From positions 992,001 through 1,056,000 of the forward strand of contig OZ257142.1 in NCBI GenBank assembly GCA_965279035.1: a stretch of DNA of 64,000 nt, read 5' to 3'. Shown here one piece after another: positions 1-64,000 of the stretch. Position numbers and translations under genes: made by a program. This DNA is from Bacteroidia bacterium. GTDB lineage: Bacteria > Bacteroidota > Bacteroidia > M30B66. Below the pieces are notes generated by a model. That model had not been told where the DNA came from and made no database searches. It saw only the letters and a program-made list of their open reading frames with translations. Position 1 is the first letter of the stretch. Each line of letters starts with the position of its first letter.

Positions 1-895
1 GATCAGCATGGCGAGTTAATTCGAATAACATAATTCTTCCTAGAAAATGGTTCGAATTCCAAGAATGGGAGGGAAGTACTTTTTCATAAATCCCTTGGTG
101 AATTTGATTTCGCGTTAAGCCATAATGTTCGATGTAATTAATTACTTCAAGTAAAATAATTCCGATACATGCTGTAGCAATAAATAGGAACATCGCTTTC
201 CATCCAAATGAAAATTGAATTGAAATTAGAAGAAGAATCTGAATCACTTGAAATAGTAGCATCCTGTTTTTAATATTCCAAAAGGAAATTCCATTTTTCT
301 TTAAAAGTGAACGCTGAATTTTCCAAGCAGATACATAGCCTCCAATGATTGATTTGGGGATAAATACATACACGTTTTCTCCCAATTTAGCTGTAGCTGG
401 ATCAAGCGGTGTTGCAACAAATCGATGGTGACCACGATTGTGCTCTATAAAAAAATGCATGTAGAGCGAACTCAATAATAGAAATTGAGCCATCCATTGT
501 TCGATCAGATTTTTCCGATGTCCTAATTCATGCGCAATATTAATTCCTATCACTCCTGAACAAATACCTACTGCTGAAGTCATCCCTAACAGTTGTAAAA
601 TTGAATATTCATTCTTGCTAATAAGTGTAAGATAATATATCAAAACACCCCATTGAAAAGGAATACTTAACCATAAGAAGTAATCAAAACGTGACTGCTT
701 TACTATATGTTCATATTTTTCTTCAGATAGGTTTTCTTGTGAATTGGGGAAATAAAATTCTAAAAATGGCAAAATACCAAAAGTGAAAATGAGCGTCGCA
801 AAAGCAAAATTTGAAGGAAATGTTAATGCAATAAACGTAAACACTACTATAACATATCCTGATAAATAATGAAAGTCCTTTATACTTCGAATCAT
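1..895 (-). CDS. alkB: Alkane 1-monooxygenase (membrane di-iron hydroxylase), 3' end runs off the window
   Basis: Absent from the ORF track; translated by hand from ATG at 895 (MIRSIKDFHYLSGY...). Has His boxes GINIAHELGHR, EHNRGHHRFVATP, NYIEHYG and ELTRHAD(H). Confidence 0.9.
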   Translation of the reverse strand, partial: MIRSIKDFHYLSGYVIVVFTFIALTFPSNFAFATLIFTFGILPFLEFYFPNSQENLSEEKYEHIVKQSRFDYFLWLSIPFQWGVLIYYLTLISKNEYSILQLLGMTSAVGICSGVIGINIAHELGHRKNLIEQWMAQFLLLSSLYMHFFIEHNRGHHRFVATPLDPATAKLGENVYVFIPKSIIGGYVSAWKIQRSLLKKNGISFWNIKNRMLLFQVIQILLLISIQFSFGWKAMFLFIATACIGIILLEVINYIEHYGLTRNQIHQGIYEKVLPSHSWNSNHFLGRIMLFELTRHAD

Positions 896-1000
896 TTCAT
901 AAAGTTAAAATCAAACTTGATAGTTTAAAAATAAAATAAAAACTCTATCCGCTTTGCCAATACGTTAATTTAGCCGAATTAGTAATATCAACCCTTTTTC

Positions 1001-3532
1001 ATGCGTCAAACCATTCATCGAATTTCTTTACTCACCCTGCTTGTGGTCAGTATTTCTCTTAGTGCATTCATTCTTTTTCAATCTACACCTGAAAAGCATT
1101 TAACTATTCCAAGCTCGGGAGGGACTCGTGTTTTATCCAAAGAGGAAGATGAATCAGAAGAACAACATAGAAGATTAGAGTGGATTGAAATAATTCACAA
1201 AGCTGCTCCTGGAACCGATTGGCGTGCTATTGATCGTAAAACGCGACTTAAGAAGTATGCTAACTATTTAAATCATGTTGGAGAAAAATCAGGTGGTCCC
1301 GTTTCCGTTGCTGGTGGAGCTTTGACTGGAGTTTGGAAAGAAAAAGGGAGTGGTAACTTAGCTGGAAGATCGCATACATGTGATTTTGATACAAGTACCA
1401 ATAAAATTTATTTAGGATCTGATGGCGGAAATATATGGAAGGGTTCAATTTCAGGAACTGGTTGGGAAGTGCTCAATGATCAATTGAAATTTGAAAGTAT
1501 TGAATTAGTAAGAGTGATTTCTCGCGGAACTACTCACCGTATTTTTGTTGGAACAGGCGATCGATTTCTTTATTTTTCGGATGATGATGGTCTAACATGG
1601 AACACTTCAACAGGCTTGCCTTTGATGACTGCCGGCTCAGAACATATCGAACGTGTTCAAGTTGTTGATGATTCACTTGCAACCGTTTTAGTATTATTAA
1701 AAGGTCATATTACTGGAAATCCATCCAAGGTGCAGGTGTATCGCTCGACCGATTTAGGTACTAGTTTTTCCCCATTTCTTGAAATTCCCAATACAGGTAA
1801 TGACGATTTAAGCCAATTTGATCTTTGGGCTCCAGAATATGGTTTCACAAATCCTTTTGTAGTACATAATGATTTATCATATCGAATTGACATCAGCGAC
1901 TCATTACTAAGTCCAATAGGTGTTTTGCCCGATTCTCCGAGCGGCTATACCATGTTAACGGGACATCTTGCTTCTAATGGAGCTGTTTATTTGTATGCTT
2001 ATGTAAATCAATTGATCTATCGTTCAGACAATAATGGAATCGACTGGTCACTAATGACGAATCTAGGAAAGGACCCATTTTTCAAAACGAGTTTTAATTG
2101 TTCTGTAAATACTCCAGATGTCTTATTTTTTGGAGATGTTGAATGCTACCGAAGTTTTAATGGTGGTTTTACTTGGACTAAAGTAAACGACTGGCCCGAC
2201 TATTATCAAAATACATTGTCAAAACTTCATGCCGATAATCCATCTGTAAACTGTTTACGTAGAGCCGATGGAACAGAATTTCAGTTAATCAATACCGATG
2301 GAGGAACTTTTATTTCGAATAATAATCTCCTTCAGGTTACCAATATTTCTCAGCAAGGGCTAAATATTGGACAGTATTATTCGAGTTTAACAGCACGTTA
2401 TGATACCAACATTGTTTTCTTAGGAGCTCAAGATCAAGGGTTTCAACGCACTGAAGTTGACAATGGTGGATTGTTGATGCCCGAACAAGTGGTAAGTGGG
2501 GATTATGGACATATCGTTACTGGAAATGATGGATTTAGCATTTTCATGGTTTATCCGGGTTTTGCGATTTTTTATCCGGACGCAACAACTACTTCAGATT
2601 TATCTTGGGATTTCGATGGAAACAATACGTTTTGGATTCCTCCATTGCTCGCTGATCCTGATTATGATGATATCGCTTATATGGCGAACGGGTCGAAAAT
2701 CACCAAACTTCAACCTAATGGAACTACGCTGACTGCCGAAAATTTAACACAAACATTTCAGGGCGGAATTTCAGCCATTGCAATTTCTCCATTAAATCAT
2801 GATTACTGGTATGTTTATACCGATAGTGGACGGTTTTATCGATCAACTGATGGTGGACAAACCTGGATTTCTGTTTTGATAGGAAATGCTCCAACTGGAA
2901 ATTATCTCTATGGTGCTTGCATCTATCCATCGAAATACCATTTGGAAGAAGTTTGGATTTGTGGCAGTGGTTATTCTAATCCACCCGTCTATTTTTCTTC
3001 GAACAACGGGGCTAACTTTACTGCGAAGAGTTCAGGATTACCTTCAACGCTAGTTTATAAAATGGATGGAACTCCAGGAGATGAATTTATTTTCGCTTCA
3101 ACCGAAGTGGGTGCATATGTTTTTGTAAAGTCGGAAAATGCGTGGTTTGATTTAGGGATTGGTGTAGCACCAGATCAAAATTATTGGTCGGTTGATTATA
3201 TTGAATCGATGAAAACCGCACGGTTTGTTACTTACGGAAGAGGTGCTTGGGATTTTAGAGTTCAAACACCATTAGTAACTCCAATAGTTCAATCCCCAAT
3301 TTTAAGAGTTTACCCCAATCCAGTTGACAATGTTTTATATTTTCAACCTTTAAAATTGAGCGGAGCAACTACTTATTTTATGTATTCAATGACGGGTCAA
3401 ATTGTGAAACAAGGAAAATTGAATTCAGGACAATCAGAAATACCAACGAGTGATTTGAATTCGGGGATGTATATACTTGTAATTGCTGATATGAATCGAA
3501 AGTTTAGTGAAAAGGTGATTGTTCATCATTGA
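1001..3532 (+). CDS. Secreted Asp-box (BNR/VPS10-like) beta-propeller protein with T9SS type A C-terminal domain
   Basis: Repeated SxDxGxTW-like boxes (SDDDGLTW, STDLGTSF, SFNGGFTW, STDGGQTW); C-terminus VYPNPV...GMYIL...KVIVHH; N-terminal hydrophobic segment. Confidence 0.8.
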   Translation: MRQTIHRISLLTLLVVSISLSAFILFQSTPEKHLTIPSSGGTRVLSKEEDESEEQHRRLEWIEIIHKAAPGTDWRAIDRKTRLKKYANYLNHVGEKSGGPVSVAGGALTGVWKEKGSGNLAGRSHTCDFDTSTNKIYLGSDGGNIWKGSISGTGWEVLNDQLKFESIELVRVISRGTTHRIFVGTGDRFLYFSDDDGLTWNTSTGLPLMTAGSEHIERVQVVDDSLATVLVLLKGHITGNPSKVQVYRSTDLGTSFSPFLEIPNTGNDDLSQFDLWAPEYGFTNPFVVHNDLSYRIDISDSLLSPIGVLPDSPSGYTMLTGHLASNGAVYLYAYVNQLIYRSDNNGIDWSLMTNLGKDPFFKTSFNCSVNTPDVLFFGDVECYRSFNGGFTWTKVNDWPDYYQNTLSKLHADNPSVNCLRRADGTEFQLINTDGGTFISNNNLLQVTNISQQGLNIGQYYSSLTARYDTNIVFLGAQDQGFQRTEVDNGGLLMPEQVVSGDYGHIVTGNDGFSIFMVYPGFAIFYPDATTTSDLSWDFDGNNTFWIPPLLADPDYDDIAYMANGSKITKLQPNGTTLTAENLTQTFQGGISAIAISPLNHDYWYVYTDSGRFYRSTDGGQTWISVLIGNAPTGNYLYGACIYPSKYHLEEVWICGSGYSNPPVYFSSNNGANFTAKSSGLPSTLVYKMDGTPGDEFIFASTEVGAYVFVKSENAWFDLGIGVAPDQNYWSVDYIESMKTARFVTYGRGAWDFRVQTPLVTPIVQSPILRVYPNPVDNVLYFQPLKLSGATTYFMYSMTGQIVKQGKLNSGQSEIPTSDLNSGMYILVIADMNRKFSEKVIVHH

Positions 3533-3757
3533 TTATTCATCGGTGCAGGTATAAGATCCACCAATTAATTTCGATAAATCTCGAGCATTTGTTTTCGCTT
3601 TGTCCACCTCAGTGCTATTTCCACACGTTTTTGTGGATTCTTGAATGATGTTTTGATTAGAATCTTTCACTTCGCAGGAAGTACATTTTTTACACGACTC
3701 AGCAAGGAAAACAAAGAATAAGAAAAAGAAAGCAAACTTAATTGTTCTTTGGTTCAT
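3533..3757 (-). CDS. Small Cys-rich lipoprotein (CKKCxxC type)
   Basis: Signal peptide II ending LAES-C, then KK and four more Cys. Confidence 0.75.
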   Translation of the reverse strand: MNQRTIKFAFFFLFFVFLAESCKKCTSCEVKDSNQNIIQESTKTCGNSTEVDKAKTNARDLSKLIGGSYTCTDE

Positions 3758-3769
3758 ATTGATTTTGAA

Positions 3770-4006
3770 TTAATCACGAGTGCATTTGAGTTCAAGAGAA
3801 TCGGGGAGATATACACGATAACTTAATTCTTGTGCATCGAGCGTCCCCTTTTTTCCACATAACTCTGGATAGGTTTCAAAAGTGGCTCCAGTGCTTTTGA
3901 TTGTTGACTTACACGTCATACATTTCTTACAGGAAGTGAAATGAGTAATGCAAATGAAAGCAAGTGATATAAAGCAAAGAGGTGCAAAACCTTTTGTATT
4001 TTTCAT
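3770..4006 (-). CDS. Small Cys-rich lipoprotein (CKKCxxC type)
   Basis: FTS-CKKCMTC...ELC...LKC; same Cys pattern as the neighbouring gene. Confidence 0.75.
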   Translation of the reverse strand: MKNTKGFAPLCFISLAFICITHFTSCKKCMTCKSTIKSTGATFETYPELCGKKGTLDAQELSYRVYLPDSLELKCTRD

Positions 4007-4034
4007 TTTGAAATTCTAATTTGAATAGTGATTC

Positions 4035-4064
4035 CAAACCTAAATAAAATTGTACTTAGATTTG
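4035..4064. promoter_or_regulatory. Back-to-back Bacteroidota -7 promoter elements for the divergent small lipoprotein genes
   Basis: TAGGTTTG on - strand (4035-4042) and TAGATTTG on + strand (4057-4064) match TAnnTTTG. Confidence 0.55.
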
Positions 4065-4090
4065 GGTACATATAATATTCTTCAAACATC

Positions 4091-4279
4091 ATGAAACGGC
4101 TTATTATTTTCCTCTTTCTTCTCGTCTTCTTTCAATCTTGTAAAAAAGATTATACCTGTACTTGCTCTTATATGGGTATAAAAACATCGACCGAATATTC
4201 TGGAATCAATAAGAATGATGCAAAAGCGTACAAGGAAAATTGTGAAATTGGAGTTGATTGTGTTTGGGCTGAAAAATAA
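4091..4279 (+). CDS. Small Cys-rich lipoprotein (CKKDYxCxC type)
   Basis: FQS-CKKDYTCTC...ENC...VDC. Confidence 0.75.
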   Translation: MKRLIIFLFLLVFFQSCKKDYTCTCSYMGIKTSTEYSGINKNDAKAYKENCEIGVDCVWAEK

Positions 4280-4402
4280 ATTCTTAAAAAATCTACTTTT
4301 CTAAATTCAACTACAATCGTGTTTTTATGTAGTTAACAAGATTCCATTTTCGTCCTTTTGGATTTAAAGTTTGAAAATGAACATAGAATAGTTAAGAAAA
4401 AA

Positions 4403-4433
4403 TTTGGATTTTAGACTAGTCCGATTACTTTTG
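4403..4433 (+). promoter_or_regulatory. Primary-sigma promoter (-33/-7)
   Basis: TTTG-N19-TACTTTTG, a full match to the Bacteroidota consensus. Confidence 0.7.
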
Positions 4434-4466
4434 CACGAGTATAAAACCAAAACCAAAACCCTCAAT

Positions 4467-4664
4467 ATGAAAAAAGTACTTGTTGCTGTTGCAGTTATTG
4501 CGTTCTTCGCTTCTTGCAAAAAAGATTACTCATGTGATTGCACAATCTTAGGCCAAACTACAAAAACTGCAATTAACGATTCTAAGAAAAGTGATGCAAC
4601 GGATGCTTGCGATGCGTTGAATACTTCTGCAGCTATCCTTGGTGGTTCTTGCACTTTGAACTAA
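4467..4664 (+). CDS. Small Cys-rich lipoprotein (CKKDYxCxC type); start moved to ATG 4467
   Basis: MKKVLVAVAVIAFFAS-CKKDYSCDC...DAC...GSC; promoter upstream and terminator downstream. Confidence 0.8.
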   Translation: MKKVLVAVAVIAFFASCKKDYSCDCTILGQTTKTAINDSKKSDATDACDALNTSAAILGGSCTLN

Positions 4665-4683
4665 GAATTTCTTAAAAGCAATT

Positions 4684-4714
4684 AAAAAGCTGGTTCATAA
4701 GACCGGCTTTTTTT
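4684..4714 (+). terminator. Intrinsic terminator
   Basis: AGCTGGT-loop-ACCGGCT stem followed by T-run. Confidence 0.7.
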
Positions 4715-4718
4715 ATTT

Positions 4719-5639
4719 ATGATGAACTTACTTTTTCGTTTCCTTTCAGGAATATTACTTATTTCTATTGGCTGGTTTGCCTGTAAAGAAGCCGATTTTC
4801 TAGAATACGTTTTAGTTGATGCTGGTTGGTCGGGTTGGTGGTTTAGTGCCTATTTGAGTCGATTTATTACTGGTTCTTGTTTCACTTTAGGAAGTTTATT
4901 GGTTTTGCTTCCAAAGAAAAGTACTCCTGTCATTTATTCTTCTCTGTTTTTGGTTTTCGGAATGCTTGTTTTAGCTATTCTTCAACCATTTTTTCTTGGA
5001 TTAAATCGCTGTTATGTTTGCCTTTCCGAATTTGAAAAGATTAGTCGTTATCAAGGAATATTTATTTGGGCTGGAATTGGAGCTTTGTTGTTAGGTGCTT
5101 TTTATACGAGAAAGAAATCAAAATCAATTCTTCCAAATTGGGTTGCAATTCCTATTACTCTAATAGGTTTATCAATTCCATATATACTAAATTATCCTGC
5201 TCAGTGGGCAGTTTATGGAGAAATTGGAGAAGCTACCATTGAAGGTAATAAGGATATTTTTATTAGTAAGTTGGATACAGCCCATTTTGAAGTTGGAAAT
5301 GTTCCTTATTCAAAGAATATTTGGCAAAAGAAGCATATTCTGATTATGGCAAGTCTGTCTTGCCCCTTTTGCAACAGAGCTGCTTATAAGATGCATGTAC
5401 TTCGAAATAAGAATCCAGACTTTCCTGTGCTTTTTTTATTGAATGGAGATGTTGATGGATTAAAGTACTTTATCAAAAGAAATGTTTTTGATAATGTGCC
5501 CTACATCATGTTGAATGGTAAATTGTTTAATGAAATGTGCGATGGTCGGGTTCCTCGAATCTATCAAATAGAAAATGGAGTAGCTACGAAAGAGTTTACT
5601 TATTGGGCCTTACTTCCTTCCTCTTTATCGAATAATTGA
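4719..5639 (+). CDS. Membrane protein with DoxX/MauE-like N-terminal helices and C-terminal thioredoxin-like domain
   Basis: About five TM segments with a CYVC loop; soluble domain with SCPFC and a downstream VP (cis-Pro-like) motif. Confidence 0.6.
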   Translation: MMNLLFRFLSGILLISIGWFACKEADFLEYVLVDAGWSGWWFSAYLSRFITGSCFTLGSLLVLLPKKSTPVIYSSLFLVFGMLVLAILQPFFLGLNRCYVCLSEFEKISRYQGIFIWAGIGALLLGAFYTRKKSKSILPNWVAIPITLIGLSIPYILNYPAQWAVYGEIGEATIEGNKDIFISKLDTAHFEVGNVPYSKNIWQKKHILIMASLSCPFCNRAAYKMHVLRNKNPDFPVLFLLNGDVDGLKYFIKRNVFDNVPYIMLNGKLFNEMCDGRVPRIYQIENGVATKEFTYWALLPSSLSNN

Positions 5640-5702
5640 TTCTGCTTTCTTGGTAGATTTCTTTGGGTATATTTGAAAATTGTCCAGATTAAATCTATCG
5701 CT

Positions 5703-7454
5703 GTGAAACGTATCATTGATATTCTGCCGCATTCCAAAGCAAATTATAATCGACCGGATGTACTAGTTAGTAAAGTTGATGGTATTTGGAAATCAATTTC
5801 TATTGATGAATTCATTGAAGTTTCTGATGCGATCAGCTATGGGTTAATTCATGCAGGAATTGGTCCCAATGATAAAGTGGCTATCATTTCATCGAATTGT
5901 CCAGAATGGAACTTTGTTGATTTCGCTATAGCTCAAATTGGAGCAGTAAGTGTTCCTATTTATCCAACAATGAGCGTTGGTGATACTGAATTCATTTTGA
6001 AGGATGCTGATGTAAAGATTGTATTTGTAAATGATCTTGAACTGTCTTTAAAAGTTGAATCAATCCGACCGAATTTACCTGAGCTCAAAGCAATATATGC
6101 GTTTAAAAAACAGGATGGTACAGTTCATTATTCTGAAATAGTAGAAACCGGAAAGAAAAACCCTGTAAAAGAAAAATTAGATTTCTTAAAGTCGGAAGTT
6201 AAACCCGATCAAATCCTAACGTTAATATACACATCTGGTACAACAGGCACACCGAAAGGAGTTATGTTATCTCACAATAATTTAATTTCTAACGTCATTG
6301 CTTCTGGTGAAGTTTGTCCAGTTACTCGTGAACATAAAGTGCTTAGCTTCTTGCCGCTTTCACACATTTTCGAGCGAATGCTTGTTTACTTGTATTTGTA
6401 TGTGGGTGCAGGAGTATATTATGCCGAAAGTCTTGACACAATTGGTGATAACCTAAAAGAAGTGCAACCATTTGCTTTTTCTACTGTGCCTCGTTTATTA
6501 GAAAAAGTGTACGATAAAATCGTGGCAAAAGGACATGAACTTACTGGAATTAAACGGAGTTTGTTTTTTTGGGCACTCGATCTTGGGCATCGCTACGAAT
6601 TGGATGGAGTAAATGGTTGGTGGTATAAATTTCAGCTCAGCATTGCCAATAAGCTCATCTTTAATAAATGGCGAGAAGCTCTTGGTAATCATGTGGGTGT
6701 TATTGTTTCCGGTTCTGCTGCATTACAACCTCGTTTAGCTAGAGTTTTTACCGCAGCTCAAATTAATGTTCTTGAAGGATATGGCTTAACCGAAACTTCT
6801 CCAGTGATTACCGTGAATCGCTTGGATAAAGGAATGAGAGCATTTGGTTCAGTTGGTCCTGCTATTCGTGACGTTGAAGTTAAGATTGCCGCTGATGGAG
6901 AAATTCTATGCAAAGGACCTAATGTGATGCTGGGATATTATAAAAGACAAGATTTAACCGATGAAGTATTAAAAGACCAGTGGTTTTATACGGGTGATAT
7001 TGGAGAAATTAAAAACGGACTTTTGCGTATCACCGATCGTAAAAAAGAAATTTTCAAAACTTCTGGTGGGAAATATATTGCTCCTCAAATGATGGAGAAT
7101 AAATTCAAAGAATCAATTTATATAGAACAAATCATGGTTGTGGGTGAAGGTCGAAAACATCCTTCTGCACTCATTGTTCCCAATTTTGTTCTGCTTCGTG
7201 ATTGGGCTAAAAATCATGGTTTACCCGAAATGACAAATGCTCAACTTTGTTTGGAAACACAAGTGATCGCACTTATTCAAAAGGAAGTTGATACCTACAA
7301 TGCCAATTTTGGGCATTATGAAATGATTAAAAAATTCGCATTAATTCCTGCAGAGTGGTCAACTAATACAGGAGAGCTAACTCCAAAACTCTCTTTAAAA
7401 CGTAGGGTATTGTTGGATCAATATGCTTCAGTTATTGATGCATTTTATGCCTGA
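5703..7454 (+). CDS. fadD: Long-chain fatty acid-CoA ligase (start probably GTG 5703)
   Basis: YTSGTTGTPKG, GYGLTETSP, TGDIG, DRKKEIFKTSGGKYIAP; the TTG at 5673 lies inside a TATATTTG promoter element. Confidence 0.88.
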   Translation: MKRIIDILPHSKANYNRPDVLVSKVDGIWKSISIDEFIEVSDAISYGLIHAGIGPNDKVAIISSNCPEWNFVDFAIAQIGAVSVPIYPTMSVGDTEFILKDADVKIVFVNDLELSLKVESIRPNLPELKAIYAFKKQDGTVHYSEIVETGKKNPVKEKLDFLKSEVKPDQILTLIYTSGTTGTPKGVMLSHNNLISNVIASGEVCPVTREHKVLSFLPLSHIFERMLVYLYLYVGAGVYYAESLDTIGDNLKEVQPFAFSTVPRLLEKVYDKIVAKGHELTGIKRSLFFWALDLGHRYELDGVNGWWYKFQLSIANKLIFNKWREALGNHVGVIVSGSAALQPRLARVFTAAQINVLEGYGLTETSPVITVNRLDKGMRAFGSVGPAIRDVEVKIAADGEILCKGPNVMLGYYKRQDLTDEVLKDQWFYTGDIGEIKNGLLRITDRKKEIFKTSGGKYIAPQMMENKFKESIYIEQIMVVGEGRKHPSALIVPNFVLLRDWAKNHGLPEMTNAQLCLETQVIALIQKEVDTYNANFGHYEMIKKFALIPAEWSTNTGELTPKLSLKRRVLLDQYASVIDAFYA

Positions 7455-9418
7455 TTCTTATCAACAATTCGTTTCAAGTGAATTTCACGAATGGGTGAAA
7501 TGATAAGCGGAACTTTTTCCACATGCACGGAAGAAGTATCCAATCCAAAAGCATTTTCTTCTGAAAGGCTGATGCTCTTGAGCATAAAGTAGATATCTAG
7601 AATGATCTTCTCATAGAATGGAAGATCGTTCTCATTAGACAGGAATTTCTCAAGAACTATAAAACGAAAGTCTCCAATTACTTGGTTCCTATTGAGCGAT
7701 TCATAGCGAGAAACAATATCGACTTCTTTACTTTTCACTAAGTCTTGAACAACTTTTCTAAACATCAAATTGATACGAGGAGCTACACGGAAACCCAAAT
7801 AGAAATCAACCCGAATAACAGAGTCATTGATAATTTCATTTACACGGTATTCCATACGGTAAGGCTCATCAACCACATCTACATGGAGAAACCAATAAAT
7901 ATCAGCTCTCTTGGGTTGTTTCTGTAAAATCGAATAGATAATCTTAGATTCTACTTGGTTTTCATAATTAGCACTCGTAAGGAAAACTAAATGTGTTGCA
8001 TACTTAGGTACACTTAAGTCTTGTTTCAACTCACATAATAAATCGAGGTAATCGTTTAATCCTACAAATTCAACGTAGCTATTCCTGATTTTACGTGCAT
8101 CATACCATGCCCACATTATTAAAGCAATGAGTGTCGCAATGAATAATGAAATCCAACCACCTTCGGGAATTTTTTCCAAGTTTGAAACGAGAAAAGCTAG
8201 CTCAACACACAGATATACAGCTATAAAAGCATTAATTGTTAGTTTGCTATACCTCTTCATTCCCATATAATAAACGAGCAAGGTGGAAGTCATCAACATT
8301 CCAATGATGATTGTCATTCCGTATGCCGCCTCCATTTTACTGGATTCTTTAAAGTAAATAACGATCCCAGCACATCCTATAAATAATAGCCAATTTATGG
8401 ATGGGATATAGAGTTGCCCTTTGAGATCGGTTGGATAATTAATGCGGACTTTCGGCCATAAATTGAGTCGAATAGCTTCATTGATTAAAGTAAACGAACC
8501 GGATATCAAAGCCTGACTCGCAACTATGGTAGCTATTGTTGAAACAACAAAACCAGTAATGAAAAACCATTCAGGCATAATTTCATAAAATGGATTTTGC
8601 TTTTCCAGTAATTGACCTTCTCCTTTTAATAACCAGGCCGCTTGCCCTAGGTAATTCAGTAATAAGGCTGTTTTTACAAAAATCCAAGAAACCCGAATGT
8701 TTTGTTTTCCGCAATGTCCTAGATCGGAATATAATGCTTCAGCTCCAGTTGTGCATAAAAAAACAGCTCCTAAAATCCAGAATCCACCGGGATAAACGGC
8801 AAGTAGTTTAAATGCGAAGTAAGGATTAAGTGCTTCCAGTACTTGAATGTTTTCTATAATTTGAAATAAACCAAGAATTGAAAGCATCAAAAACCAACAG
8901 AGCATCACTGGTCCGAAAAGTTTACCAATCGATTTTGTCCCAAACTGTTGAACGGCGAATAAGACGAATAAAATTCCGATGATAATTGGAAGCGTATTGA
9001 TGAATGGATATTTCTCTTTCAAACCTTCAATAGCAGAAGAAACCGAAATAGCGGGAGTTATGATTCCATCACCCAATAAGGCCGCACCTCCAATGATAGC
9101 AGGAAAAAGCAACCATTTCACTTTGGTTCTTCTTACAAGAGCATATAAAGCGAAAATTCCACCTTCACCTTTGTTGTCAGCTCTTAAGGTTAATATGATG
9201 TATTTAATAGTAGTTTGAAGTGTCAATGTCCAAAAAATACAAGAAACACCGCCCAATACTAGATCTCGACTGATGATTCTTGGTCCGACTATCGCCTTCA
9301 TTACATAAAGGGGTGAAGTACCAATGTCACCATAAATAATTCCGAGAGTAATAACCAATCCCGCCAGACTGATTTTATTAAAATTTGAAGTGTGATGCGT
9401 AGAGGAATGTTCGCCCAT
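7445..9418 (-). CDS. kup: KUP/HAK/KT potassium transporter
   Basis: GIIYGDIGTSPLY, DNKGEGGIFALY, TGAEALYSDLGH. Confidence 0.95.
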   Translation of the reverse strand: MGEHSSTHHTSNFNKISLAGLVITLGIIYGDIGTSPLYVMKAIVGPRIISRDLVLGGVSCIFWTLTLQTTIKYIILTLRADNKGEGGIFALYALVRRTKVKWLLFPAIIGGAALLGDGIITPAISVSSAIEGLKEKYPFINTLPIIIGILFVLFAVQQFGTKSIGKLFGPVMLCWFLMLSILGLFQIIENIQVLEALNPYFAFKLLAVYPGGFWILGAVFLCTTGAEALYSDLGHCGKQNIRVSWIFVKTALLLNYLGQAAWLLKGEGQLLEKQNPFYEIMPEWFFITGFVVSTIATIVASQALISGSFTLINEAIRLNLWPKVRINYPTDLKGQLYIPSINWLLFIGCAGIVIYFKESSKMEAAYGMTIIIGMLMTSTLLVYYMGMKRYSKLTINAFIAVYLCVELAFLVSNLEKIPEGGWISLFIATLIALIMWAWYDARKIRNSYVEFVGLNDYLDLLCELKQDLSVPKYATHLVFLTSANYENQVESKIIYSILQKQPKRADIYWFLHVDVVDEPYRMEYRVNEIINDSVIRVDFYLGFRVAPRINLMFRKVVQDLVKSKEVDIVSRYESLNRNQVIGDFRFIVLEKFLSNENDLPFYEKIILDIYFMLKSISLSEENAFGLDTSSVHVEKVPLIISPIREIHLKRIVDKNQA

Positions 9419-9828
9419 TACAAACGGTTAAGGAAAGGTAGATTTGAATTCAATGTTATGCGGCCGGAATTCTGAACAATAAAATGCTCAGCTAAAAGGA
9501 ATTTAAATGAAATTCACCACCAATAGGTGCTATTTTGATAATCGAAAGGATTAAAAATCGACGCAAAATTAATACAATGAAAGATGCGAAATGATTTTGG
9601 GCAAAAAGAGTTTCTAGATAACAGAATGTTAACATTGAGCAATTTTCATCAGTTTATTTACATTGTTTGTTGTTTGTATTTTGTTGAAAAGCAAGCAAAT
9701 ACAATTAATTTACTTCCAGTTCGGTTCCAATGTTAATTAAATGTTAAGCCAAAGTGATCGCAGAATAAATATTTGTGTAACTTTGTATTATCAAATTGTG
9801 TAAAACTTCACATAATAAAATACGAAAG

Positions 9829-10230
9829 ATGAAAAAGCTGCTGTTATTTCTTTTTGTTGTTGCATCCATTTCTTTAGTGGCTCAAAACAAAGAACTGACA
9901 ACCTTTTATGATAATGGGGTTGTGAAGAGTCGTTATGTTTATACAAACTCTCAGAATTACACGGTTACCAATTATTTCCCTTCTGGAAAACCAATGGAAA
10001 CTGGAAGTTTTGTGCAAGGGAAAATGGATGGTTCTTGGGTTACTTATAATGAATCAGGAATTAAAACTGCTGAAGCATTTTATGCTCAAGGAAACAAAAC
10101 TGGAAACTGGAAAATATTTGATGAAGTAGGTTCTTTACGTTATCTACTTTCTTATGATTCCAATAAAATTGTCAGTGTGACTAATTTTGATTCAGCAGGT
10201 AAAGCTGTTGCAGAATCTCATCCGCATTAA
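9829..10230 (+). CDS. Exported MORN-variant repeat (YwqK-like) protein; start ATG 9829
   Basis: Signal peptide MKKLLLF...VAQ; repeats such as GKMDGSWVTYNESG and GNKTGNWKIFDEVG; TAACTTTG at 9778-9785. Confidence 0.7.
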   Translation: MKKLLLFLFVVASISLVAQNKELTTFYDNGVVKSRYVYTNSQNYTVTNYFPSGKPMETGSFVQGKMDGSWVTYNESGIKTAEAFYAQGNKTGNWKIFDEVGSLRYLLSYDSNKIVSVTNFDSAGKAVAESHPH

Positions 10231-10252
10231 ACTTTCGAATAAAAAGATTTTT

Positions 10253-10280
10253 AAAAGCCTCTGAAATTCAGGGGCTTTTT
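10253..10280 (+). terminator. Intrinsic terminator
   Basis: AAAAGCCTCTGAA-A-TTCAGGGGCTTTTT. Confidence 0.75.
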
Positions 10281-10344
10281 CATTTAAATCAAGGTCTGCT
10301 TAGTCGGTTGAATTTCTAACTTTGGCCAGCTAAAAACTTGATTC

Positions 10345-11409
10345 ATGAAAGTTCATAATTTCAGTGCCGGTCCAGGAATTCTTCCACAAGAAGTTCTTCA
10401 AAAAGCAGCAGCAGCCTGTATCGAATTCAATCATTCAGGTCTTTCTTTATTGGAAGTTTCTCATCGTGGTAAAGATGTTATCGCTGTTTTTGATCGTGCA
10501 GTCCAACTTGTAAAATCGCTTTTAAATATTGGAGATGAATACGTTGTAGTTTTTCTACAAGGTGGTGCGAGTTTGCAATTTTCTATGGTACCAGCAAATT
10601 TCTTAAATACCAAAGCCGCTTATTTAAATACAGGTGTTTGGGCATCCAAAGCCATTAAAGAAGCTAAATTGTATGGTTCAACTGAGGTTGTTGCCTCTTC
10701 CGAAGACCGGAACTTTGCATACATACCGAAGTCCTATACAATCCCTAGTGATGCTGATTACTTTCATATCACATCAAACAATACAATCTATGGAACTCAA
10801 ATGAGGTCATTCCCTCAAAGTCCAGTTCCACTATTTTGTGATATGTCTTCTGACATTTTTTCTCATCGATTTGATGCTACACAGTTCGATTTGATTTATG
10901 CTGGAGTTCAAAAAAACATGGGTCCTGCAGGGGCAACTATGGTAATTCTTAAAAAGGAGATCCTTCAAAAAGTAAAACGCACACTTCCTTCTATGATGCA
11001 ATATGCCATTCATGTTGAAGGTGAATCAATGTACAATACTCCTCCTGTTTTTGCAGTATATGTTTCCATGCTCACTTTAGACTGGTTAGATCGGAATGGC
11101 GGTGTTGAATGGGCTGAAAAAAGAAACAGAGCTAAGGCAGAGCTCTTTTATTCTGAAATAGACAGAAATTCTCAGTTTGTTGGAACGGTTGATATTGAAG
11201 ATCGTTCATGGATGAATGCCAATTTCGTTTTAACTCATTCTGAAAAAGAAGAAGCATTTAAATCGATGCTGAAAGAAGCCAATATTAGTGGTTTAAATGG
11301 ACATCGTTCTGTTGGCGGATTTCGTGCTTCGATGTACAATGCCATGGACATTGATAGTGTTCAGGTTTTAGTTGATGTAATGAAGTCATTCGAACAAAAA
11401 AACGGGTAA
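10345..11409 (+). CDS. serC: Phosphoserine aminotransferase
   Basis: HNFSAGP, GGASLQF, DMSSD, QKNMGPAG, YNTPP, GHRSVGGFRASMYNA. Confidence 0.97.
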   Translation: MKVHNFSAGPGILPQEVLQKAAAACIEFNHSGLSLLEVSHRGKDVIAVFDRAVQLVKSLLNIGDEYVVVFLQGGASLQFSMVPANFLNTKAAYLNTGVWASKAIKEAKLYGSTEVVASSEDRNFAYIPKSYTIPSDADYFHITSNNTIYGTQMRSFPQSPVPLFCDMSSDIFSHRFDATQFDLIYAGVQKNMGPAGATMVILKKEILQKVKRTLPSMMQYAIHVEGESMYNTPPVFAVYVSMLTLDWLDRNGGVEWAEKRNRAKAELFYSEIDRNSQFVGTVDIEDRSWMNANFVLTHSEKEEAFKSMLKEANISGLNGHRSVGGFRASMYNAMDIDSVQVLVDVMKSFEQKNG

Positions 11410-11412
11410 ACA

Positions 11413-12387
11413 ATGGCATTTAGAAGAGTATTAGCCAATGATGGTATAGACAATTTGGGGAAGAAATTACTTGAAGATGCAGGCTTTTTTGTCGAAACGA
11501 ACAAAGCTCCAGAGGGTAAACTTTCTGAAACAATCAATCAAGGTAATTTTGATGTTTTACTTGTCCGTAGTGCGACCAAAGTGACGGCCGCGGTATTAGA
11601 CGAATGTCCAAATCTTCGATTAGTTGGTAGAGCTGGTGTTGGAATGGATAATATCGATTTAAAACATGCTGAACTGAAAGGAATTAAAGTGGTAAATACT
11701 CCTGCTTCATCTTCGCAATCGGTTGCAGAATTAGTATTTGCTCATCTATTTTCAGGAATACGGTTTCTTCAGGATTCTAATTTCCAAATGCGTTCTCAAG
11801 GAGCAACACATTTTGCTGAATTGAAGAAAAAATATGGTGCTGGAATAGAACTCCAAGGGAAAACAATGGGCATTATAGGGTTTGGACGAATTGGTCAAGC
11901 AGTAGCTCGAATGGCCATTGGATTGGGAATGAATGTCGTTGCATCCGATCCATTCATTAATGAAGCTACGATTATACTTCATATCAAACCAACTTCTCAA
12001 GATGTTCCAGTTAAAATCGTGACGAGTAGTTTGGATGAGGTTTTAGAAAAAAGTGATTTCATCAGTATACATGTTCCCGGTAAAATCAATGGGAAAGCCT
12101 TGATCGGTGATGTTGAACTTAATAAAATGAAATCGGGTGTTGGACTAGTCAATGCAGCACGTGGAGGAGTGATTGATGAAGATGCCCTACTTGCTTCATT
12201 AGCTAGTGGAAAAGTAGCTTTTGCAGGTTTGGATGTTTTTGAAAACGAACCCAATCCACGGCTTGATTTACTCGAAAATAATCGTATTTCTGTTTCACCT
12301 CATATTGGAGCAGCAACACAAGAAGCTCAAGAGCGAATCGGTCGTGAAATGGCAGATAATATCATTCAATTTTTCGCAAAAGTTTAA
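11413..12387 (+). CDS. serA: D-3-phosphoglycerate dehydrogenase (short form, no ACT domain)
   Basis: VRSATKV, RAGVGMDNID, GFGRIG, NAARGG, PHIGAAT; follows serC. Confidence 0.88.
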   Translation: MAFRRVLANDGIDNLGKKLLEDAGFFVETNKAPEGKLSETINQGNFDVLLVRSATKVTAAVLDECPNLRLVGRAGVGMDNIDLKHAELKGIKVVNTPASSSQSVAELVFAHLFSGIRFLQDSNFQMRSQGATHFAELKKKYGAGIELQGKTMGIIGFGRIGQAVARMAIGLGMNVVASDPFINEATIILHIKPTSQDVPVKIVTSSLDEVLEKSDFISIHVPGKINGKALIGDVELNKMKSGVGLVNAARGGVIDEDALLASLASGKVAFAGLDVFENEPNPRLDLLENNRISVSPHIGAATQEAQERIGREMADNIIQFFAKV

Positions 12388-12392
12388 TCATC

Positions 12393-13637
12393 ATGGCGAA
12401 ACTGTTTCCTTTCAAAGGAATTTTGCCTTCTCCTGAAATCACTGAGCAGGTTGTATCTCGTCCATTTGATAAATACTCAAAAAAGGAAGTACAAGAAATT
12501 GTCAATGAAAACCCGAATTCGTTTCTCAATATTATAAAACCGGAGTTAGCTAATGGAAAAAGCACTCGTCCAGATAATCCGGAAGCTCAATTAAAGAGCA
12601 GAGAAAAATTTGAGACATTTCTAGCCAATCATATTTTAGAACAATCTAGTCAGAACAACTATTACATATATCGTCAGGTAAAACCCAGCTTTACCTATAC
12701 TGGAATTATTGCGACAATTTCGAGCGCTGATTACCATAATGGAGTCATTAAAATTCACGAGCAAACATTAGCTCCCAAAGAAGAAAAGCTCAAAGATTAT
12801 CTTCGTGTTGTTGGAATTAATGCTGAGCCTGTGATGTTCACGTATCCGCATCAATCGACAATTGATGAATTAGTGAATGAACTTACCAAATCAAAACCCT
12901 ATGCTGCTTTTCATTTCGATGATAAAGAGCATTTTCTATGGGAGGTTTCTGCTAAAGAATCTATTGAACGCATTCAAATTGCATTCGAATCAATTGAACG
13001 AGTTTATGTCGCTGATGGTCATCATCGTTCTGCTTCATCCGTTTTATTGTCCGAAGAACTAGCTGCCGAAACTGGAGATAGTTCAGGCGAAGCTCCTTGG
13101 AGTCGGTTTTTAGGAATTTTTCTTCCTGATCATAATCTTCAACTCTTTGAGTTTAATCGTTTGGTAAAAGATACAGCTGGCTTGACTGTATTAGAAATAG
13201 TAGATCAACTTGCGGATGATTTTGAAATTCAATTAGTAGATCAAGCTGTATATAAACCACATGCGCTTCATGAAATTTCCATGTATGCACAAGGTCATTG
13301 GTATAGCCTGAAGTTGAAACATGATAGACAAAATTCTCAACTTGAAAATAAGCTCGATGCGAATCTTTTAAGCAAGCATATTTTGGGTCCGGTGCTTCAA
13401 ATATTGGATTTACGAAATGATGATCGCGTTTCTTTTTTAAGTGGAATTCAAGGTGCTGAAGAGCTTAAACGGCAAGTCGACAAAGGGAATTATGCGGTTG
13501 CATTTGGATTGTATCCTGTGAGTATGGAGCAATTCTTTTCTTTTTCGGATCATGGTAAAATAATGCCACCTAAAACCACTTGGTTTGAGCCTAAGCTCTT
13601 AAATGGTCTTGTGATCTACGATATCGGACAACACTAA
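12393..13637 (+). CDS. DUF1015 family protein
   Basis: IHEQT, YVADGHHR, MPPKTTWFEPKL; usual position after serC-serA. Confidence 0.88.
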   Translation: MAKLFPFKGILPSPEITEQVVSRPFDKYSKKEVQEIVNENPNSFLNIIKPELANGKSTRPDNPEAQLKSREKFETFLANHILEQSSQNNYYIYRQVKPSFTYTGIIATISSADYHNGVIKIHEQTLAPKEEKLKDYLRVVGINAEPVMFTYPHQSTIDELVNELTKSKPYAAFHFDDKEHFLWEVSAKESIERIQIAFESIERVYVADGHHRSASSVLLSEELAAETGDSSGEAPWSRFLGIFLPDHNLQLFEFNRLVKDTAGLTVLEIVDQLADDFEIQLVDQAVYKPHALHEISMYAQGHWYSLKLKHDRQNSQLENKLDANLLSKHILGPVLQILDLRNDDRVSFLSGIQGAEELKRQVDKGNYAVAFGLYPVSMEQFFSFSDHGKIMPPKTTWFEPKLLNGLVIYDIGQH

Positions 13638-14311
13638 TGATGAGCTCAGTTAGTCAACGTATAGTAGAAATTCGTCATTCCCTTCCAAGCGGTGTTGAGC
13701 TTTGTGCAGTTTCTAAAACAAAACCAGTTGCTCTCATTGAAGAGGCATATCAGGTTGGACAACGAATTTTCGGAGAGAATAGGGTACAGGAATTAGAAGA
13801 GAAAGCCAATCTTCTTCCAAAAGATATTCAGTGGCATTTGATAGGGCATCTGCAAACAAATAAGGTAAAATATATTGCTTCATTCGTTTCGATGATTCAT
13901 GCTGTTGATGATGAAAAATTATTAGAAATCATTGATAAGGAAGCCCGAAAACACAACAGAATAATTGACTGTTTGATTCAGATTCATATTGCAGAAGAGG
14001 AAAGTAAATTTGGATTTTCAGAAGAAGAAGCTTTACAATTCTTTCAATCAGGAAAATGGAAATCTCTAAAAAACGTTCAGCTGAGAGGACTCATGGGAAT
14101 GGCAACATTTACTGAAGATTCGGAAAAAATCAGAATGGAATTTAGAGGACTTCATCACTTTTTTCTGAAAATGAAATCAGAATGTATGTCACAAGAATCT
14201 TCCTTTGATCAACTTTCCATTGGAATGAGTGGAGATTATAAAATTGCTATCGATGAAGGCAGCACACTCATTCGAGTAGGTAGTTCTATTTTTGGTGATC
14301 GTTCTTATTGA
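13637..14311 (+). CDS. yggS: PLP homeostasis protein (YggS/PLPBP)
   Basis: AVSKTKP, FGENRVQE, WHLIGHLQTNK, GMSGDY, RVGSSIFG. Confidence 0.95.
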   Translation: MMSSVSQRIVEIRHSLPSGVELCAVSKTKPVALIEEAYQVGQRIFGENRVQELEEKANLLPKDIQWHLIGHLQTNKVKYIASFVSMIHAVDDEKLLEIIDKEARKHNRIIDCLIQIHIAEEESKFGFSEEEALQFFQSGKWKSLKNVQLRGLMGMATFTEDSEKIRMEFRGLHHFFLKMKSECMSQESSFDQLSIGMSGDYKIAIDEGSTLIRVGSSIFGDRSY

Positions 14312-15276
14312 GCGATTATCAATTTTGATGAGTGAACAATTCCTTCCTGTTGAAATGTGAGGAAATAAATTCCTGAGTTCAATTCATTGGGAATTCCCAC
14401 CATTCGATTTGATGTAGTTCCTTTTAGAACCACTTTCCCTGTAAAATCTATAAGTGAAAAATTCACTTCGTTTCTGATTCCTTTAATGTAAAACACTCCC
14501 GAACTTGGATTGGGGAAAATTGAAATACTTGAAGATGATAGATTTTCAAATCCAAGGGAGTTTGGAGTATTGTGATTGCCAGCTGTAACCGATGCTCCCG
14601 TTGGAAAATTAGCACTTATTTCTAATGGATCAAAAGTCGTATTCGTTATTAAATCTCCATTATACCAAGCTGGTTTTGAAAAAGGAGTTGTATTTCCATA
14701 GAAACGAACAGCTGCATCAGGAGTTCCTGCCGATTGAGTTAATGTAACACCTCCATAGATAAGTGCTGTTAAATCTCCATTTGTCCAACCTACTGCATCT
14801 TGTAAAACGGCTCCTGAAGGAAGATCTAAAGTGCCATCGTTGTTGGTATCATAATCAGCATTATGTACCATGGGTATGGGGCTATATATAACTGTAAATG
14901 TTGTATTCCCGTTTTCTAAGATACCACCAGGAATACCAAATGAAAGAGTGTCTTTGACTGTTGTTTCTGCGGGTAAGTTTGGATAACCAAGAGTAGTTCC
15001 GATGAAAATCAATCCGTTTGAACCGATTGTAATATTGTTCAATGGAATCACTAAATCGCAATTTCCTGCTGAAGCTGAATCTCCCTCGAATACACACACA
15101 TAAATTTTGTTTAAAGTGGTACCTGGAGTTCCTTTTAATTCAATAAACTCGTAAGGATCGTCTGATCCTGCTGGGTTGACAACAATTTCATTCAAGAGCA
15201 ATTGTGCATTTGAATGAGAATGAATAAATAGAAAACAACTTGTAATAAGAACAGAAATCGAATGGTATAGTTTCAT
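14305..15276 (-). CDS. Secreted lamin-tail-like domain protein with T9SS type A CTD
   Basis: LLNEI...EFIELKG; C-terminus IFPNPSSG...GIYFL...KLIIAQ. Confidence 0.7.
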   Translation of the reverse strand: MKLYHSISVLITSCFLFIHSHSNAQLLLNEIVVNPAGSDDPYEFIELKGTPGTTLNKIYVCVFEGDSASAGNCDLVIPLNNITIGSNGLIFIGTTLGYPNLPAETTVKDTLSFGIPGGILENGNTTFTVIYSPIPMVHNADYDTNNDGTLDLPSGAVLQDAVGWTNGDLTALIYGGVTLTQSAGTPDAAVRFYGNTTPFSKPAWYNGDLITNTTFDPLEISANFPTGASVTAGNHNTPNSLGFENLSSSSISIFPNPSSGVFYIKGIRNEVNFSLIDFTGKVVLKGTTSNRMVGIPNELNSGIYFLTFQQEGIVHSSKLIIAQ

Positions 15277-18200
15277 CAGCGGGTCAATACAATTTTACCA
15301 GTAGCAGTTTCGAAATAATCTTTTTTCAAATAATAATTGAGCACATAGTAATACACACCCTGCGGTAAATCAACATTGGCCTGTTTACCATCCCATTTAA
15401 AATCAAGGTTATTGGATTGATATAATTCTTCACCCCAGCGATTGTAAATCATCACATTCCCTTTTAAAACAGTTTCAGTGTGGTAGCATTGAAACCATTC
15501 ATTTAATCCATCACCATTAGGAGTAAATGCAGTTGGAATATACATCGTTTGAGGAATTATCTCTTTCAACAAGAAATGAGCAGTGAGTGTATCTGTTGTA
15601 TCTACAATGCAGCCATTTACACTCATGCTTGAATCATCAGAAAGCACTGTATTTTCTAATGTCCAATGACTGAATAAATAGATATCTGTTGGATTTGCAT
15701 CCGTAGTAACTGGTGTTCCAGGAAAGTACTCGAATGTTGTTGGATAATTTTGAATCCAAGTTCCATTGATGTTTACAGTTCCTGCGCCGGGAGGATCAAC
15801 TAGTACTGTAAGAAACCAGGTTTGAAGAGGTTTGAAATGAATAATGATTGTATCAGTTGAATCTGAGATAAATGAAGCATCAATTGTAGCGGAATCGGGT
15901 GTGAACGGATGATATGAAGATTCATACCAAACAAATTCATAGTTTGTTGAAGGTGTTGCCGATAAACTCAGTGAAAAACCTTCATTGTATGTTGTTGTGT
16001 ATGGATAGGATGCTGGGCTAATACCATTGATTGATATAGTTCCTGATCCAGGAGGTTCAACAATATAAGTGATGGTATTTATTTCAATCACTCTAAAATG
16101 AGCAACAATACTATCTGAAGCTTGAATCATGAAACTATTGAGCGCATCGGTACTATCTGTAGTGAGATCACTGTGAAATATTTCCCAATACCAGAATTCA
16201 TAGTTCGTTGCTGGAGTAGCTTCTATCTCACCTTCGACACCTCCAAAGTATGTTCCTGACCAAGGATAGCTAGCAATATTCAATTCATTAAATCGAATTG
16301 TTCCACTCGCAGCTGGTGAAACATTAAAAGCAAGATTGAATGGACCATTTACATCGTAGCAATTAATTACTCCTTGATTAGCAATGTATTGACAACGATT
16401 AGAAATCTGATTTCTCATATACGACAAATGCGATTGCCATTCAGTCATCGTTCCGCCCCATCGAGTAATTTGATTGGACATTTCAGGAGTTATATGATTG
16501 ACTATACTATCGAAATGAGCTAGAGCAAAATCACAATTTAAGTATGTACTTATCATTTCAGCATACCGATTTACAAAACGTTGTTTGAAAGCCGGATTTG
16601 CCATGAGTCTGTTATAGATATCCAAATGACCTTCATCGGGTCCCGCATTTTGGAAATTATTATCTAATGCACATGGATCTGTTGTATAATCTGTAGAAGG
16701 CCAACCTGAATAATTTTGACCAAGATCAAAGGTATTATCCATGTCCCATAAAGCGTATTTCCATTTTACGTTGGGAGTGCCTCTACCTCGCCACCACATG
16801 GTATTCCAATTAATCCAATCGGAATTTACAGCCCATGAATTCAAAATGATATAATCAATAACACTCGCTAAATCGAGTCTTGAAGCAACACTATTATAAT
16901 TCGCATTGATGGAAAGATCATTACTCATGATATATCCATAGAGATCATTCCAATCGGTATCGCTACCATAACGAACGGTTAATCCTCCCCAAAATGAAAG
17001 CAAGTCTAAATCTTCTTCCTTTTGATTCCAGTAATAGTTGGTGTAATCAGGATCATTTACTTTTTCACGAATCTCATAAAGTCCCCAATATTGACCATTG
17101 ATGTAAAGAGCACAATGATCGTTAGTACGAAGGTCAACATTCATGTGAGCCGTTTGAGCTAAGGATTGAATGTATGCATCACGAAGATGACAACCACCGC
17201 CACTTCCCCAAGTAAAAGGATAATTATCAGAAGCAGCTGCTTTAAGAATTAATCGTTGAAACTGAGCACGTGGTTTTGTTGGGAAAACTTGATAATCTAT
17301 TTTATCGTCATACCCTAGTTGATCACGAACGATAAAGTCAACCCCTTTTTGAGGATATGCCCAGCTATCATTTCCATGGCCATTCACATCACCATACGAT
17401 TCGAATTGTTGAGTTCCAGAACTAGTGAAATACTCAATGGTTGAGTTAATTTCTTGAACTCCACTATTGAATAGATTCGTGTATTGATCGGATGATAATG
17501 AAACAATTGGAATAGTATGACTAACGCCAATAAGGTAAGTATTGGTTTCAGTAAATCCTGCTAAAATGCTTGCAGAGGCAGGGAAAGCTCTCGCCCTAAG
17601 TGCAGTTGAAGTGCTAATAGCAATAGGAGCAGAATAACTTGCAGATGTGGTTGTTGGTTCAGAACCATCCGTTGTATAGCGAATGGTAACACCAGCATCG
17701 GGAGAGCTAAGACTAACATTGATAGCTCCTGGGTAAATTCCAGCAGCTAAGCTCATGGTTGGAGTTGTTGTGTAGGATGTATATCCTGTTCCGTTTGCAG
17801 TTCCTGGTGTTGGTGTTGCAAAAATCCCCCAGGTTGCTGAACCATTGGGAATTCTTCCGCGTGAATTATTCGCTCTTGCTGGAGTAGTTATTACTTGATC
17901 TGTTATTGCTCCACCAGCATCAGCAAAAATGATTGTTTCATTATTCGTTTGCGTGAGTTTGAAATTCGTGTGAAAACTCAATCCAGTTGAAATGTCTCTC
18001 CCAGAAGCAAAAAATATCATGTACCCATTCGAAGCGATCGTTGTACCCGCTGGAATTTGCCACTTTGTAGGATTCGCAACATTATCACTGAGGAAATTAC
18101 CTCCAATGTTTATCGCAGCACCTGTTGGATTATATAATTCAATCCAATCTTCATAATTTCCATAATCATCTGCTATCGTCGAAATATTAGAACAAGAAAA

Positions 18201-18284
18201 CTCGTTAATCACCACTTGCCCAAACGATGAATAGGTCACTAGAATAAGCAATATGATGAAATATGAACGTAGTAGTTTTAACAT
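15276..18284 (-). CDS. Secreted CotH-family kinase with lamin-tail domain, Ig-like repeats and T9SS type B CTD
   Basis: VINEF...DWIELYN; YTTDGSEPT; LYINGQYWGLYEIRE, SDW, WDMD; CTD PTAFTPNGDGLN...YNRWG...WDG...GVYYY. Confidence 0.85.
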   Translation of the reverse strand: MLKLLRSYFIILLILVTYSSFGQVVINEFSCSNISTIADDYGNYEDWIELYNPTGAAINIGGNFLSDNVANPTKWQIPAGTTIASNGYMIFFASGRDISTGLSFHTNFKLTQTNNETIIFADAGGAITDQVITTPARANNSRGRIPNGSATWGIFATPTPGTANGTGYTSYTTTPTMSLAAGIYPGAINVSLSSPDAGVTIRYTTDGSEPTTTSASYSAPIAISTSTALRARAFPASASILAGFTETNTYLIGVSHTIPIVSLSSDQYTNLFNSGVQEINSTIEYFTSSGTQQFESYGDVNGHGNDSWAYPQKGVDFIVRDQLGYDDKIDYQVFPTKPRAQFQRLILKAAASDNYPFTWGSGGGCHLRDAYIQSLAQTAHMNVDLRTNDHCALYINGQYWGLYEIREKVNDPDYTNYYWNQKEEDLDLLSFWGGLTVRYGSDTDWNDLYGYIMSNDLSINANYNSVASRLDLASVIDYIILNSWAVNSDWINWNTMWWRGRGTPNVKWKYALWDMDNTFDLGQNYSGWPSTDYTTDPCALDNNFQNAGPDEGHLDIYNRLMANPAFKQRFVNRYAEMISTYLNCDFALAHFDSIVNHITPEMSNQITRWGGTMTEWQSHLSYMRNQISNRCQYIANQGVINCYDVNGPFNLAFNVSPAASGTIRFNELNIASYPWSGTYFGGVEGEIEATPATNYEFWYWEIFHSDLTTDSTDALNSFMIQASDSIVAHFRVIEINTITYIVEPPGSGTISINGISPASYPYTTTYNEGFSLSLSATPSTNYEFVWYESSYHPFTPDSATIDASFISDSTDTIIIHFKPLQTWFLTVLVDPPGAGTVNINGTWIQNYPTTFEYFPGTPVTTDANPTDIYLFSHWTLENTVLSDDSSMSVNGCIVDTTDTLTAHFLLKEIIPQTMYIPTAFTPNGDGLNEWFQCYHTETVLKGNVMIYNRWGEELYQSNNLDFKWDGKQANVDLPQGVYYYVLNYYLKKDYFETATGKIVLTR

Positions 18285-18386
18285 TTTTCCAATCTATGGG
18301 CATGTACAATTTTCAAAAATAAGAAAATGTTCTCACCTATATGATTAAATTGTTAAATCTCTTTCGTGCCCATCTTCCCAAAATTG

Positions 18387-20720
18387 TCAAAATTCAAAAC
18401 GATAACTTAGTGTTGGAATAATACCAGCTTGAGTCACAACGTCAAGTTTACGAGTGTCTTCATTATAAAAACGGCTATACTCGTTCAAATGATTCGTTAC
18501 ATTTTGAATGTCGATTTTCCAGACGCGTGTTGTCTTTTTCTTATTGATCGTATAGCTTATTCCTAAATCGGTTCTCCAATAGGCTGATGCTTGTAATTGA
18601 TTGACGTTGTAATTATCATAAATGCCGTATCCTTTCTCAATAGACTCTTGCAATAAAATCGGAGTATATCTTCTTCCCCCAGCGAAAACGGCTCTTAAAT
18701 TTATACTCAATGTATTTCGTTCCCCAATTTTAAATTCTTTTCCTGCGAGTAAACTGCTTGCATAATTTCCATTAAAGGAGGTGTTTCTAAGAACCCCATC
18801 AGAGCCACGGTATTTCGAATCATACAAGGAACCAGTTGCCATAAAATAATAACGTTTCGAGAAGTACTTTTCTAAGGTCATCTCAATTCCATAATTCCTA
18901 CCTGTTCCAGTATTCTTTGCAGAAATCGTTGTAAATCCTTGTGACATATTAATCATTGATAAACCATTGGATTGTGTTTTATCAACCGGAATTGAATATA
19001 AATCTTGGTAATACGTTTCCATTTTCAGATGCAATTGTTTCGTGAGCATTGTTTCATACCCTAAAACATAATGTCTTGATTTGGAATAACCTAAGTTTCT
19101 ATTTGGTGTTATAAAGCTTCCATCAGCTTGTTGAACTTGTCCATAATAAACTGGTAAATCTTCTAAGCGACTATGAAGTCCAATACCGGCACTTAAAACC
19201 TGAGTTCCTTTAAAATTCCATTTTACACCTAAACGAGGTTCGAATGCTTGTGAGTTATTGAGTAAAAAACGAGAATAATGTATTCCTGTATTCATTGTCC
19301 ATCTTTCGTTCATTCGATATTGCCAATTCGCAAAGGCCTGAATTAGCCCCGAATTTCCTGATTTATCTAAATTGATTGTTGGTTTATTTAATTCATAATC
19401 ATACGAAATTGATTTCATAGAATAATTCAATTTACTTGCAATGAAACCTGCTTTAATGCTGTGTTTTCGATCAAATTTATGATTGAATGTAAATGAAGCT
19501 CGAGCAGCAGCATTTAAAAAATGTTCGTTGGTTTCTTCATGAATAAAATGAGCAAGTGAATCATAACGATTACTCACATAATCATTACTATTTCCAGTGA
19601 ATGCAACAACTGTTTTAATCCAAGTTTTATCGTTAAATAAATAGCTGTGTGTAATTCCAGCAACACCTAATTTCGTTTTATAATTACTTCGGTATTGAAT
19701 GTTTTTCCCTATATATTCTTCATGAATTTGGCTAATTCCACCGATGCCAAACAGAGTAAAGTTTCCTAATTTTTTAGTGGGTAGATTAACATTATATGAG
19801 AGATCTTGAAACACTGGAATCGCATCACCCACTATTTTAACTCCTAATTTTTGGAGAAGCGAAAGCGAAGAATAACGGTAATTAATCAAGTATGAACCAG
19901 CATATCCTTTCTTAAAAGGACCTTCTATTGCTGCATCAGTTCCAATCACTCCAATTTGTAAGGCGGTTTCTCGTTTTTCGTTATTGCCTTTCCGAAGTCG
20001 AATGTCAAAAACACCGGATGCTGCATTGCCGTAATCGGCAGGGAAAGCTCCGGTTAAGAAATCAGAATTCGCCATCATATTAATACTTAACATGCTGATT
20101 GCTCCACCTGCAGATCCTTGATTGGAGAAGTGGTTTGGATTGGGAATTTCAATTCCTTCCATGCGCCATAACAATCCGCGTGGTGAATTTCCGCGTACAA
20201 CTATTTCATTCGAACCATCCGAATTGCTTGTTACTCCGGCAAAAGATAAAGCCATTCGCCCCGGATCATTTAATGCACCTGCATAGCGTTTGGTTTCTTC
20301 TACCGAAAACTGACGTGCGCTAACAGAAGTCAATTCATTAATCGCTTCTGATTTATTGTTCCCAACAGCACTTATTTCAACTGCTTTTATCTCGGTTATT
20401 CGTTCAACTAATTTCACATTTAAAACTACTTCCTTCCCTGCACCAACAAGCACATTGGGAAGAATTAAATCATTGTAACCAATCAAGGAAATTTTAAGAT
20501 CAACTCTACCAATTGGAACCTGATTTAGTCGAAAATGACCATCGATATCGCTTGTTGTTCCTATTAAAGGGGATGATTTCAATACAATGACACTCGCGCC
20601 GGGTATGATACTTTCGGATGTTTGGTCGATGATTGTCCCTCGAATTGTTTGGAAAAGGTTTTGGGAAATTGCCTGAAATGATTGCATAGCAAAGCATATC
20701 AGAAGAAAATTTCTGAGCAT
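18387..20720 (-). CDS. TonB-dependent receptor with N-terminal carboxypeptidase-regulatory-like domain
   Basis: Plug motif NEIVVRGNSP...EGIEIPNPNHF; barrel region GRNYGIEMTLEKYF; ends YRFEF. Confidence 0.88.
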   Translation of the reverse strand: MLRNFLLICFAMQSFQAISQNLFQTIRGTIIDQTSESIIPGASVIVLKSSPLIGTTSDIDGHFRLNQVPIGRVDLKISLIGYNDLILPNVLVGAGKEVVLNVKLVERITEIKAVEISAVGNNKSEAINELTSVSARQFSVEETKRYAGALNDPGRMALSFAGVTSNSDGSNEIVVRGNSPRGLLWRMEGIEIPNPNHFSNQGSAGGAISMLSINMMANSDFLTGAFPADYGNAASGVFDIRLRKGNNEKRETALQIGVIGTDAAIEGPFKKGYAGSYLINYRYSSLSLLQKLGVKIVGDAIPVFQDLSYNVNLPTKKLGNFTLFGIGGISQIHEEYIGKNIQYRSNYKTKLGVAGITHSYLFNDKTWIKTVVAFTGNSNDYVSNRYDSLAHFIHEETNEHFLNAAARASFTFNHKFDRKHSIKAGFIASKLNYSMKSISYDYELNKPTINLDKSGNSGLIQAFANWQYRMNERWTMNTGIHYSRFLLNNSQAFEPRLGVKWNFKGTQVLSAGIGLHSRLEDLPVYYGQVQQADGSFITPNRNLGYSKSRHYVLGYETMLTKQLHLKMETYYQDLYSIPVDKTQSNGLSMINMSQGFTTISAKNTGTGRNYGIEMTLEKYFSKRYYFMATGSLYDSKYRGSDGVLRNTSFNGNYASSLLAGKEFKIGERNTLSINLRAVFAGGRRYTPILLQESIEKGYGIYDNYNVNQLQASAYWRTDLGISYTINKKKTTRVWKIDIQNVTNHLNEYSRFYNEDTRKLDVVTQAGIIPTLSYRFEF

Positions 20721-20748
20721 ATGAAACGGGTTGGGTTTTTCGAAAAGG

Positions 20749-22161
20749 TTAAAAACGAATGATTACTTGAGCTCCAGGCCACATTTGAACTCGGGTGTTT
20801 CCATACATTTTATCGGAAACGGTCCATGGAGCAACTGTCGATTCTTGTGATGTTAATTCACTAGAATTGGTGTTAACGACCAGCACATTAAACGTAGGCC
20901 CAGCCGAAATGGCGAAGTGGTTTTTTATCTGCCAAGTAAATCCCAAATGTGCTTTGTTGAGTAAATTCACATGGTTGGTCCATAATCCTCCATTGTTCAC
21001 ATGCATGGCCATCAGATCTAGATTCATTCTAAAACGCCCCGTGCTTATCAGGTTTGAACCAAATCCATATCCCCAGCCCCAATAGAAATTTTTTCCTGGC
21101 ATGGCGCCTAAACTAAAGAGATTATAAAAGAGATCACTACCGGTTTTCCATTGGATTGTAGCTGGAAAAGTTTCGTTTGCACCTAGTTCGAATGCTCTAA
21201 AACCTCCTTTACGAGCTATGCTTAAGAAACCGATGGGAGTTCCGCTTTCCAGTGAATCAGTATAATTGATAAATCCTACTTGAACACCATTTAAACGTTT
21301 GCAAACATTCAAAAATCCTGAAACCTGAGTGCCTGAAATATCATGCGATGCAATATTGGTAAAGCCTGCCACTTGTACTCCATTTACTTGTTGAGCAGCA
21401 TAATTCATAAATCCTGAAATTTGAACTCCTTGCACACTGTCTTCAACCGTATTTACAAAACCGGAGCTTTGAAAACCATCGAGTTTTCCTTTGTTGATAT
21501 TGGCAAATCCAGCACTCTGAAATCCATCCATCGAACCGCTGTTTACATTGGTAAATCCAGCTAATTGAACACCACTCACCGAATCACTCACTACATTACT
21601 AAAACCAGCTAGTTGAATTCCACTCACTCTTTTTTGGTTTACATTGCAGAAACCGGCTAGTTGAATTCCTTCAGTTTCTGCTCCAGTAATATTTGTAAAT
21701 CCAGCTAGCTGAATTCCATGCATTTCGTTGTGCAATACATTCGCAAATCCTGCCATTTCAATGCCGTTCACAGCTCCTCCATAACCAGCAATCATATTCA
21801 TTGAAAACTGATTTCGGCAATGAACGTTGTCCATACCATTGCTACTCACTGGTGGAAGAAAGGAAAATTGAAAAGCTACATTTTTCAATGAATCTTGGTT
21901 TTTCAACTTTGAATTTGGTTCTACAATGTGTGAACTGTCTGCTTTTTCAAGACTCTTCGATTTAAAACTAGGCTTTATTTCATGTTGGATAAATTGACTT
22001 ATGGTGTGAATAAACGTTGTGTCGTTTTTATTTGCTTTTGTATCTACTAGCTGATACACTTGATTGAGTGCTTTGTATAAAGTTGAATCGACTTGTTGTG
22101 ATAACAATCTGTTGCTAGCAAATACGATCAGTAGGGACAGGATGAATAATTTACGTGTCAT
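20749..22161 (-). CDS. Outer-membrane protein with about 11 16-aa GxQxAGFxN repeats (LA_2272-like) and probable C-terminal beta-barrel
   Basis: Signal peptide; GIQLAGFTNITGAETE-type repeats; amphipathic beta C-terminus ending in F. Confidence 0.75.
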   Translation of the reverse strand: MTRKLFILSLLIVFASNRLLSQQVDSTLYKALNQVYQLVDTKANKNDTTFIHTISQFIQHEIKPSFKSKSLEKADSSHIVEPNSKLKNQDSLKNVAFQFSFLPPVSSNGMDNVHCRNQFSMNMIAGYGGAVNGIEMAGFANVLHNEMHGIQLAGFTNITGAETEGIQLAGFCNVNQKRVSGIQLAGFSNVVSDSVSGVQLAGFTNVNSGSMDGFQSAGFANINKGKLDGFQSSGFVNTVEDSVQGVQISGFMNYAAQQVNGVQVAGFTNIASHDISGTQVSGFLNVCKRLNGVQVGFINYTDSLESGTPIGFLSIARKGGFRAFELGANETFPATIQWKTGSDLFYNLFSLGAMPGKNFYWGWGYGFGSNLISTGRFRMNLDLMAMHVNNGGLWTNHVNLLNKAHLGFTWQIKNHFAISAGPTFNVLVVNTNSSELTSQESTVAPWTVSDKMYGNTRVQMWPGAQVIIRF

Positions 22162-22183
22162 GATTTTTGTTTTTCAAAAGCAA

Positions 22184-22209
22184 GACAATTCAACCCGAAA
22201 TCACCCCTA
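22184..22209 (-). promoter_or_regulatory. Candidate ECF-sigma promoter, copy 2
   Basis: TAGGGGT-N14-TTGTC ending 22 nt before the ATG at 22161; same motif and spacing at 26217-26242. Confidence 0.65.
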
Positions 22210-22273
22210 CGTATTTTTAAAAATGATTTGGTAAATCGTTAGAATGAGTTGATTATTAATGCTATATAAAATA

Positions 22274-22300
22274 AAAAAAGCCGTCATGTAGACAGCTCTT
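22274..22300 (-). terminator. Intrinsic terminator after pirin
   Basis: Minus strand GAGCTGTC-TACAT-GACGGCTT followed by T-run. Confidence 0.7.
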
Positions 22301-22319
22301 TAAAGAATAATATCAGGAA

Positions 22320-23198
22320 TTAATCTTCTATCAAAACACCCATTTTTCCTAGTTGATAGTCGCGCATGGCTTGCAAAAGTTCTGTTTCATTCGTCATTAC
22401 AAAAGGTCCATGATTCGCCATCGGTTCATTTAAAGGTTTGCCGCTCATAAAAAGCATACGTGTGTTTTCGATGGCTTCGAAACGGATTTCGTTCCCATCT
22501 TTTTTGAAAAGTACCGCATGATGTTTTTCTGCGAGTCCAAATCCATCCACATTGATTTTTCCATCCAGCAAATAAAGGAACGCTTCATGATTTTCAGGTA
22601 GTTGAATGCTTATTTTACCACCAGGCTGAGCTTCTAATGTGGCTGAATTTACTTCTGTCGCCGTTGGAACTGGTCCTTTTAATCCCCACAATTCTCCTGT
22701 CACAATATGGGCTTTCACTTTTCCATCTTGCGAAGTGTATTTAGGAGTGTCTTCGGCAGATACTGGATGATATTCGGGTTGATCCATTTTATGAGCTGCT
22801 GGCGTATTCACCCACATTTGAATGATTTCTTGCCGACTTCCACGTTCATGGATGTCATGTGGTGGTCGTTCGCTATGAATAATCCCCATTCCTGAATTCA
22901 TCCATTGAACACCACCTTCGTAGATAATGCTGTTGTTTCCTCTACTATCACGATGGTGAACGCCACCTTTGAATATGAAAGTGACAGGTGAAAAACCACG
23001 GTGTGGATGCGGTCCAACGCCTTCATCCGCCAGGGAAACATCTTTAGGAATTTCCATATTGGCATGATGGAGTAGGAGGAAAGGATCGGGATAATCTACT
23101 TGATGAGAAGGGAAAGGTTGACGAACACGCAATTTACCCATGGGATATTCTTGAGCATAAAGCAATGCTTTTACGCTACGGAGTTTATTTTCTGACAT
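22320..23198 (-). CDS. Pirin family bicupin; start ATG 23198
   Basis: DPFLLLHH, HPHRGF, HRDSRG, QWMNSGMGIIHSE, GPFVMT. Confidence 0.92.
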   Translation of the reverse strand: MSENKLRSVKALLYAQEYPMGKLRVRQPFPSHQVDYPDPFLLLHHANMEIPKDVSLADEGVGPHPHRGFSPVTFIFKGGVHHRDSRGNNSIIYEGGVQWMNSGMGIIHSERPPHDIHERGSRQEIIQMWVNTPAAHKMDQPEYHPVSAEDTPKYTSQDGKVKAHIVTGELWGLKGPVPTATEVNSATLEAQPGGKISIQLPENHEAFLYLLDGKINVDGFGLAEKHHAVLFKKDGNEIRFEAIENTRMLFMSGKPLNEPMANHGPFVMTNETELLQAMRDYQLGKMGVLIED

Positions 23199-23275
23199 AA
23201 TTGAATTCTGTTTATTTGTTTGTACGTACATCAATTTGATGCCATGGAAAAATAACTGACAATGTGGCTTTGTTT

Positions 23276-25204
23276 TCAGAAGAAACGAATTCCAGCTTGC
23301 CAACCTATCCAACCGGAAAAGGAAGCATGGGTATTGGAATCACTGAAGATTTCATCTTTACCAATGGAAGGACGATTTTCAAAAATAGCATTCGAATCGA
23401 TGCGGTATACATTGAAAGTTGGACCAGCAAAGAAGCAAATTCGTTTTGCTGGACGATAGCCTAAATAGATTCCAGAACGACCCCATAAATCGGGAGTAAT
23501 TCCTTGTTTGAGCGATTCATTAAAGACAAAGGAACCAACCACATCCAATCCGAAGAAAAACTTTTTTCCTGGGCGAAATTCAGTTCCTGCTCCATAGCCA
23601 AATGTTACGAATGATGGATTGTTGGGGCGAAACATCCCGGCACTAATGACATTGTAAAAACGATGTGTCCCAGTTCGAAGTGTATAAAGCACCTGATTGA
23701 CATCGGATGTTGAGATTTCGAACTGATGCATTCCTTGTCGAACTATGCTGATTAATCCAACAGAAATGCCTTTGATTGTATCGCATACGTTGAATAATCC
23801 AAGTTGACTGCCACCTACTTTACCTGCAATATTGAACAAACTTGAAACTTGCGAACCTCGAATCCAACGTGCGAAATTGGCCAATCCAGCAACCTGAACA
23901 GTAAACGTTGTATCGACCGTAACATTAACACCGCCACTAAGTTGAGCTCCATGCATACTGCCCGTGCTCAGATTTAAGAAACCAGAAACTTGAGTACCAT
24001 AAAAATCTCCTGTTGCTAAATTGGTAAAGCCTGCCAATTGAGCACCTCGTCCCGTTTTGCCGCATAAATTCATAAAGCCAGCAGCTTGAACGCCCGAAAG
24101 TTCTTTCCCAGAAATATTTAAAAAACCAGCAGTTTGAACTCCTCGAACACGGTTTCGAGCCATATTGAAAAATCCAGCAGCCTGAACTCCCTTTAAAGAA
24201 TCTAAAGAAAGATTGTAAAAACCAGCCGTTTGAATACCTCGAATAGCACCGATATTATTATTCATAAATCCAGCAATCTGAATTCCATCAACTTCACCGC
24301 CAGTAATATTCATGAATCCTCCGATTTGCAATCCATGCACATGTTTTCGGGTGATGTTGAAAATTCCTCCAAGTTCAACTCCACTCAAAGCCATCGAATA
24401 ACCTCCCAAAGCATTGAACGAAACATGATTTTCGACCATGCCCGAATAATTCCGGTTACTTCCTAATGTTGGAAGAAAAGAAATCTGAAACGTACGTTGC
24501 TCGTACAAAGGATGATTTTCGGACTGAAATTGTTGCTCTTCCGAAACGACTGCTCTGAATAAGCCATTATCCGCCATTTCGATTGGAATGCTTGCCGGAA
24601 GTGGATTTAATTCTGAAAGAACTGGTAATGGATGAAGTCGAATTTCGGTGGATTTGACTTCTTCGGGGCGAAGTGTAAGTATGGTATCGCGGTAATTTTT
24701 TCTACTAATTAAAACCCGAGAAAAATCGGATTCTGAATTTAAAGGAAGCGTGTAGTTTCCTTGTTTATCGCTTAATGTTGTGTTGAATTCTCCGACTTCG
24801 GTGACCGATGCAGAAGCAATTAATTTCCCTGTTGCTGCATCACGAATTTGTCCGCTTAAAACGTAGGTCTCTTTTAATTTATTTACTCGCTCCTTGGTTT
24901 TTGGGATGATGATTACATGACTTCCTCCAGATCGAAAAATATATCCAGCGCCTAGTGTTTGTTCTAAAGCAAACCGAACCGATTGATTCTGGACTAGAAC
25001 TGAAGTAGTTTTTTTTTCATCAATACCGGAAGCATTATAGCTTAATAAAAAATTGCCTTTTCGCGAAATAGCTTGTAATGCATCGGAAGTAGAAACACGA
25101 TCGAGCTTAAGCGTTATTTTACGAGATAAAGGATCCTCCTGAGCCTGTATATACAGAGGAAAGAGTAATAAAAACGCAACAAGTAGTTTAGCAACCCGGG
25201 CCAT
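23276..25204 (-). CDS. STN + carboxypeptidase-regulatory-like + about 13 GxQxAGFxN repeats + probable small C-terminal barrel
   Basis: N-terminal ITLKLDRVSTSDAL...LSYN...VRFALEQTLG (STN-like); LSGQIRDAATG...ASV; repeats; ends GIRFF. Confidence 0.75.
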   Translation of the reverse strand: MARVAKLLVAFLLLFPLYIQAQEDPLSRKITLKLDRVSTSDALQAISRKGNFLLSYNASGIDEKKTTSVLVQNQSVRFALEQTLGAGYIFRSGGSHVIIIPKTKERVNKLKETYVLSGQIRDAATGKLIASASVTEVGEFNTTLSDKQGNYTLPLNSESDFSRVLISRKNYRDTILTLRPEEVKSTEIRLHPLPVLSELNPLPASIPIEMADNGLFRAVVSEEQQFQSENHPLYEQRTFQISFLPTLGSNRNYSGMVENHVSFNALGGYSMALSGVELGGIFNITRKHVHGLQIGGFMNITGGEVDGIQIAGFMNNNIGAIRGIQTAGFYNLSLDSLKGVQAAGFFNMARNRVRGVQTAGFLNISGKELSGVQAAGFMNLCGKTGRGAQLAGFTNLATGDFYGTQVSGFLNLSTGSMHGAQLSGGVNVTVDTTFTVQVAGLANFARWIRGSQVSSLFNIAGKVGGSQLGLFNVCDTIKGISVGLISIVRQGMHQFEISTSDVNQVLYTLRTGTHRFYNVISAGMFRPNNPSFVTFGYGAGTEFRPGKKFFFGLDVVGSFVFNESLKQGITPDLWGRSGIYLGYRPAKRICFFAGPTFNVYRIDSNAIFENRPSIGKDEIFSDSNTHASFSGWIGWQAGIRFF

Positions 25205-26207
25205 CTAAAAGATACGATTTCGGTTCTTTCACTACAGTAATATTGAATGTTTCGGAAATGATCAGCAGGATGGAAGACAAATCCTGATTCTTGAATGTTG
25301 CAGTTAGTCTGCAATTGGAAGTTTCTTCGTTTTTAAATTGAATGGTTGTACCGAATACTTTTTCTAAAACACTGCAAACAGCTTTCAAATCACTGTTTTC
25401 AAATACCAATGTTTTATCAAACCCAAAGCGGATACTTTCAAGATTTGTTGAATTGGTATGAATGGATTTTCCTTCACCCGAAAAATGTGCTTCTTGTCCG
25501 GGTAATAAAATAACCGCTAAGGAATCACTCGAAGCCTGCTCATGAACACCATCATAAACGAGCACTTTTCCACTGCTCACTTTGATAGAAACATCCTCTT
25601 TTTTATTCGAATTGATGCTGAATGATGTTCCTAAAACACGAACATGTGCATCACCCGCTTGAATCGAAAATGGATTTTTCACATCACGAACAACATCAAA
25701 AAATGCTTCTCCTTTTAAGGTTGTGTTGCGATTGTTTTTGCCAAAGTTTTCGGTGTACGAAATTTCAGAATTGGGTTTTAAAATAACTAAGGTGCTATCA
25801 GGTAGTTTGATTTCTTTTTGAGTATTTCCTGATGCAATGCGAATGACTTCTTCGTTCGAAGAAAAATAATAAAGAATGGAACCAATGCCGATGAGTAAAG
25901 CAAGTCCTGCAGCAATTCTCCAAATCAAATAATTTTTTGCTGGGTTTATTGGAACTACAGTCGCTTCGGTTTTTCCTTGCTCTTGAATTTGAATTTTGAC
26001 TTTTTGAAATGCTTTTATTGAATCAAAACGGGGAGCAGAATCGAGATTACTTGCTTCCCAAATCTTTTTATAAGCAGCTAATTCTGCTTCATTTTCATCG
26101 CTCTCGGCAGCCCAAGTTTCCATCTCACGCATTTCTGCATGACTTGCCTCACCTGCTAAATAGCGAGCAATGAGTGATTCAGGAAAGGATGATTCGGACG
26201 TATTCAT
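25188..26207 (-). CDS. FecR-family anti-sigma factor
   Basis: LIARYLAGE, single TM WRIAAGLALLIG, LPDSTLVIL, LKGEAFFDV, VRVLGTSF. Confidence 0.93.
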   Translation of the reverse strand: MNTSESSFPESLIARYLAGEASHAEMREMETWAAESDENEAELAAYKKIWEASNLDSAPRFDSIKAFQKVKIQIQEQGKTEATVVPINPAKNYLIWRIAAGLALLIGIGSILYYFSSNEEVIRIASGNTQKEIKLPDSTLVILKPNSEISYTENFGKNNRNTTLKGEAFFDVVRDVKNPFSIQAGDAHVRVLGTSFSINSNKKEDVSIKVSSGKVLVYDGVHEQASSDSLAVILLPGQEAHFSGEGKSIHTNSTNLESIRFGFDKTLVFENSDLKAVCSVLEKVFGTTIQFKNEETSNCRLTATFKNQDLSSILLIISETFNITVVKEPKSYLLDGPGC

Positions 26208-26216
26208 TTAGTATAT

Positions 26217-26242
26217 GACAAGCTTAAGTTCATTTACCCCTA
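26217..26242 (-). promoter_or_regulatory. Candidate ECF-sigma promoter, copy 1, overlapping the sigma stop codon
   Basis: TAGGGGT-N14-TTGTC directly upstream of the FecR start. Confidence 0.65.
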
Positions 26243-26833
26243 TGTTGAGAAAAGAAAATTCATCCAAAAACCGTTGGGTAGTAAAAGGATAATCCAAAAT
26301 AAATAATCAGAAAGCTCAGTTCGCATAATGCGTAAAGCTTTGCCCATTTGGTTTTCGACTGTTTTGATCGATATCTCAAGATGCTCAGCAATTTCTCTGT
26401 ACGATAATTCTTCAAAGCGACTTAATCGGAAAACCTTCTTGCATTCGGGAGGAAGTTTATCCATTGCCGTTTCAATTCGAATTTTCAATTCTTTTGCTAC
26501 GAGCAGTTCATTTCCATCGTAGTTCTTTTCAGGTGCTGTGTTGTGTGTATTTTCCTGATGTTCTTTTCGCACTTTTAAATGACGAATCACATTCAAGCAA
26601 CGGTTGTGAACCGATTTATATAGATAAGGACGAATCGCAGTTTGAATTTCTAAGCCCGATCTCTGTTCCCAAAATTTTACAAATACCTCTTGAACTATTT
26701 CTTCGGCAGCTTCTTGATCTTCTAATATAGACCAAGCATAACGAGCTAAACGCTCATAGAAAAGGTGAAACAGCTTTTCAAATGCCATTTCATCTCCCGA
26801 TCGTATTTGTTGAAGAATGAGCTGCTCTTCCAT
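26240..26833 (-). CDS. ECF RNA polymerase sigma-70 factor (Bacteroidota FecI-like)
   Basis: AEEIVQEVF, YLYKSVHNRCLN, LSYREIAEHLEISIKTVENQMGKAL; adjacent to FecR. Confidence 0.95.
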   Translation of the reverse strand: MEEQLILQQIRSGDEMAFEKLFHLFYERLARYAWSILEDQEAAEEIVQEVFVKFWEQRSGLEIQTAIRPYLYKSVHNRCLNVIRHLKVRKEHQENTHNTAPEKNYDGNELLVAKELKIRIETAMDKLPPECKKVFRLSRFEELSYREIAEHLEISIKTVENQMGKALRIMRTELSDYLFWIILLLPNGFWMNFLFST

Positions 26834-26957
26834 TTATCTGCAAATTAACTGAGGAAATTCGATTCTCCTCATTCTAAATTTTTCATTTGTCGAACTTTAA
26901 GCATATTTCAATCAAGATTGTCGGCATTGTCTATATTTGCCACCCGAATCTAATTCT

Positions 26958-27554
26958 ATGAAAAGTATCAACCTCTTAATCAATGTTGTTTTAAGTGTTG
27001 CAGTCATTGTTCTGTTTGCGCTTCATTTCTCATCTCGCAAATCAGGTCAATCGAATGGATCAGGCAGCGTGAATGCTGCTCCTGGAAGTTTGAACATTGT
27101 ATATTTTAATACGGATACTTTGATGGCTCAATATCAAATGTTTGTTGATGAACAAGCGGTGATGGAGAAGAAAACCAAGGATGCGGAGAGTAATTTAGTT
27201 GCAGAACAGAAGAAATTTGAAAAAGAGGCGAATGAATTTCAACAACGCGCTCAATATTTAACCATCACCGATAAAGAAGCAAAGCAAGAAAAGCTGTATC
27301 GCGAGCAACAACGCTTAATGCAATTGGAGCAAACGCTTTCTGCCGATCTTCAAAAAGAAGAATCCGAAGTGAACAAACGCATTTTTGATACGATCGAAGC
27401 CTATTTGGTTGAATATGCGAAAGAAAGAAATTACACCTATGTGCTTTCCTATACACGTGGTGGTGGAATCTGGTTCGCAAACAAAGACTTAGATATTACT
27501 GCTGAAATTGTAAAAGAGTTGAACGAACTCTATAAAAAGAAGAAAGCCGAATAA
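26958..27554 (+). CDS. OmpH/Skp-family chaperone with N-terminal anchor; start ATG 26958
   Basis: IVYFNTDTL, long coiled coil, DITAEIVKELN; TATATTTG at 26932-26939. Confidence 0.85.
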   Translation: MKSINLLINVVLSVAVIVLFALHFSSRKSGQSNGSGSVNAAPGSLNIVYFNTDTLMAQYQMFVDEQAVMEKKTKDAESNLVAEQKKFEKEANEFQQRAQYLTITDKEAKQEKLYREQQRLMQLEQTLSADLQKEESEVNKRIFDTIEAYLVEYAKERNYTYVLSYTRGGGIWFANKDLDITAEIVKELNELYKKKKAE

Positions 27555-27575
27555 AAACTATCCGGCTTTTTAGTA

Positions 27576-27661
27576 TGGTGCCCAGGACAAGACTCGAACT
27601 TGCACAAGCTGAGCTCACTACCCCCTCAAAGTAGCGTGTCTACCAATTTCACCACCTGGGC
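27576..27661 (-). tRNA. tRNA-Leu (anticodon GAG), CCA encoded
   Basis: GCCCAGG acceptor stem, GGTGAAATTGGTAGAC D-arm, CTACT-TTGAGGG-GGTAG anticodon arm, long variable arm, GTTCGAGTC, 3' ACCA; TATTTTTG at 27672-27679. Confidence 0.96.
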
Positions 27662-27700
27662 TTTGAGTCGGCAAAAATAGGAAAAAGATCTGTTAAGCAA

Positions 27701-28216
27701 ATGCTATTCACGCTTTTCATTTGTGGTATGCCGGGAAGTGGAAAGTCGAAGTTTGGGAAGCGACTTTCGAACAGACTTTTATGGAATTTCATCGACCTCG
27801 ATCAATTCATTGAAGAAGAATCGGGGAGTAGTCCTGCAGAGATTATTCAATCCCAAGGCGAATCGGAATTTCGAATTATTGAATCTGCTTGTTTGCGTAA
27901 AATTCAGCCTGAAGTATTAACGATTGTTTCGTGTGGCGGTGGAACTCCGTGTTTTAACGACAACCTAAACTGGATGAAACAACAAGGAGAACTTGCATTC
28001 ATCGACTTGCCTCTTGCAACATTGAAGCAACGTTTAACTCAATCATCGGATTTAGAAAAACGTCCACTTTTGGGAAATTCAGAAAGTGATTTACAATCGA
28101 ATCTTGAAATTCTTTGGAAATCGAGAGAACCATTTTATCGTCAAATAACTTGGTGGATTGATGGTTTGAAAATCAATCTTTCCGAAATTGAATTGGAAGT
28201 GAGAAGTCGGTTTTGA
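27701..28216 (+). CDS. aroK: Shikimate kinase
   Basis: GMPGSGKS, DLD, GESEFR, SCGGGTPCF, RPLL. Confidence 0.9.
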   Translation: MLFTLFICGMPGSGKSKFGKRLSNRLLWNFIDLDQFIEEESGSSPAEIIQSQGESEFRIIESACLRKIQPEVLTIVSCGGGTPCFNDNLNWMKQQGELAFIDLPLATLKQRLTQSSDLEKRPLLGNSESDLQSNLEILWKSREPFYRQITWWIDGLKINLSEIELEVRSRF

Positions 28217-28218
28217 AT

Positions 28219-28716
28219 TCAATGCAAGAGCACTGAAATTTCATCACTATTCACTTCAACTTCTACATGTTCCTGTAAGGTTGTGGAAAGAGAAAGTCCA
28301 ATGTAATCAGCTTTAATAGGGAATAAATTGTGTGTGCGATCGACTAAAACACAGGTTTGAACCGAATGAAGAGGAAACTGCAAAAAGTAGCGTAAGGCAT
28401 AAGCCATGGTTCTTCCAGAATTCTGAACATCATCAATAATAATTAAGGTAGCATTGTTCAATAAACTTGGTTCAATAGAGCTTATAAGTGGATTACTTAA
28501 AGGATCCGTTTTATTTATTTGTATCGAATGAACGAAATGTTTCGAAGAAGAAAATTTGTTGAGGTATTTACATATAATAGTTGCTATAGCAAATCCTCCT
28601 GTTTGAATTCCTGCGAGAACAAGGTTTGGATTCTTTTGAGTTCTTTCAAGAATTTCCAATGCAATACGTTCAAGTTTCTGATGCGCTTTTTGAGAATCTA
28701 CTATTTGTGAAGGCAT
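28219..28716 (-). CDS. PyrR-like phosphoribosyltransferase
   Basis: RIALEILE, IIDDVQNSGRT, LVDRTH...FPIKADYIG. Confidence 0.85.
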   Translation of the reverse strand: MPSQIVDSQKAHQKLERIALEILERTQKNPNLVLAGIQTGGFAIATIICKYLNKFSSSKHFVHSIQINKTDPLSNPLISSIEPSLLNNATLIIIDDVQNSGRTMAYALRYFLQFPLHSVQTCVLVDRTHNLFPIKADYIGLSLSTTLQEHVEVEVNSDEISVLLH

Positions 28717-28785
28717 GTTTCTAAGTGTGAACGACGAAAATACAAAGTGTTTGAACGATTCCGGTTACCTTTGTTTTAAGTTGGT

Positions 28786-29493
28786 ATGATTCAGCGTATT
28801 TGCATTTTATTATTTCCTTTGATTTTCTTTTTCAAGAATTCATCGCAGGCTCAGGATCAGCTTTTTCTGCGTAATGGAGATGGCATTTTAGATTGCTACA
28901 TATTGAGTGTTTCTGATTCAATCATCTTATTTAGAACCCTCGATCCTACCGATAAACATGAATATGAAATCCCCTATGCTGATACTTATGGGTATTTGCT
29001 AGAAGATGCTGGGCGATTACAATCTGCACAAGATAATGCCTCGAATTTTCAACTCATCTTCTCCCATGAAAAATCGAAACGTCATCCTAAATTCTCTATT
29101 AATCGAGGTCTATTATTTCGTCTCAAAAACGATACTACACTCCTTCCAAGACGTGGTAGAATAACTTCAATTTCTGCCGACAGTATTCAACTAGAAATGA
29201 AACGGAAACATGTCCTCGAACGAGTCAGTTTTGCTTTGAATGATATTGAAATGTTTGGATACACAACAAAGTGGACAGAGTTAGCTACGTTGATTGTTAT
29301 TCCGGCCTCTTCGGTGAAAGAAGGCTCATTACAGTTTTATCGTAAATTATTAATTTCAAAAGGTTGGAAATGGGAAGTGAAATCCATCGCCGAACATGAA
29401 ACACGCTCTTTAAGAGGCAAACGGAAATTCAAACCAGGGCAATTACTCAAATTACCTAAATCCGTCAAAAAGAAGAGTCTCCGTGATAAGTAA
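28786..29493 (+). CDS. Exported hypothetical protein
   Basis: Signal peptide ending AQ-D; DQLFLRNG start; basic C-terminal tail; TACCTTTG upstream. Confidence 0.6.
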   Translation: MIQRICILLFPLIFFFKNSSQAQDQLFLRNGDGILDCYILSVSDSIILFRTLDPTDKHEYEIPYADTYGYLLEDAGRLQSAQDNASNFQLIFSHEKSKRHPKFSINRGLLFRLKNDTTLLPRRGRITSISADSIQLEMKRKHVLERVSFALNDIEMFGYTTKWTELATLIVIPASSVKEGSLQFYRKLLISKGWKWEVKSIAEHETRSLRGKRKFKPGQLLKLPKSVKKKSLRDK

Positions 29494-30361
29494 GTGTATT
29501 CAATAACTCTTTCAAATCTTCCACTTTATTTGGATATCCTAACTTTTCGTAGGCAGTAATTAAATTCCGAAGTTGTCGTTGAATAATATTGACGTTACTG
29601 CAGCTTTCGTAAAATATCCGGTTGGGTTCTAGCTTGAGTTGCTTCAAAAACGTATCAATTTCCATTCTGCTAAAAACAGCTCCTTTACTAAATGGATTGA
29701 TGTAAAATAGTATCGCCTCTTCTTCATCGGGTGATTCTCTTAGAATATATTCATCCCGATAAGCCAAAATAAAATGCTCAGGCAAATTCACTCCATAAAT
29801 TGGAATATTGAGCCCTTGAGCGATGCAGGAATATAAAATACTTAACAAGAGCGGATTTCCTCGTTTGCTTTCCAATACATTATTAATGTAGGAATTCTGA
29901 GGAGCATGATAATTACTCGTATTTCCTGTAAAATTGTAAACATCAAACAGGATGTGATTAATCACCCGAACCTTTTCAAATGCAGTGAGGTTTGGATTTA
30001 ATTCTAGCCAAACATCTTTTCGAATAAGCTCTATTTGTTGTCGAATATTTTCTTCATCCAAATCGGGATATTGATACCGTGCAATCAGCAGTGTGCCTTG
30101 CAAAAGATCAATTCCTCCCGTAGCTGCCCATAATTTTAATTCTTCTTGTGTAGAACTAAATTGAATGGTTTGTATGATGTCTTCTATCCGACTTTGAAGC
30201 GTATTGTTGAATGTGTTTTCCCACACATTTTCCAATGCTGGAATTACCTCATTTCCCATAGAAAGCAATCGCTCTCTGATTTCACCAAAAATTTCTTCAT
30301 CTGGATCTTCCAGCAAAAGAATCATGGCGTGTAAAGATTTATCGTTCTCTTTTTCCATCAA
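29465..30361 (-). CDS. SirB1/transglutaminase-like family protein
   Basis: NSYINNVLESKRGNPLLLS, GVNLPEHF, YINPFSKG. Confidence 0.85.
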   Translation of the reverse strand: MMEKENDKSLHAMILLLEDPDEEIFGEIRERLLSMGNEVIPALENVWENTFNNTLQSRIEDIIQTIQFSSTQEELKLWAATGGIDLLQGTLLIARYQYPDLDEENIRQQIELIRKDVWLELNPNLTAFEKVRVINHILFDVYNFTGNTSNYHAPQNSYINNVLESKRGNPLLLSILYSCIAQGLNIPIYGVNLPEHFILAYRDEYILRESPDEEEAILFYINPFSKGAVFSRMEIDTFLKQLKLEPNRIFYESCSNVNIIQRQLRNLITAYEKLGYPNKVEDLKELLNTLTYHGDSSF

Positions 30362-31230
30362 GCACTTAAACGATCTAAAACGGAAATAATTAAATTTTCC
30401 ATTACAGGCTTATAGTCTTTACTGTATTCCAATGTAGCTCTATTGGCTATGATCGCACAAGCAGTTGCTGATCGATGTCCTAATAACCGCGACAAACCAA
30501 ACAAAGCCGATGTTTCCATTTCGAAATTGGTAATGAGCAATCCATCCTTCTCAAAATCCATCATACGTTCATTCAAATCAGGAACTGCAGGCTTTAATCG
30601 CAACGTTCTTCCTTGTGGTCCATAAAAACCGCATGCAGTAGCTGTAATTCCAGTATAATATCCCGGTTTCAATTTATCAAAAAGTGCCTGATTCGCTTCC
30701 ACTAAATACGGTCTATTGAGAGATTCAGGTAATCGAAGTTGTTTCAAAATGGCTGATAATATTGCTTTTTCCCGATCGTTTTCTTCGAATGAATAAAAAT
30801 GTAATAATCCATCGAAACCCAATCCGTGTGTACTCACAATAACACTATCAACTGGAATATCTTTCACTAAAGTTCCTGAAGTGCCAATGCGAACAATGTC
30901 GAGCGAGCGATGTAAATCTAAAATTCGCCTGTTTTTAAGGTCGATATTCACAAGTGCATCCAGCTCATTCATCACGATATCCAAATTATCAGTGCCTATT
31001 CCTGTGGAAATCGCTGAAATTCTTTTGCCACGATAGCTACCCGTATGTGTGACAAACTCACGGTTTTGAACGCGACATTCGATTGAATCGAAATGCTTGG
31101 AAATGGTTTCAACTCGACCTTGATCGCCTACAACAATAATGGTATCAGCAAGTTGATCAGGTTGAAGTTTTAGATGGTAAATGCTGCCATCAGGATTTAA
31201 AACCAATTCGGAACTAGGGAGTGTCTTCAA
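30358..31230 (-). CDS. Nucleoside (uridine-type) phosphorylase; start probably TTG 31230
   Basis: SELVLNPDGSIYHL, VGDQGRV, STGIGTDN, RIGTSG, FYGPQGR, NFEMETSA. Confidence 0.88.
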   Translation of the reverse strand: MKTLPSSELVLNPDGSIYHLKLQPDQLADTIIVVGDQGRVETISKHFDSIECRVQNREFVTHTGSYRGKRISAISTGIGTDNLDIVMNELDALVNIDLKNRRILDLHRSLDIVRIGTSGTLVKDIPVDSVIVSTHGLGFDGLLHFYSFEENDREKAILSAILKQLRLPESLNRPYLVEANQALFDKLKPGYYTGITATACGFYGPQGRTLRLKPAVPDLNERMMDFEKDGLLITNFEMETSALFGLSRLLGHRSATACAIIANRATLEYSKDYKPVMENLIISVLDRLSA

Positions 31231-31274
31231 GTTCTTATGCTTACTTTTGTGCGATTTTAAAGTAAACATTCTGC

Positions 31275-32156
31275 ATGAACACAACAAAAAAAATCCTGCT
31301 AGTTCCTATCGACTTTTCTACACAGAGTTTGATCGCTCTCAACCACGCCGAAGAAATGTCAAAAGCTTTTCAAGGAGAAATTTATCTACTGCATGTTTCT
31401 GAAGAACAAAGTCTGATATCCAGTTTGTTTTCTCGTGAAGATGAAGATAAACTTCAAAATGAGGTGTGGAGAAAAATGACCGAATTAGCTCAATTCACCG
31501 AAGCAAAGAGTAAAGTCAGAACTACACCCTTAGTTGCCAAAGGGAAAATATATGAGGAAATAGTGCGCGCAGCTGAATTGGTTGGTGCAACGTTTATCAT
31601 TATGGGTACAAATGGCTCGGATGGAATTCGTAAACGTTTTATTGGTTCGAATGCCCTTCGCGTTGTGAGAGAATCTCGTACTCCTGTAATTACAATTAAA
31701 GGACAGCCAGAATACAAAGGCATCCGTTCCATTGTATTGCCACTCGATCTTTCTAAAGAAACACGTGAAAAAGTGAATAAGGCAATCGAATTATCTCGCT
31801 TTTTTAATGCGAATATTCATGTTATTTCTGTTTTACTAACGGATTCCGAAGAAGTCGTTACGAAGCTGAAACTTCAAATGGCTCAAGTAAATAGCTTCCT
31901 TACCAAAGCAGAAGTTGAACATACAACCGAAACAATTATTGCAACTGAAAAAAGCGAGGGTCTTGTTCATGAGCTACTTAACTATGCTCAAAAAGTGAAT
32001 GGTGATTTAATAATGATCATGACTCAACAAGAAACCAACTTTACAGAAATGTTTATTGGTTCTGCTGCTCAAGAAGTAATTAGTTCCTCCGAAATTCCTG
32101 TTTGTAGTATAATTCCAACAGTAAAAAAAGATACAAGTGTCTTTGTTCCTTATTGA
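31275..32156 (+). CDS. Universal stress protein (two USP domains)
   Basis: LLVPIDFS, IIMGTNGSDG...FIGSNA; second domain IVLPLD...FIGSAA. Confidence 0.9.
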   Translation: MNTTKKILLVPIDFSTQSLIALNHAEEMSKAFQGEIYLLHVSEEQSLISSLFSREDEDKLQNEVWRKMTELAQFTEAKSKVRTTPLVAKGKIYEEIVRAAELVGATFIIMGTNGSDGIRKRFIGSNALRVVRESRTPVITIKGQPEYKGIRSIVLPLDLSKETREKVNKAIELSRFFNANIHVISVLLTDSEEVVTKLKLQMAQVNSFLTKAEVEHTTETIIATEKSEGLVHELLNYAQKVNGDLIMIMTQQETNFTEMFIGSAAQEVISSSEIPVCSIIPTVKKDTSVFVPY

Positions 32157-32177
32157 GATTGAACTTTAGTCTTTTTC

Positions 32178-32214
32178 AAATCCCTATGAATATAGCTATT
32201 TATAGGGATTTTTT
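32178..32214 (+). terminator. Intrinsic terminator
   Basis: AAATCCCTAT...ATAGGGATTT followed by T-run. Confidence 0.7.
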
Positions 32215-32282
32215 GATTTTGGGAATATGATGCGAATAGTTTAGGTTTGTAAAAAGCTATTCTTTATTAAAATTCTTTCACT

Positions 32283-33170
32283 ATGAATTCGCTCGATATA
32301 AAACGGATCCTAATTCCGACAGATTTCTCCGAAACCGCAGAACTTGCTTTGGAACATGCTGTTAAAATGGCTCGCCTGCTCGACTCTGAAATTACTTTAT
32401 TGCACGTCGTTTCCACTTTTGCTTTTCGAGTTAATTTACCCGAAGTGGATATTGATGAAGCTCAGAATACCAAATTATCTGGTGCAATTGGTTCAAAACT
32501 AAATCGAATTGCAGAAGAATTAAAAGCCAAAGAAGGAATTCGTATTACAACGATGGTTACATCAGGTCGTATACGTGAAGAAGTAGTTCGAATAGCGGAA
32601 GAAATAGATGCCGATTTAATCATTATCGGAACACATGGCGTTTCTGGTTTACGCGAATTCTTTATGGGTAGTAATGCTTTTCGTATCGTTTCTGAAGCGG
32701 GATGTCCAGTTCTATCTGTGCAAGACAGTGGTCATCCAGTTGGTTTTACGAACATCATTGTTCCAATCGATAATTCATTTCATTCTCGTGAAAAACTTGG
32801 AATATCGGTGAGATTAGCTCGTCTTTATGGAGCAACTCTCCATATCTGCGGACTTCGTTCACACGATCATTCTGATTCTGATATCAATGCAAAATTCAGA
32901 ATGAAAATGAAGCAGGTGGAAGATTTTCTGAAAGAGAAAGATGTAAAGTATACCGCAACTACCATCAATTGCAGCAACATTGCCAAAGCAACAATGGATT
33001 TTGCTGCTGAAAACAATGCGGATCTTATCGTCATCATGAACGAGCAAGAAATAAATTCAACAGGATTCTTCATGGGGCCATACGCTCAACAAGTTGTTAA
33101 TCACAGTAAAATCCCCGTGTTGAGTATTCGTCCAACTACTGGTTTGATTAATTCTGTTACGCCTTACTAA
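32283..33170 (+). CDS. Universal stress protein (two USP domains), paralog
   Basis: ILIPTDFS, IIIGTHGVSG...FMGSNA; own TTTG-N20-TAGGTTTG promoter (32218-32249). Confidence 0.9.
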   Translation: MNSLDIKRILIPTDFSETAELALEHAVKMARLLDSEITLLHVVSTFAFRVNLPEVDIDEAQNTKLSGAIGSKLNRIAEELKAKEGIRITTMVTSGRIREEVVRIAEEIDADLIIIGTHGVSGLREFFMGSNAFRIVSEAGCPVLSVQDSGHPVGFTNIIVPIDNSFHSREKLGISVRLARLYGATLHICGLRSHDHSDSDINAKFRMKMKQVEDFLKEKDVKYTATTINCSNIAKATMDFAAENNADLIVIMNEQEINSTGFFMGPYAQQVVNHSKIPVLSIRPTTGLINSVTPY

Positions 33171-33191
33171 GTTTTCTTCCCATCTTGCAGC

Positions 33192-34403
33192 ATGAACCAA
33201 AGCAGCATTTCTCTGCGAAGTTTATTTCTGCATCACGTAGCTCAAACTTCTCCTTATCCTCCCATGCTCGAAGTAGATCGGGCTGAAGGCGTCTTTCTAT
33301 ACGACGTTCAGGGTAAACAATACCTCGATTTTATTTCTGGAATTTCAGTAAGCAACGTTGGTCATTGTCATCCCAAGGTAGTCGAAGCCATTCGTTTGCA
33401 ATCGGAGCGGTACATGCATGTGATGGTCTATGGTGAATTTGTTCAAAGTCCTCAAGTTAAACTTGCTCAAGCAATCTCCTCGGTTCTACCTAACAATCTC
33501 GATTCAGTTTATTTCGTCAACTCTGGTGCTGAAGCTACCGAAGGTGCTCTAAAATTAGCCAAACGAGTTACTGGTAGAACAGAGCTCATCGGGTTTAAGA
33601 ATGCATACCACGGGAGTACTCATGGTGCATTGAGTATGATGGGAAGCGAATTTTTCAAACAAGCTTTTCGTCCATTATTGCCCGATGTACGGCACTTGGC
33701 ATTTGGCAATTTTGATGATTTATCGCTCATTACAAAACGAACAGCAGCAGTGCTTGTCGAACCAATTCAAGGTGAAGCGGGAGTGATTGTACCATCTCAA
33801 ATTTGGCTTGAATCGCTCCGGGATCGTTGCAATGAAACAGGCACAATGCTCATCTTTGATGAAATCCAAACAGGTTTTGGACGAACTGGTTCATTCTTCG
33901 CTTTTCAACAGTATCATGTTGTTCCAGATATTTTGTTAATGGCCAAAGGAATGGGTGGCGGATTACCTATCGGTGCATTTGTTTCATCCAAAGAACACAT
34001 GAATGCACTTACGCATTCTCCTATCCTCGGTCATATTACAACCTTTGGAGGAAATGCCGTATGCTGTGCAGCCTCACTTGCCGTGCTTGAACTTCTCATA
34101 AATTCCGACCTCATTGAGCAAGTTCCTGAAAAGGAAAAACTCATTCGAACACGTTTGCAACATTCAGCTATTAAGCAAATACGTGGAAAAGGTCTTTTAT
34201 TAGCATTGGACTTAGGCTCAAACGAAACTGCCCTTCCAGTCATGTCGCGTTGTTTAGAACTTGGTCTCATCACCGACTGGTTTCTTTTCGCCGATCATTG
34301 CCTACGTATTGCTCCACCATTAACCATTACGCACGATGAAATTGAAAAAGGATGCCAGCTCTTTTTACAAGCAATTCGAGAAGTAACAGGAAAAGAAAAT
34401 TAG
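33192..34403 (+). CDS. Class III PLP aminotransferase (acetylornithine aminotransferase-like)
   Basis: NSGAEATEGA, YHGSTHGA, EPIQGEAG, DEIQTGFGRTG, AKGMGGG. Confidence 0.9.
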   Translation: MNQSSISLRSLFLHHVAQTSPYPPMLEVDRAEGVFLYDVQGKQYLDFISGISVSNVGHCHPKVVEAIRLQSERYMHVMVYGEFVQSPQVKLAQAISSVLPNNLDSVYFVNSGAEATEGALKLAKRVTGRTELIGFKNAYHGSTHGALSMMGSEFFKQAFRPLLPDVRHLAFGNFDDLSLITKRTAAVLVEPIQGEAGVIVPSQIWLESLRDRCNETGTMLIFDEIQTGFGRTGSFFAFQQYHVVPDILLMAKGMGGGLPIGAFVSSKEHMNALTHSPILGHITTFGGNAVCCAASLAVLELLINSDLIEQVPEKEKLIRTRLQHSAIKQIRGKGLLLALDLGSNETALPVMSRCLELGLITDWFLFADHCLRIAPPLTITHDEIEKGCQLFLQAIREVTGKEN

Positions 34404-34405
34404 TC

Positions 34406-35353
34406 TTACTCGACCAAACCTCGCCCAGCCTTAGAAATACGCTTATCACGCTTAAAATCGATGACTATCTTGTCCAAAATACCATTGATAAATGTTTTGC
34501 TTTGCGGACTACTATAGTCTTTCGACATTTCAATGTATTCGTCTAAGGTTACTTTTACGGGAATGGAAGTGAATTCAGTCAATTCGCAAATGGCCATTTT
34601 CATGAGAATGATATCCATTTTGGCAACGCGATCTATCTCCCAATTTTGGGTTCGCTTGGCTATTTCCTGAAGATATTCTTCACTATGTAGGATTGTTTTA
34701 CGGAATAATTCAGTGGCAAATTTCCGATCCTCTTCGGCTTCTTTATGCAAAGGCTGAAGCTTGAAATTTTCTGATGCTGTTTCAGGAATACCTTTTAACG
34801 TCTTGAAAATGCCCGCTTGCATCAATTCAATATCATCCAACCAATAAATACTTCGCTCCTCAAAATACTGTGCAAGCGATTCGGATGGGAAAATATAAGT
34901 TTCGAATAAATGCATCACGATTTCTTTATCGTCTTCGAAACTAACCTCGTCCTTTTCTAAATAAATTCTGAAAGCATCATCATCTTTGAAAGAATAGTAA
35001 AGCTTCTTGATAAGTTCTTGCTGTCCATCCCAGGAGATTTTGAGCTTCGTTGACTTCTGGCTCAACTCATCATTTCCAGCAATTGCCAGGATAATGCGGT
35101 TGTTCACAAAATTCATCTTCGGATTCAAATCTTCCTGAGTTGGCAGTCTTTTCTGTGATCGCTCGAACAAAAAACCTTCAGCAAAATGTTTTAGTTCTGG
35201 AAGTAAAACCAGATAATACAGATATACTTCATACACCTTATCAATGCTATGAAATAACTCCTTCTCACCTAAAACTACCTGATTATTATCCGATTGAAAG
35301 AACGCGTACAGCGACTTCATCACTTTCTCACGGATATGCCTTCTGTTGAGCAT
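34406..35353 (-). CDS. nusB: Transcription antitermination factor NusB (long Bacteroidota form)
   Basis: MLNRRHIREKV, NWEIDR, IPVKVTLDEYIE, FINGILD. Confidence 0.93.
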   Translation of the reverse strand: MLNRRHIREKVMKSLYAFFQSDNNQVVLGEKELFHSIDKVYEVYLYYLVLLPELKHFAEGFLFERSQKRLPTQEDLNPKMNFVNNRIILAIAGNDELSQKSTKLKISWDGQQELIKKLYYSFKDDDAFRIYLEKDEVSFEDDKEIVMHLFETYIFPSESLAQYFEERSIYWLDDIELMQAGIFKTLKGIPETASENFKLQPLHKEAEEDRKFATELFRKTILHSEEYLQEIAKRTQNWEIDRVAKMDIILMKMAICELTEFTSIPVKVTLDEYIEMSKDYSSPQSKTFINGILDKIVIDFKRDKRISKAGRGLVE

Positions 35354-35362
35354 TTGTGGAAT

Positions 35363-36472
35363 TTAAAACGATAATTTAATACGACCAATATCTTCCATCC
35401 TGCGCTCTGCAAGACGTTTGGCTGCATTGATTGTTGGAATATTTTCGGACTTAGCAATGCGAAATACATTCTGAGCTGCATTGTAAATATTCTCCGTTGC
35501 ACTCATAGCTCGATCACGATTATATCCTTCCAACTCAATTGAAACATTGATTAATCCACCTGCATTAATCAAAAAATCGGGAGCATATAAAATTCCTTTT
35601 TGTAGACAAAGTGCCCCATGAATTGTTTCGTCGGCTAATTGATTATTTGCTGCTCCTGCAATTACAGAACAACGCAAACGATTCAACGAATCATTATTCA
35701 AGGTAGCTCCCAAAGCACAAGGTGCATATATGTCAATGTCTAAATCGAACATGCTCGATGAATCTACAACTTGAACTTTGTATTCAGCCGAAACTGCTTT
35801 CAAATTATCTTCATTGATATCGTTCACATAGATCACTGCATTTTCTTTCGATAAGTAACCAACTAAATGGTGTCCTACCTTACCAATCCCTTGAACTAAA
35901 ATCTTTTTTCCTTCAAGGCTGTCGTTACCATATGCTTCTTTGGCAGACGATTTCATCCCCAAATAAACACCATAAGCAGTAACAGGTGATGGATCGCCTC
36001 CGCCACCTAAAAATTCAGGAAGTCCAGTAACGTACTTGGTCTCCATGGCAATGTATTCCATGTCTTTGGTGCCAACACCAACATCTTCGGCAGTTATATA
36101 ACGACCAGCTAGGCCATCAACAAACTTCCCGAATCGACGCATTAAAGCTTCCGATTTCTGAGTTTTGGCATCACCAATAATGACCGCTTTTCCACCACCG
36201 AGATTCAATCCCGTTATGGCTGCTTTGTATGACATACCTCGCGAAAGTCGTAATACATCTGTAAGCGCTTCCGCTTCATTGTTATACGCCCACATGCGGG
36301 TGCCGCCAAGTGCCGGTCCTAGTTGGGTGTTGTGAATCGCAATAATGGCTTTTAAACCAGTTGCCTGATCGTAAAAATGAACCACCTGTTCGTGACCTAA
36401 AGCCTGCATGCTTTCGATTACTGAGCTCTTTGCATCGGCCTTTACAGATGGGAGTTCCTGTGTATTGGGCAT
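35363..36472 (-). CDS. Leu/Phe/Val dehydrogenase
   Basis: GPALGGTR, GMSYK, GGGKAVI, TAEDVG, GAANNQL, NAGG. Confidence 0.93.
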   Translation of the reverse strand: MPNTQELPSVKADAKSSVIESMQALGHEQVVHFYDQATGLKAIIAIHNTQLGPALGGTRMWAYNNEAEALTDVLRLSRGMSYKAAITGLNLGGGKAVIIGDAKTQKSEALMRRFGKFVDGLAGRYITAEDVGVGTKDMEYIAMETKYVTGLPEFLGGGGDPSPVTAYGVYLGMKSSAKEAYGNDSLEGKKILVQGIGKVGHHLVGYLSKENAVIYVNDINEDNLKAVSAEYKVQVVDSSSMFDLDIDIYAPCALGATLNNDSLNRLRCSVIAGAANNQLADETIHGALCLQKGILYAPDFLINAGGLINVSIELEGYNRDRAMSATENIYNAAQNVFRIAKSENIPTINAAKRLAERRMEDIGRIKLSF

Positions 36473-36621
36473 AAGAGATGAATTTGGGAGAATTTGTTTT
36501 GGGGAATATGCGGAAGAAATTTGATACTTTTGTCCTCTCGAAGATTAGCCGCCTTTCCTTTGCGGGGCACAAAAGTAGCTGATTTTTCAAACCCCGCAAC
36601 AGTAAGCCTTAGAGGGCGTTC

Positions 36622-38430
36622 ATGAAATCGTTAAAATTTCTTAATCCCTATTTTCGTAAATACAGAACCCGACTCATCCTCGGCTCGCTGTTCGTTACTA
36701 TTTCCAATATTTTCGCCATGTATCCGGCCGAAATACTGAGGAAAGGAATCGACCTTGTTCAAGAAGGTGTTTCCATTTATTTTCTTTTCGATCAATTCGA
36801 TTTACGCGAAAATCTGAAAAGTAATTTCTTTTCCATGTTGCTCCTTTTTGGGCTCATCGTCATCATTACCGCCCTCATCAAAGGATTATTCATGTTTTTT
36901 ATGCGACAAACAATCATTGTCATGTCGCGCCTGATTGAATACGATCTTAAAAACGACATATTCGCCCATTACCAAAAACTCGATCTGGCTTTTTATAAGA
37001 AAAATAAAACCGGCGATCTTATGGCACGCATAAGCGAAGATGTGAGTCAAGTGCGCATGTATGTTGGTCCTGCTATTATGTATGCCATCAGTACAATCAG
37101 CCTATTTATACTAGTCACTGCACGTATGTTGAGTATCAATGTCGAACTCACCATTTATGTGCTAACACCTTTGCCAATACTAGCAATCACCATCTATTTG
37201 GTAAACACTAAAATCATCCGCAAAAGCGAAGCAGTTCAAAAACAACTTTCCGTTATCTCTTCTTTCGTTCAGGAAATGTTTTCAGGAATACGTGTCATCA
37301 AAGCATACAATCGCGAAGAATTCACCCGAAATAAATTTGGTTTCGAAGCTCAGGAATACCGCAAACGCAACGTTGAACTCGTACGTACAAATGCACTTTT
37401 CTTTCCGCTAATCATCTTGCTCATTGGCTTAAGCACCTTGATTACGCTCTATCTCGGTGGACAAAAAGTGTTCTCAGGCGAAATCACGACCGGAATCATT
37501 GCCGAATTCATCATGTATGTCAATATGCTCACTTGGCCCGTTGCATCCATTGGTTGGGTTACGTCCATCGTGCAACGCGCTGCTGCATCTCAAACCCGAA
37601 TCAACGAGTTCCTTAGTCAAGAACCGACAATCCAAAATCCTCAAGAAACGCATCAAAATATTCTCGGTAAAATAGAATTTCGAAATGTTGACTTTATCTA
37701 TCCCGACAGCGGAATTCAAGCACTCAACAAAGTGAGTTTTGAGATCAATCAGGGAAAATCGCTCGCCATTGTTGGTCGCACTGGAGCTGGAAAATCAAGC
37801 ATTGCGTCACTCATCAGTCGACTTTATGATGTGACTTCGGGTGATATTTTGATCGATAACAACTCCATCAAAACCATCAACCTGAACGATTTGCGTAGTG
37901 CAATTGGCTATGTGCCTCAAGAAGTTTTTCTTTTCTCCGAAACCATCACGAAAAATATTGCCTTCGGTTTGAAAGATGAAACCGATCCAGCAATCATTCA
38001 GCAAAAAGTGGAAGAAGCCGCGCGCGATTCGGCTATTTACGATTCAATCATGGAATTTCCTTCAGGCTTTCAAACCAAAGTGGGCGAACGTGGACTCACG
38101 CTTTCGGGCGGACAAAAACAACGAATTTCCATTGCACGCGCCATTGTTCGCAAACCGGCAATCCTCATTTTCGACGATTGTTTAAGCGCCGTCGATACCG
38201 AAACCGAAGAGCAAATTCTTGGAAACCTGCGCCGAATCATGAAAGGCAGCACAACCATCATCATTTCTCACCGCATTTCTTCCGTTAAACAATGCGACGA
38301 AATCATTGTGCTCGATCATGGTCAAATTGCCGAACGTGGAAATCACCAACAACTCATTGAACTCGGCGGCATGTATGCTCAGATGCATCAAAAACAATTA
38401 CTCGATAGCGAAATCACTCAGTTCAATTAA
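36622..38430 (+). CDS. ABC exporter, fused TMD-NBD (MdlA-like)
   Basis: TGDLMARISED, GRTGAGKS, LSGGQKQR, FDDCLSAVD, SHR. Confidence 0.93.
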   Translation: MKSLKFLNPYFRKYRTRLILGSLFVTISNIFAMYPAEILRKGIDLVQEGVSIYFLFDQFDLRENLKSNFFSMLLLFGLIVIITALIKGLFMFFMRQTIIVMSRLIEYDLKNDIFAHYQKLDLAFYKKNKTGDLMARISEDVSQVRMYVGPAIMYAISTISLFILVTARMLSINVELTIYVLTPLPILAITIYLVNTKIIRKSEAVQKQLSVISSFVQEMFSGIRVIKAYNREEFTRNKFGFEAQEYRKRNVELVRTNALFFPLIILLIGLSTLITLYLGGQKVFSGEITTGIIAEFIMYVNMLTWPVASIGWVTSIVQRAAASQTRINEFLSQEPTIQNPQETHQNILGKIEFRNVDFIYPDSGIQALNKVSFEINQGKSLAIVGRTGAGKSSIASLISRLYDVTSGDILIDNNSIKTINLNDLRSAIGYVPQEVFLFSETITKNIAFGLKDETDPAIIQQKVEEAARDSAIYDSIMEFPSGFQTKVGERGLTLSGGQKQRISIARAIVRKPAILIFDDCLSAVDTETEEQILGNLRRIMKGSTTIIISHRISSVKQCDEIIVLDHGQIAERGNHQQLIELGGMYAQMHQKQLLDSEITQFN

Positions 38431-38435
38431 TGGAG

Positions 38436-38555
38436 TTGGGCCTTGTCCGGGCTATCGCTGCAAGGTGCAATTGGCAATCTTTTCCTACAATGAGCAAAGT
38501 TTAATCATCCGAGTTTTACATTCATCATTGCACCTTTCCGCTCTATCCCTAAGGC
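38436..38555. repeat. Intergenic element with inverted repeats (REP/MITE-like candidate)
   Basis: Perfect 10-bp IR AAGGTGCAAT (38462-38471) / ATTGCACCTT (38527-38536) with GC-rich flanks. Confidence 0.45.
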
Positions 38556-38609
38556 TTCTTCTTTAAAACGAATGCGAAGGTTTTTATTTAATTTAAGGTG
38601 ACTTCAGCA

Positions 38610-39482
38610 TTACTTTTCATCAACAGGTTGTAATCCTTGCTGCGGTTTCTTCGTTTGCTTGCCTTCATTTTTTCCCTCATTCCGAACATCTACATCTTGC
38701 TTAAATTTCCATTTCCCTTTCTCCCAAACAAAGGCATCAAACGTAAAATCGGGACCATAAAATTCATACTGTCCAACTAAGGAAGCTTGACTTGGCGCTA
38801 AATGATCAAACACAATCCAATTCTTACTTTCCTGATATCTCAACGACATCGTTACGCGTTCTGAATGTTCAAAAAACACACGGTACCGTGCACGTTTGCC
38901 ATCATCAAAAATGGGTGCTCCAAAACTCACTTTTCCCGAAGCATCCAACTGAATCACATCTATCAATTTTTTATTACTGAATGCCGTATTGCCATCCCAG
39001 CCAAGAAGCGTGTAATATGTTTTTTTCTTATGAGTGGTTTTGATCACCTTATAATAAAGTGCCCCAAACCATTGATCATTCGAAAGCGATTTACTACTTG
39101 CCTTCGTTATTTCACCCGAAGCATCATAAAGTGGAATAACCGTGTAGGGAGTTTTTTTCCCAGCCTTCAATTGTATTCTTCCATAAAACAAATACGTACC
39201 ATCTTGATAAGGAATATTCCAATTGAAAATTCGAAACCGATCATCGGGCGATTTCAAAATGGCAATACTGCGAACACCTTCAAATGGCATTTCCCAAGAA
39301 TCGGGAGAAGCTAACAGTGAATCAATCCAATGTTCTACCTTTTTTTCAGAAGCAAGTCGTATCGATTCATCTTGGTGATTCAACATACGATTTCCAATGA
39401 CTTCTAATGAATCCAACGAAAAGGGCTGTGCCAGCAATGGCAAATTCGAAATGAGTAGCAAGAAAATAATCAGGCGCGCCAT
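38610..39482 (-). CDS. Exported hypothetical protein; start ATG 39482
   Basis: Signal peptide; SPDDRFRIFNW, WFGALYY, LLGWDG, FGAPIF, FDHL, YGPDFTFD. Confidence 0.75.
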   Translation of the reverse strand: MARLIIFLLLISNLPLLAQPFSLDSLEVIGNRMLNHQDESIRLASEKKVEHWIDSLLASPDSWEMPFEGVRSIAILKSPDDRFRIFNWNIPYQDGTYLFYGRIQLKAGKKTPYTVIPLYDASGEITKASSKSLSNDQWFGALYYKVIKTTHKKKTYYTLLGWDGNTAFSNKKLIDVIQLDASGKVSFGAPIFDDGKRARYRVFFEHSERVTMSLRYQESKNWIVFDHLAPSQASLVGQYEFYGPDFTFDAFVWEKGKWKFKQDVDVRNEGKNEGKQTKKPQQGLQPVDEK

Positions 39483-39483
39483 C

Positions 39484-40767
39484 CTACGCTTCCGTTTGGA
39501 ACCACTCAGAATTGACAAACGTTCCTTTGATTTTCCCTTTCAACACCTGACCTCCAAAAGGAGTATTTACCGATTTACTTAGAATGCTAGACACATCATA
39601 CTGGAACGTGGCTTTCGGATCATAAAGGAAAAAATCAGCTTCTTTCCCAATTTCAATGCTTGGAATATTGAGCCCAAGAATTTTGCGAGGTGCCGAACTC
39701 ATTCGCTCAATCAAGGTTTCCAATGGTATATTTTCTAAAGATGCATTTGCTGCACCAAACAAAGTTTCAACACCAATCACACCCGATTTAGCATAATCAA
39801 ATTCAACCTCTTTATTTTCCAATGTCTGTGGACGATGATCCGAACAAATCACATCAATCGTTCCGTCAATTACTCCAGCTCTTAAAGTATTCCGATCAAG
39901 CTCCGAACGAAGCGGTGGCCACACTTTAAAATGGCTTTCAAAATTTATTAAGGCCTCATCAGTAAAAAATAATTGATGAGCATACACACTACAACTCACA
40001 TCAAGTCCTTCATTCTTTGCATTCCGAATAAGTTCAACTGCCGATTTCGAAGAAATTCCTTGTATGTGAATTTTGGCTTGATGGTATTTTGCCAAGGTGA
40101 GCAATCGAACAATTCCCAACTCTTCTGCAATCGAAGGCTGACCTTTCATTCCTAATTGAACACTCACCAATCCTTCATTTACTTTTCCACCTAAACTCAT
40201 CATCGCATCTTCGGCGTGAAAACAAAGAACACCACCCGAAATGCGGTTGTATTGCATGGCTAAATGAACCAGAACCGAATTCCCAATCGGACTTTTATCA
40301 TCCGTAAATGCAATGGCACCAGCATCAAATAGATCGGCAAGTTCGGCTAGTTGTTCACCTTTCTTCCCAATCGAAATACTTCCCGAAGGATATATATGTA
40401 TTGGGTATCTCGAAGCATTATTTTTAATAAACTCAACTTGCCCACGATTATCTGTCACCGGATTTGAATTGGGCATCAACAATAAACCGCTTATACCACC
40501 AGCCAATGCTGCCGAACTCAAGCTTTGAAAAGTTTCTTTTTCTTCTTCTCCAGGCTCTCCGCAACTCACTTGCATATCAAACAACCCCGGTGAAATCGAA
40601 TAGCCTTTTCCTTCAATAACTTCTGCATTTTCGCTTGAAATGCCTAATTCAATACGAGCTATCTTCCCATCAATTACTTCAACATCTTTAATTTGACCGT
40701 TCTCTTTGCTAGATAAATCAACTAGTTGAACGTTTTTGAAAATAGAGTGGGAGGATGTGCTTTTCAT
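39484..40767 (-). CDS. Dihydroorotase-like amidohydrolase-fold protein with degenerate metal ligands; start ATG 40767
   Basis: PGLFD..GEPG, AALAGG, MPNSNP, PPLR, SDHRP, SKSVNTPF; HxH motif replaced by QVS. Confidence 0.85.
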   Translation of the reverse strand: MKSTSSHSIFKNVQLVDLSSKENGQIKDVEVIDGKIARIELGISSENAEVIEGKGYSISPGLFDMQVSCGEPGEEEKETFQSLSSAALAGGISGLLLMPNSNPVTDNRGQVEFIKNNASRYPIHIYPSGSISIGKKGEQLAELADLFDAGAIAFTDDKSPIGNSVLVHLAMQYNRISGGVLCFHAEDAMMSLGGKVNEGLVSVQLGMKGQPSIAEELGIVRLLTLAKYHQAKIHIQGISSKSAVELIRNAKNEGLDVSCSVYAHQLFFTDEALINFESHFKVWPPLRSELDRNTLRAGVIDGTIDVICSDHRPQTLENKEVEFDYAKSGVIGVETLFGAANASLENIPLETLIERMSSAPRKILGLNIPSIEIGKEADFFLYDPKATFQYDVSSILSKSVNTPFGGQVLKGKIKGTFVNSEWFQTEA

Positions 40768-42803
40768 TTCAACAAGCGTATTAAGGCAATTTCTACAGCT
40801 AAAAAGAAGAGTGCAAGAACAATGAATAATTTCCAAAATGGTCGTCCTTCATCTAACTGTGAAATTTCCTGTTTTAGTTCTTTTAAGGAGCCATCTAAAA
40901 CCCGAGCTGTTGTCCAGCCTGCTTTTTCCAAGGTGCTCAATAGTTCTTTTTCATCATAGAAACGAGAGATCGATTCTTTTCTATCATAATTAAATGATAC
41001 GGCAGCCAAAACGGAATCTCCTTGCTGTATCACATAGTTTCCAGCTTCAGTAATCTGATTTCGGACAAATACCTGCGTTTTACCATCTATCGTTCGATGC
41101 TCAGGAATCATTTCCATTTTACTCTTTACCGAACGAATTTTCAAACTCTGATCTCCTGTAAGTTGAGTATTATAAAGTTCTATAGGTTCTTCTTTACCAA
41201 TAGTATAATAGAGTCGAGATGGTGCAATACTATACAATCCCATTTTGTAAAACGTAGGAATAAAGATCGCGTGTTTTGGAAAATTACTAGCTTCTTCTTC
41301 TAATGGAACAGCACTTAAATACACTTTCCCTTTTCCACTGGCATAGGAAGCCATCATCAATTCTCCATTTTGCAAACGCAATAAAACATCTTCTTGAACC
41401 TTACCAATAGCTTTAAACGGCAAATATTTTTTCACCAAAGGCAAATCAATATTTTCCTGTTTCTTTTCAAAAACATCGTCGTACAATGGATGTTGTAAAT
41501 TGATTTTATCTGCCTTTTGAGCTACCAATTGCAAAGTTCCATAACTAGCAATACCGAGAGCAGAAGAAAACATACGATAGCTTTCAGCATCCGCATTTAA
41601 ATCAGGCAAAATACACAAGGAACCTCCATTTTGAACAAACTTTTTAAGCTCTAAGGATAATCCCGAAGAGATAGATGGAACTTCATTTAAGATGATAAGA
41701 TTCTGAAGTGGCAAGAGTGCATAATCGACTTGCTGTGCAGAACTATTTTTTATTTCAAATGCTGGATTGTTTCCATACAGTTGTTGTAAATAAACACTTT
41801 CACTTTTGCCATTTAAAACCAGAATTCGAATTTTCTCTGGCACATTGTACGAGAAGTAAAACGCATCATCAAACGTTACGGGATAATCGCTAAACCGAAT
41901 CTCACCTTGATTAAATCCGCTTCCCGAAGTTGTATAGGAAATGGAAGAATTAATGGTAGAATCAGGGCCAACGCTTATGCTTTCTAGTCCTCTTTCAGTC
42001 GAATTGATACTCAACTTAACAGGCACGTTCGAATAGCGCTTTGCTCCAGAATTGTTAATTCGAAATAAAATGGAATCAGGCTTCGATTTTTCTCTAAATG
42101 GTGTTGCAAACCAGCAGGAATCCATTGAAATATTATCACTTATTTGTGCCTTGAGATGAATGCAATTGAGGTCAAATGAACTATCCGGTTTTAACGAACT
42201 CAGATCAGCAGTATTTTTTTGGAAATCAGAAATCAAGTAGATAATTCCATTATCCATTTTCTCTTGCCGAATCAGGTCTTCTTGCCTTTTAACAATGTCA
42301 ACCAAATTACGTGAAACCGGAGAAGGCTTCACTTCATTGAGCATTTGTTCAAATTGCTCACGCGTCAACAACTGCTGATGACGTCCTTCAAAATCATTCG
42401 TGAGAAGCTGAAATCGATCAGAAGGTTTATAGGAACGAACAATGTCTTGAGCGTGTTTTCTTGCTAATTCTATCAAAGAACCCGTTTCGGCTTGAGCATC
42501 TAAGCTAAACGAGTTATCGATGTATATACTTATGGCTCGGCTTCCAGTTCTTTGTTTGGAGGTGGAAGGAATAAAAGGTTGAGCAAATGCGAAAACCAAA
42601 GCGATAAGTGCTAAACACCGACTTATTAATATGAGAAGATGGCGAAGCCTCGATCGAGATTGAGTTTCTTGACGCAGTTCTTTTAGAAAACGAACATTGG
42701 TGAAATAGATCGTTTTGAATTTGCGAAAATGGAATAAGTGAATGATAATAGGCACAAGCAGAGATAGAAGTGCCCAAAAAAAGTATGGATTCGCAAATTT
42801 CAT
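40764..42803 (-). CDS. BatA N-terminal / vWA domain membrane protein
   Basis: FANP..LVPIIIHLF...FTNVRFL...AFAQP; DNSFS MIDAS-like motif, ISDFQ; C-terminal TM. Confidence 0.85.
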   Translation of the reverse strand: MKFANPYFFWALLSLLVPIIIHLFHFRKFKTIYFTNVRFLKELRQETQSRSRLRHLLILISRCLALIALVFAFAQPFIPSTSKQRTGSRAISIYIDNSFSLDAQAETGSLIELARKHAQDIVRSYKPSDRFQLLTNDFEGRHQQLLTREQFEQMLNEVKPSPVSRNLVDIVKRQEDLIRQEKMDNGIIYLISDFQKNTADLSSLKPDSSFDLNCIHLKAQISDNISMDSCWFATPFREKSKPDSILFRINNSGAKRYSNVPVKLSINSTERGLESISVGPDSTINSSISYTTSGSGFNQGEIRFSDYPVTFDDAFYFSYNVPEKIRILVLNGKSESVYLQQLYGNNPAFEIKNSSAQQVDYALLPLQNLIILNEVPSISSGLSLELKKFVQNGGSLCILPDLNADAESYRMFSSALGIASYGTLQLVAQKADKINLQHPLYDDVFEKKQENIDLPLVKKYLPFKAIGKVQEDVLLRLQNGELMMASYASGKGKVYLSAVPLEEEASNFPKHAIFIPTFYKMGLYSIAPSRLYYTIGKEEPIELYNTQLTGDQSLKIRSVKSKMEMIPEHRTIDGKTQVFVRNQITEAGNYVIQQGDSVLAAVSFNYDRKESISRFYDEKELLSTLEKAGWTTARVLDGSLKELKQEISQLDEGRPFWKLFIVLALFFLAVEIALIRLLK

Positions 42804-42884
42804 CGGGTTTCAAAGATACATTCAATTTTCATCCTTAAATAAACATCCTTCATTCCTCAAATTCTTATTATTAATCTTAGAACT

Positions 42885-43529
42885 ATGGAAAATTATAGAG
42901 TTGATATTCAAAAGATTAAACAAGCACTTTCGAAAGAATTACCGGGCGAATCGGCACAAATGAAGATGGCTCCTATTTCTCGACCGCGTTTTTCAGATAT
43001 GCCCAAAGACACGAATGAGATAAAGAAAGCAGCTGTTTTAATCCCAATTTTTAGTAACGGGAACGAAGACTTTCTATTGTTAACAGTTCGTAGTATCTAC
43101 GATGGTGTACATAGTGGACAAGTTAGTTTTCCAGGAGGTAAGTTTAATGAAGAAGAAACCGATCCACATTTAGTCGCTTTAAGAGAAATGCAGGAAGAAA
43201 TTGGAATCGATAAAAATCAAGTAGAAATTCTTGGTAGCTTAACACCTTTATATATTCCAGTAAGTAAAATGCATGTTCAACCAGTTATCGGCTGGTTAAA
43301 TTCAAGGGATTGGCAACCTGCCGAATATGAAGTTGCTAGCATTCTTGAAGTGCCCCTTTCTGAGTTATTTGATATACAAAATAGAAAGTCAAAACCCATG
43401 AATCTATCTTCAGCAGGGACTTTAGATGTTCCCTATTTTGAACTTCAAGGTCATGTTGTTTGGGGCGCAACAGCAATGATGCTCAGTGAGTTTATAGATA
43501 TTTTGAGAGAGTTTAATGAATTTTATTAA
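42885..43529 (+). CDS. Nudix CoA pyrophosphatase
   Basis: AAVL, HSGQVSFPGG, ALREMQEEIG, WGATA. Confidence 0.9.
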   Translation: MENYRVDIQKIKQALSKELPGESAQMKMAPISRPRFSDMPKDTNEIKKAAVLIPIFSNGNEDFLLLTVRSIYDGVHSGQVSFPGGKFNEEETDPHLVALREMQEEIGIDKNQVEILGSLTPLYIPVSKMHVQPVIGWLNSRDWQPAEYEVASILEVPLSELFDIQNRKSKPMNLSSAGTLDVPYFELQGHVVWGATAMMLSEFIDILREFNEFY

Positions 43530-43719
43530 AGTACCTCAAGGCAAATTTTAAAATAATAATAAATAAAATTCCTCCACCAATTATAAATACAACCCAATTG
43601 GTATTTCCAAATTGCTTGATATTAACTTGTTTGTCCTTTCGAAAACTCCAAACGATTGCGATAATAAATACAATAAAAAAAACGGAAGCGAAAATCCAAT
43701 GCCCAGGAGTAATGTCCAT
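43513..43719 (-). CDS. Small two-TM membrane protein
   Basis: Two hydrophobic helices separated by SFRKD loop. Confidence 0.6.
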   Translation of the reverse strand: MDITPGHWIFASVFFIVFIIAIVWSFRKDKQVNIKQFGNTNWVVFIIGGGILFIIILKFALRYFNKIH

Positions 43720-43725
43720 AAAATG

Positions 43726-43750
43726 AAAAAGGCCGGAAAACCGGCCTATT
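43726..43750 (-). terminator. Intrinsic terminator
   Basis: AGGCCGG-TTTT-CCGGCCT followed by T-run on - strand. Confidence 0.7.
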
Positions 43751-43764
43751 TAAACTTTAATAGT

Positions 43765-44475
43765 TTAATGTTTTATTGTAATTCGTCCGGGTTTGCTGCT
43801 TTTTCCATTCTCACGAATTGAATAAAAATATAACCCAGCTTTCAAGTCTTCTGTTGGAATTGAAATAACACCTTCTACAGAATTTAATTGAACACTTGCT
43901 ACTTTCACCCCAAGCATATTAAATAACTCAATGCTTGCAGTTTCGTTATTTGTAGAGCGTGCAAATGAAATATTTAGTTTATCATCAACAGGATTTGGAA
44001 AAGCTTTTAAAGCAGTTTCAGAAGAAACATTTTTAATTCCTAATGGTGTTACTTCAAAAGTCACAACAACATTTGTTGAATCCGAAGTATTATTTGCATC
44101 AAAGAAAGTATACTGAATTTGAGCAGTTCCCGAATTCATATTAGGGCGAAGGTGAGCACTAAATGCAGTAGATGTAGCACCACCATCCATAGTTAAAGGA
44201 TTTGGAGTTAAGCTAACTCCTTCCACATAACACGCTAGCCAGCAAAAGAAATTGGATGATCCAGTTATTGGAGAAAGAACAGTTCTGCGAACTTTTATGT
44301 CCTTTTGTTCAGAAGAGTTGTTCGTAACGGATAATCCAAGTTCTAATTCAAATTCATCTGCAGCTCCTGTAATAGTTGTGTTTTGAGTATTTACAACAAT
44401 ACTTTGAGCATTTAGTGTATATGATGTCAGAATAAAACTCACTATGGCAAAAGAATGAAGTAGTACTTTCTTCAT
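43765..44475 (-). CDS. Small T9SS cargo protein (Ig-like domain with CWLAC motif)
   Basis: Signal peptide; FCWLAC; CTD AFPNPV...GLYFY...RITIKH. Confidence 0.8.
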   Translation of the reverse strand: MKKVLLHSFAIVSFILTSYTLNAQSIVVNTQNTTITGAADEFELELGLSVTNNSSEQKDIKVRRTVLSPITGSSNFFCWLACYVEGVSLTPNPLTMDGGATSTAFSAHLRPNMNSGTAQIQYTFFDANNTSDSTNVVVTFEVTPLGIKNVSSETALKAFPNPVDDKLNISFARSTNNETASIELFNMLGVKVASVQLNSVEGVISIPTEDLKAGLYFYSIRENGKSSKPGRITIKH

Positions 44476-44664
44476 GGGTAGTATTTTTTGGCAATTTACA
44501 AATTACTTTAATATCATAAACATGTAGATAGAATAAATGTTTTATCTGCAAGAATTCAAACTTTTGTAGCCCCTAAAATTTTTAATCATTAAAAAAAACA
44601 AACATATTTTGTAATGTAAATAAAATGATGAAATTTGTAATTCATTGAATTTTCTCAACTAGAC

Positions 44665-46131
44665 ATGAAAAAACTTTTACAAACTACCCTTGTTGCAGCA
44701 ATGACCATGCTCGCCGGGAATTCTTACAGTCAAATGGCGAATGGCTCTTTGGCTCCATCTCTTAATCTTACCGATTTGAACGGCAATACATATGATGTAG
44801 ATGCTCTTCTTGCTGCTGGTAAAACTGTATTCATTGATGTTTCTGCTACTTGGTGTGGCCCATGTTGGAACTTCCACCAAACTCATATCCTAGAAGATCT
44901 TTACAATCAATATGGTCCTGGTGGAACTAATGAAGTTCAAGTTTTTTGGATTGAAGGTGATGCTACAACTACTGTAGCTGAAATAAGTGGTTCAGGAACT
45001 AGTACTCAAGGTGACTGGACTGCAGGAACAACATTTCCAATGTGTGATGATGCTGTTGCATCTAATGCTCTTCAAATTGGATTTTTCCCAACTCTTTATA
45101 TGATTTGCCCTAGCCGTCGTGTTTGGCATATCAGCCCTTCAGAAGTTGGTGCTTACTGGCCAGTATCACAGCATATTGCTAATGCTCGTGCTTGTACTAA
45201 TCCTATTGATGCTGTAATGGATTCTTATACAGGAGAAACCTCCACTTGCGGATATGTTTCTCAGCTTAAAGTGAAATGTCAAAATAAAGGTGTTAACACG
45301 TTGACCTCAGCAACTATTACTGCTTCTATAGGTGGAAATGTTGTTGCCTCTAAAGCATGGACTGGTTCATTAGAGCAGTTTCAAGCTGTTGAAGTAAATA
45401 TTGGATCACATACATTTAATGCAAATGAAGATGTAGAATTTGCAATTACTCCAAATGGAACTGACGTTGCTCCTTCTGATAATATTGGAACTCAAACTAT
45501 TTCAATGGCTCCAGAAGTTTCTAATACAACGTTAATTGTTAAAATTACAACTGACCAATACGGTTCAGAAACTACTTGGAAACTTCGTAAAGGAAACAAT
45601 GCAGTTCTTGCTTCTGGTGGTCCTTATGCTGATCTAGCAGCAGCTGGAGAAGGTGTTCAACCTGATGTTACAGTTACTCTTCCAGCTAACGATTGCTACA
45701 AATTTGAAATGATTGATGGATACGGCGATGGTATGTGCTGTAATTATGGAAATGGTGGATATCAAGTTACTGATGATGCTGGAAACGTGTTAATTTCTGG
45801 TGATCAATATGGCGCTTCAGAAATTAAACGCATTAGTTATGGTGTAACTTCAGTTGGAAATGATCTTTCTTCCATTGCTTCTGTTAATGTTTATCCAAAT
45901 CCATCTAACGGGCTTTGTAATGTGACTATGTCTTTAACTAAAAACGAAGATGTAAGCTTCCGTGTTTACAATGTTTTAGGTTCTTTAGTTTCTTCTCGTA
46001 ATATGGGCAACCTTACTCCTGGAGATTACATTTATCAAATGGATTTATCTGGTCAAGCATCAGGTGTTTATACACTTGTCATGCAAACCAATCAAGGTGT
46101 GAAATCATACATGGTTAGCATTAACCATTGA
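44665..46131 (+). CDS. T9SS-secreted thioredoxin-fold (redoxin) protein
   Basis: SATWCGPCW, FPT cis-Pro motif, GDGMCCNYG, CTD VYPNPSN...GVYTL. Confidence 0.85.
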   Translation: MKKLLQTTLVAAMTMLAGNSYSQMANGSLAPSLNLTDLNGNTYDVDALLAAGKTVFIDVSATWCGPCWNFHQTHILEDLYNQYGPGGTNEVQVFWIEGDATTTVAEISGSGTSTQGDWTAGTTFPMCDDAVASNALQIGFFPTLYMICPSRRVWHISPSEVGAYWPVSQHIANARACTNPIDAVMDSYTGETSTCGYVSQLKVKCQNKGVNTLTSATITASIGGNVVASKAWTGSLEQFQAVEVNIGSHTFNANEDVEFAITPNGTDVAPSDNIGTQTISMAPEVSNTTLIVKITTDQYGSETTWKLRKGNNAVLASGGPYADLAAAGEGVQPDVTVTLPANDCYKFEMIDGYGDGMCCNYGNGGYQVTDDAGNVLISGDQYGASEIKRISYGVTSVGNDLSSIASVNVYPNPSNGLCNVTMSLTKNEDVSFRVYNVLGSLVSSRNMGNLTPGDYIYQMDLSGQASGVYTLVMQTNQGVKSYMVSINH

Positions 46132-46151
46132 TTCTTAAAATAACTACAGTT

Positions 46152-46179
46152 GAAAACCGGGAAGAAATTCCCGGTTTTT
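46152..46179 (+). terminator. Intrinsic terminator
   Basis: AAAACCGGGAA-GAAA-TTCCCGGTTTTT. Confidence 0.75.
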
Positions 46180-46195
46180 CTATTTTTACCCAATC

Positions 46196-46711
46196 ATGAA
46201 AAAACTACTCCTCATTTCTTTTCTTTTTCCTACAATTTTATCGGCTCAACTTCTCGATATCGTTCGACCAATTCCTTCCATTGAGGTTAAAACTATTGAT
46301 GGAAAGACATTCAATACAGCTGATTTCGAAAATGGTGGCAAACCCATTATCATTAATTTCTGGGCTACATGGTGTAAACCATGCATTGCAGAATTGACAA
46401 ACATTGATGAAGTGTATGAAGAATGGGTAAAAGAAACAGGCGTTAAAGTAATCGCCATCTCAATTGATGATTCGCGAAATGCTACAAAAGTTGCTCCTTT
46501 TGTTAGCGGTAGAGGTTGGACATACGAAGTATATCTTGATCCGAATTCAGACTTCAAACGAGCTCTCAATGTGAATAATCCTCCTCAAACTTTTCTAATA
46601 AACGGAAACAAAGAAATAGTTTGGCAACATAACGGTTACCAAGAAGGGAGTGAAATTGAGCTATATGAATTAGTGAAAAAATTAGCTGAAGGGAAGCCAT
46701 TAGCTCATTAA
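46196..46711 (+). CDS. TlpA-family disulfide reductase (periplasmic)
   Basis: Signal peptide; INFWATWCKPCIAEL. Confidence 0.92.
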   Translation: MKKLLLISFLFPTILSAQLLDIVRPIPSIEVKTIDGKTFNTADFENGGKPIIINFWATWCKPCIAELTNIDEVYEEWVKETGVKVIAISIDDSRNATKVAPFVSGRGWTYEVYLDPNSDFKRALNVNNPPQTFLINGNKEIVWQHNGYQEGSEIELYELVKKLAEGKPLAH

Positions 46712-46714
46712 ACT

Positions 46715-48349
46715 ATGAATTTTAAAATCCTTAAATGGACAACTTTGTATTGTCTAGGTGCATTTGGTTCGACACTTTTTGCCCAACAAAATAATCAGGG
46801 CGAATTACATGGAAATTTTCAACTGGATGCTCAGTATTACAATATTGACTCTTTAATTGGGGCTCCCGTTGTAAAAGAAAAGATTTTGACGAATGGCTTT
46901 ATGAACATTCGTTACACAAAAGGAAACTTCTCAAGCGGTATTCGATATGAAAGCTACTTGAATGTTATGCAGGGTTTTGATCCTCGTTACAAAGGCTCAG
47001 GAATTCCTTTTCGTTTCGCATCTTATAAAAATGATCAATTAGAAGCAACAGTTGGGAATTTTTATGAGCAGTTTGGAGGCGGACTTATTTTAAGAGCTTA
47101 TGAAGAAAGAGGATTGGGCTATGACAATGCCTTTGATGGTATTCGTGTTCGATTTCAACCAAAAAAGGGGATATATTTTAAAGGATTGATCGCAAGGCAA
47201 AGAACATTTTTCTCGTTAAGCCCTGGAATTATTAGAGCCTTTGATGCTGAAGTGAATTTGGCTGAATTATTAAATAATCCTGATTCAAAAACGACCATTA
47301 TTTTTGGTGGTAGTGCGGTAAGTAGATTTCAAAGAGATGAAGACCCTATATATAATTTACCTGAAAATGTTGCCGCATTTGCTGGTAGAATGAACCTTAG
47401 TAGAGGAAAATTCAATCTTCAAGCTGAATACGGTTATAAATACAATGATCCGAATGCAACCAACAAAATGATATATCATCCTGGTCAAGCATTGTCTGTA
47501 ACTACAACATTTTCAGGAAAAGGATTTGGTTTATTATTAGCTGCTAAGCGCTTAGATAATTTTGATTTTAGATCGGATAGAACTGCTGCTGGAATTGGTG
47601 CTAACATTAATTTTCTTCCAGCACTTACAAGGCAACATACCTATAATCTTCCCGCAACGATTTATCCTTATGCAACTCAACCAAATGGTGAAATGGGTTT
47701 TCAAGCGGAATTAAGCTATAGATTAAAAAAAGGATCAAATCTGGGAGGAAAGTACGGTACAGATATCACCTTAAATTTCTCCGGTACGAATGGTATCGTG
47801 AAAAATGCAACTTCAAATGATACTTTAGGATATACTTCACCCTTCTTCAAAGCATCTAAACAAATGTTTTTCCGTGACTTTCACATCGAGATTCATCGTA
47901 AATTAAATGCTAAATGGAAAGCCACAATCATGTATTTAAATTGGGTTTATAATAAAGATGTAGTTCAGGGTTTAACAGGTTTCGGGACTATTTTTGCGAA
48001 TATGGGTGTTCTGGATGTTGCCTATAAGTTGAATCCACGAAATACAATTCGAGTTGAGACTCAAACACTCATTTCGAAACAAGATATGGGCAGTTGGGCG
48101 ATGGGATTGATAGAATATACGTTTGCTCCAAATTGGTTTGTTGCTGTTCTAGATCAATATAATTATGGAAATCCAGATCCAATAAAACAAATTCATTACT
48201 TCACTGTCAATACTGGATATACGAATAATGGCAACCGAATTATGCTTCAATATGGTCGTCAACGTGCAGGTATTTTTTGTGTTGGAGGAGTTTGTAGAAG
48301 CGTTCCCGCATCAAATGGATTTTCAATTTCTATAACAAGTAGCTTTTAA
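46715..48349 (+). CDS. DUF6029-like outer-membrane beta-barrel protein
   Basis: GNFYEQFGGGL, amphipathic beta strands, C-terminal GIFCVGGVCRSVPASNG...F. Confidence 0.75.
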   Translation: MNFKILKWTTLYCLGAFGSTLFAQQNNQGELHGNFQLDAQYYNIDSLIGAPVVKEKILTNGFMNIRYTKGNFSSGIRYESYLNVMQGFDPRYKGSGIPFRFASYKNDQLEATVGNFYEQFGGGLILRAYEERGLGYDNAFDGIRVRFQPKKGIYFKGLIARQRTFFSLSPGIIRAFDAEVNLAELLNNPDSKTTIIFGGSAVSRFQRDEDPIYNLPENVAAFAGRMNLSRGKFNLQAEYGYKYNDPNATNKMIYHPGQALSVTTTFSGKGFGLLLAAKRLDNFDFRSDRTAAGIGANINFLPALTRQHTYNLPATIYPYATQPNGEMGFQAELSYRLKKGSNLGGKYGTDITLNFSGTNGIVKNATSNDTLGYTSPFFKASKQMFFRDFHIEIHRKLNAKWKATIMYLNWVYNKDVVQGLTGFGTIFANMGVLDVAYKLNPRNTIRVETQTLISKQDMGSWAMGLIEYTFAPNWFVAVLDQYNYGNPDPIKQIHYFTVNTGYTNNGNRIMLQYGRQRAGIFCVGGVCRSVPASNGFSISITSSF

Positions 48350-48377
48350 TATTGTTAAATTGTTTCACATGTTGACT

Positions 48378-49229
48378 ATGAAAAAGTTGCTGTTTCTTTC
48401 TTGCATTTTTATTTTATCTACACTAATGAGTTGTGATAAAATAGATGCACCATATGGAACAAAAGGCACTAATCCAACTCCAAGTGATACGGAAGTTGTC
48501 ATGAGGAAAATTCTCATTGAAGATTTTACTGGACATTATTGCGGAAATTGTCCTCGTGCAGCAAGAACCTTAAGCCAAATTCATGATTTGTACGGTGATA
48601 AAATTGTTGCCATGGCAGCCCATGTGAGTGAACAATTTGCGGCACCTGCAGGAGTTCATTATCCCGAAGATTATCGAACTGAAACAGGCAATGAACTAGA
48701 CTCTTATTTTGGAAATTCTGCTGCAGGTTTACCAAATGGATTGGTTAATAGAAAACAATTTGATGGTCAAACAATCGTTCAATATACTGCTTGGGCATCA
48801 AAAGCTACTGAATTATTGGCTATTCCTGCGGATGCATTTATGTGGATTACTCCCAATTACACATCTTCAAATCGATCTTTATCTCTATCCGTTAAAACAA
48901 AAATTCTTCAAAACATTGAAGAAAGTCTAAGCTTAGCTATTTACCTCACCGAAGACAGCATAATTAGTGCTCAAAAGGATTATGATCAAACTCCTGATCC
49001 ATTAATTCCCAATTACGTTCATCGTCATATGTTACGAGGAAATATCAATGGAACTTGGGGTACTCTTCTGAGCGCTGCTTCTACTTTTGGAACTGGAGAA
49101 GAATTTACTACAACTGGTTCTATATCTATTCCAGCCGAATGGAATGATGAACATGTTTCAATAGTAACAGTACTTTATCGTACAGCAACCAAAGAAGTGG
49201 TTCAAGCGGAAGACAAAAAAATTAAGTAA
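48378..49229 (+). CDS. Omp28-family lipoprotein with CxxC; start ATG 48378
   Basis: Lipobox LMS-C; LIEDFTGHYCGNCP; YLTEDS, YVHRHMLR. Confidence 0.85.
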   Translation: MKKLLFLSCIFILSTLMSCDKIDAPYGTKGTNPTPSDTEVVMRKILIEDFTGHYCGNCPRAARTLSQIHDLYGDKIVAMAAHVSEQFAAPAGVHYPEDYRTETGNELDSYFGNSAAGLPNGLVNRKQFDGQTIVQYTAWASKATELLAIPADAFMWITPNYTSSNRSLSLSVKTKILQNIEESLSLAIYLTEDSIISAQKDYDQTPDPLIPNYVHRHMLRGNINGTWGTLLSAASTFGTGEEFTTTGSISIPAEWNDEHVSIVTVLYRTATKEVVQAEDKKIK

Positions 49230-49233
49230 GACC

Positions 49234-49863
49234 ATGTGTAATCGTTTTATTTCACGAAGCATATTCTTTCTTATACTCTTCATTGGTTTTAATAATTCTT
49301 CCTGGGCTCAGAAATTTCAAGGTGGATTGATTGGTGGAATTAATACGAGTCAAATTACAGGTGATGATCTTGCAGGTTATAATAAATTGAGTTTGACTTT
49401 TGGGGCTTTTGTTAGTACAAAACTCGGAGAAAAATCTTCACTCCAATTTGAAATTACCTACTTGGGAAAAGGAAGTCACAAGAACCTAAGTCCGAAAGAT
49501 TCAGTCCCTACTTTATATCTACTTAGGCTTCACTATATTGAAGTTCCTCTTATTTTTAAATATAAATTAAAACCAAAACTTGAATTTGAAACAGGACCTT
49601 CACTAGGTGTTTTTTTTGGAAGTAGGGAAGAGGATTTATATGGTGATATGAGCGGAAATTATTCTTCTCGTGAACAATTTAAGCCTTTTGACCTTTCTTT
49701 TACAATTGGAGGTTCTTGGATCATAAATGAGAAATGGTCATTTAATGTTCGGTCAGCCAATAGTATTTTCCCTGTTCGAAATCATGATCAGAATACAAGC
49801 TATCGTCTTAATAAAGGGCAATATACCTCTAGTATTATGGGACGATTTCTCTATAACTTTTAG
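49234..49863 (+). CDS. Small outer-membrane beta-barrel (PorT-like family)
   Basis: GGINTSQ, EITYLGKG, LHYIEVPL; terminal F. Confidence 0.75.
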   Translation: MCNRFISRSIFFLILFIGFNNSSWAQKFQGGLIGGINTSQITGDDLAGYNKLSLTFGAFVSTKLGEKSSLQFEITYLGKGSHKNLSPKDSVPTLYLLRLHYIEVPLIFKYKLKPKLEFETGPSLGVFFGSREEDLYGDMSGNYSSREQFKPFDLSFTIGGSWIINEKWSFNVRSANSIFPVRNHDQNTSYRLNKGQYTSSIMGRFLYNF

Positions 49864-49866
49864 TCA

Positions 49867-50439
49867 ATGAGAAAAATAAAAGTCGCTATTGCTGTTACTG
49901 GAGCGAGCGGATCTATATATGCCCAAGTATTATTTAATAAAATAAAATCACTCGAGGATCAAATACAGGAAGTAAGTGTCGTCTTTTCTTCCAATGCAAA
50001 GGATGTTTGGGAACATGAATTAGGAAATACGTCTTTTCTAGATTTACCTTTTAAACAATATGGGAAAGATGATTTCTTTTCACCCATTGCATCTGGTTCT
50101 GCTCAGTATGATGTTTTGATTATATGTCCTTGCTCCATGGGAACTCTTGGTAGAATTGCAAATGGATTCTCCGATGATCTTACAACACGTGCTGCTGATG
50201 TGATGTTAAAAGAAAGGAAAAAGCTCATTCTTGTAGTTCGTGATACTCCCTATAACTTAATTCATTTAAAGAATATGACAGCTTTAACCGAAGCTGGTGG
50301 TATTATTTGTCCAGCTAGTCCATCATTCTATAGTAAGCCAACTACATTTGAAGCATTAGCAACTACCGTTATAGATCGTGTTATTGATTTAGCTGGATTT
50401 GAACAAGAGAACACATATCGTTGGGGAACACAAGATTAA
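49867..50439 (+). CDS. ubiX: Flavin prenyltransferase
   Basis: VTGASG, ASGS, PCSMGTL, RAADVMLKE, PSFY. Confidence 0.92.
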   Translation: MRKIKVAIAVTGASGSIYAQVLFNKIKSLEDQIQEVSVVFSSNAKDVWEHELGNTSFLDLPFKQYGKDDFFSPIASGSAQYDVLIICPCSMGTLGRIANGFSDDLTTRAADVMLKERKKLILVVRDTPYNLIHLKNMTALTEAGGIICPASPSFYSKPTTFEALATTVIDRVIDLAGFEQENTYRWGTQD

Positions 50440-50449
50440 ATCCAAATCC

Positions 50450-51391
50450 TTAGTCGTACTTTATAAATTCAATATTCCTTTTTAATCCCTTGAAACCGGT
50501 TCTTTTTACAGCCGATTTATTAAATATTTTTCCAAATGTTTCTAGGGTGATTTCTTCCCAGTCTTTTCTTTTCAACTTTAGAAGATCTCCAGTAGGTTTA
50601 AAAGAGTCTTCTTGATGTGGTTTTGAAAAGCGATTCCAAGGACAAACTTGTTGGCAAACATCGCATCCAAATGCCCAATCATCAAAATGCCCTTTCCATT
50701 CAATTGGAATCTGTTCTTTTAATTCTATTGTAAAGTAGGATATACATTTACTCCCATCAACTACATATGGTTTTATTATGGCTTCAGTTGGACACGCATC
50801 AATACAACGTGAGCAATTACCACAATAATCTTTGATTGGACCATCAGGACTTAATTCAAGGTCAATAATTAATTCAGCAATAAAGAAGAATGACCCTTGT
50901 TGTTTATTGATGAGGTTTGAATTTTTTCCAACCCAACCCAATCCACTACGTTCTGCCCATGCTTTATCCATAACAGGAGCTGAGTCAACGAAGACTCGTC
51001 CATCAACCTCTCCAATCTTTGTCCGAATTAATTCTAAAAACTGGAAGAGCTTTCTTTTGATAACATCGTGATAATCTTCACCATAAGCATACATTGAAAT
51101 TTTGGGTGAAGTAGCATCCTCTTGTATTGATTCTGTATAATAGTTTAATAAAAGTGAAATAACCGATTTTGCTCCAGGAACTAAAACTCGTGGATCAATG
51201 CGTTTCTCAAAATGATTCGCCATATAACTCATATGGCCATTCATCCCTTTGTTAAGCCAATCTTCTAAATGATGAGCTTCTTTTTCTAACTTTTCTGCTT
51301 TTGAAATACCACAAAAATCAAATCCCAACTCTTTAGCAATTTGCTTTATTTCATTTGAATTTTTCTGATTTACAAAATCGGTAGTTGTCAA
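50450..51391 (-). CDS. queG: tRNA epoxyqueuosine reductase
   Basis: [42 protein letters not shown]. Confidence 0.95.
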
Positions 51392-51412
51392 CGATAGAAC
51401 TAATTAAATTAA

Positions 51413-52441
51413 TTAATCTTCAAAAAGGCCACCTTGTTTTCTAAAACGGCTCATTCCAAGATGTTTGTAAGCAAGTTCTGTAACTTCTCTACCTCTTGAT
51501 GTTCGAACAATAAATCCCTCTTGTATTAAAAAAGGTTCATACACTTCTTCAATCGTTTCAGCATCTTCTCCACATGCAGTTGCAATATTTGTAACACCAA
51601 CTGGTCCACCTTTGAACTTTTGAATTATCGTACTCAATATGCGATTATCCATTTCATCCAAACCATATTTGTCTACATTAAGCGCATCTAAAGCAATAGT
51701 AGTTATATCGAGTGTAATGGTTCCATTTCCTTTAACCATGGCAAAATCTCTCACTCTTCGTAATAGTGCATTGGCTATACGTGGAGTTCCTCGACTTCTA
51801 CCAGCAATTTCTTTAGCGGCTTCATTTACAATAGGAATATTTAATATGCCTGCTGCTCGTTTTACAATATTGGTTAAAAGGTTTGCATCGTAATAACTCA
51901 ATCTTGAATTAATTCCAAATCGCGCTCTTAAAGGAGCAGTTAATAATCCAGATCGTGTTGTAGCTCCTATTAAAGTAAAAGGATTTAAGCTTAATTGAAT
52001 AGAACGAGCATTCGGCCCGGTTTCAATCATAATATCGATTTTAAAATCCTCCATTGCCGAATACAAATACTCTTCAATAACAGGACTTAATCGGTGAATC
52101 TCATCGATAAACAATACATCGTGAGCTTCAAGATTTGTTAATAATCCAGCAAGATCTCCGGGTTTATCTAAAACAGGTCCTGAAGTTACTTTGAACCCAA
52201 CTCCTAGTTCGTTAGCAATGATATTTGCTAGTGTAGTTTTTCCTAATCCAGGAGGGCCATGAAGCAAAACATGATCTAATGCATCATCTCGCATTCTCGC
52301 CGCCTCAACAAAGACTTTTAAATTTTCTAGAATTTGAGCTTGTCCTGTAAAATCTTCAAAACTAGCTGGTCGCAAAACCTTTTCGATTTCACGATCTTTT
52401 GAATTTAATTGGCTTAAATCAGGATTTAAGTTAGGATTCAT
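51413..52441 (-). CDS. ruvB: Holliday junction branch-migration ATPase; start ATG 52441
   Basis: [32 protein letters not shown]. Confidence 0.97.
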
Positions 52442-52470
52442 GTTATGAAGATAGCTTTTAAATCGGCCTA

Positions 52471-52504
52471 AAACACAAACGTCCCTCCGAATTGGAAGGA
52501 CGTT
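52471..52504 (-). terminator. Terminator of the act-cox operon
   Basis: AACGTCCTTCCA-ATT-CGGAGGGACGTT then TGTGTTTT on - strand. Confidence 0.65.
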
Positions 52505-52524
52505 CATTCAATATTTTTGAAGCA

Positions 52525-54366
52525 TTAATGTGCTCCTTCTGCTATTTCTTTTTCAGTGAGCGGGACTATTTGTGAAACAAAATCTTCCTCACGATCAGGT
52601 TTACTATAATCATATGCCCAACGATGTACTTCAGGAATTTCACCTGGCCAGTTACCATGCATATGCTCAACTGGGGTAGTCCATTCTAAGGTATTTGATC
52701 TCCAAGGATTTTGTGGTGATTTTTGTCCTTTGAAAATACTATAGAAGAAATTAAACAGGAAGATTAATTGTCCAACTGCAGCTAAAATAGCAAACCAAGT
52801 TACTAATACGTTGATATCTACAAGATCATTGAATAATGGAAACTCTGTATTTGAGTAGTAACGACGAGGAACACCTGCTAATCCTAAGAAGTGCATTGGG
52901 AAGAATACTCCGTAAGCTCCAACAAACGAAATCCAAAAGTGCAAATACCCTAATTTTTTATTCATCAGTTTACCAAACATTTTAGGAAACCAATGATATA
53001 CACCTGCAAACATACCGAAGATAGTTGCAGAGCCCATTACTAAGTGGAAGTGAGCTACAACAAAATAGGTATCATGCACATTAATATCTAATGCAGAGTC
53101 ACCCAAAATAATACCTGTAACTCCACCAGTAATGAAGAATGAAACTAAACCAATTGCGAAGAGCATACCTGGCGTAAATTTCAAATCACCTTTCCAAAGT
53201 GTTGTTATATAGTTAAACGCTTTTACAGCAGATGGAATCGCAACTAATAAGGTTGTGAATACGAAAACAGATCCTAGGAATGGATTCATTCCAGTTATAA
53301 ACATATGGTGTCCCCATACGATGAATGAAAGAAATGCAATTCCCAATATGGATGCAATCATTGCACGATATCCGAAAATTGGTTTACGTGCATTTGTCGC
53401 AATTACTTCTGATGTAATCCCTAAAGCAGGAAGCAATACGATGTATACTTCCGGATGGCCTAAAAACCAAAATAAGTGTTCATAAAGAACTGGACTTCCT
53501 CCATTGTATTCCAATGCTTGTCCACCAATATAAATATCACTTAAGTAAAAACTTGTTCCAAAACTACGGTCAAAAATTAGAAGCAATGCAGCAGCAAATA
53601 GAACAGGGAATGATAATACACCAAGAATAGCAGTTACAAGGAAAGCCCATATTGTTAGAGGAAGTCGTGTCATTGACATTCCCTTAGTACGTAGGTTGAT
53701 GATTGTAACAATGTAATTTAAAGATCCTAATAATGAGGAAACAATAAACACAGCCATAGATACTAACCACAAAGTCATTCCTAGACCAGATCCTGGCATA
53801 GCTTGAGGCAATGCACTTAACGGTGGATAAACAGTCCAACCTCCTGAAGCTGGTCCAGATTCAATAAATAATGAAATCATCATTATCGTTACTGAGGTAA
53901 AGAAGAACCAGTACGATAACATATTCAAGAATCCTGATGCCATATCGCGAGCACCAACTTGAAGTGGAATTAGCAAATTCGAGAATGTACCACTTAATCC
54001 GCCTGTCAATACAAAGAATACCATGATAGTACCATGGATTGTAACTAAAGCGAGGTAAAAATTTGGATCCAATACACCACCTGGAGCCCATTTCCCTAAG
54101 AGTGGTTCCAAGATAGGAAAGCTTCTTCCTGGCCATGCAAGCTGCAAGCGAAATACAATAGACATAAGCATTGCTAAAACTCCCATAAACACTGCTGTGA
54201 TTAGGAACTGTTTAGCGATCATCTTATGATCTTGGGAAAATATATATTTTGTTATGAACGTATCATGATGCTCATGTTCATGATCATCATGATGACCGTG
54301 ATCGGCATGGTGCGCAACAGTATGTGCGGCATGTGAGTCATTGTGTGTATGTTCCATTGCTGACAT
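52525..54366 (-). CDS. ctaD: Cytochrome c oxidase subunit I (A1 type)
   Basis: HGTIM, GWTVYPPL, GHPEVY, VWGHHM, HDTYFVVAHFH, PRRY. Confidence 0.96.
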   Translation of the reverse strand: MSAMEHTHNDSHAAHTVAHHADHGHHDDHEHEHHDTFITKYIFSQDHKMIAKQFLITAVFMGVLAMLMSIVFRLQLAWPGRSFPILEPLLGKWAPGGVLDPNFYLALVTIHGTIMVFFVLTGGLSGTFSNLLIPLQVGARDMASGFLNMLSYWFFFTSVTIMMISLFIESGPASGGWTVYPPLSALPQAMPGSGLGMTLWLVSMAVFIVSSLLGSLNYIVTIINLRTKGMSMTRLPLTIWAFLVTAILGVLSFPVLFAAALLLIFDRSFGTSFYLSDIYIGGQALEYNGGSPVLYEHLFWFLGHPEVYIVLLPALGITSEVIATNARKPIFGYRAMIASILGIAFLSFIVWGHHMFITGMNPFLGSVFVFTTLLVAIPSAVKAFNYITTLWKGDLKFTPGMLFAIGLVSFFITGGVTGIILGDSALDINVHDTYFVVAHFHLVMGSATIFGMFAGVYHWFPKMFGKLMNKKLGYLHFWISFVGAYGVFFPMHFLGLAGVPRRYYSNTEFPLFNDLVDINVLVTWFAILAAVGQLIFLFNFFYSIFKGQKSPQNPWRSNTLEWTTPVEHMHGNWPGEIPEVHRWAYDYSKPDREEDFVSQIVPLTEKEIAEGAH

Positions 54367-54399
54367 TTAGCTCTCCTTTAATCGTGTGATGAAACTTTA

Positions 54400-55473
54400 T
54401 CAGTGAATTTGCTTTTCTGAAGGAACAGCTAAAACTGCTGTTGACTCAGCTTTATTTAATGTATCTATTGATGTAGAAGCAGCTTGAGGAGCTGGTGCTG
54501 ATGTAGCTTGTTTCTGCATCCATGTTTTTTGTTCAGATAGCCATGTATTATATTCTTCTTGGCTTTCAACAATGATGTCCATTTGCATATTGTAATGCGC
54601 AGCTCCACAGATTTTATTACATAATAAAATGTAATTAAACTTCTCATTGTTTAATTTTTCTCGCATTTCTTTAGTTGAAATGGTAGGAGTAAATTCAAAC
54701 GAAGTTTCCATACCAGGAACACAATTCATTTGTGCTCTAAAATGTGGCATGTATGCACTATGAATAACATCACGAGAACGCATTGAGAAATGTACTGGCT
54801 TATCTTTCACTATATGAAATTCACCTTTCACAATAATATCATCATCTGCGTTAGGATCTTCAATCATTCCTAAATCATTTCCCTCACCAATTTTTCTGAA
54901 ATCTGATTTTCCAAGTGTATTGTCTTTTCCAGCATAACGAGCTGTCCAATCAAATTGCTTTGAATACAACTCAATAACAACAGCTTCTTTTGACCCTGCA
55001 TAAATTACATCACTCCAAACTGTTAAACCGTATGCAATTAATCCAGATAATACAATTGCTGGAATAACTGTCCAGATCATTTCTAGTTTATTACTATGTG
55101 CAAAATAAACAGCTCTACGCCCTTTTGTACTTGCGTTCTTATAGATTTGATAAACAAGTATGATGTGTGTTAAAACAAAAACAAAAGAAATAACTATCAG
55201 AGTAATATTAAATAAACCATCAATTTCAACGCCGTGGGCTGAAGCTGATTCTGGAAGTAATTTATCCTTGTACTTAATTACCTGCCATAAGCAGAATCCT
55301 AGGAATGCAAAAAGGAAAAGCACCCAAAGTGAAGCCTGATTTTTTCCTTCAGCTTCAGTGATCACATCATCTTTGCGGCCGCCTCGCAGCTCAGCAGAAA
55401 GATTGTAAATAGTCATCACTCGCGCGGCAGCGATCACAAACAATACTAGTACAGCCAGAACAAGAAGTGTCAT
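54400..55473 (-). CDS. ctaC: Cytochrome c oxidase subunit II
   Basis: LEMIWT, QFDW, DVIHS, CuA motif CNKICGAAHYNM. Confidence 0.93.
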   Translation of the reverse strand: MTLLVLAVLVLFVIAAARVMTIYNLSAELRGGRKDDVITEAEGKNQASLWVLFLFAFLGFCLWQVIKYKDKLLPESASAHGVEIDGLFNITLIVISFVFVLTHIILVYQIYKNASTKGRRAVYFAHSNKLEMIWTVIPAIVLSGLIAYGLTVWSDVIYAGSKEAVVIELYSKQFDWTARYAGKDNTLGKSDFRKIGEGNDLGMIEDPNADDDIIVKGEFHIVKDKPVHFSMRSRDVIHSAYMPHFRAQMNCVPGMETSFEFTPTISTKEMREKLNNEKFNYILLCNKICGAAHYNMQMDIIVESQEEYNTWLSEQKTWMQKQATSAPAPQAASTSIDTLNKAESTAVLAVPSEKQIH

Positions 55474-55503
55474 ATGGTTGATTTTCTGTTGATATAAATC
55501 GAA

Positions 55504-56703
55504 TTAAATATGATGATGAATGCTTTCTTGATAGAAAACGTGTGTTGTATTGGAAACTGGTCTGCTTGCAAGTTTACGAAGTACAACAAACCCGAATAAA
55601 CCAAGAAATCCTAACATTGTTCCAATTTCTACCCAGCCAAAATGCCAATGTTCTTTCATTGTTCCTGGCATGATCATCACAAAATTATCGCTCCAATGTC
55701 CAAATAGAATTACAATTCCTACAAAGAATAATAATTTGAAATTTCTTTTTGATCCACGTTTCATCAAAACCAAAAATGGAAAGAAGAAGTTCATGAATAA
55801 ATTGAGCATGAAAAGAAATTTATAGTTTGCAAAGCGATCCATGTAATAGGTTACTTCCTCTGGAATATTGGAATACCATATCAACATAAATTGAGATGTC
55901 CATAGATATGTCCAAAATATAGAGAATGCAAACATGAATTTTCCTAAATCATGAATGTGGTTGTCGGTAACCTCTGGTAGTAATCCTTTGCTTTTTAAAT
56001 GCAAAACAACAAGTGTAATCATTGTTAAGGCACTCACAAAGAATCCTGCAAATGTATACCAGCCGAATAATGTACTAAACCAATGTGTGTCAATCGACAT
56101 GATCCAATCCCATGCGGATGTAGATGACGTAACGGCAAAAAATACTAAGAACCAAGCAGCTAAACTTTGGCTACGCTTCCAATTTTTCACATCCACACTT
56201 TGAGCTTCAATTTCTGAGCGTTTCATAAATGCTCTTAGAAATAAAACCCAGCCTAGAAGATAAACTACAGTTCTGATTATGTAAAATGTAGGGTTTAGAA
56301 ATCCACTTTTCCCAGCAATTATTTCATCATAATGAGGATTTGCCTGACCATTTTCTAAGGTAGGATGATACAATTCAGGATCTGCCCAATGATAAATATG
56401 GTTGAAGTGCAGTGCAGATAAAGTAACAACAATGCCTAAAAAAACAGCACCATAAGGCAAATAACTCGCAATGGCTTCCATTGGACGTTTAACTACGGCC
56501 GACCATCCTGCTTCAGCAGCATATTGTATAGCCATAAAAAAGAGGGCTCCCAACGCAATGGCCATGAAGAAAAAAGAATTCAACAATAGGCTGGGCCATG
56601 CACGGTGTGAATCTGTAGCAAAGCCACCCACGATGCTGATTAGACCAATCGCCATCAGGATGAAACAGATATTCCGTGTTTTCGAAGAGAAGGTATAGTT
56701 CAT
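55504..56703 (-). CDS. actF: Alternative complex III subunit F
   Basis: Polytopic; DWIMS..HWFST, DLGK, QFMLIWYSNIPEE. Confidence 0.92.
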   Translation of the reverse strand: MNYTFSSKTRNICFILMAIGLISIVGGFATDSHRAWPSLLLNSFFFMAIALGALFFMAIQYAAEAGWSAVVKRPMEAIASYLPYGAVFLGIVVTLSALHFNHIYHWADPELYHPTLENGQANPHYDEIIAGKSGFLNPTFYIIRTVVYLLGWVLFLRAFMKRSEIEAQSVDVKNWKRSQSLAAWFLVFFAVTSSTSAWDWIMSIDTHWFSTLFGWYTFAGFFVSALTMITLVVLHLKSKGLLPEVTDNHIHDLGKFMFAFSIFWTYLWTSQFMLIWYSNIPEEVTYYMDRFANYKFLFMLNLFMNFFFPFLVLMKRGSKRNFKLLFFVGIVILFGHWSDNFVMIMPGTMKEHWHFGWVEIGTMLGFLGLFGFVVLRKLASRPVSNTTHVFYQESIHHHI

Positions 56704-56733
56704 TGTACCTGTATTAATCGTTAGCGTCAGGTT

Positions 56734-57417
56734 TTACTTCTTAACAGTTGGGTTTTCAGTAACTGCAGTTGGAGCAGAAACTGGTGTAGCTGATACTGTT
56801 GTATCAGAAGGAGCGCTTTGGCCTAAACCATCAGCACGAAGTTTCTGAACCCAACGTATTACTTGCCAACGTTCGTTGTAATTGATTTGTGATGCATGTG
56901 ATCCCATCATGTTTTTACCATAATAGATCGTGTGATACATTTTGCCTTCAGGAAGATCTTTTAAAGTAGCCCCAAAATAAGAGGGAACTCCTGCAAATTT
57001 ATCTCTCTGAACTAGGATTCCATTTCCATCTCCTTTTTCACCATGACAATGAATACAGAAATTGGTATATACTTTTTCACCTTTTGCTAGTACTTCAGGT
57101 GAAGATTCGATAGGGTTTTTCAATCCAAGACCAGCAGCCTCATATCCCTCATTTGTATTTGGGTAAGCATAAGGCTCATAAAAAGGAAGTGTCTCATCAT
57201 TAAACCTTGGTATTGTTCCAAATACAGGTTTCCGTGAAGCCATACTGTCTCCAAAAACAGTATTAACTCCATATGCTTCTGAGGCTGGACCACGGTACAT
57301 ATCAGGAGCGTATTCAATTCCAGGACTCAAAGGATTATTTGAGCAGGAAGTTATTATCATGCTACCTAATAAAGTAGAAGATAAAAGTATCAGAATTGAT
57401 CGAGCGTTCTTGGTCAT
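56734..57417 (-). CDS. actE: Alternative complex III monoheme cytochrome c lipoprotein
   Basis: Lipobox ITS-C, PDMY, CIHCH, GKNMMGS. Confidence 0.92.
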   Translation of the reverse strand: MTKNARSILILLSSTLLGSMIITSCSNNPLSPGIEYAPDMYRGPASEAYGVNTVFGDSMASRKPVFGTIPRFNDETLPFYEPYAYPNTNEGYEAAGLGLKNPIESSPEVLAKGEKVYTNFCIHCHGEKGDGNGILVQRDKFAGVPSYFGATLKDLPEGKMYHTIYYGKNMMGSHASQINYNERWQVIRWVQKLRADGLGQSAPSDTTVSATPVSAPTAVTENPTVKK

Positions 57418-57429
57418 TTCGAAACCTCC

Positions 57430-57966
57430 TTATTTAAGGTCTTTTTGATTGATTTCTATCGCACCTGTACTGCGCAGTGTAGTTAAAATCTCGTCTTCAG
57501 AAATACGTTTGTTTTCAGAAGATTGAATTTCCATAATGAATTTATCATCCGTAGAACGGAGATCTGGATTATGAGGCTTGCGTCCTGGATATAATTTGTT
57601 AACCAGTAAATAGCTCAAAACCATTCCATGAGCAGCACAAAAAACGGTCAGCTCAAAAGTAACTGGAATAAAAGCAGGCATGTTTTCAATCCAACTAAAA
57701 TTAGGTTTACCCCCAATATTCATTGGCCAATCTGAAATTAACATGTACCAAGTCATCCATATAGCTGCTGATGTTCCAAACATTCCATAAAAGAATGCAG
57801 CATTAGATAAACGAGTTGGTTTTATTCCAATAACAGGATCTATTCCATGAATTGGAAATGGAGAAAATACATCCTTGATGCGGACTCCTTTACTACGTAA
57901 TGCTTTCGCACTCGTCATAAGCACTTCCTCATCATCAAATACTCCGTAGATTACTTTATTGCTCAT
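57430..57966 (-). CDS. actD: Alternative complex III subunit D (DUF3341)
   Basis: SPFPIHG, DWPMNIGGKP, FELTV. Confidence 0.92.
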   Translation of the reverse strand: MSNKVIYGVFDDEEVLMTSAKALRSKGVRIKDVFSPFPIHGIDPVIGIKPTRLSNAAFFYGMFGTSAAIWMTWYMLISDWPMNIGGKPNFSWIENMPAFIPVTFELTVFCAAHGMVLSYLLVNKLYPGRKPHNPDLRSTDDKFIMEIQSSENKRISEDEILTTLRSTGAIEINQKDLK

Positions 57967-57975
57967 AACGGATTT

Positions 57976-59355
57976 TTAGTGGTGCGGTTGTTTAGGGTTT
58001 TCGCTTGTCGTCTTTAATATAGTCTTCAATTCACTCAATGCTATTACTGGGAATGTGCGAGAGAATAGTAAGAAACAAGTAAAGAAAATTCCAATAGTTC
58101 CAATGAAGATACCTACATCGACAAATGTTGGATGGAACATAGTCCAACTTGATGGAAGATAATCACGGTGTAATGAAGTAACAATAATCACAAATCGTTC
58201 AAACCACATCCCAATATTCACGAATATTGAAATGATGAAAGTTGCAACCAAACTGGTTCTGATTTTCTTAAACCAAAAAAGTTGAGGTGTAATTACGTTG
58301 CATGTCATCATTGACCAATAAGACCACCAATAAGGCCCTGTTGCTCTATTTAAGAAAGCGTACTGCTCATACTCAACTCCCGAATACCATGAAGTGAAAA
58401 GTTCTGTTAAATAGGCTACACCTACAATTGAACCAGTTACTATGATGATTTTATTCATCAATTCAATGTGCTGAATTGTAATATAATCCTCAAGATGCAA
58501 AACCTTTCGCATGATGATCAACAAAGTCAAAACCATCGCGAAACCAGAGAAAATCGCACCTGCTACGAAATAAGGAGGAAAGATAGTTGTATGCCATCCA
58601 GGAATTACTGAAGTAGCAAAGTCCATTGATACAATAGTATGAACCGAAAGTACGAGTGGTGTAGAAAGTCCTGCTAGTACTAGTGAAACTTCTTCAAAAC
58701 GTGACCATTGTTTTGCAGATCCACTCCATCCAAAACTTAAAATGTTGTAAATCTTTCTCATTCTTGGTTTCATTTGACGATCTCGTACAGTTGCGAAATC
58801 GGGAATTAAACCTGTATACCAAAATACTAGAGAAACAGTAAAGTATGTTGAGATGGCAAATACGTCCCAAAGTAATGGAGAGTTAAAATTCACCCACAAA
58901 GAACCGAATTGATTTGGCAAAGGAAATACCCAATAGGCTACCCAAACACGTCCCATGTGCATTACAGGAAACAATGCTGCACAGATTACCGCAAAAATGG
59001 TCATTGCTTCTGCCGAACGATTAATTGACATTCTCCAACGTTGACGGAATAAGAGGAGAACAGCCGAAATCAAAGTTCCAGCGTGACCAATACCTACCCA
59101 CCATACGAAGTTGGTGATATCCCAAGCCCAACCTACAGATTTATTATTTCCCCAAACACCAATACCAGTTCCAATAGTATAGGCAAAGCAACCTACTCCC
59201 CAAAGGGCTAATAGAATTGAAATGGTGAAGACTACCTTAAATAACTTGCTTGCTTTCCCTTCAATTGGGCGAGATATATCCTCAGAAATCTGATGATACG
59301 TTTTATTACCAAGTATAAGTGGTTGTCTTACTGTGGCTGTTGAATGATTTTCCAT
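57976..59355 (-). CDS. actC: Alternative complex III quinol-oxidising subunit (NrfD family)
   Basis: [38 protein letters not shown]. Confidence 0.95.
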
Positions 59356-59381
59356 ATCGTCTCTATGCTAAAGCGAATGAA

Positions 59382-62300
59382 TTAAGCCTCGTTGGCAGAT
59401 TTGTTACGGATTTTTGTCAGGTAGAATACCGATGGTTGAGTGCCTACTTCTTCAAGAAGTTGATACTTACGTTCGTTATTCCATGCCTTACGTACTTCTG
59501 ATTCTTGATCGTTAAAATCACCAAACGAAATTGCATTTGTTGGGCAAGCTTGTTGACAAGCAGTTTTAATTGATCCGTCTTTTGGACGACTGCTATTTTT
59601 CTTAGCATCAAGTTTACCAGCTTGAATTCGTTGGATACACATTGAGCATTTTTCCATTACCCCACGTGAACGAACGGTTACATCTGGATTTAATACCATT
59701 TTACCTAAATCGTCATACATGTTGAAATCAAACTCAACATTTTCATTATAACGGAACCAGTTGAAACGACGAACTTTATATGGACAGTTGTTCGCACAAT
59801 AGCGAGTACCAATACAACGGTTATACGTCATTTGATTCAAGCCTTCTAAACTATGTGTAGTTGCTAGAACCGGACATACAGTTTCACATGGAGCATGATT
59901 ACAATGCTGACACATGATTGGTTGGAAAACAACTTCAATAGTATCTGTTGCTGAAGGAACTTCCATCTTAAGGAACTTGTCGATAGCACCGATTCCATCT
60001 TTTTCTGCTACTTCTTCGTTCATGTCTGAACTATAATAGCGGTCGATTCTCATCCAATGCATTTCTCTGCTTCGACGAACTTCGTCTTTCCCTACAACAG
60101 GTACATTATTTTCAGCAGTACAACTAATAACACACGATCCACATCCAATACAGGAGTTAAGATCGATGGCCATATTCCAGAAATGGTTTTTATTCTCAAA
60201 CGAATCCCAAAGATTCAATTCCTTCGCAGTTGCTTTACCGTCTTTACCAATAGTTTTCAGATTGGTCGAATACAGTAAATCTTCGTTACCAGCTTTTGAA
60301 TCTTTCTTGTATTCGGCAAGTGTAGATTCTTTTACAATCTCACGTCCCATCATAGTATGGTGGGTTTGAGTTGCTGCTATATGATATTTCCCCTTACTTT
60401 CAGAAACAGTAATTCCAGAATTTATGAATTGGAATGTACCATCTACAAAAGTTGTCAATGGATAAGCATTCGCTCCAATTCCATTTGCAGTTTTACCTGC
60501 TGCAGTTCTACCATAGCCAAGCGCTATAGCAATTACTCCCTTAGGTAAACCTGGTTGAGCTACTACTGGAAGTTGTATTGAATTAGATCCAGATTTTACT
60601 TCAACGATATCAGATTCTTGCTCTTGTCCCATTAATGGATTGAATCCTTTCTCCTTCATTTCTTCAGGATTCATCAATACATAATTGTCCCAAGTAACCT
60701 TTGTCATTGGATCAGGAAATTCTTGAAGCCAAGGGTTGTTAGCTTGATTTCCAGTTCCAGTTCCTGTTTTTTGGTAAGTAATGAGTTCGACTCCAGATGC
60801 TTTACCAGCTTTAGCAACAATTGCAGATGCAGCAGTACTTACATCTCCACTAATTGGTGAACTGGAAACAGGAGTTGGTGACGTGATTAATTCAACTTTA
60901 ATAGCAGCAGGTACTACAGCTGTAGTTGTTGCTATTTCTGGCATGGTCGCTATTGGTGTTGCACTTGCCATTACGCCATCGTGCAATGAGCGGAACCAGA
61001 AATCATTGAAACTTAAGAAACCTGTAGAAGATGGATAAACGCTAGTTTCCCAAACTTTCGAAATATAATCGTGTGCATTGCTTGTATTACCCGCCCAAGT
61101 CAAAACACTTTCAAGAAACTGACGAGTTTCAAATAATGGATTGATTGTCGGTTGACCAAGTGCATAATGTCCTTTGCGAGGATTTGCATCTGTCCATGAC
61201 TCTAAATAATGATGATCAGGTGCAACTATTTTGCATGCTGCAGCAGTTTCATCAACGCGATCAGCAAATGAAACTGAAAGACTTACTTTAGAAAGAGCCT
61301 CTTTAAATGCAGAACCGTTTGGTAAAGTATAAACAGGATTTACATTATGGATTAAAAGAGCACCAACTATACCAGCAGTCATATCTGCTACTAAAGCATT
61401 TACAGCTGCATCATCACCTTGACGAGTGTAATCTTCTACATCTTTATTAATCGTAGTACCATATGAACCCAAATGAGAGTTGATTGCATTTACGATTTGT
61501 TGAATATTAGCATCATTGCTACCACATACAACTAAAGCTTTTCCTTTAGCCTCATTTAATTCTTTTGCCAATTCAGCTATTGAAGCATCTTTAGCATCTA
61601 AACTTTTAGAAGGAAGATTACTACCAGTAAGTTTATTGTAAAGATTTATAACTGCTAATCCAATTTGGGATGGTTTAACCGCAATACGTTTATCTGCATT
61701 CGAACCAGAAACAGAAAGCAATGATTCTATTTGAACGTGACGAGACATTTTCTTCTCGTCTTTATTCAATTTACGAGTTGCTGCATATTGACGTGCATGC
61801 TCAACTGGACTAAGCCAATTGGCTAAGAAATCACATTCAATTCCAACAATATAATCTGCTTTATCAAAATTGTATGTTGGCACGAATGATTTTCCAAATG
61901 ATGCCAAGTTAGCATTAGCAATTCCTTTGTATGAAATCGTATCGTATGTTACAACTTGAGTTGTAGGATATTTAGTTGTGAATTCTGCGATGGCAGATTT
62001 TATCGATGGGCTGATCAATGTAGAAGTCAGGATACGAATAGAACCACCAGCAGCAGCAATACTTGCAAGCTTTGAATTAACTTCAGAATCGACAGACTTC
62101 CAATCACTCTGTTTGCCATTCATCATAGCGCCTTTAATTCGCGCACTATCATAGAGTGATAAAACAGAAGCTTGAACACGAGCATGTGATCCTCCTTTAG
62201 TAATGGAACAAAGTTCATTGCCATCTACTTTGATAGGACGACCTTCACGTGTTTTAACTAAAACTCCAGCGAAATCATTTCCATCCCAATAAGAAGATGC

Positions 62301-62582
62301 ATAATAATTTGCAACTCCGGGTGTGATTTCTTCTGGCTTATTTAGATATGGGATTGCCTTGCGAACAGGTGTCTCACAAGCAGCTAAAGATGCTGCCGTA
62401 ACACTAAATCCTAGAAATTTAAGAAAATCTCTACGGTTTGTTGATGAATCCACGATGCGCTCGTCACCGAGGAATTGATCAACCGGAAGGTCTTCTGCAA
62501 ACTCATTTTGCTGAAGTTTTACAAACTCAGGTGTTGCCTGAAGTTCTTCTATTCCTTTCCAGTATTTCTTCGAATTGCTCAT
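59382..62582 (-). CDS. actB: Alternative complex III subunit B (molybdopterin-fold + Fe-S), Tat lipoprotein
   Basis: KKYWK, RRDFLK...LAAC, EGRPIK; CIGCGSC, CQHCNHAPC, CIGTRYC, CSMC...CQQAC. Confidence 0.95.
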   Translation of the reverse strand: MSNSKKYWKGIEELQATPEFVKLQQNEFAEDLPVDQFLGDERIVDSSTNRRDFLKFLGFSVTAASLAACETPVRKAIPYLNKPEEITPGVANYYASSYWDGNDFAGVLVKTREGRPIKVDGNELCSITKGGSHARVQASVLSLYDSARIKGAMMNGKQSDWKSVDSEVNSKLASIAAAGGSIRILTSTLISPSIKSAIAEFTTKYPTTQVVTYDTISYKGIANANLASFGKSFVPTYNFDKADYIVGIECDFLANWLSPVEHARQYAATRKLNKDEKKMSRHVQIESLLSVSGSNADKRIAVKPSQIGLAVINLYNKLTGSNLPSKSLDAKDASIAELAKELNEAKGKALVVCGSNDANIQQIVNAINSHLGSYGTTINKDVEDYTRQGDDAAVNALVADMTAGIVGALLIHNVNPVYTLPNGSAFKEALSKVSLSVSFADRVDETAAACKIVAPDHHYLESWTDANPRKGHYALGQPTINPLFETRQFLESVLTWAGNTSNAHDYISKVWETSVYPSSTGFLSFNDFWFRSLHDGVMASATPIATMPEIATTTAVVPAAIKVELITSPTPVSSSPISGDVSTAASAIVAKAGKASGVELITYQKTGTGTGNQANNPWLQEFPDPMTKVTWDNYVLMNPEEMKEKGFNPLMGQEQESDIVEVKSGSNSIQLPVVAQPGLPKGVIAIALGYGRTAAGKTANGIGANAYPLTTFVDGTFQFINSGITVSESKGKYHIAATQTHHTMMGREIVKESTLAEYKKDSKAGNEDLLYSTNLKTIGKDGKATAKELNLWDSFENKNHFWNMAIDLNSCIGCGSCVISCTAENNVPVVGKDEVRRSREMHWMRIDRYYSSDMNEEVAEKDGIGAIDKFLKMEVPSATDTIEVVFQPIMCQHCNHAPCETVCPVLATTHSLEGLNQMTYNRCIGTRYCANNCPYKVRRFNWFRYNENVEFDFNMYDDLGKMVLNPDVTVRSRGVMEKCSMCIQRIQAGKLDAKKNSSRPKDGSIKTACQQACPTNAISFGDFNDQESEVRKAWNNERKYQLLEEVGTQPSVFYLTKIRNKSANEA

Positions 62583-62619
62583 ACTTCGTAAAAGTCCGGT
62601 TTATGAAGGAGGATGTGGA

Positions 62620-63882
62620 TCAATAATGACATTTAGAGCATTCCAAACCACCGATTTTTCCAATCGTGAATTTGTCGCCTTTTTTATATGCTGGGTCGTT
62701 TACAAATTGCTTGTGAAGCTCTTCGTAATACTTATTGTCTTTGTAATCAACTTCCGTTTGACGGTGACAGTCGATACACCATCCCATCGTTAATGGAGAA
62801 TTTTGTTTTACAACGGCCATTGAATCAACAGCTCCGTGACATTGTTTACATTCAATTTTACCAACTTTTACGTGTTGACTGTGATTGAAATAAACATGAT
62901 CAGGAAGATTGTGAACGCGTATCCATTGAATTGGTTTTTTGTTCGGTCCATAAACACGTGTCTCCGGATTGTAATCTAGAGCCGTATATATTTTCTTAAT
63001 CTCTTCTGTTCCAGTTACAGCGCCTTGTTGAATGTATGCATGACAATTCATACAAACATTGGCTGAAGGAATATTCGCGTGTTTAGATTTTTCTACACCA
63101 CTGTGGCAATAAACACAAGCAATTTTGTTTTGTCCAGCATGTATTTCGTGAGAAAATTTTATCGGTTGTTCAGGAGCATAACCTTGATATACGCCTACAC
63201 CCATTAATCCATCCCATCCTTGTTTCAATACCCAAATAACAAGAAGTAAACTAGCTAAAGCGACAATCTTTTTGTTTTGAGAAGCCCAGAAACGGAAACG
63301 CTCAAGTGGCCCTAAAACTGGTTTTGGCTCAACATGTATTCCGTTTTTCTCATTCACTAATGTTTCAAGAGAAGCCTTAACAGTTCCAAGAACATTAATT
63401 AAAACAATCAATAAAATGCCTAGCCCAAGTAAAACATAAAAGTATGTTTCATTACTAGCTGATTTTACTTCGGATGCTGAAGTCCCCGCTGCGTTAGCAT
63501 CTGTTGGAGTTGTAGCTACTGGAGCATCGCCACCTTTATCTGCCCAATTGATGACAGCTATTATTTCGGCATCAGATAATGCTTGTGCAGGCATGGGAGA
63601 ATTCCCATTGTCAGCAAATAGCTTATTAGCATAAGCATCTCCGGTTTTTAAAAATTCCGCAGAATTCTTAACCCAAGAAATGAGTTTTGCTTCATCTGTC
63701 CAACGGCTTTTAACGCCTTTAAGACCGGGACCAACTAATTTCTGATCAGTTGGCTTGTGGCAGGATGCACAATTGCCTTTAAACAACTTTGCTCCATCTT
63801 GAGCATAAGTCGAATTAGCAGTGAAGGCAACAGTAAAAAATACTGCCAGAACACGTATGATATGGGAACGGAATAGATGCAT
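62620..63882 (-). CDS. actA: Alternative complex III multiheme cytochrome (1+5 CxxCH)
   Basis: CASCH, then TM segments, then CVYCH, CMNCH, CKQCH, CIDCH, CSKCH. Confidence 0.95.
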   Translation of the reverse strand: MHLFRSHIIRVLAVFFTVAFTANSTYAQDGAKLFKGNCASCHKPTDQKLVGPGLKGVKSRWTDEAKLISWVKNSAEFLKTGDAYANKLFADNGNSPMPAQALSDAEIIAVINWADKGGDAPVATTPTDANAAGTSASEVKSASNETYFYVLLGLGILLIVLINVLGTVKASLETLVNEKNGIHVEPKPVLGPLERFRFWASQNKKIVALASLLLVIWVLKQGWDGLMGVGVYQGYAPEQPIKFSHEIHAGQNKIACVYCHSGVEKSKHANIPSANVCMNCHAYIQQGAVTGTEEIKKIYTALDYNPETRVYGPNKKPIQWIRVHNLPDHVYFNHSQHVKVGKIECKQCHGAVDSMAVVKQNSPLTMGWCIDCHRQTEVDYKDNKYYEELHKQFVNDPAYKKGDKFTIGKIGGLECSKCHY

Positions 63883-63925
63883 AGACCAGCAGGTAGGATG
63901 ACCCCTATTTCAGTTTTAACGGCTG

Positions 63926-63933
63926 CAAATTTA
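63926..63933 (-). promoter_or_regulatory. -7 element of the act-cox operon promoter
   Basis: TAAATTTG about 45 nt upstream of the actA start. Confidence 0.6.
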
Positions 63934-64000
63934 ACCGTTAACCCTTTCCTTTATGATTTTTTTTGAGTTTGTTGATAATTTAGAATAGTTCTAAATAATT

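Follow-up and report, generated by a model that had tools for sequence, protein, structure and literature searches.

The window analysed here is a 64-kb stretch of DNA whose minus strand encodes an ECF sigma factor, a FecR-type anti-sigma factor and an STN-bearing protein in direct succession, all three where the initial annotation had placed them. The genes and features discussed below are as follows.

26240..26833, minus strand: ECF sigma factor, 197 aa, Bacteroidetes FecI-like (TIGR02985, Sigma70_r2, Sigma70_r4_2)
26216..26242, minus strand: putative ECF-type promoter 1, exact match to TARGGGT-N15-TGTCW
25188..26207, minus strand: FecR-type anti-sigma factor, 339 aa (PF04773; PF16344, FecR_C)
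23276..25204, minus strand: STN-stalk protein P0001, 642 aa (open reading frame, AlphaFold2 model, fold search)
24887..25126, minus strand: STN domain of P0001, residues 27-106 (VIA match to 6ovk_B; Pfam score subthreshold)
24614..24871, minus strand: SusC-type NTE domain of P0001, CarboxypepD_reg-like and Ig-like, residues 112-197 (match to 9hfj; profile against PDB)
23741..24502, minus strand: beta-solenoid of P0001, residues 235-488, about 14 rungs (16-residue periodicity; NF047436; model)
23279..23737, minus strand: 8-stranded outer-membrane barrel of P0001, residues 490-642 (VIA fold matches)
22320..23198, minus strand: pirin (bicupin), likely start 23198, longest open reading frame to 23312 (Pirin, Pirin_C)
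22275..22301, minus strand: terminator-like hairpin, then a T-run, 3' of pirin (consensus scan)
22183..22209, minus strand: putative ECF-type promoter 2, second exact motif match in the window
20749..22161, minus strand: stalk paralogue P0121, 470 aa, without STN or NTE (BLASTP against P0001; AlphaFold2; LA_2272_repeat)
18387..20720, minus strand: STN-less TonB-dependent transporter (TBDT), 777 aa, with NTE, Plug and barrel (Pfam domains; orthologues; own HMM)

These genes are closely packed. Promoter 1 overlaps the stop codon of the sigma factor gene and ends 9 nt 5' of the fecR start, the stalk gene begins within the last 17 nt of fecR, promoter 2 ends 22 nt 5' of the stalk paralogue, and the TBDT begins 28 nt past that paralogue. 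The pirin gene (91 bits for Pirin and 87 bits for Pirin_C, with the start codon read from the sequence) is probably on one transcript with fecR and the stalk gene, and an orthologue of 292 aa occupies the same position in three related loci (L003, L004 and L005). The hairpin after pirin would back this operon map by position only, the consensus scan having returned 4 terminator-like sites in the region against 6.4 expected.

The sigma factor and FecR form a FecI/FecR-type pair. The former scores 180.5 bits against TIGR02985 (cutoff 126.4) and also matches Sigma70_r2 and Sigma70_r4_2, and the latter exceeds the cutoffs of both PF04773 (61 bits) and FecR_C PF16344 (52 bits). As read from the translation, FecR has one transmembrane segment, near residues 94-115, which separates an N-terminal anti-sigma part from the periplasmic FecR and FecR_C domains.

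For P0001, Pfam searches, an AlphaFold2 model (pLDDT 88.2) and fold searches agree on the anatomy that the initial annotation had proposed, namely STN and NTE domains followed by a beta-solenoid and a small barrel in place of a transporter body. The STN region adopts a PupB-like signalling-domain fold in the model, superposing on the N-terminal signalling domain of PupB (6ovk_B; Z 9.6, rmsd 2.8, 79/81 residues); the Pfam STN model scores 17.8 bits in P0001, below the threshold of 28.4, and lies above its gathering score in three homologues (L006, 31.3 bits; L010, 34.0 bits; L011, 33.6 bits). The NTE superposes on that of a SusC protein (9hfj; Z 13.6, rmsd 1.6, 80/80 residues) and is recovered by a profile search against the PDB (E 8.4e-7). 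Here too the Pfam score is subthreshold in P0001 (CarboxypepD_reg, 24.5 bits against 32.3), with PF13715 / PF13620 reaching the gathering score (32.2) in L003, L004, L009, L010 and L011. A short helical linker (residues 198-234) leads into the solenoid. The repeats of 16 aa, which had been put at about 13, stay in register for about 13-14 units from residue 259 to 482, including nine strict GxQxAGFxN matches at exact 16-residue spacing (positions 291-419), and the NCBIfam model LA_2272_repeat (NF047436; curated cutoff 25) gives 48.6 bits in P0001 and 25.5 in P0121. The model folds them into two-strand rungs with pLDDT above 90, for which the fold search returned weak left-handed beta-helix-type matches (Z about 10).

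The barrel has eight antiparallel strands and ends the chain with F. Its best fold matches are 6x9z (Z 15.4) and OprF (4rlc, Z 14.6), followed by NspA, OmpW and OmpA (Z about 12), with designed 8-strand barrels also among the matches at Z 12-15. By sequence, the barrel matched neither PF13505 nor PF13568 in the Pfam scan, gave 0 matches in a profile search against the PDB and reached a probability of 0.4 when aligned by hhalign with a neighbouring OMP_b-brl_2. Neither Plug (PF07715) nor TonB_dep_Rec (PF00593) was detected by Pfam scan in P0001 or in any of the 11 homologues scanned, and the AlphaFold2 model contains no plug domain and no 22-strand barrel. When three canonical transducers from one genome (G001) were aligned with the stalk proteins by MAFFT, their TonB boxes aligned with a linker of the latter that is rich in Pro and poorly conserved; a moderately conserved segment about 20 residues farther on is predicted to be helical. 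General topology rules for 8-stranded outer-membrane barrels place an N-terminal extension in the periplasm, so the solenoid, NTE and STN of P0001 are probably periplasmic. The predicted outward loops have about 4, 2, 9 and 23 residues, and because this surface is minimal, P0001 itself probably binds no extracellular ligand; as modelled, it has the look of a membrane-anchored stalk and not of a protein that binds ligands at the surface. The initial annotation had spoken of a different receptor class, a description that holds for the solenoid and small barrel and is doubtful for the receptor function, given such short loops.

The arrangement is conserved. We identified at least 1182 homologues of P0001, with lengths of 354-725 aa among the 120 best listed, and the same architecture in 33 non-redundant loci. 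The gene immediately upstream, in the same orientation, encodes FecR in 28 of 28 non-redundant groups that could be tested, and the two frames often overlap; an ECF sigma factor is present in 24 of 26; the order sigma-FecR-stalk also holds in five of five further genomes from a sample of the phylum. Gene order thus gives strong support to the claimed link to FecR. Stalk proteins occur in 13 of 301 sampled Bacteroidota species (about 4%). Each of three genomes searched in full encodes one full-length stalk protein, adjoining FecR. One of them, G001, holds in addition four STN-bearing frames of TBDT length (878-1026 aa); the stalk type coexists there with ordinary STN-bearing transducers. A literature search found no paper describing such an STN-stalk module.

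The fixed-spacing motif TARGGGT-N15-TGTCW is new here. It has two exact matches in the window against 0.08 expected, a count reached in 1 of 100 shuffles; one lies before fecR and the other before the stalk paralogue and STN-less TBDT. A relaxed form gave 35 matches over the fetched loci, every one oriented like the gene that comes next. Stalk loci account for 34 of them and a module fragment for 1, and about 450 kb of non-module loci yielded none. The next gene encodes FecR in 10 relatives (11 counting L004), a stalk paralogue in 8 loci (7 besides the window), a TBDT orthologue directly in 5, a sigma factor in 5, a DUF2807 protein in 4 and other products in 2. The succession of motif, paralogue and TBDT is found in the window, L003, L005, L046 and L049. 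Genome-wide, G001 has six matches in 4.4 Mb, three of them within the 6-kb module, against one for a reversed-pattern control. The counts in G002 and G003 (4 and 2, against 4 and 3 for the controls) show no excess, and there only the placement of the motif is informative. The motif is found at the module in five of five further stalk genomes, only as a variant in L002 and L105, and upstream of fecR in L003-L005 with CGGTC as its -10 element; it is absent from L009 and L011 as far as these loci were scanned. Position, conservation and resemblance to ECF -35/-10 elements, and these only, mark the motif as a putative promoter, which the sigma factor of the module itself would probably read.

The genes behind these sites suggest what the switch may control. 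P0121 consists of a signal peptide, about 90 low-confidence residues, a solenoid and an 8-strand barrel (AlphaFold2 pLDDT 82.8), and aligns with P0001 across solenoid and barrel (BLASTP E 2e-60). The TBDT has CarboxypepD_reg, Plug and barrel domains, its NTE starting at residue 25, right after the signal peptide; the Pfam scan detected no STN domain in it, in agreement with the initial annotation. Orthologues with 42-87% identity were found in five genome loci. Proteins with DUF2807 and DUF4097 domains, models that bioRxiv 10.1101/2020.09.24.301986 unifies as Toastrack, are recurrent among the motif-preceded genes. Stalk paralogues and Toastrack (DUF2807) proteins are about as frequent as the TBDT and are found in TBDT-free modules as well, and the paralogue stands at more motif sites than the TBDT.

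The module resembles the FecA/FecR/FecI, FoxA/FoxR/FoxI and PupB/PupR/PupI systems in its ECF sigma factor, its FecR with FecR_C and its STN-bearing outer-membrane protein adjoining FecR. It differs from them in that this protein has no plug, 22-strand barrel or evident TonB box and instead carries a stalk on an 8-strand barrel, and in that the transporter probably under control is STN-less. With the STN-bearing SusC transducers it shares the phylum, the Bacteroidetes sigma subfamily TIGR02985 and a STN-then-NTE head that aligns with three such proteins from G001. However, SusC proteins continue from the NTE to a TonB box and plug, whereas the stalk protein continues to its helical linker and solenoid, with neither a SusC body nor a SusD partner, and the NTE precedes the STN in the SusCs described in PMC7782687, the reverse of the order seen here.

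The stalk itself has counterparts elsewhere. LA_2272 proteins (NF047436) share the 16-aa repeat with P0001 above the curated cutoff; the LA_2272 and VC2662 families take their names from proteins of Leptospira and Vibrio and have no STN or NTE head. Our literature search, which covered search listings, found no functional study of either family. OmpA and OprF, like P0001, join a small barrel (fold Z 12-15) to a periplasmic module, but in the opposite order, the periplasmic part of P0001 being N-terminal, and P0001 has no OMP_b-brl sequence match. The motif-preceded DUF2807/DUF4097 proteins are shared with Toastrack envelope-stress modules (LiaF/LiaG, PspC partners), which belong to other phyla and use two-component or Psp regulators where the present loci have a FecR-type ECF switch; by this association only, the module may be tied to stress.

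What defines cell-surface signalling is a transporter that also serves as the sensor. We propose, with a probability of roughly 0.6, that the module is instead a FecR-type switch with a dedicated, non-transporting periplasmic partner in place of a TonB-dependent transducer, acting through binding and proteolytic control. The 8-stranded barrel would anchor the stalk protein in the outer membrane, and the rigid solenoid would hang from it into the periplasm for some 65-70 A, taking the usual beta-solenoid rise of 4.8 A per rung. At its tip would sit the NTE and STN head normally borne by SusC-type transducers. By analogy with FoxA/FoxR and PupB/PupR, the STN would bind the C-terminal domain of FecR and shield it from periplasmic proteases, keeping the sigma factor inactive, and loss of this contact would lead to FecR degradation and sigma release. 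The freed sigma factor would then read the motif that heads two units in the window: fecR-stalk-pirin, which would serve as negative feedback, and the stalk paralogue with the STN-less TBDT behind it. PMC11637429 reports that the signalling domain of FoxA binds the C-domain of FoxR without signal and guards it from proteolysis, and that overproducing this domain blocks signalling. This protection model derives from Pseudomonas transducers, proteins with the body of a transporter and with a TonB box. How the domain reaches FoxR across the periplasm is called unclear in PMC11637429, and a stalk could bridge that gap.

That the gene is a truncated, frameshifted or mis-assembled transducer, as the likeness of its N-terminal 200 residues to STN-bearing TBDTs might suggest, is refuted by the intact 642-aa frame with a complete 8-strand barrel and terminal F, by the breadth of homologues and loci with the same architecture, and by the pirin gene that lies 3' of it where no Plug or barrel remnant is found. 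It is improbable that the stalk protein has no more than a structural role in the envelope as a target of the switch, its STN/NTE head binding some other partner (peptidoglycan-associated or secretin-like) while FecR senses its signal unaided or by way of an STN-bearing TBDT from another locus. Secretins also carry STN domains, there is a weak match to the N0 domain of PilQ (4ar0; E 0.47 by profile, Foldseek E 0.01), the co-regulated head-less paralogues imply that stalk and barrel serve some function independent of a head, and canonical STN-bearing TBDTs are at hand in G001. Nevertheless, the stalk gene adjoins fecR in 33 of 33 cases, often in overlapping frames, which is the arrangement of FecR with a cognate transducer; the best STN fold match is the PupB domain as in its PupR complex; and the single stalk protein of each fully searched genome adjoins FecR.

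We also consider it rather unlikely that sensing and signalling, which FecA fuses in one protein, are divided here between two. The STN-less TBDT would bind an extracellular ligand, and a TonB-dependent change would pass through the periplasm to the stalk protein, whose STN would release FecR; the route could be the NTE domains of both proteins, TonB, or the paralogue as an adaptor. The TBDT belongs to a motif-driven unit. Full-length module-linked copies make up a subclade of orthologues whose scores with an HMM built for it are 774 bits or more (405 in one copy cut by a contig end), where other TBDTs score at most 104, and the window TBDT is 45-46% identical to those of L006, L007 and L010, where the stalk proteins share 30-36%. 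All five matches of at least 1000 bits in the 301-genome sample are in stalk genomes, four of them adjoining the stalk gene, and family members occur in 8/13 stalk genomes against 61/288 others (Fisher p 0.0025), statistics that are inflated by relatedness, the profile having been built from module TBDTs. In the genomes of L099, L100 and L105, whose loci have no TBDT, an orthologue elsewhere has the motif or a paralogue upstream, and an off-locus motif in G086 lies before a further TBDT that has an NTE and no STN. The shared promoter motif and the place of the TBDT in this module-tied subclade make it a likely co-regulated output in this clade, but being an output does not make it an input. 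Of the 17 loci flanked on each side by 5 kb or more, only 9 have the TBDT, and in five of the 13 stalk genomes sampled no family member reaches E<=1e-150, the modules of these five having a paralogue and/or DUF2807 protein instead, or nothing further. G305 has none at 1e-100. Stalk proteins show no clear TonB box after the NTE. The TBDT named in the initial annotation is thus a likely output of the module and no universal partner.

For a switch with a non-transporting partner, a periplasmic or envelope-state cue is somewhat more likely as the input than a TBDT-relayed signal, because many modules lack such a TBDT. In this conserved design the signalling head belongs to no transporter and sits on a stalk instead, which offers a natural system for studying the STN-FecR interaction without transport and perhaps without TonB; its predicted promoter and regulon make the switch directly testable by reporters. 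Were envelope state the input, the module would add an envelope-stress sensor of a new class to a phylum in which little is known of such systems.

Distance-dependent envelope sensing is familiar from RcsF and Lpp of E. coli, and the stalk module may, more tentatively, be a FecR-based counterpart. It is possible, if still doubtful, that the stalk acts as an envelope ruler or tether, a rod of fixed length that holds the C-terminal domain of FecR and frees the sigma factor, without ligand or TonB, when the outer membrane loses its integrity, barrel assembly breaks down or the two membranes are no longer properly spaced. The response would then remodel the envelope through head-less stalk paralogues, Toastrack proteins, small barrels and the TBDT. 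Damage-related enzymes could join it: pirin at the present locus, and MsrB and an exported amine oxidase, which lie at motif sites in other genomes.

The locus comprises seven head-to-tail genes, all on the minus strand according to ORF and domain annotation of the window:

26240-26833 (-), ECF sigma factor (TIGR02985, 180.5 bits, above the curated threshold)
25188-26207 (-), FecR (FecR 61 bits and FecR_C 52 bits, above the curated thresholds)
23276-25204 (-), P0001, the 642-aa stalk protein (STN, NTE, solenoid and barrel)
22320-23198 (-), pirin
20749-22161 (-), P0121, a 470-aa stalk paralogue without the STN and NTE head
18387-20720 (-), a 777-aa STN-less TonB-dependent transporter (TBDT)
directly downstream of the TBDT (-), a CotH/CHU_C type IX secretion substrate

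As the initial annotation had held, Pfam detected neither a Plug domain nor a TBDT barrel in P0001. The run of about 13 16-aa GxQxAGFxN repeats was likewise recovered, as nine strict copies spaced exactly 16 residues apart within approximately 13–14 in-register units, and the protein passed the NCBIfam model LA_2272_repeat (48.6 bits against a cutoff of 25). We then modelled P0001 with AlphaFold2, using an alignment of 80 homologues (mean pLDDT 88.2), and assigned folds by structural realignment of the best Foldseek chains, which accounted for every part of the protein:

Residues 27-106, N-terminal signalling domain of PupB in complex with PupR (6ovk_B; Z 9.6, rmsd 2.8, 79/81 residues)
Residues 112-197, NTE domain of SusC (9hfj; Z 13.6, rmsd 1.6, 80/80 residues)
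Residues 237-488, beta-helical proteins (Z about 10 with poor rmsd, a general resemblance only)
Residues 490-642, 8-stranded outer-membrane barrels (6x9z, Z 15.4; OprF 4rlc, Z 14.6; NspA, OmpW and OmpA, about 12)

The earlier reading of the N terminus as STN-like is supported by this PupB-type fold and by three homologues that exceed the Pfam gathering score for STN, although P0001 itself scores below threshold (17.8 bits, with CarboxypepD_reg also below threshold at 24.5 bits). The SusC NTE was also matched by sequence, using a profile made from 12 relatives over the N-terminal 215 residues (E 8.4e-7). A profile of the barrel returned no PDB match at E<=10, its comparison with the neighbouring OMP_b-brl_2 family by hhalign gave a probability of only 0.4, and the best hit of whole P0001 against the PDB (phmmer) had an E value of 0.29. 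The sequence searches of the barrel were thus empty; its identity comes from the fold search.

A barrel with an even number of strands has its N and C termini on the periplasmic side, where the STN and NTE of transporters also lie. On these grounds, we infer that the solenoid forms a periplasmic stalk of about 65–70 Å (14 rungs of around 4.8 Å). Alternate loops of the modelled barrel measure around 4, 2, 9 and 23 residues, and almost nothing of the protein would be exposed on the cell surface. The paralogy of P0121 with P0001 is confined to the stalk and barrel (BLASTP E 2e-60; AlphaFold2 pLDDT 82.8, with low confidence in the first 90 or so residues). When the TonB boxes of canonical transducers were aligned to the stalk proteins, no clear counterpart was found after the NTE. 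The order STN then NTE is common to the stalk proteins and to three canonical STN-bearing TBDTs (L095-L097) of G001, the genome of a relative; in SusCs the NTE precedes the STN, according to PMC7782687. Functionally, the module belongs with FecIR-type signalling, but P0001 lacks both the plug and the 22-strand barrel that define TonB-dependent transducers. Our literature searches returned no paper describing such a module, and the ECF reclassification states that no member of ECF240, a FecI-like group of Bacteroidetes, had been experimentally addressed (PMC7826278).

We scored 7,999 candidates and obtained at least 1,182 homologues of P0001 at E<=1e-3; those with names are called 'STN and carboxypeptidase regulatory-like domain-containing protein' or hypothetical. 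Of the 30 large clusters nearest to it in the ESM Atlas, 14 carried a signature of STN with CarbopepD_reg, all of them from Bacteroidota. We compared 11 loci from species genomes and 80 from metagenomes, classing ORFs with HMMs built from our own alignments; paralogue counts and regulon scans used the genomes of these related loci rather than that of the window organism. A protein with STN, NTE and repeats was encoded in 39 loci, or 33 non-redundant groups after six near-identical loci were merged (95% identity). FecR was the immediate upstream neighbour on the same strand, often in an overlapping reading frame, in all 28 groups whose upstream sequence reached 700 nt or more. Of the 26 groups that extended to 1.7 kb or more, 24 had an ECF sigma gene; the exceptions were L008 and L023. 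When 301 evenly sampled species genomes of Bacteroidota were searched, the N-terminal profile matched 17 (E<=1e-25), comprising 13 stalk-sized frames and four frames of 863–1,133 aa that are canonical transducers; the sigma–FecR–stalk order held in all five loci fetched from the 13 stalk genomes. Each of three genomes searched completely encoded one full-length stalk protein, alongside which G001 has four STN-bearing frames of TBDT length.

Several variants were seen among these loci. In L022 (7998-10052), the stalk gene occurs as two adjoining ORFs of 310 aa (STN, NTE and repeats) and 373 aa (repeats and barrel), a pattern that could reflect a frameshift, an error of sequencing or a naturally split gene. 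Gut metagenomes (L056-L078 and others; for example, L056:7836-8984) encode 382-aa LA_2272-repeat proteins that have no STN and were missed by our barrel HMM; their genes directly follow those for an AMP-binding enzyme and a GDP-mannose dehydratase/epimerase, a conserved context unlike that of the module. Sub-clades of the module also differ in the outer-membrane or periplasmic genes placed after the stalk gene: an OMP_b-brl_2 barrel (TDE1717-like) in L026, L029, L031 and L032 (for example, L026:9978-10688), a Plug-bearing 705-aa TBDT with DUF4249 in L048 (9914-12890), and Mpo1-like and MbnP genes in L018 (10203-11500).

Inspection of upstream regions revealed a motif of invariant spacing, TARGGGT-N15-TGTCW. 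The window contains exactly two copies (64 kb, both strands) against 0.08 expected, a count reached by 1 of 100 shuffles. The first overlaps the stop codon of the sigma gene, and 9 nt separate its end from fecR; the second ends 22 nt before P0121, which the TBDT follows after 28 nt. A consensus scan placed a terminator-like hairpin, with positional support only, between pirin and the second copy. Given this hairpin between the two copies, the map reads sigma, [motif] fecR–stalk–pirin, terminator, [motif] paralogue–TBDT. Across the fetched loci, a slightly relaxed motif matched 35 times, always in the same orientation as the gene that follows. Stalk loci account for 34 of these matches and L046, a fragment of a module, for the other; approximately 450 kb of other loci, many of them gut-metagenome near-duplicates, contained none. 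The genes that follow are FecR (10, or 11 with L004, where an over-long ORF masks it), stalk paralogue (8), TBDT orthologue (5), sigma (5), DUF2807 (4) and others (2). From its position, conservation and likeness to ECF promoters, the motif is probably a promoter read by the sigma factor of the module.

Genome-wide, G001 has six matches in 4.4 Mb, three of them inside the 6-kb module, against one for the reversed-pattern control. Two other genomes (G002 and G003) had four and two matches against four and three in their controls, so only placement is informative there. The motif was present at the module in each of five further stalk genomes and was not found in L009 and L011; its -10 element differed in L002/L105 and, ahead of fecR, in L003-L005. 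Putative off-locus targets, with one or two occurrences apiece, were a second DUF2807 gene accompanied by DUF6588, a small barrel together with MsrB, an exported flavin amine oxidase, another STN-less NTE-bearing TBDT and a DUF4097 lipoprotein. In G001 these include a DUF2807 gene with a 103-aa ORF and DUF6588 (L012:969-3122) and a small barrel with MsrB (SelR; L013:215-1382), which are possible distant members of the regulon. A scan of the region with the sigma-70 consensus, which is not applicable to Bacteroidota, gave 23 sites against 26.3 in shuffles. The sigma-A-type element has the consensus TAnnTTTG, which precedes the sigma gene exactly in L002, L003 and L009 and only approximately in the window.

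The initial annotation had also offered the STN-less TBDT as one of two possible routes of signalling to FecR. Module-linked TBDTs are mutual full-length orthologues (42–87% identity), and our TBDT HMM separated full-length module copies (at least 774 bits; 405 for a copy cut by a contig end) from other TBDTs in the loci (at most 104). Among the 17 loci flanked by at least 5 kb on each side, nine contained the TBDT (12 of 33 overall), eight the paralogue, seven DUF2807, and 13 at least one of the three. Where no TBDT lay near the stalk locus, we searched the genome. It was found behind motif and paralogue on another contig (L004), with the motif 50 nt upstream (L008), and 9.5 kb downstream on the same contig in the order pirin, variant motif, paralogue, TBDT (L002); a family member in the L009 genome lacks the motif, and the search at 1e-100 gave none in the genome of L011. 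The family occurs in 69 of the 301 sampled genomes (8 of 13 stalk genomes versus 61 of 288 others; p 0.0025), and all five matches of at least 1,000 bits fall in stalk genomes, four adjoining the stalk gene, although these figures are inflated by relatedness because the profile was built from module TBDTs. The family is missing from five of the 13 stalk genomes, whose modules have the paralogue, DUF2807, both or no additional gene. The TBDT is therefore probably a co-regulated output in the clade of the window, and it is not a necessary partner. NCBIfam and PDB searches gave no clue to its substrate.

[quoted passage not shown] By analogy, the stalk-borne STN head would hold and stabilize FecR, and loss of this contact would release the sigma factor; the motif before fecR–stalk could then provide negative feedback. 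For the SusC NTE, specificity for TonB paralogues has been suggested (PMC7782687, in part). DUF2807 and DUF4097 together form the Toastrack domain, known from the Lia and Psp envelope-stress operons (bioRxiv 10.1101/2020.09.24.301986, in part). Because the targets include Toastrack proteins, head-less stalks, small barrels, pirin and MsrB, we tilt towards envelope state as the input to the switch.

Other features of the window were noted. Several type IX secretion substrates with CHU_C or Por_Secre_tail sorting domains lie at 15276-18284 (-), 14305-15276 (-), 1001-3532 (+) and 43765-46131; the one adjoining the TBDT is a 1,002-aa CotH-kinase-domain protein with LTD, chitobiase-C and Flg_new_2. 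An OmpH/Skp-like chaperone gene (26937-27554 (+)) is divergent from the sigma gene, as in L002-L005, which may be simple synteny among close relatives. The window further encodes two double-Usp genes in tandem (31275-33170 (+)), thioredoxin/AhpC-like genes with DUF6029, Omp28 and OMP_b-brl_2 (44665-49863 (+)), and Alternative complex III (ActD, NrfD-like, Fe-S and multihaem subunits) beside cytochrome c oxidase (52525-63882 (-)).
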